The notes below the pieces were generated by a model. It was not told where the DNA came from and ran no database searches. It saw only the letters and a program-made list of their open reading frames with translations. Positions 1 to 64,000 of a stretch of DNA of 64,000 nucleotides are shown here, piece after piece. The DNA is from Lepidodermella squamata. Lineage: Eukaryota; Animalia; Gastrotricha. The stretch spans positions 806,001-870,000 of the forward strand of contig JBLDXI010000032.1 in NCBI GenBank assembly GCA_047495785.1, given 5' to 3'. Numbering within the stretch: position 1 is the stretch's first letter; each line of letters begins with the position of its first letter. Position numbers and translations under genes: made by a program.

Positions 1-32
1 ACGCCATAGCCAAGTTAACAAGATTATCAAAA

Positions 33-3000
33 ATGCATCCTTCAGACTCAATAATATTTGCTCTTCTAACGTTATGTTGCGCTGGAAATGCGGTCCTAGG
101 ATTGCAAAGCCGGTCCCATGCAAAAACCAAAGTAGCTGGAATCGAAGCGCTTTTCGGAGCTGTCAAACTAGATAATGTTGCAGAAGTAGACGCTATCATC
201 GAAGCCTACTTTCAGGGCACCAATCTGGCCGAAATTAAAAATTCTTCCGGTTGGAGCCTTCTCCACCAAGCCGCCCTGTACAACAGCACAGAAGTATTCG
301 AACACTTGCTCCCAGCGGCTAATCGGCCGGAATCTGAAAATGACCTGAGCGATGAAGTAAAAGCAATGATAGAAGCTGTGGATAATCACAACCGTACAGC
401 TATTTTCTACGCTACTGCTAATATTCAATCACTTCTTATTGATTATTTTGCGGACACTTCGCATCTCGATGCCGACGGCACGCCACTGAGCCATTATCTG
501 GTTAGGCAGAAAAACTACGCTGCTCTGTCTAACCTTTTCCGACTTCGAGACATCGATCTGGATGTGTTCGAAGGGAAAAGTCTCTCGCATTCAACTGCTG
601 AATGGGATTTCCCGGAATTTCTCGAACTTGGCGGCTACTTCAATGCTTCTGCAAGCGACGAACATGGCCAAATTCCGGCATGCTGGGCGGCAATTAATGG
701 AAGCCTGAATTTTGCTCTAGAAATGGTGAAGCGATCGTATCAAATTATCGAAGGTCGTTGTTTTTATGGTAACGGAAGCATAGGCTCGCCTCTTCACGCA
801 GCTGCTTTCTATCGACATGGGGCTTATGTCAAGCTGTTGTTAGCCCATGGAGCCGGTGTTATGGCTAGAAGCAAGCCGAATTCCGAAACCCCGCTGCATT
901 CGTTGATTGAAGGAAGCTGCAATGATTGGAAGGATTCTGATTTGGATATTGCCGCCATGCTGTACGACGCCTCATCTGACGTCATAGAAAGCCGCGATTC
1001 GCGGGGCTTGACGCCGTTTCTTCGTGCTGTGTCTTTATCTTGCCTAAAAACGCCCCGAGCATTGTATACGACATTCTCAGCCAATCACAGGGCTGTGGAT
1101 AACAATTTCTATGGCCTTTTCCATCTAGCTTCGGAAAAATTGGCTCCAGATCTGATCACTTTGCCATTTGTGGACGTGAACGCTAAAACGGAGAACACAG
1201 GCCTCACAGCTCTTCATGTTGCAGTCTTGCAACAGAAAAGCGTCAAATTTATTAGGCTTTTGTTGAATCACGGCGCAGAAAGAAATGCAGTTGACAAATC
1301 ACTCAATTCGGCAGTTCATCACGCTATTATAGAAAATAACACTGAGGCATTCAATTTATTTCTCAAAGATACTAAATTCGAATTCAGACTTCGGAATGCA
1401 CAAGGAGAGACGCCGCATCACCTCGCCATTAGGCTCGAGCGACCACACATGGCTGAGCGGATTATCGCTAAACTCGGCAAATCGTTGTTTGATGATGAGG
1501 AGTTTGATGATGAGTTGGAAAACGTTTCAACGCCATCAGTTGAGGAAGGTGAGTTTTCCTTCACTCCTTCCTCCTTCCTCGTTTCAACGAGGTAGGGCAC
1601 TATCCGCCCTGAACGTTTTTCGAGCATAACACTTTTGAGGATGTCTCACAATTAGGCATCACATATAATTCTATTCTTTACGGTCTCGCTTGTTAATAGA
1701 AATGGCCGCAATACGTTCTGCCATTACCGCTGTTTCAGAAGGTGAGATTTCATCATATATTCCTGTATAGTCAGCATAACTTAAAGCCTTGTTCATCGCT
1801 TGTTAGAACTGGCTGAGCTCCATTCCTCTTTTGATGCAAGAAATTGTACACGTAAGTGTCTGCACTTCTTGGTGCCAGCTCATTATACCGCTAATAATTT
1901 CATCAGTTTCAGCATTGTGCAAACAGAAATGCTTGAATGGGGGCACCTGCTGGGCTCGAAATAAATGCAAGTGTGCGAAAGACTGGTCTGGATCCAACTG
2001 CGAAAAATGGGTAATATTCTGAGGAATTAACATTCAAGAGTCAGCTTGAGGAGAAAATTTAAGTTTGAAGTTTGACGGAGTCACACAGAGAACCGATTTT
2101 GAATTAACAAAAATTTCGGATTGCTGTTCGCGCACAAGTCTTCTTTTACCCTCTGATTGCTGGTGAACTGCACAGAACTAAAGGGGGTCCGGAATTGAGC
2201 CTCTTATAGTCCGCGTTGTTTTGCCAACTTTTAAAATGTGGTGCCAGTTTGTTAGACCTAAAGACGAAAACTAATTAAATAGCTAGAATATATAACTGAT
2301 GAGCTTTATTCTTCTGCCCAGATTCCTGCAATTTACGAGCAATTAGCGACTGCATGTCACGCAACTGCTGACTTTTCGCAAGTGGAGCGACTTGTGGCGG
2401 AGATGGACGGCAACTTTGACCCCAACTGGCGCGATCCTAGGACATACATCTCTGGTGGGTTTTTAATACAAAACGGCACACTGCTTCACCGCTCGATGGC
2501 GCCGGCTGATCAGCAACCTGAGCAGCGACTAGCAATAGTGAAGCTGCTTTTAGACCGCGGCGCTGACGTGAATGCCGCAGAGCATGGCGCAGGTACCATT
2601 GCTTTGACAATGGCGGCTTACTATGGCCACGTTGAATTAGTGCGGCTGCTATTGGACCGCAATGCAGACATCGAGGGTAAAGGAAGCGATGGCAGAACGG
2701 CGTTGATGTTTGCAGCTGTCAACGGACACGTTGAATTAGTGCGGCTGCTATTGGACCGCAATGCTGATATCGAGGCCATGGGCAAATTTGGCCAAACGGC
2801 TTTGATGTCGGCGGCCCACAGTGGCAAAGTCGAAGTTGCACGGCTGCTACTGGACCGCAAGGCTGATATCGAGGCCAATGATGGCGACACGGTGTTGATA
2901 ACGGCGGCCGGCGAGGGGCACGTTGAATTAGTGCGTCTGCTGTTGGACCGCAACGCTGACATCGAGGGTAAGGGAAGCGTTGGCACAACGGCATTGATAG

Positions 3001-3473
3001 AGGCGGCCTTCCGGGGCGAAGTCGAAGTTGTGCGCCTGCTGTTGGAACACAAGGCTGATATTGAGGCCAAGACTAATGATGACGAAACAGCGTTGATAAT
3101 GGCAGCCTACGACGGACACGTCGTAGTTGTGCGGCTGCTGCTGGACCGCAACGCTGACATCGAGGCCAAGGCTAAAGATGGCAAAACGGCGTTGACATGT
3201 TCGGCCTCCCGGGGCAAAGTCGAAGTTGTGCGGCTGCTGTTGGAACGCAAGGCTGATATTGAGGCCAAGACTAATGATGGCGAAACAGCGTTGATAAAGG
3301 CAGCCTACGGCGGACACGTCAACGTTGTGCGGCTGCTGCTGGATCGCGATGCAAATATGCAAGCCACTGGTTACCAAGGAAAAGCAGCGCTCGATTACGC
3401 AATTTCTCGAGGCAAAACTGCCGTGGCCGATTTGCTGCGATCTCGAGGTGCAAGATGTGCGAAATCTTGTTGA
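33..3473 (+). CDS. Secreted ankyrin-EGF-ankyrin protein, copy 1. Predicted exons 33-1548, 1700-1741, 1807-1851, 1913-2010, 2322-3473 (~950 aa). Could instead be two genes, 33-1595 and 1702-3473.
   Basis: Signal peptide (MHPSDSIIFALLTLCCAGNAVLG), TPLH/TALH ankyrin motifs, an EGF exon CKQKCLNGGTCWARNKCKCAKDWSGSNC, and near-consensus 33-aa ankyrin repeats in the last exon. All junctions are GT..AG and keep frame. Confidence 0.7.
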
Positions 3474-3734
3474 AAAATATTATGATATGCCCCCAGCTGG
3501 ATGTTAAGGTGTAAAGACAATCAAGTTGAATAGCAGCTATCTTTTAGAACTTATTTCGTGAAATGAACGTGCTTTGAATAAGGAAAAGAAAGAAATTGAT
3601 AATGAAAGTCATAACAAATTGCTTAGTTCCAAATCTTTCTTATTTGGACGTCACAACTATTTCTGCTAGCCGAGCAAAACAGTTCATTGCGAAGGACGAA
3701 TGAATCGCAGAGTAAACCTAGTGACCTTGAGCCA

Positions 3735-4463
3735 TAGCATAGCATGGCATAGCATTATCTTTATTTCATCGTTTCCTTCATATTATTAGCCAACAATATT
3801 CAACAAATACATATTACCAAGTTTATAGCACAAAGGAAAATGAGAAAGAAAATGATAAAATAAAAATCACTCCGGTGTACCCAGTTCGCCGGGCGTGACG
3901 GTAACTAAATTCACGCCAAGCGCATCGAGTGTCGGAGGAGGACCGGTAGCAAGCTACCTATCCCCTATCCTGATCACTCACCTCAACAAACGTGTTCTAA
4001 TGATTAGAGTCTAATCCGATATTTCAATTTACCCAAAATAACTATGAATTTTTTGTCGCCGATTAGTTCTATCCTGGGCCAGGGCGTCGGCCTCATGATT
4101 TGTAATCCCTATTTGTTCAGATGTTTTTAATACAATCAATCCACCTTAATTTTGGTCGCCCATGAGTTCTACTCCAAGCGGCTGCCTACATCCGGCGGCT
4201 GCCAGTACCGCATCTGGCTCGCCAACCTTACGGGGTCCATGCGAGCGACGTGCCCGTACCATAGCGAAGTTGACGCCTAGCGATTTCGAATGTAAATTGT
4301 TCCGTGCCACACATTTTTCTAACGACCTCATTGCGAAACCTGTCACTAAGTGTTACGCCGCATATTTTCAGCAAATACCGCATATAGCCAACATCTAGTC
4401 GCATCGCATCCTCAGAGGTTACAGTCCAACTTTCGCTGCCATGCATAACAGTCGCATCCCCGG
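3735..4463 (-). mobile_element. 5'-truncated RTE-like LINE insertion
   Basis: The minus strand reads HGSESWTVTSEDAMRLDVGYMRYLLKICGVTLSDRFRNEVVRKMCG..RRQLRY, typical of an RTE ORF C-terminus. AATAAA and a (TAGCA)n tail lie at ~3735-3765. A 10-bp TSD, CCTTGAGCCA, is at 3725-3734 and 4464-4473. The insertion is absent from the paralogous flank near 14340. Confidence 0.8.
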
Positions 4464-6850
4464 CCTTGAGCCAGCTATTTAAAAAAGAGCGATATGTTTG
4501 AATAAAATCACGGCTTTTGCGCGCTGAGTGGTTCATTGTGAAGTTTCATCCCGAAATAGCGTCACATATAAGCAGGTTCTAATGAGAAAGTCGTGTTAAG
4601 CGTTAAGTGCAATCCGATTGACTTCTCGCTAATTTCGAGAAATTTTGCCTGATTGAATACCTAGAGTTCAATAGAGTGTTCAATAAAACTTATTGCCTTG
4701 CCGTTAAATGGAGAGTTATTCCGAGTTATTCCTAGCGTTTTGATCGCCTTTGAGGTCTACTCCATAGAAAAAGGAAACTTTAAATTCTAAATTGCAGTCA
4801 TTTTTATTAACCCTCGGAAATTGAGTTTATCGAACATTCATTTTCAAACTCAACTACAAGCTGCAATAAAACTATCAATAATTAGCTACATTTTCTCCCA
4901 GTCTTGCGACGATAGAGCCGTGTCATCTGCGAACGCTAGCAACGTAAGCCATTCTTCTTCCGTTGAGGAAATGCCTGTTTTTCCTAATCTAATTCGCTAG
5001 CAAACTATATTAAACGCAGCAATAAATAGACAATGGGCACCCTTTTACCTTGCCTGAGTCCCTTGATCACCCGGAAAGGTTTCGCGCTAACGCCATTTAC
5101 TAGCACAGTGACAAGGGGTTATTTTTCTAGTTAAGAGAAATATTGTTTATGCTTTCAGTCAAACGGAGATCCTGTCAAAATGGTGTGGTAGTCTAATTTT
5201 CGTCGTTTTTGCCAGCGATATTATAGGCTTTTTCATCTAAATTGAACACATTACCATGCACTATTTTCAAATAAGCAAGCAACATTGCTAAATCTTGATT
5301 ATAAAGCCCACGTAATCATGCTATTAAGTAGGGGCATAACGAGGACATTTTTTAGGTAGTTGTTATGGATCTCAGGGTGAAAACCAAGGTCGACGAGTGC
5401 GACACTATCGGGATTTCGAGCGAAGCGAGAAAATGTTTGGCAATTTTGCAAACTTCCTCCACAATTACCCGGACCAAATATAGGTATATCGGAGTCACAC
5501 AATATCGGAGTCAAAAAAAAAATCCAATAGAGTCAAAATGACTCCGAAGTCACACTTTGGACCACACTGATTCTGATGAAGGGTTCGTAGTCTAACCTGA
5601 TGAAAGATGGTCTCCAGGCACAATTTGATAGTCCAGGATGAACCCGATCGGAAATTCGACGCGACCGTCCGTTTCAAAGGTTACCAGAGCTTCATTGCTC
5701 GTAGACCACGCCAAGCAAAACTGAAGCGTCATGCCGCATCGCCGCGTTACCATCGGCGATGTGAATTCGATACGGCCGTTCCATATCGTTACGAAATCGT
5801 GGCGCCAATTCGCGACGCACCCGTCGACTTTTGACAACCAAATTCGACTGGTGCGGCTGATATGACAGAACATAAAAGCCTTGCATCTGGCAATATTAGC
5901 CCCTTTTACACTACTACTATGCGATACTATCCACTGTCGGTAGGTAGAGCGAGCTCACTGTCAATTTGGAATCGATATATAAACGATTAGTCTGAGATCT
6001 TCTGTGATGGCTCAATCGGCTAATAAAAAGAAACAGATGGAATTTCAAATTACAGATAGCAAAAATATTAGAATTTAGGAGAAATGACTTACGCGCTATG
6101 AAGTTTGACTTGGACAACATCTTTTATAGATTGAATTGTAGCCGGTTGTAGACAGCCTATACCAGTCTTAGTCGCCTTGCGATTATCCGGCAAAATTTTC
6201 AGACCATTGTCGGCAAGCTTATAGTTGAGTGTGTATTGCACATACACTATCTGGACAAAAAGATTGGCACAAGGTGAAAATAGGTGAAAAACTGGCCGAA
6301 TATTATTTTAGAGCGGCCTAGGAATTCATACTGCCCCAAAATGTTTGTGCGCCACCACGCCCCTTATAAACTCAAACTTTTGACATGAATTCAATAATCA
6401 GGCATGCACACACCCACTATTAAAGCTCGAATTATCGATAGACAAAAGGGTGGAATTTCATGCTATTCATGCCAAAAGGCTTTATTTATGTAAGCGTGCA
6501 CTATATAGAATCGTTGAAATGTTTATGAAACTTGAGGTAATCGAGGACAATGACAGTCCTGAGTACCACAAGACGTTGGAGAACTCGGCTGTGAGTCGAC
6601 TCGCCCGCGAGGCGCGGTTGAACAGAAGATTGCCGACTTCAAAGCTGGTCGGAAGGTTCCTTATGGTTGCCTTTCAATGCTCTGGGCTAAGGCTGGCTTT
6701 CAATGGATAAGTCGCTTTCTTGGGTGTGATGACCCTTTTGCAGTTCGAGATAAACTTAAATCAGGCTCAATAGGCGGTATAATGTAGGCTACAGCAGGGC
6801 AAAGATAGGAAATATTCACCATAGAACCTATCAACCAGCTCTGCAATTTT

Positions 6851-7162
6851 TTATGTATTTTCACCTTGTGCCAATCTTTTTGTCCAAATAGTGTAGTCTT
6901 TGCTTACATCAAGGGCCTTCAAAAAGAACCGCTTGCATACAGCTATCAAAATCGTTCCTTTTGTTTGAAATTGAGCCAACGCGTACTGCGATGGGATAGT
7001 GTAAGTAATGACAGCCCGTGTCGTTCGCGGAGACTTGTTAACGAAGCGGGAGATGAAGATGCGTTGTTCGTGTAGGTCTTTAGTACTGCGATAAGCCCTT
7101 TCGAAGCTTACGATTTGTTCATCGCTGAATTTTTCAAAGCATTTTTTCGGACAGCAATTCAT
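6851..7162 (-). mobile_element. Degenerate DNA-transposon ORF fragment (Sola-like N-terminal region)
   Basis: The pattern CCPKKCFEKFSDEQ...EQRIFI...YTI...VCKRFFLKALDVSK recalls invertebrate Sola-type transposases. No catalytic region is seen. Confidence 0.45.
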
Positions 7163-8029
7163 AAGGCGGTGTCCGACCTTGGCTCTTACATGACTGGCTT
7201 TCCTCAGAACATACTCTTCACCTGCATTACGCCAGAAATAAAAATCAATTTCTATAACATCAGGCTTTCAAATACAAACCGGTTTTTTTCCGGCGAAATT
7301 TCAGTTCGCGTCTTTCGTACTCCGTTCCGCCATGCCTAGCCTCGTTTTCTCCAAGAATCCAATCAGCGACTTTGCGCTTACGATTTAGCGACATGAAACC
7401 TACGAAATACGAATACCTACAATCAGTGAATCATATGAGCAATCCGAATCGTTCCCAACGTCATTTTCAGTTATTTTATTCAGTTTTAAGAATATGGAAA
7501 CCAACAACGTTGCAGAATCGCCCTTCGCCTATCCAGCAGATACCATTTTCCCTAATAACTTGTATGGTATCTGCGTGTTTTATGAGTTTTTAAAAAGTTG
7601 GCGGATTTTCGCTGTAACTGTTATTGGGCCTCCTCGTCCCGCATCTAAACTCTTTAGTAGTCTGAGCAGACCAATCGATAGTGCTATTCGGGCTCTCTGA
7701 TATGTGATAGGTTTTTATTCAATAACCTGAAGACTGATGAAAACAAAAGACGAAAAGCAATTTTCAGATTACTCATACCTCAATCGGCAATTATTGGGAG
7801 GATTGCCTTTAACGATACGACATATATATAGCGCTATGGGCTTCTGGAAAAACCGTCAATAAAACTAGAAAATTTAAAGAATAGAAGAGAAGTAATTAAT
7901 GAAGCTACTAGGTGCTTTGTGCCAGAACTCTTCGGGCAACCTCTGCGGGGCAGCGCGTTTTGTTCAGGAGTTTCGATGGCATCCCTGGGACGAAGGGCTC
8001 AGTAGTTATTGGGGTGATGAAGATTAAAT

Positions 8030-8150
8030 AGTATAGCGTCCAATGTCTAGTTTTAGCGTGTTCCGTGGCCGGATTTTAGGGCGCAACGGCCTGCGGCCTA
8101 GCGCCCTAAAATCCGTCAGCTGTCTAAAACTAGAACTTGGACGTTATACT
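8030..8150. repeat. Small hairpin / MITE-like inverted repeat
   Basis: Outer arms AGTATAGCGTCCAA..CTAGTTTTAG and CTAAAACTAG..TTGGACGTTATACT; inner arms CGGATTTTAGGGCGC and GCGCCCTAAAATCCG. Confidence 0.75.
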
Positions 8151-9300
8151 AAACATGAAAAAAAAAATCACACCCACCAACCCGACCAGCCCCACTATCG
8201 CGACCGACGCAGCAACAAGTAGTTGGACTTTGACACTGCATATCCAGACTAAGATGAAGATGAAGATGATGAAGAGATTGATGACACCAAAATTGTTTTC
8301 GCAATCCCTATGAAGCCATCAAGTTATTATTTGGAATATGTTGCTCAGCTGAGCAAGGGCGGATTGACCCCCCAACAAAGCGCTGATGTTCTTGAAATTT
8401 TAATGATCGCCTGCCACCCTCAAAACTCGTTAAAAATAATAACCAATGACTTCGAAAATCTCTTGCTTCACAAATATTGCCACAAATATCCATCCACCGG
8501 ATTATATTAATACTAAAATATATTCGGTGCATTTTCGCTACTCAGATAAAACTCTGTTACCACGACCACAATAAGGGTAAGAGTATCATGGCGCTGCGGC
8601 CAAGCCTCAATACCAACAATCGTCCGAAGACTGACTACTTGTCATTTCATGGCCGGCCCTTTTTAGGGTCACATGTATTTGCAACAGTGTTAAATTTTTT
8701 GTTGAATATTTTATTTTCAGATTAAAAATGAGTAAATTTTCATTCAATATTCACGTTTGGCTCCCTTTTACATTAGGAAGAATTCAGCCAATTTTCATAC
8801 AAATTATATTTCGGTAAATGAAAATAAATGCCGCGTATCTCTGAAAAGTTCAAACTTCAGTTCGACTCCTGGCGGTACATCATTTTTCACTCTTGTTTTT
8901 GTAGCGAGCAATTTTACCGCGCGACCAAGACCAGAAAAAATAGGTGGACTTTGCCCTTGATCACAGGAGTGCAAAGTCGCCCTACAATGAATTCTATGAA
9001 GCCTGGTAGGATTGAGAAAATGCAGAACTGCCAAAATGAAAAAATCGAATGAAGAATAAATTATCCACGCATCGTTTGGATGTCAACACGGAATATAGAC
9101 CTATTTTCCGCTCTGTTTCAGATTTGTTGGTATACGCTTCGTGTTAGCGTACTACAGGCTTATTAGATAATATCTAAAATGCGCCGGTTCAAATTTCCCA
9201 GGGGAATTTCCCAGGGGAATTTGAACCCTCTGTGTCTTTTGCTTTCTAGCGGTTGCTTCGGCCTATTTGTCTACTTTTGATTTTTAAATATTTGGGAACG

Positions 9301-10388
9301 AGGCCGATTTACGCGTAATTTCGGAAAGCGGAAGGATTTTATGAAAAGCCACGGGATAGTAAGCCATCGTGAGGAGTAGTAAGGAATAGTAGTATAATAG
9401 TAGTACTATTTCTTATACAAGATGGATGGCGGTTGGTAGTCGTAGAAAGCCGTGGAAAACGATGGAACCCGCGCGATTTCAAAGGATCAGTGCAATTGTG
9501 TGCGCGAGCAATCGGGAAGCTCATCCTTGCTGTCCTTACTAAGCATGTCCTTACCAAGAACGTCCTTAGTAGGGTAGCTTAGTAAGGATTAACCATAGGC
9601 TTACTAAGGAACACTTACTAAGGAGAGCCTTACTAGGGATAGCTTAGTAAGGATGAAGGAGAGTGAAGTGCTGTCATTCGCACGCGCGTTCAGTCGATGT
9701 GCGCAATCTATGGACCTCACAGCTCGCCTACTCCCGTAAATCACGGAAAGAACGGAGCGGCAAACGGCATGATGATTTTCTTAATGAGTGGTAATTAACG
9801 ACACGGTGCGGCATCCTTATTGAGGAGAGCAGCTGATTCCATGTGAAAGCCTTACTAAGCATGCCTACTAAGACAACTCTTAGTAAGGACTGCTTAGTAA
9901 GGGTAAGGGAACGCAGCGCTCAGAATGCTTACTAGCCATCCTTATAGCAAGGCAGTCCTTAGTAAGCATATGCTTGCTTAGGCACGCGAACCACTATATC
10001 TTTAGTAAGGAAGTTCAACACGAACGCCGTGGAAAGCGCAAGTGAGTGCGTGGAAATGCGCTTACGATAACCACGAGTAGGCGAAAAGTCGAATTCGATG
10101 TCTTCCGCGTCGTTTTGAGAACAATGGCGCACATTTAACAATAGCGGCTTATTGTTAAGCTCTACGTATTTTTTCGGGATAAGCATTTTCCGTAGCATTC
10201 TATGCGATTCTCATTTTTACAATTCATCAAGTGACATTTTAGTTGAAAGCGCCTAATTTTACGAATCTAACGAATACATTGAAATCGCGCGGATTCCATC
10301 GTTTTCCACGGCTTTTTATGATTACCCACCGCCATCCATGGCTTTTCATAAAATCCTTCCGCTTTCCGAAATGACGCTTAATCGGCCT
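9301..10388. mobile_element. Foldback-like non-autonomous element: long imperfect inverted arms around arrays of CTTA[C/G]TAAG motifs
   Basis: 9301-9482 is the reverse complement (with an indel) of 10279-10388. About 15 copies of CTTACTAAG/CTTAGTAAG variants lie between 9535 and 10010. Confidence 0.65.
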
Positions 10389-10532
10389 CATTCCTTGGCG
10401 ATTGTCGATAGTATTCATACCAACCCTGAGTAGATGAATCAGTTTCTGATTTTTCAAGTCTTGAATGTATTGAAACAAATTCTTAACTAAAATTTATTCA
10501 CTCAATAGCTAAGTTGAAAATATTATCAAGAA

Positions 10533-13500
10533 ATGCATCCGTCAGGCTTAATAATATTTGCTCTTCTAACGTTATGTTGCGCTGGAAATGTGGCCATGGG
10601 ATTGCGAAGCCGGTCCCATGCAAAAACCAAAGTAGCTGGAATCGAAGCGCTTTTCGAAGCCGTCAAACAAGATAACGTCACAGAAGTAGACGCTATTATC
10701 GAAGACTCCTTCCAGGGCACTCATCTGGCCGAAATTAAAAACGCTTCCGGTTGGAGCCTTCTCCACCAAGCCGCCCTGTACAACAGCACAGAAGTATTCG
10801 AACACTTGCTCCCAGCGGCTAATCGGCCGGAATCTGAAAATGACCTGAGCGATGAAGTAAAAGCAATGATTGAAGCTGTGGATAATCACAATCGTACAGC
10901 TATTTTCTACGCTACTGCAAATATTCAATCGCTTCTTTTTGATTATTTCGCGAACACTTCGCGTACTCTGTCTAACCTTTTCCAACTTCGAGATATCGGT
11001 GTGGATGCGTTCGAAAGACTATCACATTCAGCAGCTGCTGAATGGGATTTTCCGAAATTTCTACGAAACACCCTCTTCAGTGCCTTTGAAAACGCCGATC
11101 ATCGCCAAACACTGGCATGCAGAGCGGCCATTAATGGAACCCTGGGTGCTGTACAAGAAATGTTTAGGCGATCATCGTATCCAATAGATTATATCCGCTG
11201 TTTGTATGGTAACGCAAGCATAGGTTCGCCTCTTCACGCAGCTGCTTTCTATCGACACGGGGCCTATGTCAAGCTGTTGTTAGCCCATGGAGCCGGTGTT
11301 ATGGCTAGAAGCAAGCCGAATTCCGAAACCCCGCTGCATTCGTTGATTGAAGGAAGCTGCAATGATTGGAAGGATTCTGATTTGGATATTGCCGCCATGC
11401 TGTACGACGCCTCATCTGACGTCATAGAAAGCCGCGATTCGCGGGGCTTGACGCCGTTTCTTCGTGCTGTGTCTTTATCTTGCCTAAAAACGCCCCGAGC
11501 ATTGTATACGACATTCTCAGCCAATCACAGGGCTGTGGATAACAATTTCTATGGCCTTTTCCATCTAGCTTCGGAAAAATTGGCTCCAGATCTGATCACT
11601 TTGCCATTTGTGGACGTGAACGCTAAAACGGAGAACACAGGCCTCACAGCTCTTCATGTTGCAGTCTTGCAACAGAAAAGCGTCAAATTTATTAGGCTTT
11701 TGTTGAATCACGGCGCAGAAAGAAATGCAGTTGACAAATCACTCAATTCGGCAGTTCATCACGCTATTATAGAAAATAACACTGAGGCATTCAATTTATT
11801 TCTCAAAGATACTAAATTCGAATTCAGACTTCGGAATGCACAAGGAGAGACGCCGCATCACCTCGCCATTAGGCTCGAGCGACCACACATGGCTGAGCGG
11901 ATTTTCAATTTACTCGGCGAATCGTTGCTTGATGATTCGACGAGTGGCACCAACAACAATTCGTTGAAAGAAGTTTCACCGGCAACAGTTGAAGAAAGTG
12001 GGTTTTCCTACTCCTTCCTCGTTCTAACGAGGTAGTGTACTATCCGCCCTAAACGTTATTCGAGCATGACACTTTTGAGGATTGCTCACAATTAGGCGTC
12101 ACATATAATTCTATTCTTTACGGTCTCAGATAGTGAGCATTCAAGTAACTGCTTTCATTTTACTGTTTCGCTTGATAGAAATGGCCGCGATACGTTCTGC
12201 CATTACTGCTGCTTCAGAAAGTGCGATTTTATCGTAAATTCCTGTAGTCAGCATAACTTAAAGGTTTGTTTGTCGCTTGTTAGAACTGGCTAAGCTCCAA
12301 TCTGCTGTTGATGCAAGAAATAGTAGGCGTAAGTATCTGCACTTCTTGGTGCCAGCTCATTATACCGCTAATAATTTCATCAGTTTCAGCATTGTGCAAA
12401 CAGAAATGCTTGAATGGGGGCACCTGCTGGGCTCGAAATAAATGCAAGTGTGCGAAAGACTGGTCTGGATCCAACTGCGAAAAATGGGTAATATTCTGAG
12501 GAATTAACATTCAAGAGTCAGCTTGAGGAGAAAATTTAAGTTTGAAGTTTGACGGAGTCACACAGAGAACCGATTTTGAATTAACAAAAATTTCGGATTG
12601 CTGTTCGCGCACAAGTCTTCTTTTACCCTCTGATTGCTGGTGAACTGCACAGAACTAAAGGGGGTCCGGAATTGAGCCTCTTATAGTCCGCGTTGTTTTG
12701 CCAACTTTTAAAATGTGGTGCCAGTTTGTTAGACCTAAAGACGAAAACTAATTAAATAGCTAGAATATATAACTGATGAGCTTTATTCTTCTGCCCAGAT
12801 TCCTGCAATTTACGAGCAATTAGCGACTGCATGTCACGCAACTGCTGACTTTTCGCAAGTGGAACGACTCGTGGCGGAGATAGACGCGGCCACTGGTGGC
12901 AACTTTGACCCCAACTGGCGCGATTCTAGGATATATAGCTCTGATGGTTTTTATATAAAATACGGCACACTGCTTCACCGCTTGATGGCGCGGGCTGATC
13001 GGCAACCTGAGCAGCGACTAACAATAGTGAAGCTGCTTTTAGACCGCGGCGCTGACGTGAATGCCGCAGAGCATTTCGAAGGTAGCGTTCCTTTGACAAT
13101 GGCGGCGAGTCATAACAGCAGCAAATTAGTGCGGCTGCTATTGGACCGAAATGCAGACATCGAAGGCAAGGGAAGCCTTGGTAGAACGGCGTTGACATCG
13201 GCGGCCCGCAAAGGTCACGTCGATTTAGTGCAGTTGCTGTTGGACCGCAACGCTGACATCGAGAGCAGTGGAAGCGATAGCAGAACGGCGTTGATAGAGG
13301 CGGCCGGCGAAGGGTACGTTGAATTAGTGCGGCTGCTGTTGGACCGCAATGCTAATATCGAGGCCAAGGAATTATATGGCAAAACGGCATTGATATTTGC
13401 GGCCTACAATGGCAAAGTCGAAGTTGCACGGCTGCTGTTGGACCGTAAGGCTGATATCGAGGCCAAGGCTGATAATGGCAACTCGGCGTTGATAACGGCG

Positions 13501-14073
13501 GCCAGCGAAGGTCGCGACGAAGTTGTGCGGCTGCTGTTGGAGCGCAACGCTGACGTCGAGGCCAGGGGAAGCTATGGTAGAACGGCGTTGATATGGGCGG
13601 CTTACAAAGGGCACGTTGAAATAGTGCGGCTGCTTTTGGACCGCAACGCTAACGTCGACGCCAGGGGAACAAACGATGGCACAACGGCGTTGATATGGGC
13701 GGCCTTCTGGGGCAAAGTCGAAGTCGTGCGGCTGCTGTTGGACCGCAACGCTGAAATCGAGGCCAAGGAAAGCGAGGATGGCAGAACGGCGTTCATAACG
13801 GCGGCCGGCAAAGGGCACGTTGAATCGGTGCGGCTGCTGTTGGAACGCAATGCTGATATCGAGGCCAAGACTAATGATGGCGAAACAGCGTTGATAATGG
13901 CGGCCTACAATGGCAAAGCCGACGTTGTGCGGTTGCTGCTGGATATCGGTGCAAATATACAAGCCACAGGTTACCAAGGAAAAGCAGCGCTCGATTACGC
14001 AATTTCTCAAGGCAGAACTGCCGTGGCCGATTTGCTGCGATCTCGAGGTGCAAGATGTGCGAAGTCTTGTTGA
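10533..14073 (+). CDS. Secreted ankyrin-EGF-ankyrin protein, copy 2. Predicted exons 10533-11997, 12179-12220, 12284-12328, 12390-12487, 12799-14073 (~974 aa). Could instead be two genes.
   Basis: Paralog of 33-3473 with the same internal exon sizes (42, 45, 98 nt) and phases; signal peptide, ankyrin repeats and an identical EGF exon. Confidence 0.7.
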
Positions 14074-14516
14074 AAATCTTGTTGCCCCACATCTGGATGT
14101 TAAAGCTGTTAAGACAATCAGGATGGGTCACTTGCTGCTATCTTTAGAAATCATTTCGTGAAATGAAGGTGTTTTCAATAACGAAAAGTAAGAAATTGAT
14201 AATGAAAGCCATAAACAAATCGTATGCGGACGTTCTATATTTTTTTCCTTCGATCTATTTTTCCAACTACCTATTTTTGCTTTCAAGCAGATCAGTTATT
14301 TCGAAGGACGAATGAAGCGCAATAATCTGGTGACTTTTACTTCAGGCAGCCATGTTTAACGGTGTATGGTGTAAATAAGAGCGATTTGTTTTAATAAAAT
14401 TGTGGCTTTTGGGCGCTGAAAAGTTCATTATGGAGTGAAGTTTCATACCGAAATAGCTTCACATATATGCAATGAGAAAGTAAGACAAAAGTCCGATCAG
14501 GATAAACCGATTGAAC

Positions 14517-14693
14517 CGGAAAATTGGACAGATATCGCAGTTTTTGAAGCGGGCACTTGGCACTTCTACACCAAATTTCGTCTAATTGGATTGAAATTGA
14601 GTTTCAATATAATGGTGAAACTTTGATGCTGCTAAAAATTTGGCTATTTCCAAGTGCCCGCTTCAAAAACTGCGATATCTGTCCAATTTTCCG
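14517..14693. mobile_element. MITE-like element with 44-bp perfect inverted repeats
   Basis: CGGAAAATTGGACAGATATCGCAGTTTTTGAAGCGGGCACTTGG at 14517-14560 and its reverse complement at 14650-14693. Confidence 0.75.
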
Positions 14694-15039
14694 TCGACGC
14701 GTCGACCAGTTAGATGGATCGATTAGCTTTCAAAACGTGTTATGGCGGTTAAAGCTAGAACTCTTTCTGTAATGTTATGCGTTCTGTGACGTTTTCTCCT
14801 ACTAATGTTTACCGAAAACCGTAGATTGGGGTTTTCAGATAGGGACGATCAGAATTTTCAACACGTCTGAAAGCGATGTTATTGGAGTGACACTGCTCAA
14901 CGACGCTAACACCAGTAAAGAGAACGGGAATCAGCCGATGCATATTTTTCAGCCTCCACTAGAATTCTCTGCACTTTTCAATAGAAAAATCATCGGCTTT
15001 TATTCGTAAAAAATCAGTAGGGGGTTCTTCATGTAACCA

Positions 15040-15525
15040 TCAACCATTCTTAGCCGCATCCCGGCCATATACGTTAAGCCACCAGAATTTGGCGTTCTGA
15101 TCTGTCGGCGGCTGCACCCACAGCCACTTTCGGTTATTGTTCTGAGGATCCGTTATCTGCCGCTGCAGCGGCGTCCCATCTTCGAAATACCTCGCCCCGT
15201 ACCGCTGTTCAGTCGGCCGGCCGTCGTCCTTCTTCGGCTCAACTACCCACCACTGGGTGTTGCTAGCCATGCTGCCCGTATCGCGACTCGGCTTGTTGAA
15301 ATCAACAGCCTCAGGCAGGCGGGGTCCCAGCGTTTCGTTGCCAAGGCGACGCTGGCCATTCGGCAGGTATTGCGGCGCCCACCAGAAGTCGTTGCGCTCA
15401 TTCACCGGTCTCTTCATCCACATGTCATCCTCAGCCTGCTTCAACGGCCGTTGCCACATCGGGTTCCAGACGCCGAGGACCACGCTGGGTAGAATTGCAA
15501 TGGTTAGCACCGCCCCTCGCAGCAT
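15040..15525 (-). CDS. Secreted Trp/Pro/Gln-rich orphan protein (161 aa)
   Basis: Signal peptide MLRGAVLTIAILPSVVLG, GC-rich coding-like sequence, repeated WW/WxW motifs and an upstream TTTAACAG acceptor. Confidence 0.7.
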   Translation of the reverse strand: MLRGAVLTIAILPSVVLGVWNPMWQRPLKQAEDDMWMKRPVNERNDFWWAPQYLPNGQRRLGNETLGPRLPEAVDFNKPSRDTGSMASNTQWWVVEPKKDDGRPTEQRYGARYFEDGTPLQRQITDPQNNNRKWLWVQPPTDQNAKFWWLNVYGRDAAKNG

Positions 15526-16078
15526 TATTTTTGGTGAGGAATTTTCGCAAAATAACGCGTTGTTGAGTAGTCTGTTAAAACTTGAGTGCGTTGTCACGTC
15601 TTCGGGCGCAGGAGTAAACACCTATTATGGGTATCTGCTGCAGCAGGGTCAAGTCAACACGTGAGTTTTTTACGAACCGAGTTGTTTGCGCGGTTGCGAA
15701 AAAAACTCCGAAAATATTATTTCGCACTGCTTTGCGGTGATAACAACTTTGAAAACCGCAGGACCTCAGCTCTTCCTTAAAATTGGCAAACAACTCGCTA
15801 TACAGGCTATCGTTTATTTTATTGAATATTCCAATATTCGGCGAGACAAAGCCTCAAGGCTCAAAATAACTATAACAAGGTGTTTTTCATCTTCGTATAG
15901 ATTTCGAAATAACAATTAAGGATTGAAAGAACGGCGATACATTACTACGTAAAGTCACAGGGTTTTCACTGAATTTCTAATTCATCGATTAGGTATGCGT
16001 AAATCAATTGGTGAGTTCTTTCAGTTATTTTTAGGCAGTTTTTTTTCCATCGTTCGAGATGAGGTTATGTTCGATTAT

Positions 16079-19000
16079 TTAATCAGGGCCCAACATTTGC
16101 TCGGGGCGGACGACCTTGTCGAAAGTCGCAGCATCGATGTATTTCAGTTCCACAGCGGCCTCGCGGAGAGTTTGCCCTAAAACAAAACAACAAATATATA
16201 AAAATGAAATTATTTGCAAGCCTAATTTGGGGGCTTATAAAATTCAAATTTTGCGATTTTATATTTGATTGAACCTGGCAGTTGAGCTGACTAACTTAAA
16301 CTTCTATCGCATTCAAGTCCCATCGAAATCACACAACACTGATTACAATATATTTCTATAAGTCGGTCGCCTATTTTCCGAAAAAATTTCGAGGAATTTC
16401 TGAATTCACTTTAATTCAGAAAACTGCCTTTCAAATCGTTTTCAAAGGTTCGCAACAAAGAAAATTATGAGATGTGGTGGTGAGACCACATGCTTTTGAC
16501 CGTGTTAGCGATGCAAATTGAGCGTTGCGATCAAAGAAATCAAATCACGATTGCTCAACCCGTTAAAATTGACCCCTACCCAGGTATCAAAGGCAAACTA
16601 TCTCTCAGATCACTTAGCACCGATAAACTTAAATCTTTCATTTTCTAATTCAGCATATTCGATTCGACTTTCTTCCGTTATGAAGATCTTGATCCTCATA
16701 AGGTCTATGGTTGCGTGGGAGTTCAAGAACTAACTTCCGACTTTTGGCCCAACAAAATCCGATTATGAGTTCAAAGCATAAACATTTCCATTTTGATGGG
16801 TGTAAATTCTGGAGCAAAGCATTTTCGGTGTTGAAAAGTTTAAAACACTAATTTAGAATCCCAGACCCACGACATAAGAAATTGCCTCGGTTTTCAGGAT
16901 TTCTGATTCCTTTTCGCTGTTATTTCTTCGGTTGTTATACGTATGAGACACAATTTAACATCAACTTACCAGTCTTATGCGCGTGTTTGGCGATTTTAGC
17001 CGCCTTATCGTAGCCAATATGCGGATTGAGGGCCGTGACCAACATCAGCGAATTGGCGAGATGCGCAGCGATGCGATCGCGGCGCGGCACAATGCCATCG
17101 ACGCAGTTGGTCGCAAACGACCGTGACGCATCGCCCAACAGCCTGATCGACTGCAGCACGTTGCGAACAATCAGCGGCTTGAACACGTTCAACTCCAAAT
17201 GGCCATTCGCCCCGCCAACGGTGACCGCCACGTTGTTGCCCATCACCTGGGCGCTGACCATCGTCACAGCCTCGCATTGCGTCGGGTTGACCTTACCCGG
17301 CATGATGCTTGAACCGGGTTCGTTCTCTGGCAGGGACAACTCGCCGAAACCGGACCGCGGCCCGGAGCCTAGCAAGCGGATGTCGTTCGCGATTTTGAAC
17401 AGCGAAGTTGCGATAGTGTTGAGGACGCCTGAGAATTCGACCAGGGCGTCGTGCGCTGCCAGGGCTTCGAACTTGTTGGGCGCCGAGACGAATGGCAGGG
17501 TGGTCAGACGGCTGACTTCCGCGGTGACGTTGTCGGAGAAGGCCTTCTTCGAGTTGAGGCCCGTGCCGACGGCGGTGCCACCGGCCGCGAGTTCGTAGAC
17601 GCGTGGCAGGGCGCCCTGAATGCGGGCCAGGGCGTTGTTGAGTTGCTGCACGTAGCCGGAGAATTCTTGGCCCAGCGTCAGCGGAACAGCGTCTTGCATG
17701 TGGGTGCGGCCGACTTTGACGATATCCTAAAAATCAAGACATTTAAAAAGTTTTAAACGCTAAGATCATCGACCAGATAAATAACGCTTGTCCGCTAGTT
17801 CGTTAAATTTAGTCATTTCTCAAGATACATTGTAATTAGATAATATTTAATCGCTTCAACTTTTGACTTTCACATTGTTGCTTATTAATAAATTATTGCT
17901 ATGATGCCTGACACCAACCATGAGAAAAACACAGCAACTTAAAAAAAAACATCGATGACGGAACTAACAAGGTGGAATATATTGTCTGTCAAGGCCATTT
18001 CCATATCGACTGTGTTGGAATATCAAAGGATGTTTTCAAGTTTCTTGGTTTACTACATGTGATAGGATATCGACCACTAACTTAAACTATGTCAGACTGG
18101 AAAGCTATTATTGCTGGCGTTTCAGTGTCGGCTGTTGCTGTGTATGTCTTATGTTCCGAGCTATTCTGAGAACCTTGGTACGGTCGCTTGTCGAATTGAT
18201 CTGGAATGACCCAAATGCAAATGCAATTGCAGTACACTGGTCGTAAGCGTTGTCATTTTGCATTATGCGTACCTCGCAGGGTATGTTTGTAAGAGGCCAG
18301 CTAAGCTTGATAGAATTCCTTGAGTGATTCTTCTACTGGAAGATCTGCTCTATATCTTGATTGTCCCATTATCATTGCTTCATTGGAACGCCATTGGCGT
18401 TGGCTGCATGCAATGCCTGGATCAACTAGACGTTTACACATTCAAAAGACGAAATTTGTCGTTGAAAGGTGCTCAGTAAATGACTTTTGTTTACTGAGGT
18501 ATCAATCAGGGAGTACTTGATGTCACAATTGATAATAGATTGGACAATTTTGAATTCCGGTGTGGAAAAGCTAGTGAGAGCCGACGCGGAGAAGAACGTG
18601 AAGGAAGATATACGTTATACTGCCATCGCAGAGTTCGATTACGAAGTATCGATTTCAAATTCTACTAACGTTGCCATAATAAGAAGTTTCAATTAGAATA
18701 TGCTTTGGCAACCTTGGTTTCGAAATTGATGATAAGAATTTTTTTGAGGAGATTTTTTCTCCTCGATTTAGGAATTGAGCATCACGTTCGCAAGAGACTT
18801 TGAGGTATCCTCCGTTATTTGGATTCAACAACGAAATTTTGAAGTTGAACAAGGATTGCCATAATCTTTGCGACCTTTCGCTGGATTATTTACTCTCGCG
18901 ACGAGGCCCTGTCGTTTTACAACAAAACTACGGAGCGCCTGCTTTGCAAATAGAAGCGAGCTGCTAAAGGCTACATCTTCTACCAATGTGTTCATGACTT

Positions 19001-21158
19001 GCACTGCAGAAATATTTCGTTGCCTTATCCACGCTTATCCAGTTCTACTGCCGCAAAGTGTAAGTCATGGTTTTACCCGATTACACAATAGACGGCAAAT
19101 TCTACACTTGAAATGTCGTTTGCAAAGAAAGGTCTTTAGCCAATTTTACCACCAAGACACTTTTTCGATTTCGCTTCCCATTTTGACTCGATCCTTTTCC
19201 TTTTTCACGCATTTTTCTCGACAAATATTCCGTAGATCTTAATTTCTATTTGAAAACTGAACACATTTGTAGGGAATTTTGCTTGGTTGATTGAAACTAA
19301 AACACGAAATATTTTTCAACAAAATTCTGACGATCGATCATTAAATTCGAAATTTAATCAATATTTGACAGCTATCCACAACTTTTTACAAATATGCTAA
19401 AATTGAATTTATTACCTTGAATTCCTCAGATTTCTTCTTCAAAGAGTCGCGAAGTTGAGTAATAGCCGGGATGAGGGTGTTCTGGGTCTCAATCGCCACC
19501 GCAATGTGCATGGCAGTGGGGAACGAGTCGTTCGACGACTGGCCCATGTTGACGTGATCATTCGGATGCACGCTCTTCGAGCCGAGATTACCGCCCAAAA
19601 TTTGAACAGCCCGATTCGCAATAACCTCATTGACGTTCATGTTCGTCTGCGTGCCAGAGCCCGTCTGCCAGACAACGAGCGGGAAATGCTCGTCCAGCTT
19701 GCCGGCAATGACTTCATCACACGCTTTCACGATGGCATCGGCGATTTTCGGGTCGAGGCCGAATTGCTTGTTGACAGTTGCGGCGGCCTTTTTGTAGAAA
19801 GCGTAGGCGCGGATAACAGGCATCGGCATGCGTTCGCTAGGCCCGCCGATGTTGAAGTTCATCATGGAACGAGCGGTCTGGGCACCGTACAACTTGTCAC
19901 TCGGCACCTTCAGTTCGCCAAAAGTGTCACTCTCAACGCGATAGCCAGCTTCTTCTTTCTAAAAAATCAGAAAAATTCCAATAATTAAAAAAAGGAAGTA
20001 ATACAGCATGTCCTATAATCATAATACAAGGAATGGAAATGCACGGAGAAGGATCAGAAAGCCTAAAATGAGAGGGGAAGTCATATCTGATGGCCAGAAA
20101 AATCATAGAGAAATAAAAAATGTCATGAGAATAGTAATCAAGTGTGTCTCAAGTGTGAATAGGATTAAAAAATCTTACCAAGAACTTTAATCCAACCAGA
20201 TAAAAAATTAAAATTATCGAACCATTTACCATCGGGTTTCTTAAGATACATTTTCCGGTAAATTTTCAATTCATTTGGTAAAATCGTTGATGAATGATGA
20301 AAAATTCATCCAGTGGGCTTAATATAAAAAAAATTAGTTCAATTTTCTGATTTTTTCGAAATTACAAATGTTTGCGCAGCTAATGGGAAAAGTTGTAAAA
20401 GGCTCTAAAATATCGAAAAACGAAAATTTTTGAAGATAACTAGAAAATCAATCGTTAACTCTGGCCATTTATCAACCTCTCCAAAAAACGAAAAACTGCA
20501 ACCGAAATATTACTACGAAAATTCGAATGCTTCTTGACCCGCGATATCAATAGCAATATAATTTTTCATTGTTTTTGTATAAATTCATGAACAGGCAAGG
20601 CATATTTCTCAGTCTTCACAACTAAATTAACTCATCCAACTTAATTAAATTATATTGGACTAGATTTAAATTTAAACTGCGAAAAAAACTGCTGCGGGTT
20701 GAAAAACCATTCAATTTTTGCACCTCAAGCTTTTCTCTATCCATTCATCTTCAAATAAAATCAATTTAGCGTTTCACTTTTCTTTCGATAGTCATCTCCC
20801 GTCAAAGGGGTATTAAACACCCAGCGTAAATAATTGATTTTGTCCAAAATTACTTTTCCGAGGTTTTACAGCGAATCTTTTTCCCGAATTATTGATTTTC
20901 CCGTGACAACTAACTTTTCATCGCAATGACTTGAAATGACTTGACATTTCCTCCGTTATCAAGGTCACAATCTCTCTGTAGTTCCTTTTCTGGCATTTCG
21001 TAATTTAGCTCGATCGAAATTAATAAGTGGCTATCGCTTACCTTGGGCGATTCCATGAGTCTGGTTGAGTGAATAGCTCGAGATGCGTTGACGAGGAGAG
21101 GAGCAGCAGATCGCGATAGGGCTGCGAGACGGCGCGACGAAATCAAAACGACATTCAT
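16079..21158 (-). CDS. FH: Fumarate hydratase class II, mitochondrial. Exons 21158-21042, 19958-19416, 17726-16970, 16176-16079.
   Basis: [15 protein letters not shown] signature, [17 protein letters not shown] and [14 protein letters not shown] motifs; Arg/Ser/Leu-rich presequence exon. Confidence 0.97.
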
Positions 21159-21779
21159 TATTATATGATGACTAGGCAAATAAATAACGCAAGGCCCTAT
21201 ACAAAAAAGGGCAAACATACGATTTTAACAGCTGCAAGGGGGACACCAGGAGACAAGTCTACAAAATTACATGCCTTCTTTATTTTTACCACAAATAGGT
21301 ACGTTCTTTTCAACTGACCGGGCCAGATATAATGTCGAGTTTAGTGGTGATGCACAACAGCCACGTCAAATCCGTGTCAAATTGGCGGAGTAATAACAAT
21401 AGTAATAATACAGCTCAACTACAATACAAACATTTATAGGCATGTTAATTTTCATTTTTCAAGGCAGTTAATTTGTCAGTCAATAAATACGGCTATCAAT
21501 GTTACGCTTTTTGTATAGATTTATAACGCATGTTTTAACGTCACAACGCGAAGAAAAAACGACAATAAAATTCAACCAAAATCACCAAAAAAACGTAAAT
21601 ACTGCTTATTAATTAAGCCGGAATAGCTACATGACTAAATGAAGATTACAACGTGATCAGTCAGTCTCAAAGTTGGAATTATCATCGGTATCAGTATTTG
21701 TTTGCACTTAAAAGCAGCAGTGAGAGTGGTTACACAATATATTATCAAGCTTATTTCGCCTCGAAGATTTTTTTTAGAG

Positions 21780-22773
21780 TTAGATCGAGAACAACTCACG
21801 CAACTGGCGAACCGTGTCCTCGGGCGACAAAACGGTATGCCCGATCACGCGCGGGTCAACAAAAATTTCGTGGTCATTACCGCCCGGCATCGTCCGATCG
21901 CCGAAGAAGTGAACCGTTTTCGGGCCGTCTCGGTTGACATGGCGCAAACAGTACGATTTATCCCAGCCCTCCGGAAAGACATCAAAACTAATCTGTCCAC
22001 CTTAAATAAAAAATTCAGGCCATTAGATGTTCAACCAAGCAAAATATTTTTCATGTATGTTCAAAACAATTACCAATAGCGAATTTAAGACCGAGATCAG
22101 GGAATTCTTTGCGCAAGGCATCACAGAATTTCGCACGAATTTTGTGAACTTTGTCGTATTCATCGAAAGCATCACGTTCCGCTTGAGTGCAACTCCGGCC
22201 GCATGGGCAAACATTGATCATACCAGTCCGGAATTCAATAAAAGTACCTCTAAAATTCCGAGAAATAGTAATTACTCAAGGAATAGAATTTTGTTAACAA
22301 ACCGCTTGAAAGGTAGCACCAGTTCAGACATGTAACGGAGACAATAATTGATGAATTTTTGGATTCTCTCCTCGCCTAGGAACGATTGAATATTTTCATG
22401 CGGCAGACGCTCGCCCTTGTGATACGCAACGAGGCCATTCTCGTTGAAAACGTAGTCGAACCGCTTAATAACTATAAAATATTGTTGGAAATTTCGAGAT
22501 TTGTCATGGTAAAATTACTGGTGAGTTCTCCGTTTTTGGATTCGCCGCCCATCTGCTCTTCGATTTTGTGAATATCTGAGCCACTAACGAGGCCGATTGC
22601 GACTTTCTGGCGCAATTTTTCCAGCGCTTCTTCGACTTCTTTCGTAACTTTCTGAAGTCAACTTCATTATTACCATGGAACATATTTTTCAATTGGCTGC
22701 TTACCCCTCTCGGTTTGGTTAAAGTTCCGTCCACATCGAACAAAACAACAGTGTTTTCATCGCGTTGAGCCAT
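21780..22773 (-). CDS. PMM2: Phosphomannomutase (eukaryotic HAD family), multi-exon
   Basis: LFDVDGTLT motif [19 protein letters not shown] and [16 protein letters not shown]. Confidence 0.93.
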
Positions 22774-22965
22774 TGAAATCACAACAAAGTGGAAGCAAAA
22801 TTTAAAACCTATCAAATTGAAGAGTTAACAAATTAATTTAATCTTAAAAATACTACCCAGATCGCAATATCACCAGGCTTAACAAAATAATTTCAATGCA
22901 TGAAAAGGTTTTTCGTTAATAAAAAGCTTAAAAAACGGGAAATTGAGTCATGTTTTTCTCTGAAA

Positions 22966-23268
22966 TTACGAATCATCAGCTCCACATTTCACCTTATTGC
23001 CGCTTTCATCTTTAAATACAGCATTGCAGCCACCGCAGTAGTCAGCTGTGCAAACAGCATTTGGGTAATCCTGATACAAAATAAGACAACATGGACGTTT
23101 TAAATGGTTGAAATTACTTACCGGGCAATCAGTAACATCACACGGATTAACCAGGCAATTCACGACAGGTTGGCCGTCCGGGCAAAATCCGCCCTCGTTT
23201 TTGCGGCTACTCACAACCGAAAATATCAGCAGGCCAATAAAGGCAATTTTCATTAAAATATGTTTCAT
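22966..23268 (-). CDS. Small secreted cysteine-rich protein with one 51-nt in-frame intron (~23072-23122)
   Basis: Signal peptide followed by one 8-Cys module, CPDGQPVVNCLVNPCDVTDCP-DYPNAVCTADYCGGCNAVFKDESGNKVKC; GTAAGT..TATCAG intron. Confidence 0.8.
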   Translation of the reverse strand: MKHILMKIAFIGLLIFSVVSSRKNEGGFCPDGQPVVNCLVNPCDVTDCPVSNFNHLKRPCCLILYQDYPNAVCTADYCGGCNAVFKDESGNKVKCGADDS

Positions 23269-23715
23269 TCTTGTTGAAAAACTCTAAAAGAAAACAGGAA
23301 AGTAAAATATAGCATGTGAGAGAAAAAACTACAAGCAAGAATTAAGCTATACAACGTAGTCAGGTAAGAGTAAGGCTTGACTACAAAACACACCTATTAA
23401 AGCGAGCTTACATTCAATTTAGAGGGTATAATAAATAAGCCGCGAGCAATTCATGCTTCAAGTCAAGTAAAAACCATGTCAATTTATCCGTCATTCTGGT
23501 TTAATAATCAAAGCAAATTTGTCGAATTATTATTATTATTAATAATATTGCGTCTCTTCTTTTCAATCATTCTCGCGAGTTTGATATTATAGTTCATAGC
23601 CGGCGTCGGACCGGCAAGTGCAGATAGAATACGTAAAACACCGATTTCATCAAATAATCACGATTCAAGCAGGCGTAAATAAATAGTAGGGATTTGAGCA
23701 CGAATTTGATTTTTC

Positions 23716-25294
23716 CTACTTGTTGTTGATCGGGATTGAACCGGGCGGGGCAATGCCATTCGTCGCAATGCCATTGCCATTAGCACCTCCGACGCCCATC
23801 AGCTGAATAGCCGATGGAGTAACGCCGGCACCTGATGTTCCGGCGCCGCCGTTGGCTTGTGGGGAAAATACTTCGGTTATCGCTTTTTTCAAACAACTAA
23901 AATTGTAATCGATGATGCCTGCGAGAAATGAAATGTTTGAAGTTCAAATCGGATCAGAAAAAACTGGGAATACCTTGCCGACTGAAGGCATCATCTCGCA
24001 TTAGAGAAACTAGGCCCAAATAAGTGTTCACTTCGCGCAGGTAGAGTAAAATATTATTATTTAGCCGAATAACAGCTTGTGACTGATTGTCGAAAGGGAG
24101 CTGATCGTAAAATCCTTGTTTCGATGATCTAATCAAATTAACTTTGACGTAAATTCTACGGAGACTTCTATAATATTACCCGTAGATCCAGGAAACATCG
24201 ATAAACAAGTCGATCATGTCGCAGCAAATTTCATACGACTGCATATCGACTGGGGTGGAATCGGTTGCGATGTAGATTTTTGAAGAAATGTCAAATAAAA
24301 ATGATTTGTAGATATTCGAGTTTCGGTTGAAAATATCGAGTAGCATTTCGAGCGTTCCCAAGTTCGGAATTAGCTTTTGCACGACCCGGCTAAATGCTTC
24401 AAATATGGAGTGATCATAGATCGATGTAAGATGAAACGATAGGTTCAATCCATTTTCGGCGCGAATGTTATCGCCAGCTAAATCTTCGATCACTCGATGC
24501 ATGATCGATGTTTGAATCTAAAAAAGCTGGAGTTGAGGGACAAATCATGCGGCAATATGAATTTCCTTACCTGGCTCCTATCGTCATCGGCAAGGCCATC
24601 GACTTTGTGAACAAAAATTTCAAAGTGGCACCGAGGATTCAAGGGGAAAGCGCGACTGATGACGCGGCGCAGCTTATTCAGCGAATCGAAATATTCATCC
24701 TTAGAGCAGAATAAACATGTAATGCACGCATTTCAATTATTTCATATATTCGTCATACTTGGCTATCTATAATGTAAATAAGCGCATTGCACCCAACAAA
24801 TAGACTTTCAGCGTCAAAGGTAGGATCCAGAATGTCAAGCTGGCCAGGGAATTCCCAAACTGCAATCGCAATAAAATTTTATTTATTAACAACCTTTTAT
24901 TAGCAGCAAAGCCATACCTTGGAATTTGACGAATGAGTGATTGGAAATATCTGAAAATTTTTTGAAGTTGGTGTAAAGCTTGAAGGTTTAGTTTCAGACG
25001 AACTTACCGTCCTTTTCAACTCTGTTAGTGCTCTCCAAATACAACGTGTCATTCGGTGCCATTTTGTGGAAAACCACTTTAATGATCGATGACTTCCCAC
25101 TCCTTCATATTCACATGTTATTTGAATAATATAATATTTCTTATATTGTCATACCTTCTCAATCCCATAAGCAAGATTCTTGGTTTTTGGGGTCGCAAGT
25201 AGGAGTCCCCGCCGTCAGCTTGATTCAGCAAGTTGGCGACATAACTTCCAGCCCCGAGGCTGTTGGATAACTGAGGATAATTGTAACTGCTCAT
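23716..25294 (-). CDS. RRAGC: Ras-related GTP-binding protein C/D (Gtr2/RagC), multi-exon with ~50-nt introns
   Basis: [11 protein letters not shown]-loop, [51 protein letters not shown] and [20 protein letters not shown]. Confidence 0.93.
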
Positions 25295-25962
25295 CGAATA
25301 TCAACGCTCTAATGATGGGAATTTAAGATTATTAGATAAACAATAATGAGCCCTATTCCCTATAGTCGAAGATAAGCATTCCATCGATTATGGAAGATTC
25401 TATTAGTTAAGAAGTAGAAGAGTATAGCTGCATTTCAAGTCACAAGCCACACTCCACCCTCCACCAGGTAACGGCTAGAAACCTCGGAGCGGGTCAAGCA
25501 CGCTCGAAGAAACGTCAGTCAGCTGAAACCAGGATATTTTGATTTCTTTCTTTTCACATATGATTATTTTTGTATTATTCGTGAAATTACAATCTTATGC
25601 ACAAAAGCAATTTTTTCATGTAGTATTGCATGGAATTTTGACAAAAATAAAAATTCAAATTTTACGGCTCGCGATCTCGCGTGTAGTTGTTCGTGAGACG
25701 AAGCCGGCGTCGTTGGCGAGAAGCATCGCGATTTCGCACCTCTCACCTTATCCGCTGGCCATTGGCCATTCCGCCGCGCTGTTGTGCCGTCAGGTGTAAT
25801 TTTTATGGCTAGCGCTAGCTTCGCATGGTGCGAATTTCGACAACTCACGGAGTGGACGTGTTTGAGATCGGTGAGACATCAATTTGTATGCTAAATGGTT
25901 TATGGGCATTGTAACAGGCGAAAGAATGCACTTGACTTCAAAAATTGCGCTTTTTTTATAGA
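25295..25962. promoter_or_regulatory. Probable bidirectional promoter/outron region between the two divergent gene clusters
   Basis: RagC and ADPRM are head-to-head, with a CG-rich core at ~25660-25870. Positional inference only. Confidence 0.5.
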
Positions 25963-27000
25963 ATGAATCCATTATTTTCATTTGGCGTATTCGCGGACTC
26001 TCAGTATGGAGACTTTGGTAACAGGACCAATTACACGGGCTCACGAAAGCGGTATTATCGGAATTCACTGGACATAATAAAGAGAGCGGTAGACCTTTGG
26101 AGTCAGGAAAACTTGGATTTTGTAATTCAAATGGGCGATTTGATCGACGGATTTAACGCTGTTGAATTCAATTCTACTCAATCAGCTTTTTCTGACGTAA
26201 TGGCTGCTTTAAGAGAGAAGCTACCATGTACTCCATTATTCCACGTTATTGGCAACCATGAACTTTATAATTTTAATCGTAACGACCTGGCTGTCGTATT
26301 TCCCCATCCCGATAATTTCAGGCTACAAACTTATGATCTCCGCAATTCGCGCGCATGTGTATTCTATCCATGCGAAGAAGTGGCTTTCGTTATTATTGAC
26401 AACTACGAATTTTCGATGCTTGGCTATCCGGAAAATGACATCTACGAGGAAGCAAAGACCTTCCTAATGGCTAATAACCATAACCATCACGAGTTGAACT
26501 CCCCAGATGGCTTATCTGGCCTTGATATCAGGTTTTGCAAATATAATGGATCCCTTGCTCGCGAGCAATTAGAATGGCTAGATGAAGTGCTAAAGGTAGC
26601 CGATCATAAGGGAACTCGCGTCATTATTGCAAGTAATTATTTTAAACCAATCGCCTTTCACACCCGCCTAAAATAAATTGTATATTTAGGCCATCTTCCA
26701 GTCGAGCCAAATGCATGCGACGCGGCTTGCTTAGACTGGCGTTACAACGACATCTTAGCGCTAATACGAAGTCACCCATCGGTAGCAGTTTACATGGCTG
26801 GTCATAATCACGACGGTGGATATGCTTGCGACTCGGTTGGTATTCATCATATTACATTTGAGGGCGTTATCGAAACACCTCCAGACGTTGATTGCTTTGG
26901 TACCGTTAAAGTCTTCTCTGATCGCCTGGAGATAACTGGTTATGGCCGAGTGCCATCTCGAATTTGCAAATTCAGACAGTTTAGTTCTGACACGATCTAG
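25963..27000 (+). CDS. ADPRM: Mn-dependent ADP-ribose/CDP-alcohol diphosphatase. Exons 25963-26632, 26690-27000.
   Basis: FGVFADSQYGD, RYYRNSL, QMGDLIDG, GNHELYNF and AGHNHDGGY metallophosphoesterase motifs. Confidence 0.93.
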
Positions 27001-27139
27001 TTTGTGTTTTAATTGTGTTAATTTATGCCGGTTCATTTTTTCTTTTTCAACTTGTTGAGCTTTCTTTTTTCCTGTATTTGCCGTGAAACAACATTTGTTG
27101 TAACCAATATTTCTTTTCAATTATAGAGCATATTAGCAA

Positions 27140-28555
27140 ATGACGTTTCGACTCCTTGCAAGGCAATTCTCCACATCGAGGCTTGATAGTGAACGTCAAA
27201 AGCTTGTTATTCTAGGCTGTGGCTGGGGCTCTTACGCTGTATTTCAAAACGTTAACCGCAAGCAGTATGACGTGGCGGTTATCAGTCCTCGTAACCATTT
27301 CCTGTTCACTCCACTCCTCGCTAGTACTACAGTTGGTACCTTGGAGTTTCGATCGATAATTCAGCCTATAAGAAACACTCCATTTCGAGAGGCGACTCAT
27401 TTCAATCTCGCCCATGCTACGTCTGTCGATTTCCCTAATCGATTAGTCAAATGCAGAAGTGTTATCAACCCAGACTTGGAATTTGACGAGAAGTATTTAT
27501 TTGTTTACCTGTCTCGTTTATTGAATAATTATTCACAATATCCTAAGATACGATCGCCTCGTTATTGGCGTCGGAGCACTGCCGAATACATTTGGCATTC
27601 CAGGCGTAAACGAACACGCTTACTTCCTGAAAGAGATTGCAGATGCTCGCCGAATTCGCAACAAAATTATTGACAACATCGAGCTTTCAATGCAACCAGG
27701 TTTGTCCAAAGAAGAGCGACTTCGCCTGCTTAGCTTTGTCATCGTTGGCGGTGGACCGACTGGCGTTGAATTCGGCGCCGAACTACACGACTTCATCAAG
27801 GAGGATGCTCAGCGCTTATTCCGCGGGAGACTGGACGATATTAACGTCGTGTTAGTTGAAGCTGCTAATATTTTGGCATCATTCGACGCGAGAATGCGGG
27901 AATATGCTGAGAAAAAAATTCAGGCCCGTAAAAGTTTTCGGATTGTTCGATCAAGTGTCACTAAAGTTACACCTGATTGCGTCTATCTAAAAGTAATATC
28001 TCACAAATAATTGAGGAGAGAACTGAGTTTTGTTTCCATTAGGATGGCTCGAAAATTCCTTGTGGAATAGTTGTATGGAGTACTGGCGTTGCCGCTCGAG
28101 AATTCACCGCCGGTCTACCAATTCCGAAAAATAATCGAGGTCAAATATTAGTCGATGAGTACTTACGTGTCGCGGCTGAAAACGTCCCAAAGAATTCCGT
28201 TTTTTCCCTGGGCGATTGCGCTCATATTCAAAATTACCCACTACCAACTACGGCCCAAGTCGCTGAGCGGGAAGGCCGTTATATTGCTAATCTATTGAAC
28301 AAATGCCCGAATGAGATCGGCAACCATCCTAAGTTTGTGTTCACATCATCTGGCATGCTAGCTTACCTCGGTGATCATCGTGCCTTGGCTGATTTGCATG
28401 TTCAAAAGCAAGACTATCACCTAGCTGGGATCAAATCCTGGATTTTGTGGCGATCGGCCTACTTGACTCGACTTGGAAGCTGGCGTCTCCGCTTTCAAGT
28501 TCCATTTGATTGGCTGAAGACTATTATCTTCGGCCGAGATGTCTCTCGTTTCTAA
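27140..28555 (+). CDS. Alternative (type II) NADH:ubiquinone oxidoreductase, NDH2. Exons 27140-27492, 27548-27992, 28043-28555.
   Basis: LVILGCGWG, SPRNHFLFTPLLASTTVGTLEFRS, IVGGGPTGVEFGAELHD, VVWSTG, LPTTAQVA and LWRSAYLTRLGSWR..DW...FGRDVSRF. Confidence 0.93.
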
Positions 28556-28640
28556 CTTTAGGATTTGCTTTCTCCCATATTTTTCCACCTTGACAACCTT
28601 TGATTAAAATGTAGGTATTTTAATCTAATTTTTGTGAAAA

Positions 28641-29000
28641 ATGGGTGACGAAGTTGACGATGACGAGGTGGAAATGATGGGATCGAACCAGAAAGAGGGC
28701 GCGGGTGGAGCTGGAGGTGTTTTGTCAATCGAAGAACCGATGGACGTGATTCGCCTGTGTCTAGACGAAAAAGTCTACGTAAAATTGAAGAATGACCGCG
28801 AATTACGCGGCGTTTTACACGCTTACGACCAGCACTTGAACATGATTTTGGGCGATGTCGAAGAAACAATCATGACCCTGGAAATGGACGAAGAAACGTA
28901 CGAAGCTATCTACAAAACAACATGCCGATCAGTGCCGATGCTTTTCGTGCGTGGTGATGCCGTTATCCTAGTGTCACCCATCGCCTCCCGGCCTGCGTAA
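28641..29000 (+). CDS. LSM3: U6 snRNA-associated Sm-like protein LSm3
   Basis: [18 protein letters not shown]...[24 protein letters not shown]...[14 protein letters not shown]. Confidence 0.95.
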
Positions 29001-29191
29001 TTCATTAGAAATCGCCAAAGCAACGAACTGCTCATTCTTTTCCGTTCGCTCGCTCGCTCGCATTGTGTTGATATTTACTAGTCGAATTTTTTTCCTGAAA
29101 TTCCGAGTGTATCTTCTCTCAGCTGATAAATTTGTTTAACACAATTTTATTCCTTTCGGTTTAGATATTTTCTTATTTGAGACTTTAAAAC

Positions 29192-30101
29192 ATGACCCTC
29201 GAGGAGTTGAGACGATTTCTTCAGCAATTGTTGATCAGGTATTTTGATGAATGCTTATTTAAATTGTGCTCCGTAAATTTTAGTTTTTGCGGAGAATTTC
29301 TATTTTTCCAAATGGAAGCTAATAAGATTACGATTTAGTAAAGTAAAGACAAAGATGAACGCGTTTATTCGTCCGACGTTTAGGTTATTTTCTAAACCTA
29401 GATGCTTTAGGGAATTAGTTCAGAAATTGAGTAGCATTTGAAGTTAAATTTTAAGATGGATGTTTGAAAAATAAGCCCAATTTTTTAAGATTTTTACGAT
29501 TTCGCCAAAAAATGAAGACTAAAAAACGCTTCTCATTTTTGAATTATTCAAAAATTTTAAACTTAATTTTTTTCTAATAATTTTGATCATTATTCATCGA
29601 TTTATGGTCGAAATATCCATGTCCAATTTTAGATGCTCCAATCGATGTATTAGGAACTCATATATTGCGAATTGAGAATCCTTAACGATAATTAATGATT
29701 TATTCATTTTCATATGTCTCGCGTTTTTCAATGACCAATAATTGTTTCTGAATTGCAGAACCGACGGCCTGTTGGCGATAGTAATCCACGACAGCGACGG
29801 CGTTCCATTAATTAAGGCCACTCGGCCGGACTACCCAGAACCAGCCCTGCGGCCTTTTTTCCTATCTCTAGCCAGCTCGTTCGCGGAACAGGCCGAAAAG
29901 TTGAAACTCGGCCATTTGCGCAACATGATTGCTACGTATGAAACCTACCAAGTCGTTTACATCAATCAAAACCCGGTTTTCATCGCGTTAATCGCTCAAA
30001 ACGATGCGCTGACCGGCCTGCTGTTATCAGTCGAAAGCGAACTGCGACCGGTTATTCCTGTGTTTCAGAACGTGGTCTCGGAACATGCCCCAGTCGCCTA
30101 A
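29192..30101 (+). CDS. LAMTOR3: Ragulator subunit LAMTOR3 (MP1). Exons 29192-29238, 29759-30101.
   Basis: MTLEELRRFLQQLLIR-TDGLLAIVIHDSDGVPLIK...EQAEKLKLG...YETYQVV...TGLLLS; a phase-2 intron joins the exons in frame. Confidence 0.9.
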
Positions 30102-30259
30102 CTCCAAGAAAAAAATATCGACCAAATTTTGCTATAATATTGTGATTGTGCTACATTATAATACGACTTCGCTACTTAATTTGGGCTAAATTATCGACGA
30201 TAGTATTGCGATATGAAAAAAATGTGATTCAAGTTCGATTTTTTTCTGTAGATTTAATA

Positions 30260-32794
30260 ATGATTGATACTGCGCCAGCTGCTGAGGCAGCAAAAACTGC
30301 GGAACCGCCGGCTAAACCCGCCTCGCCAACGAAGGAGGAGACGAAAATTCTGGTAGTCGGCGATGTCCGCGGTCAATTTGAAGCCGTTTTTTCCCGCGTC
30401 ACCCAGATCATGACAAAAGCCGGTCTTTTCGATCTACTAATCTGCGTCGGCGAGTTCTTCTCAGACGACCCGCAAGCTCAGTCGGAATGGAAGCGCTACC
30501 AGTCTGGCGAGGCAGCGGCGCCCCTAGCCACCTTAATAATGGGCCCGTGCCACTCTTCGACCGCCGAGTTCTACGGAACAGCCGGCCGGCAGGGGTGTGA
30601 AATCGCCAGATCGATCTATTATTTGGGCCATCATGGAGTTTATACCACGACTTCGGGCGTTACTATCGCGTATTTGAGCGGGAGGGAAGACCCGGCCCTA
30701 CCGAACGGTTCCTACTCCTTCACCCCGGCTGATATAGCCGACCTACGCCGGCTTTGCAAATCACATGCGAAGTTCAACGGGGTCGACATTTTGTTAACCG
30801 CCCAATGGCCGTATGGTACCTTGACATACAGCGACCAGCAGAGCCCGGTTGATGAACCAGCCGTGTCGGCGCAGGGATCGTTCGAGTCGCGCCTTGTCGC
30901 CGAATTAGCCGTGTCTGTTCGGCCGCGTTATCACTTCGCCGGGCTGCGAAATGCGTTTTTCGAGCGTCGCCCGTATCGAAACCACCGCATTTTGCAGGAA
31001 CCACCCCGCGCCGTGACGCGGTTCATCGGCCTCGCTGCGTGTGACCTGAAGTCGAAAAAACGTTTCTACTACGCCTATAAAATGGTGCCGTTGTACTGCA
31101 TGGACCACGCGGCGTTGACCCTACAGCCGAGTGATACGACAGAGTGCCCGTACATGGACTTTGTCAAGGTGACCACGGCGAATGAAGAGGCGATCAATGA
31201 AATGACGGCGTCTGATGGCCAGGCTATGTGGTCGAATTCCGGCGATATGCCGCGGCGTTTTCAAGAACCTCCTCCCCCATCGCAATTTTTCTTTGATGCC
31301 AAGGTTTGTTTCTCATCCTTAATTGAAAATTCATAGTGGGAAAATGCGATAAACCCTTATTTCCCTTCATTTCGGCTCCCCGCTGGAACCATTCTCGAAG
31401 ACTCTTGCAATCTTAAATTGTAAAGCGGTTTTGGTTTTGTTGGAGTTCGAAAAATCAACCATAGATTTCTATGTTGACTGGATTAAGGTGGTTCAGTGAT
31501 GATCAACAATTATTTTTTTGCCTTAATAAGAACTTTGATAAGAAATGAAAACTGTCCAAGGCAATACAAATTTTTTTATTATCTTACTGCCAAAATTACC
31601 TATAAAATCCTCATTGAGAATTTGAACAAAATCCTTCGAGCCCCCACCTTGTAAAAATTGAAAGAAATTCTTTACAATATTTAAAAAAAATTTAGAATTG
31701 TAAAATTCCAAAAAAATTAAACCGCTTGCCGATGTCTCGAGTTTGCCGTGTCCTGGAGTCGAACCAGGGTCACCTCGGCCACAACGAGGAATACTAACCA
31801 CTATACTAACACGGCCAGTTTTCGCGGTTAAGAAACTTTTAGCTCAGCGGTCTCTTGAGACCATTTTTACCATCGATTTTACGCAGACAGCTGCTTAAAC
31901 GCGCACTATTTTATATCATGTAGCAAAAAGCGTGAGAGCAAAAGTAGCTTTTTCACTTTTTAATATGCTAATTCTTGCGGCAAGTTTATAATTGTTTTGT
32001 TTCTCATCCAGGTCCTTCAAGCCGCTGAGAAACGCAGGCGCCGCGAACAGCAGCAACAACAACATAACAATGAACAAAATAGAACCGGTGGGGGCGGGGC
32101 CGCTGTGCCGGTCAAAAAGCGCCAGTCTCAGTGCTGGTTCTGCCTGAGCTCGCCCGAAGTCGAAAAACATTTGGTCGTTAGTGTGGCTAACGAAACCTAC
32201 CTCGCAATGGCGAAAGGCCCGCTGACCGAGGACAACGTGCTAATTTTGCCTATTGCCCATCACCAGTCTTCAGTGCACTGCCCGATTGAGGTGCTGCAAG
32301 AAATCGACCATTACAAAAACAGCCTTCGCCGCTTCTTCCACTCCGAGGGAAAACAGCCCGTTTTCTACGAGAGAAACGTCAAAAGCCTTCACCTTCAAAT
32401 TCAGGTTCACGCCGTACCTGGGTCGCACTCGAGCTCGAAAATTAAGGCGGCTTTCCAGCGTGCGGCAACGCGGCTAGGCCAGGCCTTCAGCGAACTGCCC
32501 CGCCATGCGGATTTGAGCCAACTGGTCGGACCAACTGAGCCGTATTTCTTGGTCGAATTACCCGATTGCCAGCGTTTGCTGCTCAGAATTCACGCGCGAA
32601 ACTCGAACACGTTCCCACTGGCCTTCGGGCGCGATTTGATCGCATCTGCCGAGTTTTTGAACCTGCCAAGCCGCATCGATTGGCGGCAGTGCACGACAGA
32701 TCAGAACGAAGAAACGTCGGTTACGCAACGATTCCGTCAGCGATTTGAGCCCTATGATTATTCAATCACTGGAATACCCCCACCGTCTGAGTAG
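30260..32794 (+). CDS. CWF19L1: CWF19-like protein 1. Exons 30260-31303, 32012-32794.
   Basis: KILVVGDVRG, GVDILLTAQWP, RPRYHFAG, FFERRPYRNH, and the CwfJ C-terminal motif CWFCLSSPEVEKHLVVSV. Confidence 0.93.
31744..31815 (-). tRNA. tRNA-His(GTG), antisense within the CWF19L1 intron
   Basis: GCCGTGTTAGTATAGTGGTTAGTATTCCTCGTTGTGGCCGAGGTGACCCTGGTTCGACTCCAGGACACGGCA folds as a cloverleaf with anticodon GTG and a GGTTCGA T-loop. Confidence 0.95.
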
Positions 32795-33285
32795 AACGGG
32801 AGAAGAGTATGGCGCATAAAAAACACGCGAATTTAATCAATATAAAATTTGACGATTTTTGTATCGATGATATATACATATAAAAAGCGTAATTTGATAA
32901 GAGGTGCGCATTTCTGGTCACGAGAGTAAAATTTCGGTGGAATTTTGTGTAGATATGAATGAATTGATTTGAGTTGTGATTTCTCCCAGTGGCGATGAGA
33001 GCAAGTGCATCCGATACTACAATTTTTTGAATTTTTTGTGTTTTCTCTTTCTCTGTCTGTATGTCTCTCTCTCTCTCTTTTCAGCTTCGAAAAATCAGTG
33101 TACGCATATATAAACATGAGATATATATAGCAAAAATACATGCTCAAAATATAGTCAATCTATTCGCGTACTTATATCGTTTCATAAAAAATGTTTTTAT
33201 CGAAAATAATCGCTGATATTGAATTAATAATCAACAATATTGTTTTATTTTTACTTTTAGGGAGGATTTTTTAATAATTGAATCA

Positions 33286-36200
33286 ATGGCCGCTAACAGT
33301 GAAAATGACGCGGATTTTAGGGTTATCATCGAGCCTGATGACCTTCCATTTGAGGAGGAGTTGGTTCGAAATCCGTACAGCGTCCGCATGTGGCTGCGAT
33401 ATGCCGAGCATAAACGGCTGAATGGCTCGCCGCCAGAGAGCGTTTACGCTGTTTGCGAGCGCGCAGTTCGCGAACTGCCCGGCAGCTATAAGCTGTGGTA
33501 CTCGTACTTGCATAAACGATACGAAGACGTAGCCGATTTGTGCGTTACCGACCCGCACATTGAAGCTACAAATAACGCGTTCGAGCGCGGCCTGGTTTAT
33601 ATGAATAAAATGCCGCGCATTTGGCTCGAATACCTGGAATTCCTCGTCAGCCAAGGTTTGATCACGCGGTGCCGGCGAACTTTCGATCGAGCTCTTCGTG
33701 CTCTTCCAGTCACTCAACATCATCGAATTTGGCCTCTTTATCTTAAAGTAAGTAAATTGTTTGCAAAATAGAGAATAATCAATGCATATGCACAACCTAA
33801 ATTCCCGAAAAATGGGATTTTGAGTTTTATATCTTCCAAGTAGCTACAGTAAAAAATCCCAAGGTCGGTCATGTGGACATCGCAAAACTAGTGGGAAAAT
33901 TTAATCCTAGAACCTAAATTTTAGTGGTGAATAATTCTAGAAATAACCTTGAAATAATTCTATTGAATCTAATTGAAATAATCTTTCACCTTGAAATAAT
34001 TCTAGATGATATGAAGTATATTATGAAATATAAAGTAAAATTAAGGAGGATTTTTCAATTAATGATCGATTTTCTGAATTTTTCTGAATTTTTTTAATTT
34101 GCTTGAATTTTCTAATTTCAGTTTGTTACAAGCTATGATGATATTAGCGAAACAGCAATGCGCGTATATCGCCGCTTTATCAAACTGAGCCCCGAAAGCG
34201 TCGAAGAATACATAGACTACCTGCGAATAATCGGCCAATATGACGAGGCCGCCTCGCGCCTGGTCGATGTGATCAACGACGAGCGATTCGTGTCAATGTA
34301 CGGCAAGTCGAAGCATCAACTGTGGAACGAACTCTGCGAATTGATCGCGAAATACCCGGATAAAATCACATCCCTCAAGGTGGAGCCGATTATTCGGCAG
34401 GGAATTCGCCGATTTACGAATCAAGTCGGCTGGCTGTGGTGCTCACTGGCGGACTACTACATCAGAGCCGGGCATTTCGAACGCGCGAGAGATATCTACG
34501 AAGAGGCGATGGAAAGCGTGCTGACTGTTCGCGATTTCACTCAAGTTTTCGACGCTTATGCCCAGTTTGAGGAGACTATCGCTGGGGAAGAGATTGAGCA
34601 AGAAGGCGAGGCTGGCGATGACGAAGTCGAGTTACGCCTCGCTAGGCTCGAGCGGCTCATGGAACGCCGGCCGTTGTTACTCAACAGCGTTGTCTTACGC
34701 CAAAATCCGCATAACGTGCACGAGTGGCAGAAGCGAGTGCAGTTATTCGAAGGCAAACCGCTGGAAATCGTGAATACTTACACTGAGGCGGTGCAAACTG
34801 TCGACCCGAGACTCGCGACCGGCAAGGTCTACGCGCTTTGGGTCGATTTCGCGAAGTTCTACGAGACTCACGGCCAGTTGGATGACGCTAGACTGGTTTT
34901 CGACCGGGCTACTCGCGTTAACTTCCCGCGGGCTGATGAGTTAGCAACAATCTGGGCTGAATATGTTGAGATGGAGTTGAGGCATGACAACCACCAGTCT
35001 GCGTTAGCCCTGTTAAAACGAGCCACTGCAGTGCCGCCGCCTCGTTCAGGCGGCGCGAAGGCAATTTCTTACCACGACGAAGCCGAACCAGTTCAAAATC
35101 GTGTTCATCGCTCGTTGAAATTGTGGTCGTTATACGCCGATTTGGAGGAGTGTTTCGGCGATTTTGACTCGTGCAAAGCTGTTTACGATAAAATCCTCGA
35201 GCTGCGCATTGCCACGCCGCAAATCGTGATCAATTACACGGTTTTCCTCGAGGAACATAATTACTTCGAAGAGGCTTTCAAAGCGTATGAGCGTGGTATT
35301 ATTCTCTTCAAATGGCCGCAAGTTTACGACTTGTGGCTCAATTATTTGACGAAATTCATCAAACGTTATGGTGGATCGAAATTGGAGCGAGTTCGTGATT
35401 TATTCGAGCAGTGCCTCGAGGACTGCCCGCCTGAATCGGCTAAACATTTCTTCCTCATGTACGCGAAATTGGAGGAGGAACACGGCTTAGCTCGTCGAGC
35501 TATGCAGGTCTACGACCGAGCGACCAATGGCGTGGCAGTCAAGGATAAAATGGAGATGTTCAGCATTTATATCAAACGAGCGGCTGAGTTGTATGGGCTA
35601 ACGTATACTCGGCCCATTTACGAGAAGGCCATCGAAGAATTGCCGGACACTGAATCGCGGGAAATGTGTATTCGATTCGCTGATTTAGAGCGAAAACTCG
35701 GCGAAATTGATCGAGCTCGTAAGTATATTTTCCCATATTTTCCAACAAATTCAATTTGAAAAAATTGAAATTGAGTTTAAATTTTTCAATATTTCGTTTG
35801 AAAATTTTAAATTTTTCAAAACGAACCTATTTTTTAGCGGAATTTTCTAATTTTTATATTTCAATTGACAGGAGCTCTTTACGTGCATTGTTCTCAAATG
35901 TGCGACCCTCGAACAACGGAGCAATTTTGGCAAACATGGAAAGACTTTGAGATCAAACACGGCAATGAAGACACATTGCGTGAAATGTTGCGTATCAAGC
36001 GATCAGTCCAGGCTTTGTACAACACTCAGGTCGATTTCATGGCCGCGCAAATGGTGGCGCAAACACCCGGTGTTGAAGTTTCGTCAGGGGCGGCTGGAAA
36101 TGCGATGGCTGCGCTGGAGGAGAAAATGCGGCAGCAATCGGCGAAACAAATGCAGGCGACTGGCAACGCCGATGCTGCGTCTAATATCCGGTTCGTGCGC

Positions 36201-36365
36201 GGTGGTACGCTTATCGAGAAGCAGGCGAAAAACGGCGAGGAGAACGAGAAGTTGTTGGCGAAAAATCCTGCGGAAATCGACATCAGCTTTGATGACGACG
36301 ACGAAGACGGCGGAGAGGCGGCGGAACAAGAACAACCTCAATCGAAAAAATCCAAAGGTATTTGA
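33286..36365 (+). CDS. XAB2: Pre-mRNA splicing factor SYF1/XAB2. Exons 33286-33747, 34122-35718, 35872-36365; a further terminal exon near 37110 is possible.
   Basis: [33 protein letters not shown] repeats, [12 protein letters not shown] and [19 protein letters not shown]. Confidence 0.96.
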
Positions 36366-37949
36366 TCTTTCAAAAGAGCTTGAAAGTTGTTTACTATTTT
36401 GCGAAAAAATGCTAAGCGTACAAAATATTTGAAAATTCCTCCTTAATGGATTTTTCTTAGTCCTGCGAAGCTAATTTTTTATTTATTGACTTATATTGAA
36501 TTCGTCTCATCACATATTCGTCTCATCACAGTAATATTGCCAATGAACAATTCATTCCAATTGAAATTCTCCAAAGGTTCGAAACTCTTCTTTGAACGAT
36601 GCGCATTCCAATCAGTGAACCACGCCTCCTGCATATTTTTTTACCAGCCTGTAGTCTACGCCATGAGCGGTCAATTTACTAGCCAGCCTTCATAGCTAAA
36701 TCAAGTTTACAAGTCAGAGATTTTTTCGATATAAGCAGCTTTGAAAATGGTTCTGCTTAGCTGATGGTACCAGGTAGCTAAAATAAAAAATCCCAGGGTC
36801 ATGGAGGGCATAATTTAAGCCGCATACATATCGATCAAAAATATAAAACCTTATTTGCTATGAATTGGAAATTTTTTGTGTCATGGCGCTTTATTTCAGT
36901 GGTGCAAATCTTTAGAACCTATAGCTAAATGGCAAATTTATGCAGTTCTTTTTTATAATCCTATTATTTGCACAAATTCCCGTCAGTTGATTCTGATTGC
37001 TTTTCCATTCTGATTTTTTGACCATTCGGCCTATTTTGTAATGATTAATGTCTCTCTTTTTCCGAATGAAAAAAAATAATCCAATTTTCTCTGCATGCCC
37101 TTGTCGCAGCGATCTGGAATGATGAATAGCAATAAGTCATCAGGGCTCGGCCATAAATTATGCGGGACTTTTTCTTTTTATTGCGTTTGCTACCTTATCG
37201 CTGAATCGCCGCTTGATCGTATGTATAACGCGCTATGACCCTCCCACCCGCGGCTCAATGTGCCATGCTAGACCGCAATCCGCTGTTCAAGGCAGCAGCA
37301 GTCGGTATTTGGCGTTGCAATTAATTCACGGTAAACACACACATACACGGACTCATAAGCCAGGCGATATGTTGTATGAGCGTACTCAAACACGCGAAAT
37401 CGGCCACAATACAAGGTGTATGCATGCGAGTCTGAGTACATCATCGTATTCGCATAGCGCTTGCTTGGCGAGGCGGATCCGTCTTACTCCTTATACTTAC
37501 ATAATGTTCAAAAACGGCAATTTGTTCTACCAATTTTTCCTGCTAAGCGCACAAAGATGGACGAAGATATACTGCTATAACTAATATATACTTACTTATA
37601 TATCATTTTGAGTATCGTTGTTATTACCCGGCTAATGCGTTTTTTGTGTCTGTTTTCACAGATGTCCGCAGTCTCGAGAAGCAACCTGTCCCGCTCGAGG
37701 TATTCGGCGGCCTCGTCAATGACCCGGACGACGAGCAAGAAAAGTAGTGACCGGTGTTTTAATTTCAAGCCGTCGTGTTTTTCCGCGTTTCTTTCTTTCT
37801 CTATATCATCATCATTGATCAACAACAACAAGTTGTGTGTTTTTTATTGAAGGACAAATATCATTGCCATTTTTTAGTTAATATTTCCGCAAATATTTTG
37901 TCAAATATATAGAAATTTTGAAAATTGTTGAGTTGAGCTGATTTGATCG

Positions 37950-40900
37950 ATGGCCAGCTCTCCTGCCCGAACACCGGGCACTGGGACTAATGACACGTCG
38001 TGGGCGTCGTGGTTTCGCTCTTCCGTTTCCTTCATCAGCAGCATTAGCAGTCCGAACCTGTCAATGCGGGCGTTCGACGGTGACTACGAAGACCGAATGC
38101 TTGATGATCTCAATTTTATGGAACTTCGCGATGGAAAACGCTTGAGCCGGCCCTGGGAACGCGGAACCGGCAGTGATCGGTATGTTAGCGAATCGCTCAT
38201 TTTGAAAAAATGTTACAGGCATCAAATGAAGTTTTTTACTGGCGAACCCGACACCTAAATTCAAAAAATTTGATAATTTCATCGGAAATATAAATAAAAA
38301 TTATAGAAAATTATGCAACCTTAAGTTGTAAAAATTTTCAAATTATCTATGAAATTTTCAAAATTTCAAGGCTATATGCTTCTTTGAGCTAGCTTCGTTT
38401 CGTCTTTCGCCTTTCTTATTAAAAAATTCCGACAAATACGCAAATCCCGGTGAAACCAGGTAATACCCGGAAATACCCAAAATTCGGGTTTTTCATGATT
38501 TTTCATTTGTTCATTTCCTTCTTGGAATCTAATATGTTCCTGATGATGTCCTTAGTTAATTTTTTATCGGTGAGTTTTGAGAATCTTCAGAAAAATCGTT
38601 TGAATTCCTTCTTTTTCGTAAAATTTTATTTAATGGTATGGATTTGTATAGGGGCAGTGAATTTGACGACAACGCCTCGATGGCTAGTGCTCAAATGTAT
38701 TCAGATTCGATTCAAGATGATTCCTCAATCGCCGGTCCTTCAACCGCCAGGTATGCAAGTTTCCTCACCATCCTCGTTATACATATTTAGAGGGGTTGGT
38801 CGAACACTTTCACTCTTCTCTACATTTTTCCACCTTAATTTTCTGTACTCGCGCACGCTTGTTTTGCTTACTGCTTCTATTTTCTGTTTTGCTCTTTGTT
38901 GCTTTTAGCTATTTAAACCCCGCTGGCTCTCCCTTTTCAATATTGCTATGGATAGTGTCGAATTAGATGCCTGATTAAGAGTTAGATAGTTAGATAGGAA
39001 AAATGTGTTGAAATTGCTTACTATTGTGTGGTTGTGTCTTGGCCCTTCGCCTCGTGTCGTGCAGTGCTGGCAGTTTGGCTGCGACTAGTGATACTGGCTT
39101 CTCGACACCCGGAGGCCGTCGTTACTTGTCCTTTGCCGAGTGTCAGCAACTTCCGAAGACGGACTACATGTATGCTTATACGTAAGTCTCAGAAATCAAG
39201 TTAGCTGTTGTATTTTACCCGGAAAAATCTGACTCGAAACAACCTCATAATATCGCTAATATTATTTTGAACGTAAATGGCTCAATTATTACCTAAAAAC
39301 CCCATTAAAATCCACCATAAAAAATAACAGCTATTTCCACATGCTTCAGGGTTTTGGCTTTGAAAAATATTTTTAAAATAGCACGTTACTGCTCACACAC
39401 CGTATTGGTTTGGTTTCACCTCACAAATATCACGAAAATTTCCAGAAATCAAATTATTTGAGTATATTTTTGGCTAGCCGTGATTTTTCGTTTGTCGCAT
39501 GCTTTAATTTTCCTCGGGTATTAAAGGCTTTTCAAACGTATTAACTGCATTCCAAGTCCTCTTATAATTTCTTAACTCGAACATCTATTAAACGAATGTT
39601 TTTCGATAACAGACCGGTGTATAGTCCGAGAGGAACTCGCAATATCGAAATGCCGAATATGTGCCGCCAGCCGATTCGCAGCAGTGCTGCCGGGTCGAGC
39701 TCGATCGAAGCCGAATACTACCTCAGATCGCGGACGAGCACCAAAGTCGGCTCGATACCGATGTTTGGGACGGATCGGGACGATGATACGTGGTCAAACG
39801 CGTCTCGATCGCCTCGCACCCCGGTCTCATCGCGGCAGCCTGGCCGCCTATCTCGCCTCGCATCCAAGATCTGGCTCAGCCTTAAATTCGCATCTCTTCG
39901 ATTCTGGTCGTTACTATGCTCGTTTTTACTGTTAACATTCGTCGCGGCCCCTATCGCGTCTTGGCGTAAAGCGAGCTGGGCGTCGCTACTGCTGTGGCGG
40001 GGCGTTGTTCTCGCGGTCACTACGCCATATTCTCTTGCTGTTTCTGCTGGTCAATCGATGGCTTCCTTGACATTGCAAGCTGCAACTGCCGGTTCGGAAA
40101 TCGCCGGTAGTTCGGCGAACACTGTGGTTGTGCAAGTTTGCACATTGGTCACCCACTTTTGGATGACGATTCGACGCGTTGCCGCTGCCTCATCAGAAGC
40201 GTAAGTTATTTTACAAAATTTGATAATTCAAAAATCCGCCTTAAAATTACGAGTCCTGAGTTAGACAAGCTTAGAAGACACAAAATATGTATATTTTCCT
40301 AAATGGGAAGCAATCGGAGAAAATAGAAAGAAATCGTATTAGAACGCCTAAAATGAGAGGACGTACCGGATCTAGGTATGAGAGGACATATCGGATGAAA
40401 TACGGTACATGGTTGCTCGAGCTTGCGCTACATCTTCTGCAAGCTCGGAATCCTGGCCACCGAACAATAATCGTGCAGGCGAACCAGCGAAAGAAGGCTC
40501 GATCATGTGCCCAATTTCCATGGCGACCTTGCCGGTCGGGATGCCCCACGTCGCCGTACGCTTTACGACAGCTTCACCCATGGCGAGCGGATGGATAAGG
40601 TACGGGACTGTGTCCGGGAACAAGCCGCCTACGCTAAACGTGCCCGTCCACGGCAGCTTAGTCATGGCCCAGCCCAGCGACGCGCCTGCATGGCCCGGTC
40701 GCTCAACGCAGCGCCAAAGCACTGGATCGCCATATCAGCCGCGAGCCTCCAGGCGTTGTAGACCCCGTTGGAGCAGTGCCATTCCTCACCGGCCTGCAGG
40801 AACCCTCTGTCAGCTAGTGACACGATGGCCTGCCTGTTTGCGTTGACGGCCCGGGCTAATATGAGGTCCTCACCCGTGATGTTGACTTGGTTAAGCGCCG

Positions 40901-43900
40901 TTGCCCAGCCGACGTTAACGTATGCTCCGAGCAAAGCTGCGACACGGTAACGGTCGACGATGGCCACACGCATGAGCGCTAACAATTCGGCATTGTCCGA
41001 ATCCGTTGATACAATGAGCTGCTCGCCTTTGTACCTAATCACGGGTGGCAGGTCCATGGGCAGGGGCACCTCGCATGACGTCTGCTGGTACAAACTGTCC
41101 ATCCAAGCAAGCTGGTGTCGGTGGTCAGCCACAGCTGCGACGGGGTACTTCGCTCGATAGATGGCGTCTAGCGCGTTGACTTCCTCCGTCCGCACGAGCC
41201 TGTCGGCATTCTAACAACGCCGGCGTAACCAGGTTCAGCGTGTGGGTTCCGGTGAGCAGCACGGCAGCTCTTTGGAAGCCAGCCACGAGGTCCACGATCT
41301 CCCCGCGGCTTCCGGCTACTGCCGCCATTGCGTGGTACAAGTTTTGTACGTTGGTGTTGGCGTAGGTGTACTCCGGCACCCCAGCTTAAGCAACTGTCCA
41401 CTTGGTTAGCAAATAAAATTGCCGTGGTGCCAAATTATGCCGCATATTGCCACTATCCATCGGGTTAGCGCCGGTAGGGGCGACGATCCAGAAGGGCAGT
41501 CCATGCGCGTAGACGCTAGCCACCAGGTGGGCTGGATCGTTCTGCGACTCACTAACGAGCACTGGCGATGCAGTGGCAGTGGCGCGCCCCAGGGATGTGA
41601 GATGCGGCGAGTTCATTGTGAGCGGTTGTGACACGTCGATGTGCAACAAGTTCGGTGTCACCGCACCGCCTGCCGGCCATTGGATGATGATTTGCTGGTC
41701 AGTGGCGAACTAGTGCTGTAGTACGACCACCCATATGACGAACCAGAACGACGACATCTCGTGGACCGGCTTTTGGATACAAGCATGAGCTATCATGAGC
41801 TTGGCCGTTTTATCGTCTATCTGTAGGCACTGGGCTAGCTGGTGGGCTAGTTCGTTAACATTCTGTAGTTGTAGCATTCGAGGCGAGGAATGAACTCTTC
41901 TTTTCCGTTATGCGACCCAGCGAGCGATTCAACTCAATTTTTGAATTTTATATGAAGCATTCCAGCATTTATTTTCCAATTTCATCGAGACCAGGCGATT
42001 TTCCGAGTTTTTCGTTTGAAGTGACGAGCTGAATTTCTTCGCATGTCATCCGCTTTAAGACACGTGTTTCTCACGTGTACCGGCCGACACCTGAATTTAT
42101 TGCCTTGAGCACCTAGTAACATTACATAGATTACAGTGAATGTACCTATGCCAGAAGACGCCCGACAACTCGGTGTCAACTTCCTCCTTATGCAAAAAAA
42201 CGCGCAAGTCGCGATTTTCTGATTATCAAAGTGATAGACAGTCGCCAGATGCAATCTATCATTACGACTCTAAAAGCGAGCAACGAAAATGCCTACATAC
42301 TTATTATAACAGCGTCCGTAGTTTTTGGCAGATTATCCAAGAGTTCTAGCAACTTCAGTGGAAAAACGGTGTTGAAGCAAATACAATCATAGCCAGCGAA
42401 CCAAATCTGAAAATCCCCGATCGAGAATCTTAAGCAGATGCAGATGTTTGCAAATGACGCCGTTTTTACTGGACGGACAAGAGCAAAGCATCTCCACAGA
42501 CCAGACATCATGCGAATCACTGCCTGAGAACGAAGGAACTTCAACGGAGCCATCTGGTTTCCACGTCATTAATCCACAGAATTCCGCATTGCAGGGCTGA
42601 TAAACGGCCCTCTCTTTCGCTTTATCTCGAATTTCGCCATATTTCCTATTATTTTGCATCAGCTCGGTAATCAGGTGCTCGTAGATCCGCATAACGCTAG
42701 TCCTAAATTTTAAAATGTGAACAAATCATTAACCCCTGATACCCTAAATATTAAATAAACTTACGTCAACGGGTGAAACAACATGTCGATTCGACAGTTG
42801 CTCCGGCCACGCATAAAGGACTATTGCAATAAAAGAATGCTCTGATAGCGATCCGTTAACATAGTCTGGTGCAATTGGAAAGTCCACCCCACATGTTGTT
42901 TGAAATAATGAGGAAATAAATTGTGTGCTCGGCAAAAATCTGAATGAAAAATGAACTTTTTATTTCAACATAAGATTCATTTACATGAGGCGGCGTCGCA
43001 TTGTACGCCTTCGTCGATATTCCAGTCAGCGTTTCAGAATGTAGATCAGAAGGATGATGATGAAAAAGACAACCTTGAGGCTGATAGGCAGCTTGGGCCC
43101 GACAGAAATTATTTGGCCCAATGTAGTTTGAAGTCAGCATACAAGTTTATTGAGGCTGAATGAAAAATACATATCGAATTATAGTAAAAATTCCATATTT
43201 ATTTTTAGGACTGTTGTTGCTACGAAGAAGACGGGTGGATTCGTGTGGCGGCATCTGTGGCCACTTCTCCTCATTCTAGCGCTGGTACTGTTCTACCTGG
43301 TCTTCCCATTCGGTGTTGTTTACCAACGAGCTGTTGATTACTACGAACAAGTCAATACAACCAAGTATTTTGAGCTGCTCAAATGGCCGGAAAATTGGAA
43401 GGTCGATACGGCGGCATACGAGGATCCGCCGGAGACATCGACGTCTACTGTACCGCCGCCTGTTATCACGGAACAACGAGAACCGATTCAAATGCCGACT
43501 TTCAACTGCAAGGATTGCTGGAAACCTTATTCTGTCGAGGTCGAAAAGGTAATTATTCAATTTTTAACGAATTTTTTATTATTTTAGAATTGAAATTTTT
43601 TTCAATATTTGAAGAAATAATTGTTGGCGCAACAATATTTAAAAATGGGAGAAATTAGAGAATTATTTTATTTATTTATTTTTATTTAAATATTCTATTC
43701 TAGTTCACAAAAATAATATTTTTATTTTATTTTTAGCTCCTCGCCGAACGCGATCAGGAAATATTCTCGAGATTGGACTCAAAATTGGCGTCGGCAGCTG
43801 CACTAGCCGTTCAGAACTCCGAGGCGAAATTCTCAGCCGCCGCTTCGAGACTTTCAGAGCTCGAAGGCGCGATCTCTCAGCTCCATCAAGCGATTGCCGA

Positions 43901-44933
43901 CGCTAGGGCTGAGGCGAAGCGAACGCTGGACGAGGCTGAGCTGCTGCGTAAAGACATGCACGAAGACGACCGGCGGGCTATGCAGAATCTGCTCGACGAA
44001 ATGTGGTCACGGGTTGATCAGAAATTAACGGCGAGCAGTGACGCGATTGAGCGGAAACTGGCCGAACATCAAGCGGCGAGTGACGCGAAAATCGATTCAA
44101 CCGGGTCGAAATTGAGCGAAGAATTGCGGTTAAGCATCGAACGGGCACAAAAAACTGCCGAGGACGCGATTTTCCGGGCGGATTCGGTCGCGGCGGTTGT
44201 GGCGGATCTACCCAGCCACCCAGCCCCGGTCGAACCGGCCCCGGTTGTTGTCGAGTGCAAAACCGCCTGCCCTCCCGCCCCGCAATCGACCGGGTCGGTC
44301 GTATCTGGTCTGACAACTCCAGAGGTTGAAAAAATCGTGGAGGAGGCGATTACCCGGTACGACGCGGATCGAACCGGCCAGCCGGATTTCGCACTGGAGT
44401 CATCAGGCGGCAGTGTGGTCAATGTTCGATGCTCAAAGACCTACGACATTTCAGCTGGTACTGTGTCGATTTTCGGCTTCCCAGTTTACTTTGACACAAA
44501 ATCGCCGAGGACGGCGATTCAAGCCGGTCCGCTGGTCCCGGGCAACTGCTGGGCCTTCTCCGGAAGCCGGGGTTACCTGGTCGTGCGGTTGTCCTACCGG
44601 GTTTTCATATCCTCAGTCAGTCTCGAGCATATTCCAAAGCAGTTAGCGCCGCTTGGCCGCCTCGACTCGGCGCCGCGTGAATTTCAGGTCTACGCCCTGG
44701 CTAGTGAGACGGATACGGTTGGCCGGTTGCTAGGCAACTACACGTACGACGCCGTTTCGGGTCTAGCCCTGCAGACGTTCCCGACCCTGGAGGCGGGCGA
44801 TCGGACCGAGGCGGCTCAGTACGTTGAACTGCGCGTGCTGTCCAACTACGGCCATCCGAATTACACGTGCATCTACCGGTTCCGAGTTCACGGCACGCCG
44901 GCCGAAACTGCTGCGGGCACAAGTTTCCCGTGA
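37950..44933 (+). CDS. SUN-domain inner nuclear membrane protein (SUN1/2, UNC-84-like). 5' exons uncertain (the start may be 37662). Clear exons: ~39613-40200, 43209-43548, 43737-44933.
   Basis: Ser/Arg-rich nucleoplasmic region, TM helix (WPLLLILALVLFYLVFPF), coiled coil, and SUN domain YDADRTGQPDFALESSGG...PGNCWAF...SAPREF...SNYGHPNYTCIYRFRVHG. Confidence 0.9.
40372..41877 (-). pseudogene. Putative endogenous viral element: decayed toti-like dsRNA virus capsid fragment (~500 codons, two in-frame stops, two frameshifts), inside a SUN intron
   Basis: Intronless GC-rich block. The frame from 41877 to ~41190 continues through two stops, then shifts twice. The motifs AVAGSRGEIVDLVAGFQRAAVLL and VPYLIHPLAMG..WGIPTGKVAMEIGHMI recall toti-like capsids. 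Confidence 0.55.
42387..42830 (-). mobile_element. MULE/SWIM transposase remnant
   Basis: FMRGRSNCRIDMLFH followed by the SWIM finger CSCPSSKNGVICKHLHLL. Confidence 0.65.
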
Positions 44934-46395
44934 GTATGAGAACCAAAAAGACGGCTGTTTCTTCTTCTGATATTTTCCCGTTGATGATGATACACACTTG
45001 AAAACTTCAATTTTTGTGCTTATTTCTGCGATCTCGTGTCATAGCCACCTTAAAAATGGCTTTATTCGTCGTTTTACTACTTCTATTTGTCGAGAATTCG
45101 CAGTTATCTTGTTGATGTAAAATATTATGTATAATTATTGCATATACATATATAGCCTCATCGAACAAAATATTATTGTCGCTGTTATGTGCCACGCTAT
45201 TTATGTTAAATACCTAACAATCGAAAAATTCTTCTTATTAAAATTGTTGCTATGCAAATGCTGCGGCCTTCGATATCAAAATTTGGATTATAGTACTGTC
45301 TCATGATTTTTAGGGAAGATTTGCATGTAAAATTTAGACGTTTTTTTCTGCTGGGTTTGAACAAAAATGATCGTGATTTCTGTGCCCTTTCTCAGTTGTT
45401 TTTCTACGAAATTCGCGCCAATAATCGTCACTGATAATTGCTTTCTGAACAAACAAAAAAATCGCGTTTCTTCCTCTCATTCTTTTCTATCGTTTAGTCA
45501 CTTGAATAGCTACAATTGTTTCGTCTGGAAAATGTGAAATCTCTAAGTTTTCCATATTGATCTGAGTTTTTTCAGTTGTTGCAGAATGATATATACCTAG
45601 ATGAAACATGGTGCGGTAGATGTTAGCTGGTGACGGTTGGATGTAGTTTTAGAATTGAATTTTTCTAATTCCTCACTATCTGTAAAACAATCAATTTCTT
45701 CTCGGGTTGGAAGCAATATATACCGTTATATCAGCCTCCTTAAATTGAACGGATGATGTGTCTGTTAGGAATTATCTGTCTTTTTACACGGCCCAATACG
45801 TCGATATCTGTGTTGCCCCTTTTTCTACCGCTCTCGCAAGCTTCTAACTAAAAATTGTTGTTGAAAATGGTTGAAATACACCTTTAGTTGCGCGTTATTT
45901 ATACTTACGATGCAAATGCGAAAGAAAACGCGTACGTTGTTGTTATTACAGTAGCCAGCCAGCTTGTGCCATGCCTATGTAATCAATTGACTGAGGAATC
46001 AAGTGGCGGCAAACAGACGGGTCTGCGCTGCTACATTCACGTTTTTGTGTACATCTACGCTTATATATTCTGCCCGTTGAAAGAATGCTCGCAGAAAATT
46101 CGAATAAAAAATATGAAATCGATTAGCCTCGACTTTTTATACCGGGTGAACATTCAATTAAGACAAATCGGCTTGAAAGACGAGCATTTTCTATCTATAA
46201 AACTGGAAAAACTGCATTACTCCACTCAACATCATAAGTCAGATTGCAAAATTCGTTGTAAATGTTTATTTTCCAACAGAAGATGGCATTCTTATTGAAA
46301 TGAGATCATGAGCAACGAATCACAGAATTTGCGAAAAGGCAATGCACCAATCAGAGAGTTATATTAAAGGAAGAGAAATTCAGCTAACAGCAGAG

Positions 46396-47598
46396 CTACT
46401 CAGAATAGTTAATGGTTTGGTAGCGTGACATGAACTCACGCAGCTTGGACGAGGCAATGCTCTCAATAACAGCCGTCAGCTTAACGTTATCCACATGAAA
46501 TTCTTCATTCAGCAGTCTTTCATTAACCGCTGCTTCTTCGACGCTTTCGACAAATTTCATCGCCAAAGCGACCACCAGCATATACCAGTCAAATTTGTAG
46601 TGAGCTGGTAACCCAACCAGACGATGTGGGTAGTAACTATCAGTGGTTGAATGAATCACCTCACCGTTTGCGACACAGGAGTCGAAGTCCCCTAGAAACC
46701 AGTTTCCGTTGCAGTCCAAAAAAATGTTTTCACCTTTAACATCCATGTGAATATGTCCCGTCGAATGGATATAATTCAGTGCCTCTTCAATTTGTAAGGC
46801 GCCAGTGTACAAGTCATCCAGACGGCCAGGCGTCATCGAAGCACTTAGTGTCGAAGAGTATGAGTCCATCTGCAAGGCCTCAAACCGCCTGCTCTTTAAT
46901 GACACATAATTCGAATGCAGCAATTCAGCGATAAACTCGTTGTCTTCTCGAATACTGATGGGTGTGCAATGAACAAGATGCAAAGCTATCATCTCCTCTT
47001 TAGATTTATCACCAAAAATCGTTTGATAGGTTTCAATTTGACTTTTCTTGGCCACTTTTAAAATAATCGGTTTCATCCCCAAAAAACCTTTGAAAATGTG
47101 ATTTGGATAGCTCGGATCGAGGTTTTCACCAATGTATATACCAAACGATTCTCTCAGCAGATTTCGAGTAGAAGATCTGGGAAGCCTTGCAGCATTCTCA
47201 TACAGGTTCACTGAACCTGCTGGGTCTGAAGCAGCTACAGTAAGGTTAATCGCATATTTTTCTAATATAACACGAATCACATGGTCACTGGGACGGTGAA
47301 TGCCGCCCTTCTTCAACGCGTCACGAAACATTGGAACATAAGCAGAGGGTGGGGCTAAATACATTAAATTCTTTACAGGCAAATTGACATTGAACCAAAG
47401 AGACTAACCTGGAAGTGAAGGTTGAGGAGGAGGTAGAAGTGGCCCTGATGACGGATGCAGGCCAATGGGATGCAGACAGTAGTCTTCCTGGCATCTTCTG
47501 TCACCATCGAATAGTTCAGTCTCGCCTCTAGTAATACCACATTCACACTGCTCTCCATTGGTTTGCTTCCCTCTACATAGCGTTGTGATCGTACTCAT
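46396..47598 (-). CDS. Atypical Ser/Thr protein kinase with a Cys/His-rich N-terminal header. Exons 47598-47409, 47354-46396 (382 aa).
   Basis: IILK lysine, HMDVKGENIF catalytic loop, GDFDS and DWYML. A 54-nt GT..TTTAG phase-1 intron joins the CxC..C..CxHxxxxH exon in frame. Confidence 0.8.
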
Positions 47599-48926
47599 AT
47601 CTCCTAACTCCAGGAAAGTATATTTTGAAACGCCTGAAGAATAATGGAAAGAGATTAGTGATCTGTAAAGTGCAATAATCGCTAACAAGTAAGCATTTTC
47701 CCATCTCATACGATTCAACAAGTGATTCTTTTAATATATTCACTGAAGGAAAAAGGTCAAAATTGCAGCTAAAAACGCAAAATTCGCTAGATGATAGGCC
47801 ACATTGAATTGCGCGTTGAAGCTGATTACCCACGGGATATAAGACAGCAGTCTGGCAGTAAGGGGTGGCCTTGTGGATAATACGGGCTTTCACCAAATAA
47901 AAATAAATCTATACGTAACGGCACGGTCGTTCTTCCGAAGACCTGTAGTTGGCTTTGACTGAGGATGACGGAAAAGAAGTCGTTCGAAGTTCGAAGTTTC
48001 TTCTAAGCATTAGACCACATCAGAGCATGGTCACGATATTCAGCGGTGGCTGCGGGCCTATCCGTGCCAGAAGCTGGAAATAAAAAGTCGCATCGGATCA
48101 GCGAAATACCATAAGCTAAAAATCGAAAAGAAGCGACTGCACGTTTGAGTTACCGGTTCCGCTCGGCAAGTTGTTTGTAGTGAGCCGTCACTAGAGACGC
48201 TAAGAAATTCATACCTAACAGCAAATTGTTTCCACATTTAAAAATATAAAAATCGTAAATCCCCAAAATCGACAATAAAAAGTGGAAAGGGTATTATCAT
48301 AATTTTAATTTTTTAATTTTTCGCGCGCTTGCGCGCTTGAGCTCTACGCCAAACCATAGTCTACCATGGCCGAGACAGATAAATTGCCATGGCTTTTCAT
48401 CGTCATCGCCAACCATGCCCGAGCGTTGTATGAAGTAAGGGGTAGGGGATATCGTACCTCGTACCTCCAGCTCGGGAGGTCCAAACCCGAAAAACCCTTT
48501 GTTCCGGAACTTCGGGGCCGATGATACCCGAAAGTACCCCTTAGCCCGAGGATCCTACTTTGTACACTGCCGCAATCCTGCATGGGTGGGATTATTTGTG
48601 CTTCACGAAGAAAATTGGATTACCATGTGACAAGTGATAATTTTTCACGTTTTTTACATGCTGTGTCGACCAATTTCTTTCAGTGTGGCCTCGCTATGCC
48701 AAATTATTACAGGATGAAGTCTATATCCCACCGCGCCAAAGATACTGCTCGTTTTAATGGTGAATTACCCCCAGCTTTAATTATTTCAACATTTTATTAT
48801 TTATTTCACTGTTTAATGCCACTAAGAATAAAACGCATTAAAAGTTACTGGCAATAAAAATCGTGCCTGTGGCTTAACATCAGTCATCCTAAAAATATCG
48901 GCGGTTCGATTTAGGCAGATGGCTTT

Positions 48927-49262
48927 TTAGCCGAAAATCGGTCGAACATTTAATCCTTTTTGAACATATCGCGCTTCGTTGCCGCCTCGAGGTGCAAAAC
49001 GGCGCTTTTGCCGCCCATCCGCGCCAGCCGATGTGATGGCAATCGAATGCGGCTTCTGCTTAGACCGCATCCATGAATTGCCACCGAAAAAGAACCCACG
49101 CTTAGCTGCAATCGGAATCAATTCCTCGCCAGAAGAGGGCGCCGAGTCTTCCTCGGACGACTCGTAGACACTGTCATCATGCAGATGATATCTCGCGGAG
49201 CATTGCTCGAAAAATGCCAGCAAAAAGATTGCGAAAGCGACAGTTAAAATTAGCCTTTGCAT
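48927..49262 (-). CDS. Putative neuropeptide precursor A (C-terminal ...QKGLNVRPIF-amide)
   Basis: Signal peptide, acidic spacer, KR/KRR dibasic sites and a terminal Gly. Confidence 0.75.
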   Translation of the reverse strand: MQRLILTVAFAIFLLAFFEQCSARYHLHDDSVYESSEEDSAPSSGEELIPIAAKRGFFFGGNSWMRSKQKPHSIAITSAGADGRQKRRFAPRGGNEARYVQKGLNVRPIFG

Positions 49263-49551
49263 TGCACTAATTTTTCGCGAATCAAAAGAAGCGAAATGTG
49301 GGAAAAATGCTAATTTTTTGCTCATTTTGTATCAAAATCACGCCTTATTGAGAGAGACACTTCCTTCCGCACAGGGTGGCCAAAAAACACTCGAAAAATA
49401 ACGTCGCATTATTTTTACTTTCTATGCATATTTCTTATGGCAACATGGATTCGAGATGATTGAAAAGTTCAACTTGAGTAAAATTATATCACAAGAACAA
49501 CCCACGCAATCAGCAATTTTTCAGGTGTTTATATACAAAAAATCACATGTT

Positions 49552-49896
49552 CTACTTCTTGCCGTAGATAGGCCTAACAAGCAGGCCTAGTTGAACGACC
49601 TCTTCAATCGGCCGAGGGCGGCGGCCACTTTTAGCGAAAATTCTCGCTTTTTTCGCCCGTTTTCGCACCAAATCTTGGTCGCTGAGCTTGTTTTGACCCG
49701 CAATGCTGTTGAGCCATTGAAGCAGATTGCTCGTTTTGTTGCTGAACGGGTTCCTCCCAACCTCAACATCAGGCTCTTCAGTGGTCGCTAGTAGAGAAAT
49801 CGACGATGCCTTTCGTTGTTCCTTTGAATGGCTGCCATCTTCGGCGATAACGCTAGTCAGACCGAGGAAGGGTAGTAAAGAGTAAATGACAAGCAT
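49552..49896 (-). CDS. Putative neuropeptide precursor B (C-terminal ...QLGLLVRPIY-amide)
   Basis: Signal peptide, RKR/KK/RR sites and a terminal GKK amidation signal; TATAAAA upstream at ~49960. Confidence 0.75.
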   Translation of the reverse strand: MLVIYSLLPFLGLTSVIAEDGSHSKEQRKASSISLLATTEEPDVEVGRNPFSNKTSNLLQWLNSIAGQNKLSDQDLVRKRAKKARIFAKSGRRPRPIEEVVQLGLLVRPIYGKK

Positions 49897-51126
49897 TGTC
49901 CGAATAGTTTTGATGTGCATATCAAGCTGATTGTTAACCGCATGTGTTTCACAGGCTGTTTTATAGACCGGGGTTACTCATACCGGTGTCCAGGCGCCAT
50001 GGTACAATTTACCACTTGTTGCTATGGAATCCGCGGTTATTATTCATGCTGTGGTGTTGAACATTTCCGGCTCCTACAAAATAACATAGTGTTAGTAAGA
50101 AATAATCGATGATGACTCAGCAATTAACTGACTTGCCGTGAGTAAGGGATATGTTTTAGCTTATTTAATAGCTCAACCTCCGAAAATCTTTGAATTTCAA
50201 TATAAATGCAGAAATGCTGATATTGCCACTCAAATCGAATATGATCAGACTCGTTTTGTAAACAAGCTAACTGATCCTGAGTAGTGTCTAACTGAGCGGA
50301 GCATCATCTATCTTTAAAATTCTGTAAAAGCCGTTTAATTCGATCCGCCACATCCTATTACAGTCAGAATCCTTCATAAAACGCATCGTGAAAAAGTTCC
50401 ACCAACCCTTATCTTGGCTCTACTAACCCTTTTATGCACGATTATCATCGTATTTCAGATGGCGGTGTAATTGATAATTTATTTAATTAAAAAATAACAC
50501 GAAATAGCAGTTGTCATCAAGGTTTGCGTTAGTGAAATTAGTGCGCATTTTATTTTTGTATGTTTAGCCCAGTAATTAGCGGTCGGTGGTCTTCTTGGGA
50601 TCTTGCATTTTTTGAACTGGGCACCAACTTGGCTTCTATAGCGCTCTACTATGTGTACGAATGTCTCATTTTCAAAGCGACGAGCGTGTATGAAACAGAT
50701 GGAAAATAAGTTGAACAAAGACAGAAAATTTGACCCAGTTCAAATTTTTTCGAAATAACGCAATGACAGTGTGTAGGACATCAAATTTTAGGACAGAATG
50801 CAATTTTATTTTTATTTTCGAAGATGGACACATCTAACTTTTGTATAATTAGGTGATTATAAAAGCGCTTTTTCATCGTGATGGACGTATGATATGTCAG
50901 TCAAGGCGCAGGTCATCAAAAGTTACTCTACTCAAATATTACATGTTACCACGGATTTGTATTCGTCATGCTTCGTTAGCCAATTTTCAACGCCCCTCCC
51001 ATTCCGAATTCTCAATATCAGGACACAGACTTGAATCTCAGTGAAGCGAGGGTGCGAGTTGTATAAAAGATAGCTAGTTCCAGCACGTTTAAATATTTGT
51101 TACCGGTATTTTATTCACTGAAAATT

Positions 51127-51375
51127 ATGGCTTATTTAATGAAAGTTTTCAACCGCAGGAAGGCCATTCGGCAAATGCCTTTGATTGTAGAAGAAAACTG
51201 TCTTCATCTTTGTCGATCAGATATGGATTTGGCGAACGTCAACAGCATGCCTAAAGGTGAACTCGAGCGATTAGCCAGCAACTGTTTCGCAACGATCAAC
51301 TTACTGTCGACTTTGGTTCAACAACAAGAAGCGAAAAATCAACCTGTCACCCTTAATGACAAGATCAAGATGTAA
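51127..51375 (+). CDS. Small orphan protein, copy 1 (82 aa)
   Basis: ORF conserved in three copies; TATAAAA at 51062 and AATAAA downstream. Confidence 0.65.
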   Translation: MAYLMKVFNRRKAIRQMPLIVEENCLHLCRSDMDLANVNSMPKGELERLASNCFATINLLSTLVQQQEAKNQPVTLNDKIKM

Positions 51376-53576
51376 TCCATGAAAACAATAAACCTTCTTA
51401 ACAATAAAAAGCTGAAGCTGCTAATAGGTTTTAGGGTGCAATCTTTCATCTTTCATACATTCTTTTATTCTCATGAAATTCGAGCAAAAACGTGGAAACT
51501 TGCCGCGGATGATTTTTCTATTTATAAAAAGCATTCCGAAATCGCAGTCAATTTTCTCCGCTTGAAAATGGTTAATGCTGACGTCCATTCAACAACTGCC
51601 CAATTTGTCTTGTGCCTGAAATCCTATCATGGCCTACGATTTATATGCTTGAAGCTAATTTTAATTGAAATTCCAAAATTCCGAAGTAAATTCCGTTGGC
51701 CGACATTAGCCTATCACCGACCCGCTTACTTATGCTAATAGCCCAATGGAAGAAATAGACCAGCAGATCACCTGGCACCCTTGGCGTTACAACCCTTCTC
51801 TTGTGAGTAATCGGTGTATATGATCTACTGTATATAACGATTAAGAAGGTTCTGCCTGGTAATTTTATCAACCAATTAACCCCTGCCTTATATACGAGAC
51901 CCGCCTTACGGCCTCCAAACCGCTAAAAGGTAACCTGTTACATTTTGTGTTCCCGTGATTATGCGATTTTTCCCTGAATCTATCAAAAAAAATTGCGACG
52001 TACTGATGTTAGCGACATGTTAGCTGCAATCCCCCGGCAACAAGTGGGCCCGGCAAACGACAACGAACGTCCAGAGTTTTGATTTATTGAGCTGAATTCC
52101 AGAGCTTAAATTTTCATTGAAAAACGAGTTTCTTTTCCTACGGTAAGGCGGCGACCTTAAACAAGTTGGCATTATCAACAGGTTGCGGGGTACTGATGAC
52201 GACTCGGATGATTCGATCGGGTTTATTGTTGAATGGTGTTTCCATAGCTTATCTGCAAATTCATCACTGAAAAGGCTGGAATCGGAGCCGCGTGAGCAGG
52301 ACTAAGATTTTGCTTAGAAATTTTGAAATAATGTGAGAGGGTTTCTATTATAGGGCTCGATATTTTCCAACATACTCAACACACAAAAAACGTCGAAATT
52401 ACGATAATATAAGGATAACGACAGTAAATTTGGCGAAATGATGATTGCCCGTCTGATCCGCGGTTCAGGGTTATTCATAGCCGTTTGAAAAAAACATGAG
52501 TAAAATTTGAGAAATGGTTAACTTTTGTCAAAATTGTACCGGCTGTCAAACTTTTACCCTAATGTTGTTAGCTCGATTTCCATATTAAAATCGTTTTCAG
52601 AAACCACCTCTGTGAGGAGATACGGAGGGGTAATTTTCAATGCTTCTCATAGAAAAAAACAACTGCCAAAAAATCGAATCGAATAGAAAAAATAATTGGA
52701 TAGATATCCTTTAACTAGAAGAGGAATATTTCGCGTATTTTTACAGAATTTTTTATTAAAGGTTCAGGTAGGTCAGCAGGTTCAAAAACTGTTGCCACAG
52801 TTGATAATTTGTTTAATTTTTAAAATAATACGGAATAGCTAATATATTAACGCTGTTATAAAGCTAAAATAGCGAAATTATCGCGAATTTCGTTTCCATT
52901 TTAAGCGCCGTATTTAGCGCAAATGTCGGTGATCTTATTTGGATCTTGCACTTATCACTTATCAACTGACTTATCAACTTGGCTTTTATTACGCTCTGCA
53001 GTGTGTACGAATGTCTCACTTTTCAAGGTGACGATATGGTGTCTGTGTCTGTGTCCTTTTGAAATACCGCATTGATAAATTGTAAAAATTTAAATTTTGT
53101 TAGGTTTAGGGATGAATGCAATTTTTTATTTAGCTATTTTTGGAGATGGATACATTGTTGTCATCATTATTATCTGACGTCTCTATACCGATTAATAAGT
53201 CTGTTTATGTAATTCAATCAATCATAATAGGTTGATAAATTAACTGTTAACTTGGTACACATTGGCAATGCACGAATTTAGAACAAAAATCAAACTTTTA
53301 TAATTAGGTGGTCGACATAAAAGCGTCCGCCTTTGGTCATGATGGCCATGTATGTCAACAATGATTAAGCGGGTCATCGAAACTTACTTTATTCACATAT
53401 TACCACGGATTTGTATTCGCCACGCTTGATTAACCAATTTTCAACGCCCCTCCCATTCCTAATTCTCAATATGAGGATGTCAGACCTGAATGTCGGAGCG
53501 GTTATTCTGTGGGTTGTATAAAAGATGGCCAATCCTAGCACGGTCGAATATTTCTTCATTTTTTCACCACAAAAAA

Positions 53577-53801
53577 ATGGATTATTTAATGAAAGTTTTC
53601 AACCGCAGGAAGGCCATTCGGCAAATGCCTTTGATTTCAGAAGAAAATTGCCTTCATCATTGTCAACCAGATATGGATTTGGCAAACGTCAACAGCATGC
53701 CTAAAGGTGAACTCGAGCGATTAGCCAGCAACTGTTTCGCAACGATCAACTTACTGTCAACTTTGGTTCAACAACAAGAAGCTATTAAAACCAACTTGTA
53801 A
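53577..53801 (+). CDS. Small orphan protein, copy 2 (74 aa, altered C-terminus)
   Basis: Paralog of 51127-51375; TATAAAA at 53517. Confidence 0.6.
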   Translation: MDYLMKVFNRRKAIRQMPLISEENCLHHCQPDMDLANVNSMPKGELERLASNCFATINLLSTLVQQQEAIKTNL

Positions 53802-54936
53802 CAGATTTGACAAGATCAATGTGTGCTCTATGAAAGCAATAAACCTTCTTAACAATAAAAAGCTGAAGCTGCTCATAGGTTTTAGATCATATATTTCATA
53901 CATATTTTTCCCTTGAAATGTGTGCAATTACGTGAAAAAGTGCCGGATGACTACATAGGTAGTTTTCGGTTCATAAAAAGCATCTCTCAGGAATTCCGAA
54001 ATCGCAGTCAATTTTCTCGGCTTAAAAATGGTTACTGGTGAAACTTGATATAGCCCTAGCCTTAAACCTGAACCCTAACCCCAAGTATTTTACCTGCCCC
54101 GACCTCTAATCATCGTTTCGCTAAAATTTACCATCAAAGAATTTGTACGGGGTGAATATCATTCAATTTCTTCCTCTCGCTTCTTCCTTGAATATAGAAT
54201 AAAAATAACAGAAAAATAAGTTCGCGCCTTTCTAGATCCCGATGAAATTTAGGTTGAAAAGGTGCTAATGCTAATGAAATAGAGTGGATTTGAGCTATAA
54301 TAACCATTATTTTATTCAATTCACCACAAATAAATTTCAAGCTTCCGAAAATTCGGCTCGTAAAACTTTGTACGAATGTCTCATTTTTTAAGGTGGCCTG
54401 AAAGAGAAGAAGCTCAAGCTTTGTCGCTGTTTTTCCATAATTTAGCGCACTGACATTGTAGGAAATCATACTTTTTAGGGCTGCGAATTTCTGTTTATAA
54501 TTTTTGAAGATGGACACATTTTTTTCTTAATTAGGTATCTGTCGTCTAGACCGTTACATTAGTCTGTTTATGAAAGTAAATTAACTTAAATGAGGCTAAT
54601 CAATTGATTTTTAATGAAAAATCGCAATTGTACTACTTGTACTCGTAAATATGGTGGTCATAGGTGTCTTTTCATCATGATGGCCGTGATTGTCACTGAT
54701 TAGGCGCGTCACCATGAGTTACTTAATATTCTATATTCACTATATTCACCACGGGTTTGTATCCGCCACGCTTGATTAACCCATTTTTAACACCCTTCAA
54801 TTCCTATTCTCATTATCAGAATTCCAGACTTGTATGTCAGTGGGGACAAGGCTGTTGTTTACAGACGGGTTGTATAAAAGATGTAAAAAAGATCCGAGCC
54901 CGGTAGAATATTTCTTCATTTTTTTCACAACAAACA

Positions 54937-55179
54937 ATGGATTATTTAATGAAAATATTCAGCCGTATGAAGGCCAGTCGGCAAATGCCTTTGATTTTAG
55001 AAGAAAATTGCCTTCATCTTCGCCAAACAGATATGGCCAACGTCAACAGCATGCCTAAAGGTGATCTCGAGCAGTTAGCCAGCAACTGTTTCGCAACGAT
55101 CAACTTACTGTCGACTTTGGTTCAACGAGAAGAAGCGAAAAATCAACCTGTAACCCTTAATGACAAGATCAAGGCGTGA
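54937..55179 (+). CDS. Small orphan protein, copy 3 (80 aa)
   Basis: Paralog with an in-frame 6-nt deletion; TATAAAA at 54873. Confidence 0.65.
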   Translation: MDYLMKIFSRMKASRQMPLILEENCLHLRQTDMANVNSMPKGDLEQLASNCFATINLLSTLVQREEAKNQPVTLNDKIKA

Positions 55180-55787
55180 TTCATGATAATAATAAACCTT
55201 CTTATTAACAATAAAGATGAAGCTGCTATTGATTTTGATTTGAATTATTTATTATTTGAGCACTTGTGGTTAAAGTATAATCCAATCTTTTGACCAGGGA
55301 AGTCCAAATCGATTTCAGCCTTATTCAATGAGTTAGCTCATGGCATCGACCTTTATCATCGATTTGCTATAGAGATGAGGCTCGGATTCGCTTTGAAACC
55401 CTTGGATAATTCGATTTTGGGCTTATTTATAAAACACCTTTTATCAATAGTTGCTTATTCTCATTTGCTTATTCAAAATTTGAGATCAGCTGTGCGTCCC
55501 ACTTCTCCTAGTGTTTCAATTTCTCCATTATTTGTTTCTGTAGAATAAAAAATAGCAGAAAATGAGCTCGTGCCCCTCTAGACCCCATGGTATGTGGGTC
55601 GAAAAATTCTAGATGCAAGCGTAATAGAGTGTATTCTATATGTATCATGTTTAAGAAATTTCCAACATTTTCATTTGCTAGAAAAAATTGTTTTCAGGCT
55701 ACCATCGACTTCGACCTTCGACGATCTTTTTTCATTACAATTATTCGGAATTTCAGAATTAGGTATCTGTTACATAGGCACGTTATT

Positions 55788-56246
55788 ATGGAATTGTCCG
55801 GCAGGAACTGGTTTGGGATACTACAAGGCGTTGTTGGCGCAGCAGTTTTCATACTGGCCTACTCATCGGTCTCGCCGATCAAGCGATACTTGCCATACAA
55901 ACATCGCCTGGGTATCTTTATCGTGTGCTTAGCCGGTGGAGTCTATTGCGGTTTCGGTTACTGCCCAGGCCAAAGCATGACGCACTTCGCACTGCAAGTG
56001 GCAAGTACGTTCGCCTTATTCGTTCTTTCAATGTACACCCATTCGCTGTACATGCTAAAACCGAAACGGCAAGACGATGTTGGAAAGTTGATATGCTGTG
56101 GTTTGCTGTTTCACGGTTTCTGGGACTTCATGTTACATTCCGGAATTCAGCCCTGGGATACATCGGTCGACACGTCCATCTACGCCCCTGGTTGTCTCTT
56201 CTTTGACGTTATCGTTGGACTGTGGTACTACAACTCGACGGATTAA
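55788..56246 (+). CDS. Intronless multi-pass membrane protein resembling bacterial DUF6010-type proteins (152 aa)
   Basis: Four to five hydrophobic segments; motifs AGGVYCGFG, GLLFHGFWDFMLH and YAPGCLFFDVIVGLW. Confidence 0.65.
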   Translation: MELSGRNWFGILQGVVGAAVFILAYSSVSPIKRYLPYKHRLGIFIVCLAGGVYCGFGYCPGQSMTHFALQVASTFALFVLSMYTHSLYMLKPKRQDDVGKLICCGLLFHGFWDFMLHSGIQPWDTSVDTSIYAPGCLFFDVIVGLWYYNSTD

Positions 56247-57223
56247 AATGCGAAGGCCGATTGATTACAAATTTGATGGGCAATGATGTTGTTTGCAAAT
56301 GCCATCAGAATATGGCGAAATTAGCTGTGAAAATAGACGATACAGGCGAATAAAAATTCAGGACAAAATTAGTCCAACCGAATAGAATACCGATAATTAC
56401 CGAACCTGATTCGGGTTCTTCCTGGTTTTCTCTGGTAAATTGAATTTTTCTGCAGTGAAATCGCAGATAATGGATTTGGAAATGCCCTTCGAAAATAAAT
56501 TTTCCGCAAATCTCTTGACGATAGGTGGATTTCAAAAGGTTCCAAGAATGTTCGCACTTCCAACAATGATTAAGCGGGCACAGTTGAAAATTGGGTTATT
56601 TTCCAAGCTTGAAATTCAATTTTTCAAGAATTTTTCATGCATTACACAACCATCGATAAAACCTTAGAAAATTGCATTTTCCAAGCTCTAAAATGCTTCG
56701 TCTGCTATAAACATAAAATTCACGCAATATTTGCAGTCCTCCAGTTTTTTCGATTATTGAAGTGATAAGAAACTTTTTCCGTGAAATGCGAAATATGGAA
56801 GTTTTGCCACAAAACGCAACCTTAAATCCAAAATCTGGATTTAGCCAGTGAAAACTTGCTGGACGAATCGAAACATGTTTCTCCGCGCTCTCAGAATTAC
56901 TGTATTTTCTCGAAATAGCGCGTCCTCAGCTCTTTGATCATCGAATAACAGCAATATCTGATGTCATGCAGGTGAATTGAATCATCCATAGCTAATAAAT
57001 TCCGAAATTGCCTCCGAGACACTGAAGTTTTTTGATCAAAGTCCAAAACGCGCATCTCAATGAAGTCCACTTATTCTTCATCAAATAAGTACAACAATTT
57101 ATTTCGACTCAATCGCACCGAGGGTCGGAAATTGCAGAAAAACTAAATAAATTCAATATGGTACACAGTTAATCACGTAGTTCTTTGAAGTACATCGGGT
57201 CAGTATCATTATTTGGCCCACGG

Positions 57224-59245
57224 TTATTGAGTTGCCGAGGTTTCCGTCGCTTTCTTTTCAGCAGTTTCGTCCTCATTTTCCTGTTCAGCCGGCGGTAAAT
57301 CTAACTCGCTTTCGTCCTCATTAATCTGCAAAATCCGCGCCATTTCAGTCAGTTTTAAAACTCCGCCGTCGATATCATCCAACCGCGGTTGGTCCTTCAG
57401 CAGTTTCCGAGCAACGCCCAACCGGCCGGGTAGATTCCACAGCAACATTCCGACTAAACGGCGAGAATCGTCGCCCTGTTTCGGGGTCGAAAGGTAGAAA
57501 ACAACGCCGCGTTTAAAGTCCTCCTGCTTCTCATCCGCCTTAACAGGCGTTGCTTTCGCGAAAACGGCATAGGTCTGTAGATGCGCGTCTACAAGGCCGA
57601 CAGCCTCGAAACTGACGTTAGGCCCAAGATCGGACCAAAACATCGCCTGTTGCGAGTAGACCTTATTAGCCCCGGTCATATTTTCACCGGCTAACCGCCC
57701 AGAAACAATAGCCTGGTCGTGGTGCTCAACCCGCCGCCTCGCCCTGAGCCTCGGGTCGTAAAACGAGCTAACGTCACCGGCTGCCCACAAGTTGTTACGG
57801 GCTAACAGCTCGGAATTAACCGCAATACCTCCGATATGCTGGTCGACTTCGAGCCCGGCTTGTTCCGCAAGTTGAGTATTCGGCTCAATGCCAGTCGCCA
57901 TGACAACATGGGCTGCTGTCAATTCTTGACCATTTTTCAATTTCAGCTTCAATCCTCCTGATTTCAGATTTTCAACACCGGCGATTTCAGCGCCTGTGAC
58001 TAGTTTAACACCAGCCTCCGTCAAACGATCGGCAGTCCATGAGCTGAGGTAGGCAGGTAAAACTTGCTCGAGAACGCCTCGCTCTCGAATAATTTGATGC
58101 ACTTTGTAAGCGCCATTCTTCTGAGAAGCTCGATAGGCAAGGGCGAAAGCTAATTCACAGCCTAGGAATCCACCACCAACAACGATAATCGACTGGTCAC
58201 CGCCCTGTTCGGCGACACGGTCGGCAGTTGCAATCAGCTGCTTGTAGTCCTCAAGATTGCGGAAGAAAGACACTTTTCCAGAGTTTAGAACTCGTTCAAA
58301 TTGAGGCATAATACGAGGTTTGCCGCCAGTAGCCAATAAACACCGGTCGTACGAAATTTCACGGGTTGGGGCATCTTCTGTTCCCTCTGGAACTGTAAAA
58401 CAAAAGGCAAAGTATAAACTGAAGTTCAAACTAAAGCCGAAATCTAACCTGAAGTTGGCACAACAGTCACGGTTTGTTTACGCGGATTCAAACCGATTAC
58501 TCTAAGCCCGGATCCGACAGCAATGCCACCATTTTCTCGAGCAAATAATTCCTCCAATTCACAGTAGAACTTCGATTTTTCTAGAAAAATAGATCTAGGA
58601 CGGCCGTTCCATTGCAGAAAAGCCGGTTGTTCAACAGGTTCTTCACTAGCTACGGTCGGTGTGAGCCATAACTCTTTTGAGAGCGGTGGGCGCATGTAAG
58701 GAGAATAAGGTTCCTCGCCAATAAGTAGCACTCGAGCCGTCGGGTCGCGAGCGCGGATGGAACGAGCAGCTGAGAATGCAGCAGTTCCAGCTCCTACGAT
58801 CAAATACGGAACTTTTTCTGGCAACCTAGCCAGTAATTTTTTCTCTTCAGTCCAAGCTGGAGCCTGGCGCTTGTCTTCAGACTTGGAAGCCGATTTTCCA
58901 TCAGAACTACTACCCTCGTGAGTACTTATGTACTTTGAGTACTGAAAAAGGTCGAGGAGGATGAAATCGAAGCAATCTGAACATACATCTTACCAATAGA
59001 AATCCCGTAGCAGCTCCGACACCTAAAACGGTCGCAGCGAAAGCGTTCCAACCGTATTGGTGAGAGTGATCACCACCTTCATCCGATTTTTGCTCGTGTG
59101 CGACTTTCTTAGCAGCAAAAAGAGGTCGAGCTAAGTTCGTCGTAAAGTTCCTGTTCGCTGAAACTCTAGCAGCCATTGACCGGCCGCTATGGATCAGGCG
59201 AGCCGAAGACGCGATGCGCGATCCAATATTGTGCATAAAATACAT
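57224..59245 (-). CDS. AIFM1: Apoptosis-inducing factor, mitochondrial. Exons 59245-58994, 58941-58449, 58392-57224.
   Basis: YLIVGAGTAAFSA, PYMRPPLSKELW, QWNGRPRSIF, GGGFLGCELA, RRRVEHHDQAIVSGRLAGENMTG and MFWSDLGP. Confidence 0.95.
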
Positions 59246-60272
59246 GGTAAACGATACCGGCTACGAAAAACAAGTGAAAATGGCATGGTAGAGTAGGTGA
59301 GAAAATCAATTTCGCGAAGCCCGACGAATGAGTTTGCACTCGCGGAACTTCTGATGATGGGAGAGAGCAATCATGAACCATGAATAATGTGAGACAGCCA
59401 CTATGAATGCCAAAGCCATTCCGGGTTCCGGGTCAGAACCGGCAACCGGGGCCGGCTAAAACTTGCCCCAAAAAACAGCTGACAACTGACTCCGGCATTT
59501 CGACCCACATTGGATCGAACTTTTCGGAAATCAAAACATTACGGAAACACGTTAATTCGTATATAAACAATCAATTGTGTCTGATCTTGAAATAGAATTG
59601 TTTAATATGCGTCTAAAACAATCAGCTTTTTCACAAAATGATTGTTCGCGAATCACCGCAGTTTTTACGCCGCGTTCGGATAGCGAAGTCGCGCTTAGTT
59701 CTTGGCTTACTTCGTTCATAGCTTCTATTCGGATGTTTACACAGGGAAATCAATTTTCAGATATCCGCAAAATATTGGTACCACCTTGTAGAGCATGAAA
59801 TTCTGAGTAAAACGAGGTTAGACACTTGGGGTCTCAAACCTAACGGGTCGGCTGGGGATGGGCTCAAATAGCAAAAAATGCCTCAGGACCCCCGAAGTTG
59901 CGCAATTTTGGGCAATTTCGGGGGTCTTGGTCCGCGGCAAATCACTATTTTCTTTTCCGCAAATTTACATTAAAATATTTTGTTCTCAGATAATGAAAGC
60001 AAAATAATTAATAAAAATTCTAAGGACGATTTTGGTGACCGGCGAACATCCGAATTAAAACCAGGCCTTGTTTGGAAGCATCAAGCATCACAACATGCAG
60101 CATCCCGAATGATGTTTTGCATCCTGGCCTTTAGCCTGAACTTTTAGACAGTTTCTAGTTGCCCCATCAAGGCTTTTATTCATGTTCATTCGCTTTGGTC
60201 ATCGGATTGGGTTCCTCGCGATTGCTGGAAAGAAATCAGGCCGAGAAGTTGAATTTCTCGACCCAATAGATA

Positions 60273-61696
60273 CAGTGGCGTAGATAATCCTAAATCGAGC
60301 GGTCGCGCGCGAACGCCACACACCGAGTAGGGTAGTGTCAATTTCTTCCGCGCGTACGCCACACGCCGAATGGGGTAGTGCCAATTTTGTCTTACCCTTT
60401 TATTATGCAAGTGGCAAGTGCCCGTAGTTCCAGTCGTTCAGGTGGACGAAATTATAATATTTAAAACTCTAAATTAGAAAAAAATATATCGAAGTAAGCA
60501 GATTTAGCTCAAACTTCTTTAGATTTCACATTTCACCGAGTTCTTTTTCGAAGTCATCAGAGCTCAAAAACACCGAACGGCTTCTAAGGTGAGCTTTAGC
60601 GAAGTTATCGATCAGCAAATCGATATCAATTTGAGCAGCTAGGTCGCGCTCGATCGCAATCATACTTAAACTATTGAGGAAATGTTGCCCCAGTTGGGTT
60701 CGAAGGTAATTTTTTATCAATTTCAGACGGGAAAAACTACGTTCGTTTTCGGTGGTAGTTACCGGTAATGTAAAGAATAGTCTACACGCCTTTAGTAGTG
60801 ACGGAAAACTATCTGTCAAGCAGAATTTAAGAATTGTAGAACTTATTTTATGCACCCCTAGAACCTCGGGAAAACGGCGGAAAAACGCATATGTTTCTTC
60901 GGCTAGATCTAAAACGTTGAAATCGTTTTTGTAGAATGAAGCAAATTGTTTTGAGGCGGTTCGCCTTTCCAGAGCAGTCAAGCCCTCCTGCCATAGGAAG
61001 CCGAAGTTTGTGACAACTTCGGTCATCCCCGCCAGACGAATTTGCGTTTGTTCGCTGATCAAGTCTAGCGTTTCCACTAATTCTTCAAAACGAAATTCGC
61101 CGATGCATCGGCGCTTCGAGAAAGTCAAGGGAATGCCAAGGCTCGACGCTTGTTCGTAGGCGCGCACCAAAAAGGCAGGAGCATTATCTGCATAAATTCA
61201 TTCAATTCATTCAACTCGACAATTCAAACTGATCTCACTTGAATTGACGCTGTCGATGTTGCCAAGGTCGGGTTCGCTATTGCTAATTTCAAGCTTTAGA
61301 TTTTCGACGAAGTCAACTAAACAGGCGACGGATTCGCACGCTGTTTCGAGAGTGCATGTCGACGATTGTAGGGTACGCGAAGTAATATCAATTTGCTGAA
61401 GCAATTCGGCCCAGAAATGCAACATTATGAGAAATTCAATCGAGGAAGTTGCTTCGCTGACACCCAAAGCCTCGGCCGATTCTTTTGGTCGTTCAGCCGC
61501 TATGTCAGCCAAAGCTTGATGCACGTGAGGTAGATTGTTTTCCAAAGCACGAACAGCAAACCATTTCGCCGCCCAGCGTCCGTAAATGGTAAGGGTCCCC
61601 CCTGTGGTCGCTTTTCGAAGTACGCCACACGCCATTTTGGGGGGTGAAGACTGGGGTCGCGGCGCGACCGCTCGCGACCGCTTATCTACGCCACTG
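60273..61696 (-). mobile_element. Internally deleted hAT DNA transposon (1424 bp)
   Basis: 15-bp TIRs CAGTGGCGTAGATAA (60273-60287) and TTATCTACGCCACTG (61682-61696); 8-bp TSD AATAGATA on both sides; hAT dimerisation motif TLPVTTTENERSFSRLKLIKNYLRT in 60526-61170. Confidence 0.93.
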
Positions 61697-61808
61697 AATA
61701 GATAATGGATCATGTTTCATAAAAGGAGCGTTAAATTCATTGGAGACGTCTGAATTTTTCTCGAGCTGTGTCGACTTGAATGATTTTGTTCTTATTTTTA
61801 GGGTTTAA

Positions 61809-64000
61809 ATGAGTTTCATGAAGCAGTTGGAAGATTATAAAGAGTTTTCCGATCACCGAGAGAGAGGTACCGGTCGCGATGATGAGAGACGGCGAAAACA
61901 TGAACGATCAAGGCATCGTAGCCGTAGCCGCAGTCGCAGTCGAAGCCGCAGCTCTAGTCGCAACCAGCCGCCCAAACGGCGTCGTTCCGCAAGTGAGAGT
62001 AGCAATGATGAACAAGTGATGGAACGGTGCATATCTGACAAGCCAACTTCGGTTATCCTTGCTCGTGGCATCACTGAGTACATGACTGAACCAATTGTAA
62101 GTGCCAAACAGCGGTTTAACTGTTTCTTGGCACCCGGATCGTATAATAACATAAAACTTGATGCGTCTGATTAACTAACTGAATTTCCCAAACTGTTACC
62201 CGCCTTACAGCTTCGTGACGCCATCATTTCGTCTGGATACTATCCACGGGACATTCACGTTGCCCGACGGAGAACAGGTATGAATGCGAACGCTCTTCAA
62301 GTGATCCTTCGATTTTACCCCTTGTTGAAAATGCGCAAGGCGAAGTACGCGGTTGGGCGTTTGTTGAGTTCTACAATGAAGACGACGGGCGATCATGGCT
62401 AGAAGCTCATCAGGTAAAGTTTTTTCCTCGTATCGTGAACTTCATATAGTTGGTTTTTTTCCAGGGAACGTTCTACTTGAAAGAAATGAACGAAGATCGA
62501 TTGAGTCTGCTGTATTGCAATCCATCAGAATCACCTTTTACTGGCGAAGCTGCCCCTGAAACGCGATCGAGCGATTGGAATTGCGCTAGGGTATATCAAT
62601 TTGAGATTCTTAGCTTGCGTGGCTTGTTGCTTTGCAAATGATGACAGTGGCTATGCTAATACTGAGTTGGCATTTTTGCTGACAATGAGTTCAACCTTCT
62701 CACACACTGATTGTAGCTGATGATGAATTTATTGATAATTGTATGTCACATTGGCTATAACAAATTTGCTCTACCCACAGTGCAACAAGTTCAATACATG
62801 GCGCGATCAAGGTATTTGCTACCGATGCGGATCCCGGCGTGACGGCGGAACTGGAGCGCCATCTCGACCTGTTGAAAAGCCGACTTTTGATCGAATCGGC
62901 CGATCCCCATGCAACAGTATGATTAAATCTCGGCATTTGATTAAAAATTGAAAATTGAAAATACCCACCTCCACGCAAATTTGCAGCAATTTTGATCCGT
63001 GAACTGGATACGAACACCATATCTGAACGTGCAATTAAAGCGGCGTTATACGAGCAAGTGCGAATTCCATCTTCGTCGATTCGCAGCTGTTTCATCATGC
63101 GAAATCCGCCGATTACTGACATGACGAAATCAGCAGATGCTTGTTACGCCTTTATCGAACTATCCTCAACCCACGAAGCAACTCAACTAGTCGATCGCTT
63201 GTCGTCAAAGTCGCTGATAATGGAAGGGAAACCGGTATAACTTCGACGAATTGAAGTTTTTATGCAGTAATTTATTGGTTTCAGGTGCCTGTTTCATTTG
63301 CCCGGTACCCTTTTACGACGATTATGGCTCATATTCATCAGTGGCTAGCCTCGGCTAGTGAAGCCGCCCAGCAACAGGCGAGTTCTTACGCGCCAACACA
63401 GGCCGATGTTACAAACGCGGCTGCAGCTGTTGCGATGAATGCGATGCAAGCCAGGCAGCAGGCTGAGCAAGAACGAGCTAAACGTCGAGCTCGCAGGCAA
63501 GAAAGAGACGACAGACGCCGCGATCGCGGTCGGTCTTCATCCGGGTCTGACTATTCATCCCGGTCTAATTCACCCCTCGCTGCTAGTGGTGGTGGCGGCG
63601 GCTTGGCTGAGGCAGCTGCTGCAGCAATTAGCCAACAATTCGGCGGTGGCCCGGCGAATGGTTCTTTCATCTATGACCAAAATAGCGGCTATTACTACGA
63701 CGCGTCTACCGGGTCGTATTTCGACCCTAAAACCCGTTATTTCTACTCACCTGGTCTAGCGAAATGGCTGATGTGGGACGCTAATTCGAACCAGTACGTG
63801 CCTGTCCCGTCTCAAGCAGAAACTGCTGTTGATAATTCAGCTGCTTTATCAGAAGAGGCGAGGAAAGAGAAGGAAAAGCGTGATAAGGCGAAGGAGGCGC
63901 GGCGGGTTCAAAAGGAGATGGAAAAATGGGCGGCGAATCAGTCGACCCCCACCCCGGCTGCTGCATCATCATCGTCATCAGCAGCAGCCCCGTCAAAACC
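61809..64000 (+). CDS. RBM5: RNA-binding protein RBM5/RBM10-like, multi-exon, running off the window end
   Basis: RS-rich N-terminus, RRM, RanBP2-type finger (DWNCAR-CNKFN...CYRC), second RRM (YAFIELSS), OCRE repeat (YDQNSGYYYDASTGSYFDP) and AKEARRVQKEMEKWA. Confidence 0.88.

What the first reader, a model, noticed from the sequence alone, without database searches (positions are those of the whole stretch)
33..3473. Two apparent ankyrin genes splice into one secreted SP-ANK-linker-EGF-ANK protein
Seen: a phase-1 donor near the end of the first ORF (GAAG|GTGAGT at 1549; GAAA|GTGGGT at 11998) joins in frame, through 42-, 45- and 98-nt exons, to the second ankyrin exon in both copies. The copy-2 linker reads MAAIRSAITAASEKLAKLQSAVDARNSR..LCKQKC(EGF)..W-IPAIYEQL. 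No transmembrane helix is evident. Known: ankyrin repeats are mostly cytosolic, and EGF plus ANK is normally seen in Notch, with a membrane between them. Inference: a soluble extracellular protein with two different ankyrin blocks around one EGF is an unusual architecture. The fusion would also supply the signal peptide that the EGF exon otherwise lacks.
Basis: partly seen in the sequence, partly recalled or inferred. Interest (0 to 1): 0.75.

Follow-up and report, generated by a model that had tools for sequence, protein, structure and literature searches.

The report
Secreted ankyrin-EGF-ankyrin mosaic gene pair
Two neighbouring five-exon genes of an unidentified small invertebrate each most likely encode one exported protein of about 950 residues (export signal, long ankyrin array, short coiled-coil stalk, one EGF module, second ankyrin array, no membrane span), which would put a normally intracellular binding fold outside the cell.

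Summary
In both tandem copies (33-3473 and 10533-14073) the first ankyrin ORF ends at a phase-1 GT donor. Exons of 42, 45 and 98 nt with GT..AG borders then carry the frame, without a stop, into the second ankyrin exon, giving 950 and 974 codons.

The joining is not chance. More diverged paralogues elsewhere in the genome keep the same design. It comprises phase-1/phase-1 heptad mini-exons (1 to 4 of them), one EGF exon under purifying selection (dN/dS 0.10-0.49), and an ankyrin exon that always starts at I-P-x-[IV]-Y-E-Q-L directly after an acceptor. In one paralogue the first mini-exon has no ATG. In another, a signal-peptide exon splices straight into stalk, EGF and ankyrin.

Three things support export. 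The hydrophobic N-terminus is conserved in the paralogues and in a metagenomic homologue. No later hydrophobic span exists. N-glycosylation sequons are enriched and positionally conserved.

The spliced full-length protein was deliberately not searched or folded.

The scan had already found the same family on other pieces of this genome (s1-393998, s1-407698, s1-407496). No relative with this architecture was found in public protein libraries.

Verdict: a real gene and an unusual architecture, with function unknown.

The parts
33..1548 (+). Copy 1, exon 1. It holds the start codon, a signal-peptide-like N-terminus (residues 1 to about 24), a divergent ankyrin solenoid (about 35-481) and an acidic disordered tail (484-505). 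The phase-1 donor GT lies at 1549.
   Evidence: Sequence. Pfam ANK families. Hydropathy. AlphaFold2 model with pLDDT 86.4 and low confidence at 1-27 and 484-505. Foldseek matches to AnkB, ankyrin-1, NOMPC, TRPA1 and latrotoxin ANK solenoids.
1700..1741 (+). Copy 1, exon 2. A 42-nt phase 1-1 mini-exon encoding (E)MAAIRSAITAVSE, the first half of the heptad stalk.
   Evidence: AG at 1698-1699 and GT at 1742-1743. Homologous mini-exons occur in L021, L024 and L034.
1807..1851 (+). Copy 1, exon 3. A 45-nt phase 1-1 mini-exon encoding (E)LAELHSSFDARNCT, the second half of the heptad stalk.
   Evidence: The 3-4 hydrophobic spacing (M, I, I, V, L, L, F) runs unbroken across the e2/e3 junction, read from the peptides.
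1913..2010 (+). Copy 1, exon 4. A 98-nt exon encoding one six-cysteine EGF module. It enters in phase 1 and leaves in phase 0.
   Evidence: Pfam PF00008, 24.5 bits against a cut-off of 21.5. dN/dS 0.10-0.49 against five paralogues.
2322..3473 (+). Copy 1, exon 5. It holds the N-cap module (IPAIYEQL..), 9 consensus-like 33-residue ankyrin repeats, the conserved C-terminus ..RGARCAKSC and the stop codon.
   Evidence: Pfam Ank_2 E 4.8e-96. Repeat table. PDB sequence matches to AnkB and DARPins.
10533..11997 (+). Copy 2, exon 1. Signal peptide plus ankyrin array, 488 codons and one extra base. The donor GT lies at 11998.
12179..12220 (+). Copy 2, exon 2 (42 nt), encoding (K)MAAIRSAITAASE.
12284..12328 (+). 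Copy 2, exon 3 (45 nt), encoding (K)LAKLQSAVDARNSR.
12390..12487 (+). Copy 2, exon 4. The EGF exon, 100% identical to copy 1.
12799..14073 (+). Copy 2, exon 5. N-cap plus 10 ankyrin repeats, one more than copy 1, at 84% nucleotide identity to copy 1. Stop codon at 14071-14073.

Best explanation
The window holds two tandem paralogues of one five-exon gene, not four ankyrin genes. Each is cis-spliced into an mRNA for a protein of about 950 residues (copy 1) or 974 residues (copy 2).

The proposed protein has these parts, in order:
- a cleavable signal peptide;
- a roughly 13-repeat divergent ankyrin solenoid;
- an acidic flexible linker;
- a 3-4 heptad coiled-coil stalk, encoded by two symmetric phase 1-1 mini-exons;
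- one EGF module;
- a second, consensus-like ankyrin array with its own N-cap, of 9 or 10 repeats;
- a C-terminal C-x-x-x-C.

With no membrane span, the whole chain should enter the ER and be released, or stored in a secretory compartment. It is probably N-glycosylated on the first array.

Inferred mechanism: the stalk pairs or trimerises chains, and the two different ankyrin surfaces act as extracellular binding heads. The second head is the fast-evolving one, with repeat number and binding-face residues differing between copies. The EGF serves as a disulphide-stabilised spacer or docking module.

Shown here: sequence anatomy, conserved exon design, domain identities, purifying selection on the EGF exon, and a conserved signal-like N-terminus.

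Inferred only: splicing in vivo, cleavage and secretion, oligomerisation, and ligand binding.
For: Splice sites, phases and open frame are present in both copies.

The same design recurs in paralogues:
- L021: 4 mini-exons.
- L024: 3 mini-exons.
- L025: 1 mini-exon.
- L034: a signal-peptide exon, then 4 mini-exons, EGF and N-cap ANK.

Similarity to distant paralogues is confined to the predicted exons plus or minus a few bases.

The first mini-exon of L021 reads IAKLQ.. with no ATG.

The N-cap exon begins right after a stop or acceptor in the long open frames inspected. It matches 123 or more places in the genome. EGF lies directly upstream of an N-cap exon at 13 or more loci.

dN/dS is 0.20-0.24 for e1 and 0.10-0.49 for EGF.

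Intron 1 has no poly(A) hexamer, whereas the region 3' of e5 has several. Promoter-proximal homology lies only upstream of e1.

The signal-like N-terminus is conserved in all close paralogues and in the metagenomic homologue P0044. Classic signal peptides head 7 of 12 more distant single-ORF ankyrin paralogues.

Sequons are enriched (P 0.004-0.03 in 5 of 7 sequences). The sequon at N70 is kept in 6 of 7, including the 29%-identity homologues.

The e1 model is one long ANK solenoid, with disordered residues 1-27 and 484-505.

A control intron in the conserved SYF1 gene of the same window uses the same GTAAGT..TTTCAG signals.
Against: There is no transcript or protein evidence for these two copies.

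The genome's proteins are absent from both protein libraries.

Between the two copies the mini-exons are no better conserved than the introns: e2 90%, e3 82%, introns 87-88%. Selection on the stalk is therefore shown only by the wider family.

e2 starts with AA|ATG directly behind an acceptor. This is also what a trans-spliced downstream cistron would look like.

The copy-2 e2 donor (GTGCGA) is weak.

The signal peptide was judged by hydropathy and the -3/-1 rule only. SignalP and DeepTMHMM were not available. A 19-residue hydrophobic stretch could also act as a signal anchor.
Confidence: 0.74

Rival explanations
1. Each copy is two separate cistrons. The first is a secreted SP-ankyrin protein that ends at the stop at 1593-1595 (12033-12035 in copy 2), with intron 1 retained. 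The second is a downstream gene that starts at the ATG of e2, possibly after spliced-leader trans-splicing at 1700/12179, and makes stalk-EGF-ANK without a signal peptide.
For: e2 begins AA|ATG right after a good acceptor in both copies, and also in L024. The unspliced ORF runs 15 codons further to a stop. Whether this animal trans-splices is unknown.
Against: A six-cysteine EGF without an ER signal is implausible. The equivalent mini-exon of L021 has ATC instead of ATG. In L034 a signal-peptide exon with a phase-1 donor precedes the same stalk-EGF-ANK chain. All mini-exons are phase 1-1 and complete a split Glu/Lys/Gln/Asp codon, which only makes sense if they are joined upstream. Intron 1 has no poly(A) hexamer. 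The whole unit, including its upstream region, was duplicated as one piece.
Confidence: 0.08
2. The gene model is right, but the protein is not released. The N-terminal hydrophobic stretch acts as an uncleaved signal anchor (type II membrane protein), or the protein is retained in the ER, Golgi or a secretory organelle. The ankyrin arrays would then be lumenal or surface-tethered rather than soluble.
For: The hydrophobic stretch is 19 residues long with a Kyte-Doolittle mean of 2.1-2.2. No dedicated predictor could be run. AlphaFold draws residues 5-45 as one helix, at low confidence.
Against: The stretch is broken by G-N, and its small residues fit a cleavage site (A-V-L-G|L, V at -3 and G at -1). 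More distant paralogues carry short classical signal peptides of 15-20 residues. There is no KDEL-type end and no C-terminal hydrophobic tail for a GPI anchor.
Confidence: 0.12
3. One or both copies are non-functional recent duplicates. They would be unexpressed or decaying, kept open only by gene conversion from expressed paralogues.
For: dN/dS between the two copies is high (e1 0.75, e5 0.59). The copies carry 100%-identity conversion tracts. Paralogue L024 has an apparent frameshift in its exon 1. Copy 1 exon 3 has drifted from the family consensus (LAELHSSFDARNCT against LAKLxSAVDA..).
Against: Both copies keep about 2.9 kb of open frame, all eight splice-site pairs, all six EGF cysteines and complete caps. 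The substitutions in e5 fall mostly on the binding-face positions, not on the framework.
Confidence: 0.06

Closest known systems
Notch receptors (EGF repeats plus ankyrin domain)
   Same: The only widely known animal proteins that carry EGF and ankyrin repeats in one chain, and they enter the secretory pathway through a signal peptide.
   Different: Notch has a transmembrane segment between EGF and ANK, LNR repeats and a RAM region, and its ANK domain is cytosolic. Here there is no hydrophobic span, no LNR or other Notch domain by Pfam, a single EGF, and ankyrin arrays on both sides of it.
Latrotoxins of widow spiders (extracellularly acting proteins with about 20 ankyrin repeats)
   Same: Long ankyrin solenoids that work outside the producing cell. 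Foldseek aligns the exon-1 model to them (TM 0.52-0.64), and exon 5 matches their ANK region by sequence.
   Different: Latrotoxins have an N-terminal wing/helical pore-forming domain, and have no EGF and no coiled-coil mini-exon stalk. The similarity found here is that of ankyrin repeats in general, and no latrotoxin-specific domain was found.
Designed ankyrin repeat proteins (DARPins) and natural consensus-type ANK binders
   Same: Exon 5 has a near-invariant framework (..V-R-L-L-L-D-R-N-A-D-I-E-A). Variability is concentrated at the positions that DARPin libraries randomise.
   Different: DARPins are engineered and carry no signal peptide, stalk or EGF. The same variability pattern is seen in ankyrin repeats generally, so it shows a binding-type surface, not a specific function.
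Signal-peptide-bearing ankyrin effectors of oomycetes, Plasmodiophora and intracellular bacteria
   Same: These are ankyrin-repeat proteins exported from the producer. The phrase 'secreted ankyrin' in the literature refers almost only to them (e.g. PMC11139960, PMC4315096).
   Different: Those proteins are delivered into a host cytosol, where ankyrin repeats normally work. Here the producer is an animal, and the EGF module and glycosylation sequons point to a truly extracellular or lumenal life.
Variable lymphocyte receptors of jawless vertebrates (secreted repeat-protein binders on a stalk)
   Same: By analogy only: a solenoid repeat protein with capped, variable-number repeats, a stalk and export.
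   Different: VLRs use LRR repeats, not ANK repeats, and are assembled somatically. Here diversity is germline, as a large gene family with gene conversion. No immune role was tested.

Membership tests
Ankyrin-repeat proteins (Pfam clan Ank: PF12796, PF00023, PF13637) | Tandem 33-residue helix-turn-helix-loop repeats that score above the Pfam thresholds. | tested here: met
   e1 scores Ank_2 96.6 bits and e5 Ank_2 315.9 bits, against a cut-off of 27.3. The e1 model is an ANK solenoid. The repeats of e5 are tabulated.
EGF-like domain (PF00008) | Six cysteines in the EGF spacing, with a score above the gathering threshold. | tested here: met
   24.5 bits against a cut-off of 21.5, E 3.2e-5, six Cys in 32 residues. 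The domain is conserved in paralogues with dN/dS 0.10-0.49.
Notch family | A transmembrane helix between the EGF repeats and the ankyrin domain. | tested here: not met
   After the N-terminus, no 19-residue window exceeds 1.6 on the Kyte-Doolittle scale in any exon of either copy.
Notch family | LNR (Notch/Lin-12) repeats, NOD/NODP and a RAM region. | tested here: not met
   Pfam scans of all exon products of 20 residues or more report only Ank and EGF families. The two 13-14-residue mini-exon products were too short to scan.
Classical secretory proteins (cleavable N-terminal signal peptide) | A short n-region, a hydrophobic h-region of 7-15 residues, small residues at -3/-1, and no later membrane span. 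| tested here: inconclusive
   The hydropathy peak at residues 6-24 and the A-V-L-G|L site fit. The N-terminus is conserved across paralogues and in P0044. No trained predictor (SignalP, DeepTMHMM) was available, and cleavage is untested.
Latrotoxin family | An N-terminal wing and helical-bundle (pore-forming) domain ahead of the ankyrin array. | tested here: not met
   No such domain was found by Pfam. The ankyrin solenoid starts at about residue 35, right after the signal region.
Coiled-coil stalk | At least 3-4 heptads with hydrophobic a/d positions. | tested here: inconclusive
   Residues M1, I4, I8, V11, L15, L18 and F22 of the e2+e3 peptides give an unbroken 3-4 spacing (read). The motif E-[LIM]-x-K-L-x-S-A repeats in all family mini-exons. 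No coiled-coil predictor or structure of the joined stalk was run.

The most novel reading that the evidence does not exclude
The two genes belong to a large germline repertoire of secreted, stalk-oligomerised ankyrin binders. The genome holds 120 or more N-cap ankyrin exons, many of them behind signal peptide, stalk, EGF or Sushi modules. In this reading an animal lineage has recruited the ankyrin fold, rather than Ig or LRR domains, as its extracellular recognition scaffold, for example for immunity, allorecognition, prey or symbiont binding. The repertoire would be diversified by exon duplication, cassette tandems and gene conversion.
Probability: 0.25. Interest if true: 0.85.

Novelty: new variant of a known kind. 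Interest (0 to 1): 0.62.

Why it matters
Ankyrin repeats are textbook intracellular modules, and animal proteins that place them outside the cell are very rare. Latrotoxins are the main example.

A conserved, expanded gene family that puts ankyrin arrays behind a signal peptide, next to an EGF module and on a coiled-coil stalk, would show that the fold can be used in the oxidising, glycosylating secretory pathway. It would amount to a natural counterpart of engineered DARPins.

It would also be a clean example of exon shuffling with symmetric phase 1-1 mini-exons that tune stalk length.

For genome annotation, it warns that ORF-based or naive gene callers will split these genes into two 'ankyrin proteins'.

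Tried and rejected
1. Exhaustive HMMER search with exon 1. It gave 27,547 hits, all of them generic giant ankyrin proteins. There was no self hit and no close orthologue. Only two collinear 29%-identity metagenomic homologues (P0044, P0147) were useful.

2. Word-index search with the longer exon 1 of paralogue L021. It was chosen so that full-length proteins of 950-1200 aa fell inside the length window. Nothing exceeded 30% identity, so no public full-length model or transcript product exists there.

3. Word-index search restricted to the N-cap (residues 1-80 of exon 5) returned no hit. The ESM Atlas sees that part only as generic ankyrin.

The genomic context of the foreign homologues, and any transcript contigs, could therefore not be read.

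5. Two scans of JGI metagenome contigs, one with exon 1 and one with alignment A1, found only generic ankyrin genes with no EGF or N-cap next to them.

6. Organism identification. The assembly holds no COX1. The SYF1 exon is 67-70% identical to molluscs, annelids and brachiopods, and 84% identical to one unnamed ENA metagenome protein. The animal stays unidentified; it is probably a spiralian with a small genome (121 Mb).

7. Notch-like and latrotoxin-like readings were rejected on defining features (see the membership tests).

8. All searches were done exon by exon and by reference.
Full report
WHAT IS THERE

The window is G000:C32:806001-870000 of a 121-Mb, 151-contig eukaryotic assembly.

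Copy 1:
- e1 33-1548, donor GAAG|GTGAGT, phase 1.
- e2 1700-1741 (42 nt).
- e3 1807-1851 (45 nt).
- e4 1913-2010 (98 nt).
- e5 2322-3473, ending in TGA.

Copy 2:
- e1 10533-11997, donor GAAA|GTGGGT.
- e2 12179-12220.
- e3 12284-12328.
- e4 12390-12487.
- e5 12799-14073.

Every intron is GT..AG, with acceptors of the TTTCAG, TTAATAG or TGTTAG type. The exon sums are 2853 and 2925 nt, that is 951 and 975 codons including the stop. No exon piece holds an internal stop. A bona fide conserved gene in the same window, SYF1, uses the same signals (AAAG|GTAAGT ... TTTCAG|).

DOMAINS

Pfam finds ankyrin families in e1 (Ank_2 E 1.3e-27; copy 2 E 2e-25) and in e5 (E 4.8e-96; copy 2 E 2.9e-98). It finds an EGF domain in e4 (PF00008, 24.5 bits, cut-off 21.5).

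An AlphaFold2 model of e1 was built on a seven-sequence family alignment (A1). It has mean pLDDT 86.4 and pTM 0.77. It shows paired helices from about residue 35 to 481, with low confidence only at residues 1-27 and 484-505. Foldseek places the model among long ankyrin solenoids: AnkB 24 repeats, ankyrin-1, NOMPC, TRPA1 and latrotoxins.

Exon 5 matches AnkB, ankyrin-1 and DARPins by sequence. It consists of an N-cap, then 9 (copy 1) or 10 (copy 2) 33-residue repeats, and a conserved end ..RGARCAKSC.

The e2 and e3 peptides, (E)MAAIRSAITAVSE and (E)LAELHSSFDARNCT, place hydrophobic residues at 1, 4, 8, 11, 15, 18 and 22. This is an unbroken 3-4 heptad pattern that runs across the exon junction (read). 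The 'linker' is therefore a short coiled-coil-type stalk.

IS IT ONE GENE?

The case therefore rests on comparison within the genome, and that case is strong.

(a) Paralogues keep the chain. Exon-1 paralogues of 54-78% identity exist on C43, C30 and C60, and three of them are followed by the same chain:
- L021 has e1, then four mini-exons, EGF and N-cap ANK.
- L024 has three mini-exons.
- L025 has one mini-exon.

Every mini-exon is 33-45 nt, enters and leaves in phase 1, and begins with AA, AG or AT. With the last base of the previous exon this completes a split codon that reads Glu in most cases (Lys, Gln or Asp in a few). Each encodes the motif [LIM]-x-K-L-x-S-A.

(b) Similarity stops at exon borders. 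Nucleotide similarity between the window and these distant paralogues is confined to the predicted exons plus or minus a few bases. Examples are 1893-2023 around e4, a start at 2316-2332 for e5, and an end at 1555 for e1 against L022.

(c) The ATG in e2 need not be a start codon. It sits at the heptad 'a' position, and the homologous mini-exon of L021 reads ATC (IAKLQSTKNA).

(d) Exon 5 cannot stand alone. Its first 27 codons precede any ATG yet are conserved, and its N-terminal part (the first 93 codons) matches 123 or more places in the genome. In the long open frames I inspected, the motif I-P-x-[IV]-Y-E-Q-L sits directly behind the upstream stop or acceptor.

(e) EGF exons of this type lie just upstream of an N-cap exon at 13 or more loci (cross-reading; maps).

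(f) A short form of the gene shows the signal peptide feeding the chain directly. In L034 (C66, minus strand) an exon encoding MHWPALLIFSLVTICCAADA.. ends in a phase-1 donor. It is followed by four mini-exons, the EGF exon and an N-cap ankyrin exon. So the family's signal peptide reaches EGF-ANK by exactly this kind of splicing.

(g) Selection. Against distant paralogues dN/dS is 0.20-0.24 for e1 and 0.10-0.49 for the EGF exon. The N-cap is more relaxed, at 0.64-0.83.

(h) Signals and duplication unit. Intron 1 of either copy holds none of twelve poly(A)-type hexamers, while the region after e5 holds several. Upstream homology between the copies lies before e1 only, at -108 to +40 and -617 to -217. 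The duplicated unit runs through to about 3700.

Weak points:
- Between the two copies the mini-exons (90% and 82% identity) are no better conserved than the introns (87-88%).
- The copies are a mosaic with 100%-identical tracts at about 798-1450 and 1852-2370, which are gene-conversion tracts.
- The copy-2 e2 donor, GTGCGA, is poor.

IS IT EXPORTED?

The N-terminus, MHPSDSIIFALLTLCCAGNAVLG|LQ, is the only strongly hydrophobic stretch. Its Kyte-Doolittle mean over 19 residues is 2.08 (copy 1) and 2.23 (copy 2), and nothing else exceeds 1.6. It has small residues at -3 and -1.

It is conserved in all close paralogues and in L034. The 29%-identity metagenomic homologue P0044 also starts with a signal-like sequence. 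Among twelve more distant ankyrin paralogues, seven have their longest ORF beginning with a classical signal peptide fused directly to the ankyrin array. That shows signal peptide plus ANK without any splicing inference.

N-x-S/T sequons number 8-9 in e1, against 3.8-4.4 expected from composition (P 0.02-0.03; P 0.004-0.007 in L021, L022 and P0044). Several sequons are kept in place while their letters change (NSS/NAS/NAT/NGT at N70 in 6 of 7 sequences; NGS/NGT; NNT/NNS). That is what selection for glycosylation looks like.

There is no C-terminal hydrophobic tail and no KDEL-type end. A signal-anchor reading is not excluded, because no trained predictor was available.

HOW IT PROBABLY WORKS (INFERENCE)

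The chain enters the ER. The first ankyrin solenoid is glycosylated. The stalk pairs or trimerises chains, and the EGF gives a disulphide-locked joint. The two different ankyrin heads bind partners outside the cell.

In e5 the framework is almost invariant (L23-L25 and A29 at 100%). The highest entropies fall on repeat positions 1-4, 6, 11, 14, 15 and 17. These include all six positions that DARPin libraries randomise. The two copies differ by one repeat. This pattern fits a binding surface under diversification, but it is also typical of ankyrin repeats in general.

Because e2 and e3 are symmetric, skipping either one would keep the frame, so stalk length could vary by splicing.

COMPARISON WITH KNOWN PROTEINS

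This is not Notch. There is no membrane span, no LNR, NOD or RAM, a single EGF, and ANK on both sides of it. It is not a latrotoxin, since it has no wing or helical domain.

'Secreted ankyrin' in the literature refers to pathogen effectors that act in a host cytosol, and to latrotoxin.

Public protein searches found no protein with this architecture. Their limits are stated here: length windows, word index, and ankyrin background noise. Two JGI metagenome scans found none either.

The homologues P0044 and P0147 come from ENA metagenomes and carry no names. P0044 looks orthologous to the paralogue at L015, so the SP-ANK family predates this species.

The animal itself is unidentified. Its SYF1 exon is closest to molluscs, annelids and brachiopods (67-70%) and to one metagenomic protein (84%). 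The assembly holds no COX1.

EARLIER NOTES OF THIS SCAN

The same architecture was already reported on other pieces of this genome: s1-393998, s1-407698, s1-407496 and s1-407511. Some of those follow-ups state that their locus is expressed; I could not check that.

My paralogue loci L021/L024, L034 and L036 look like the loci those notes describe. I analysed them independently, from sequence.

The notes s1-410487 (the same stretch) and s1-394023 (variable cassettes, 2322-14073) concern this window.

VERDICT

It is a new domain architecture built from known modules and belongs to a large, undescribed lineage-specific family. Function and expression of these two copies remain to be shown.

Noticed in passing
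window 798-1450 vs 11238-11890, and 1852-2370 vs 12329-12847: These tracts are 100% identical between the two tandem copies, including the whole of intron 4. They sit inside otherwise 60-90% identical sequence. This is a gene-conversion mosaic rather than uniform divergence.
   Followed up: partly
L033 (G000:C43:533500-543499, minus strand); also L034 and L035: One EGF exon is followed by two or three N-cap ankyrin modules in tandem. Only the last module carries the full C-terminal ..RGARCxKxC end. They could be serial exons of one gene or alternative 3' cassettes.
   Followed up: no
L036 (G000:C3:237500-244500, minus strand): Six EGF exons in a row (3707-2737) precede an N-cap ankyrin exon, with an e1-like ankyrin stretch upstream. 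This is a multi-EGF variant of the same family.
   Followed up: no
L024 (G000:C43:441400-448400), about 1484-1486: The exon-1 homologue of this paralogue changes frame without an intron. The tblastn pieces 552-1484 and 1486-2025 lie in different frames. This is either a frameshifted pseudogene or an assembly error.
   Followed up: no
alignment A1, columns 560-750 (L021:554-2614, P0044, P0147 vs window e1): Exon 1 of the window lacks about 200 residues (some five ankyrin repeats) that are present in L021 and in both metagenomic homologues. The long form therefore looks ancestral, and the window genes carry a deletion.
   Followed up: partly
G000 genome-wide, e.g. clusters on C4:1.42-2.08 Mb and C64:0.30-0.85 Mb: At least 123 places match the N-cap ankyrin exon. 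Many lie in tandem clusters and have no EGF exon of this type nearby, so the cassette is joined to other 5' parts as well.
   Followed up: no
L012-L019, e.g. G000:C54:2300117-2304406: In seven of twelve distant ankyrin paralogues the longest ORF starts with a classical signal peptide fused directly to the ankyrin array.
   Followed up: partly
window 16938-17699 (-), 31744-31815 (-), 31997-32791, 34158-35756, 43773-44930, 57227-58429 (-), 60529-61170 (-): Ordinary neighbouring genes: a fumarase exon, tRNA-His(GTG), a CwfJ-like gene, a SYF1/XAB2 exon, a SUN-domain gene, an AIF-like oxidoreductase, and a hAT-transposase dimerisation-domain ORF.
   Followed up: partly
P0270 (ENA metagenome, 533 aa) vs window 34158-35756: An unnamed metagenomic protein of exactly the same exon length is 84% identical to the SYF1 exon. 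A fairly close relative of this animal therefore occurs in environmental samples.
   Followed up: no
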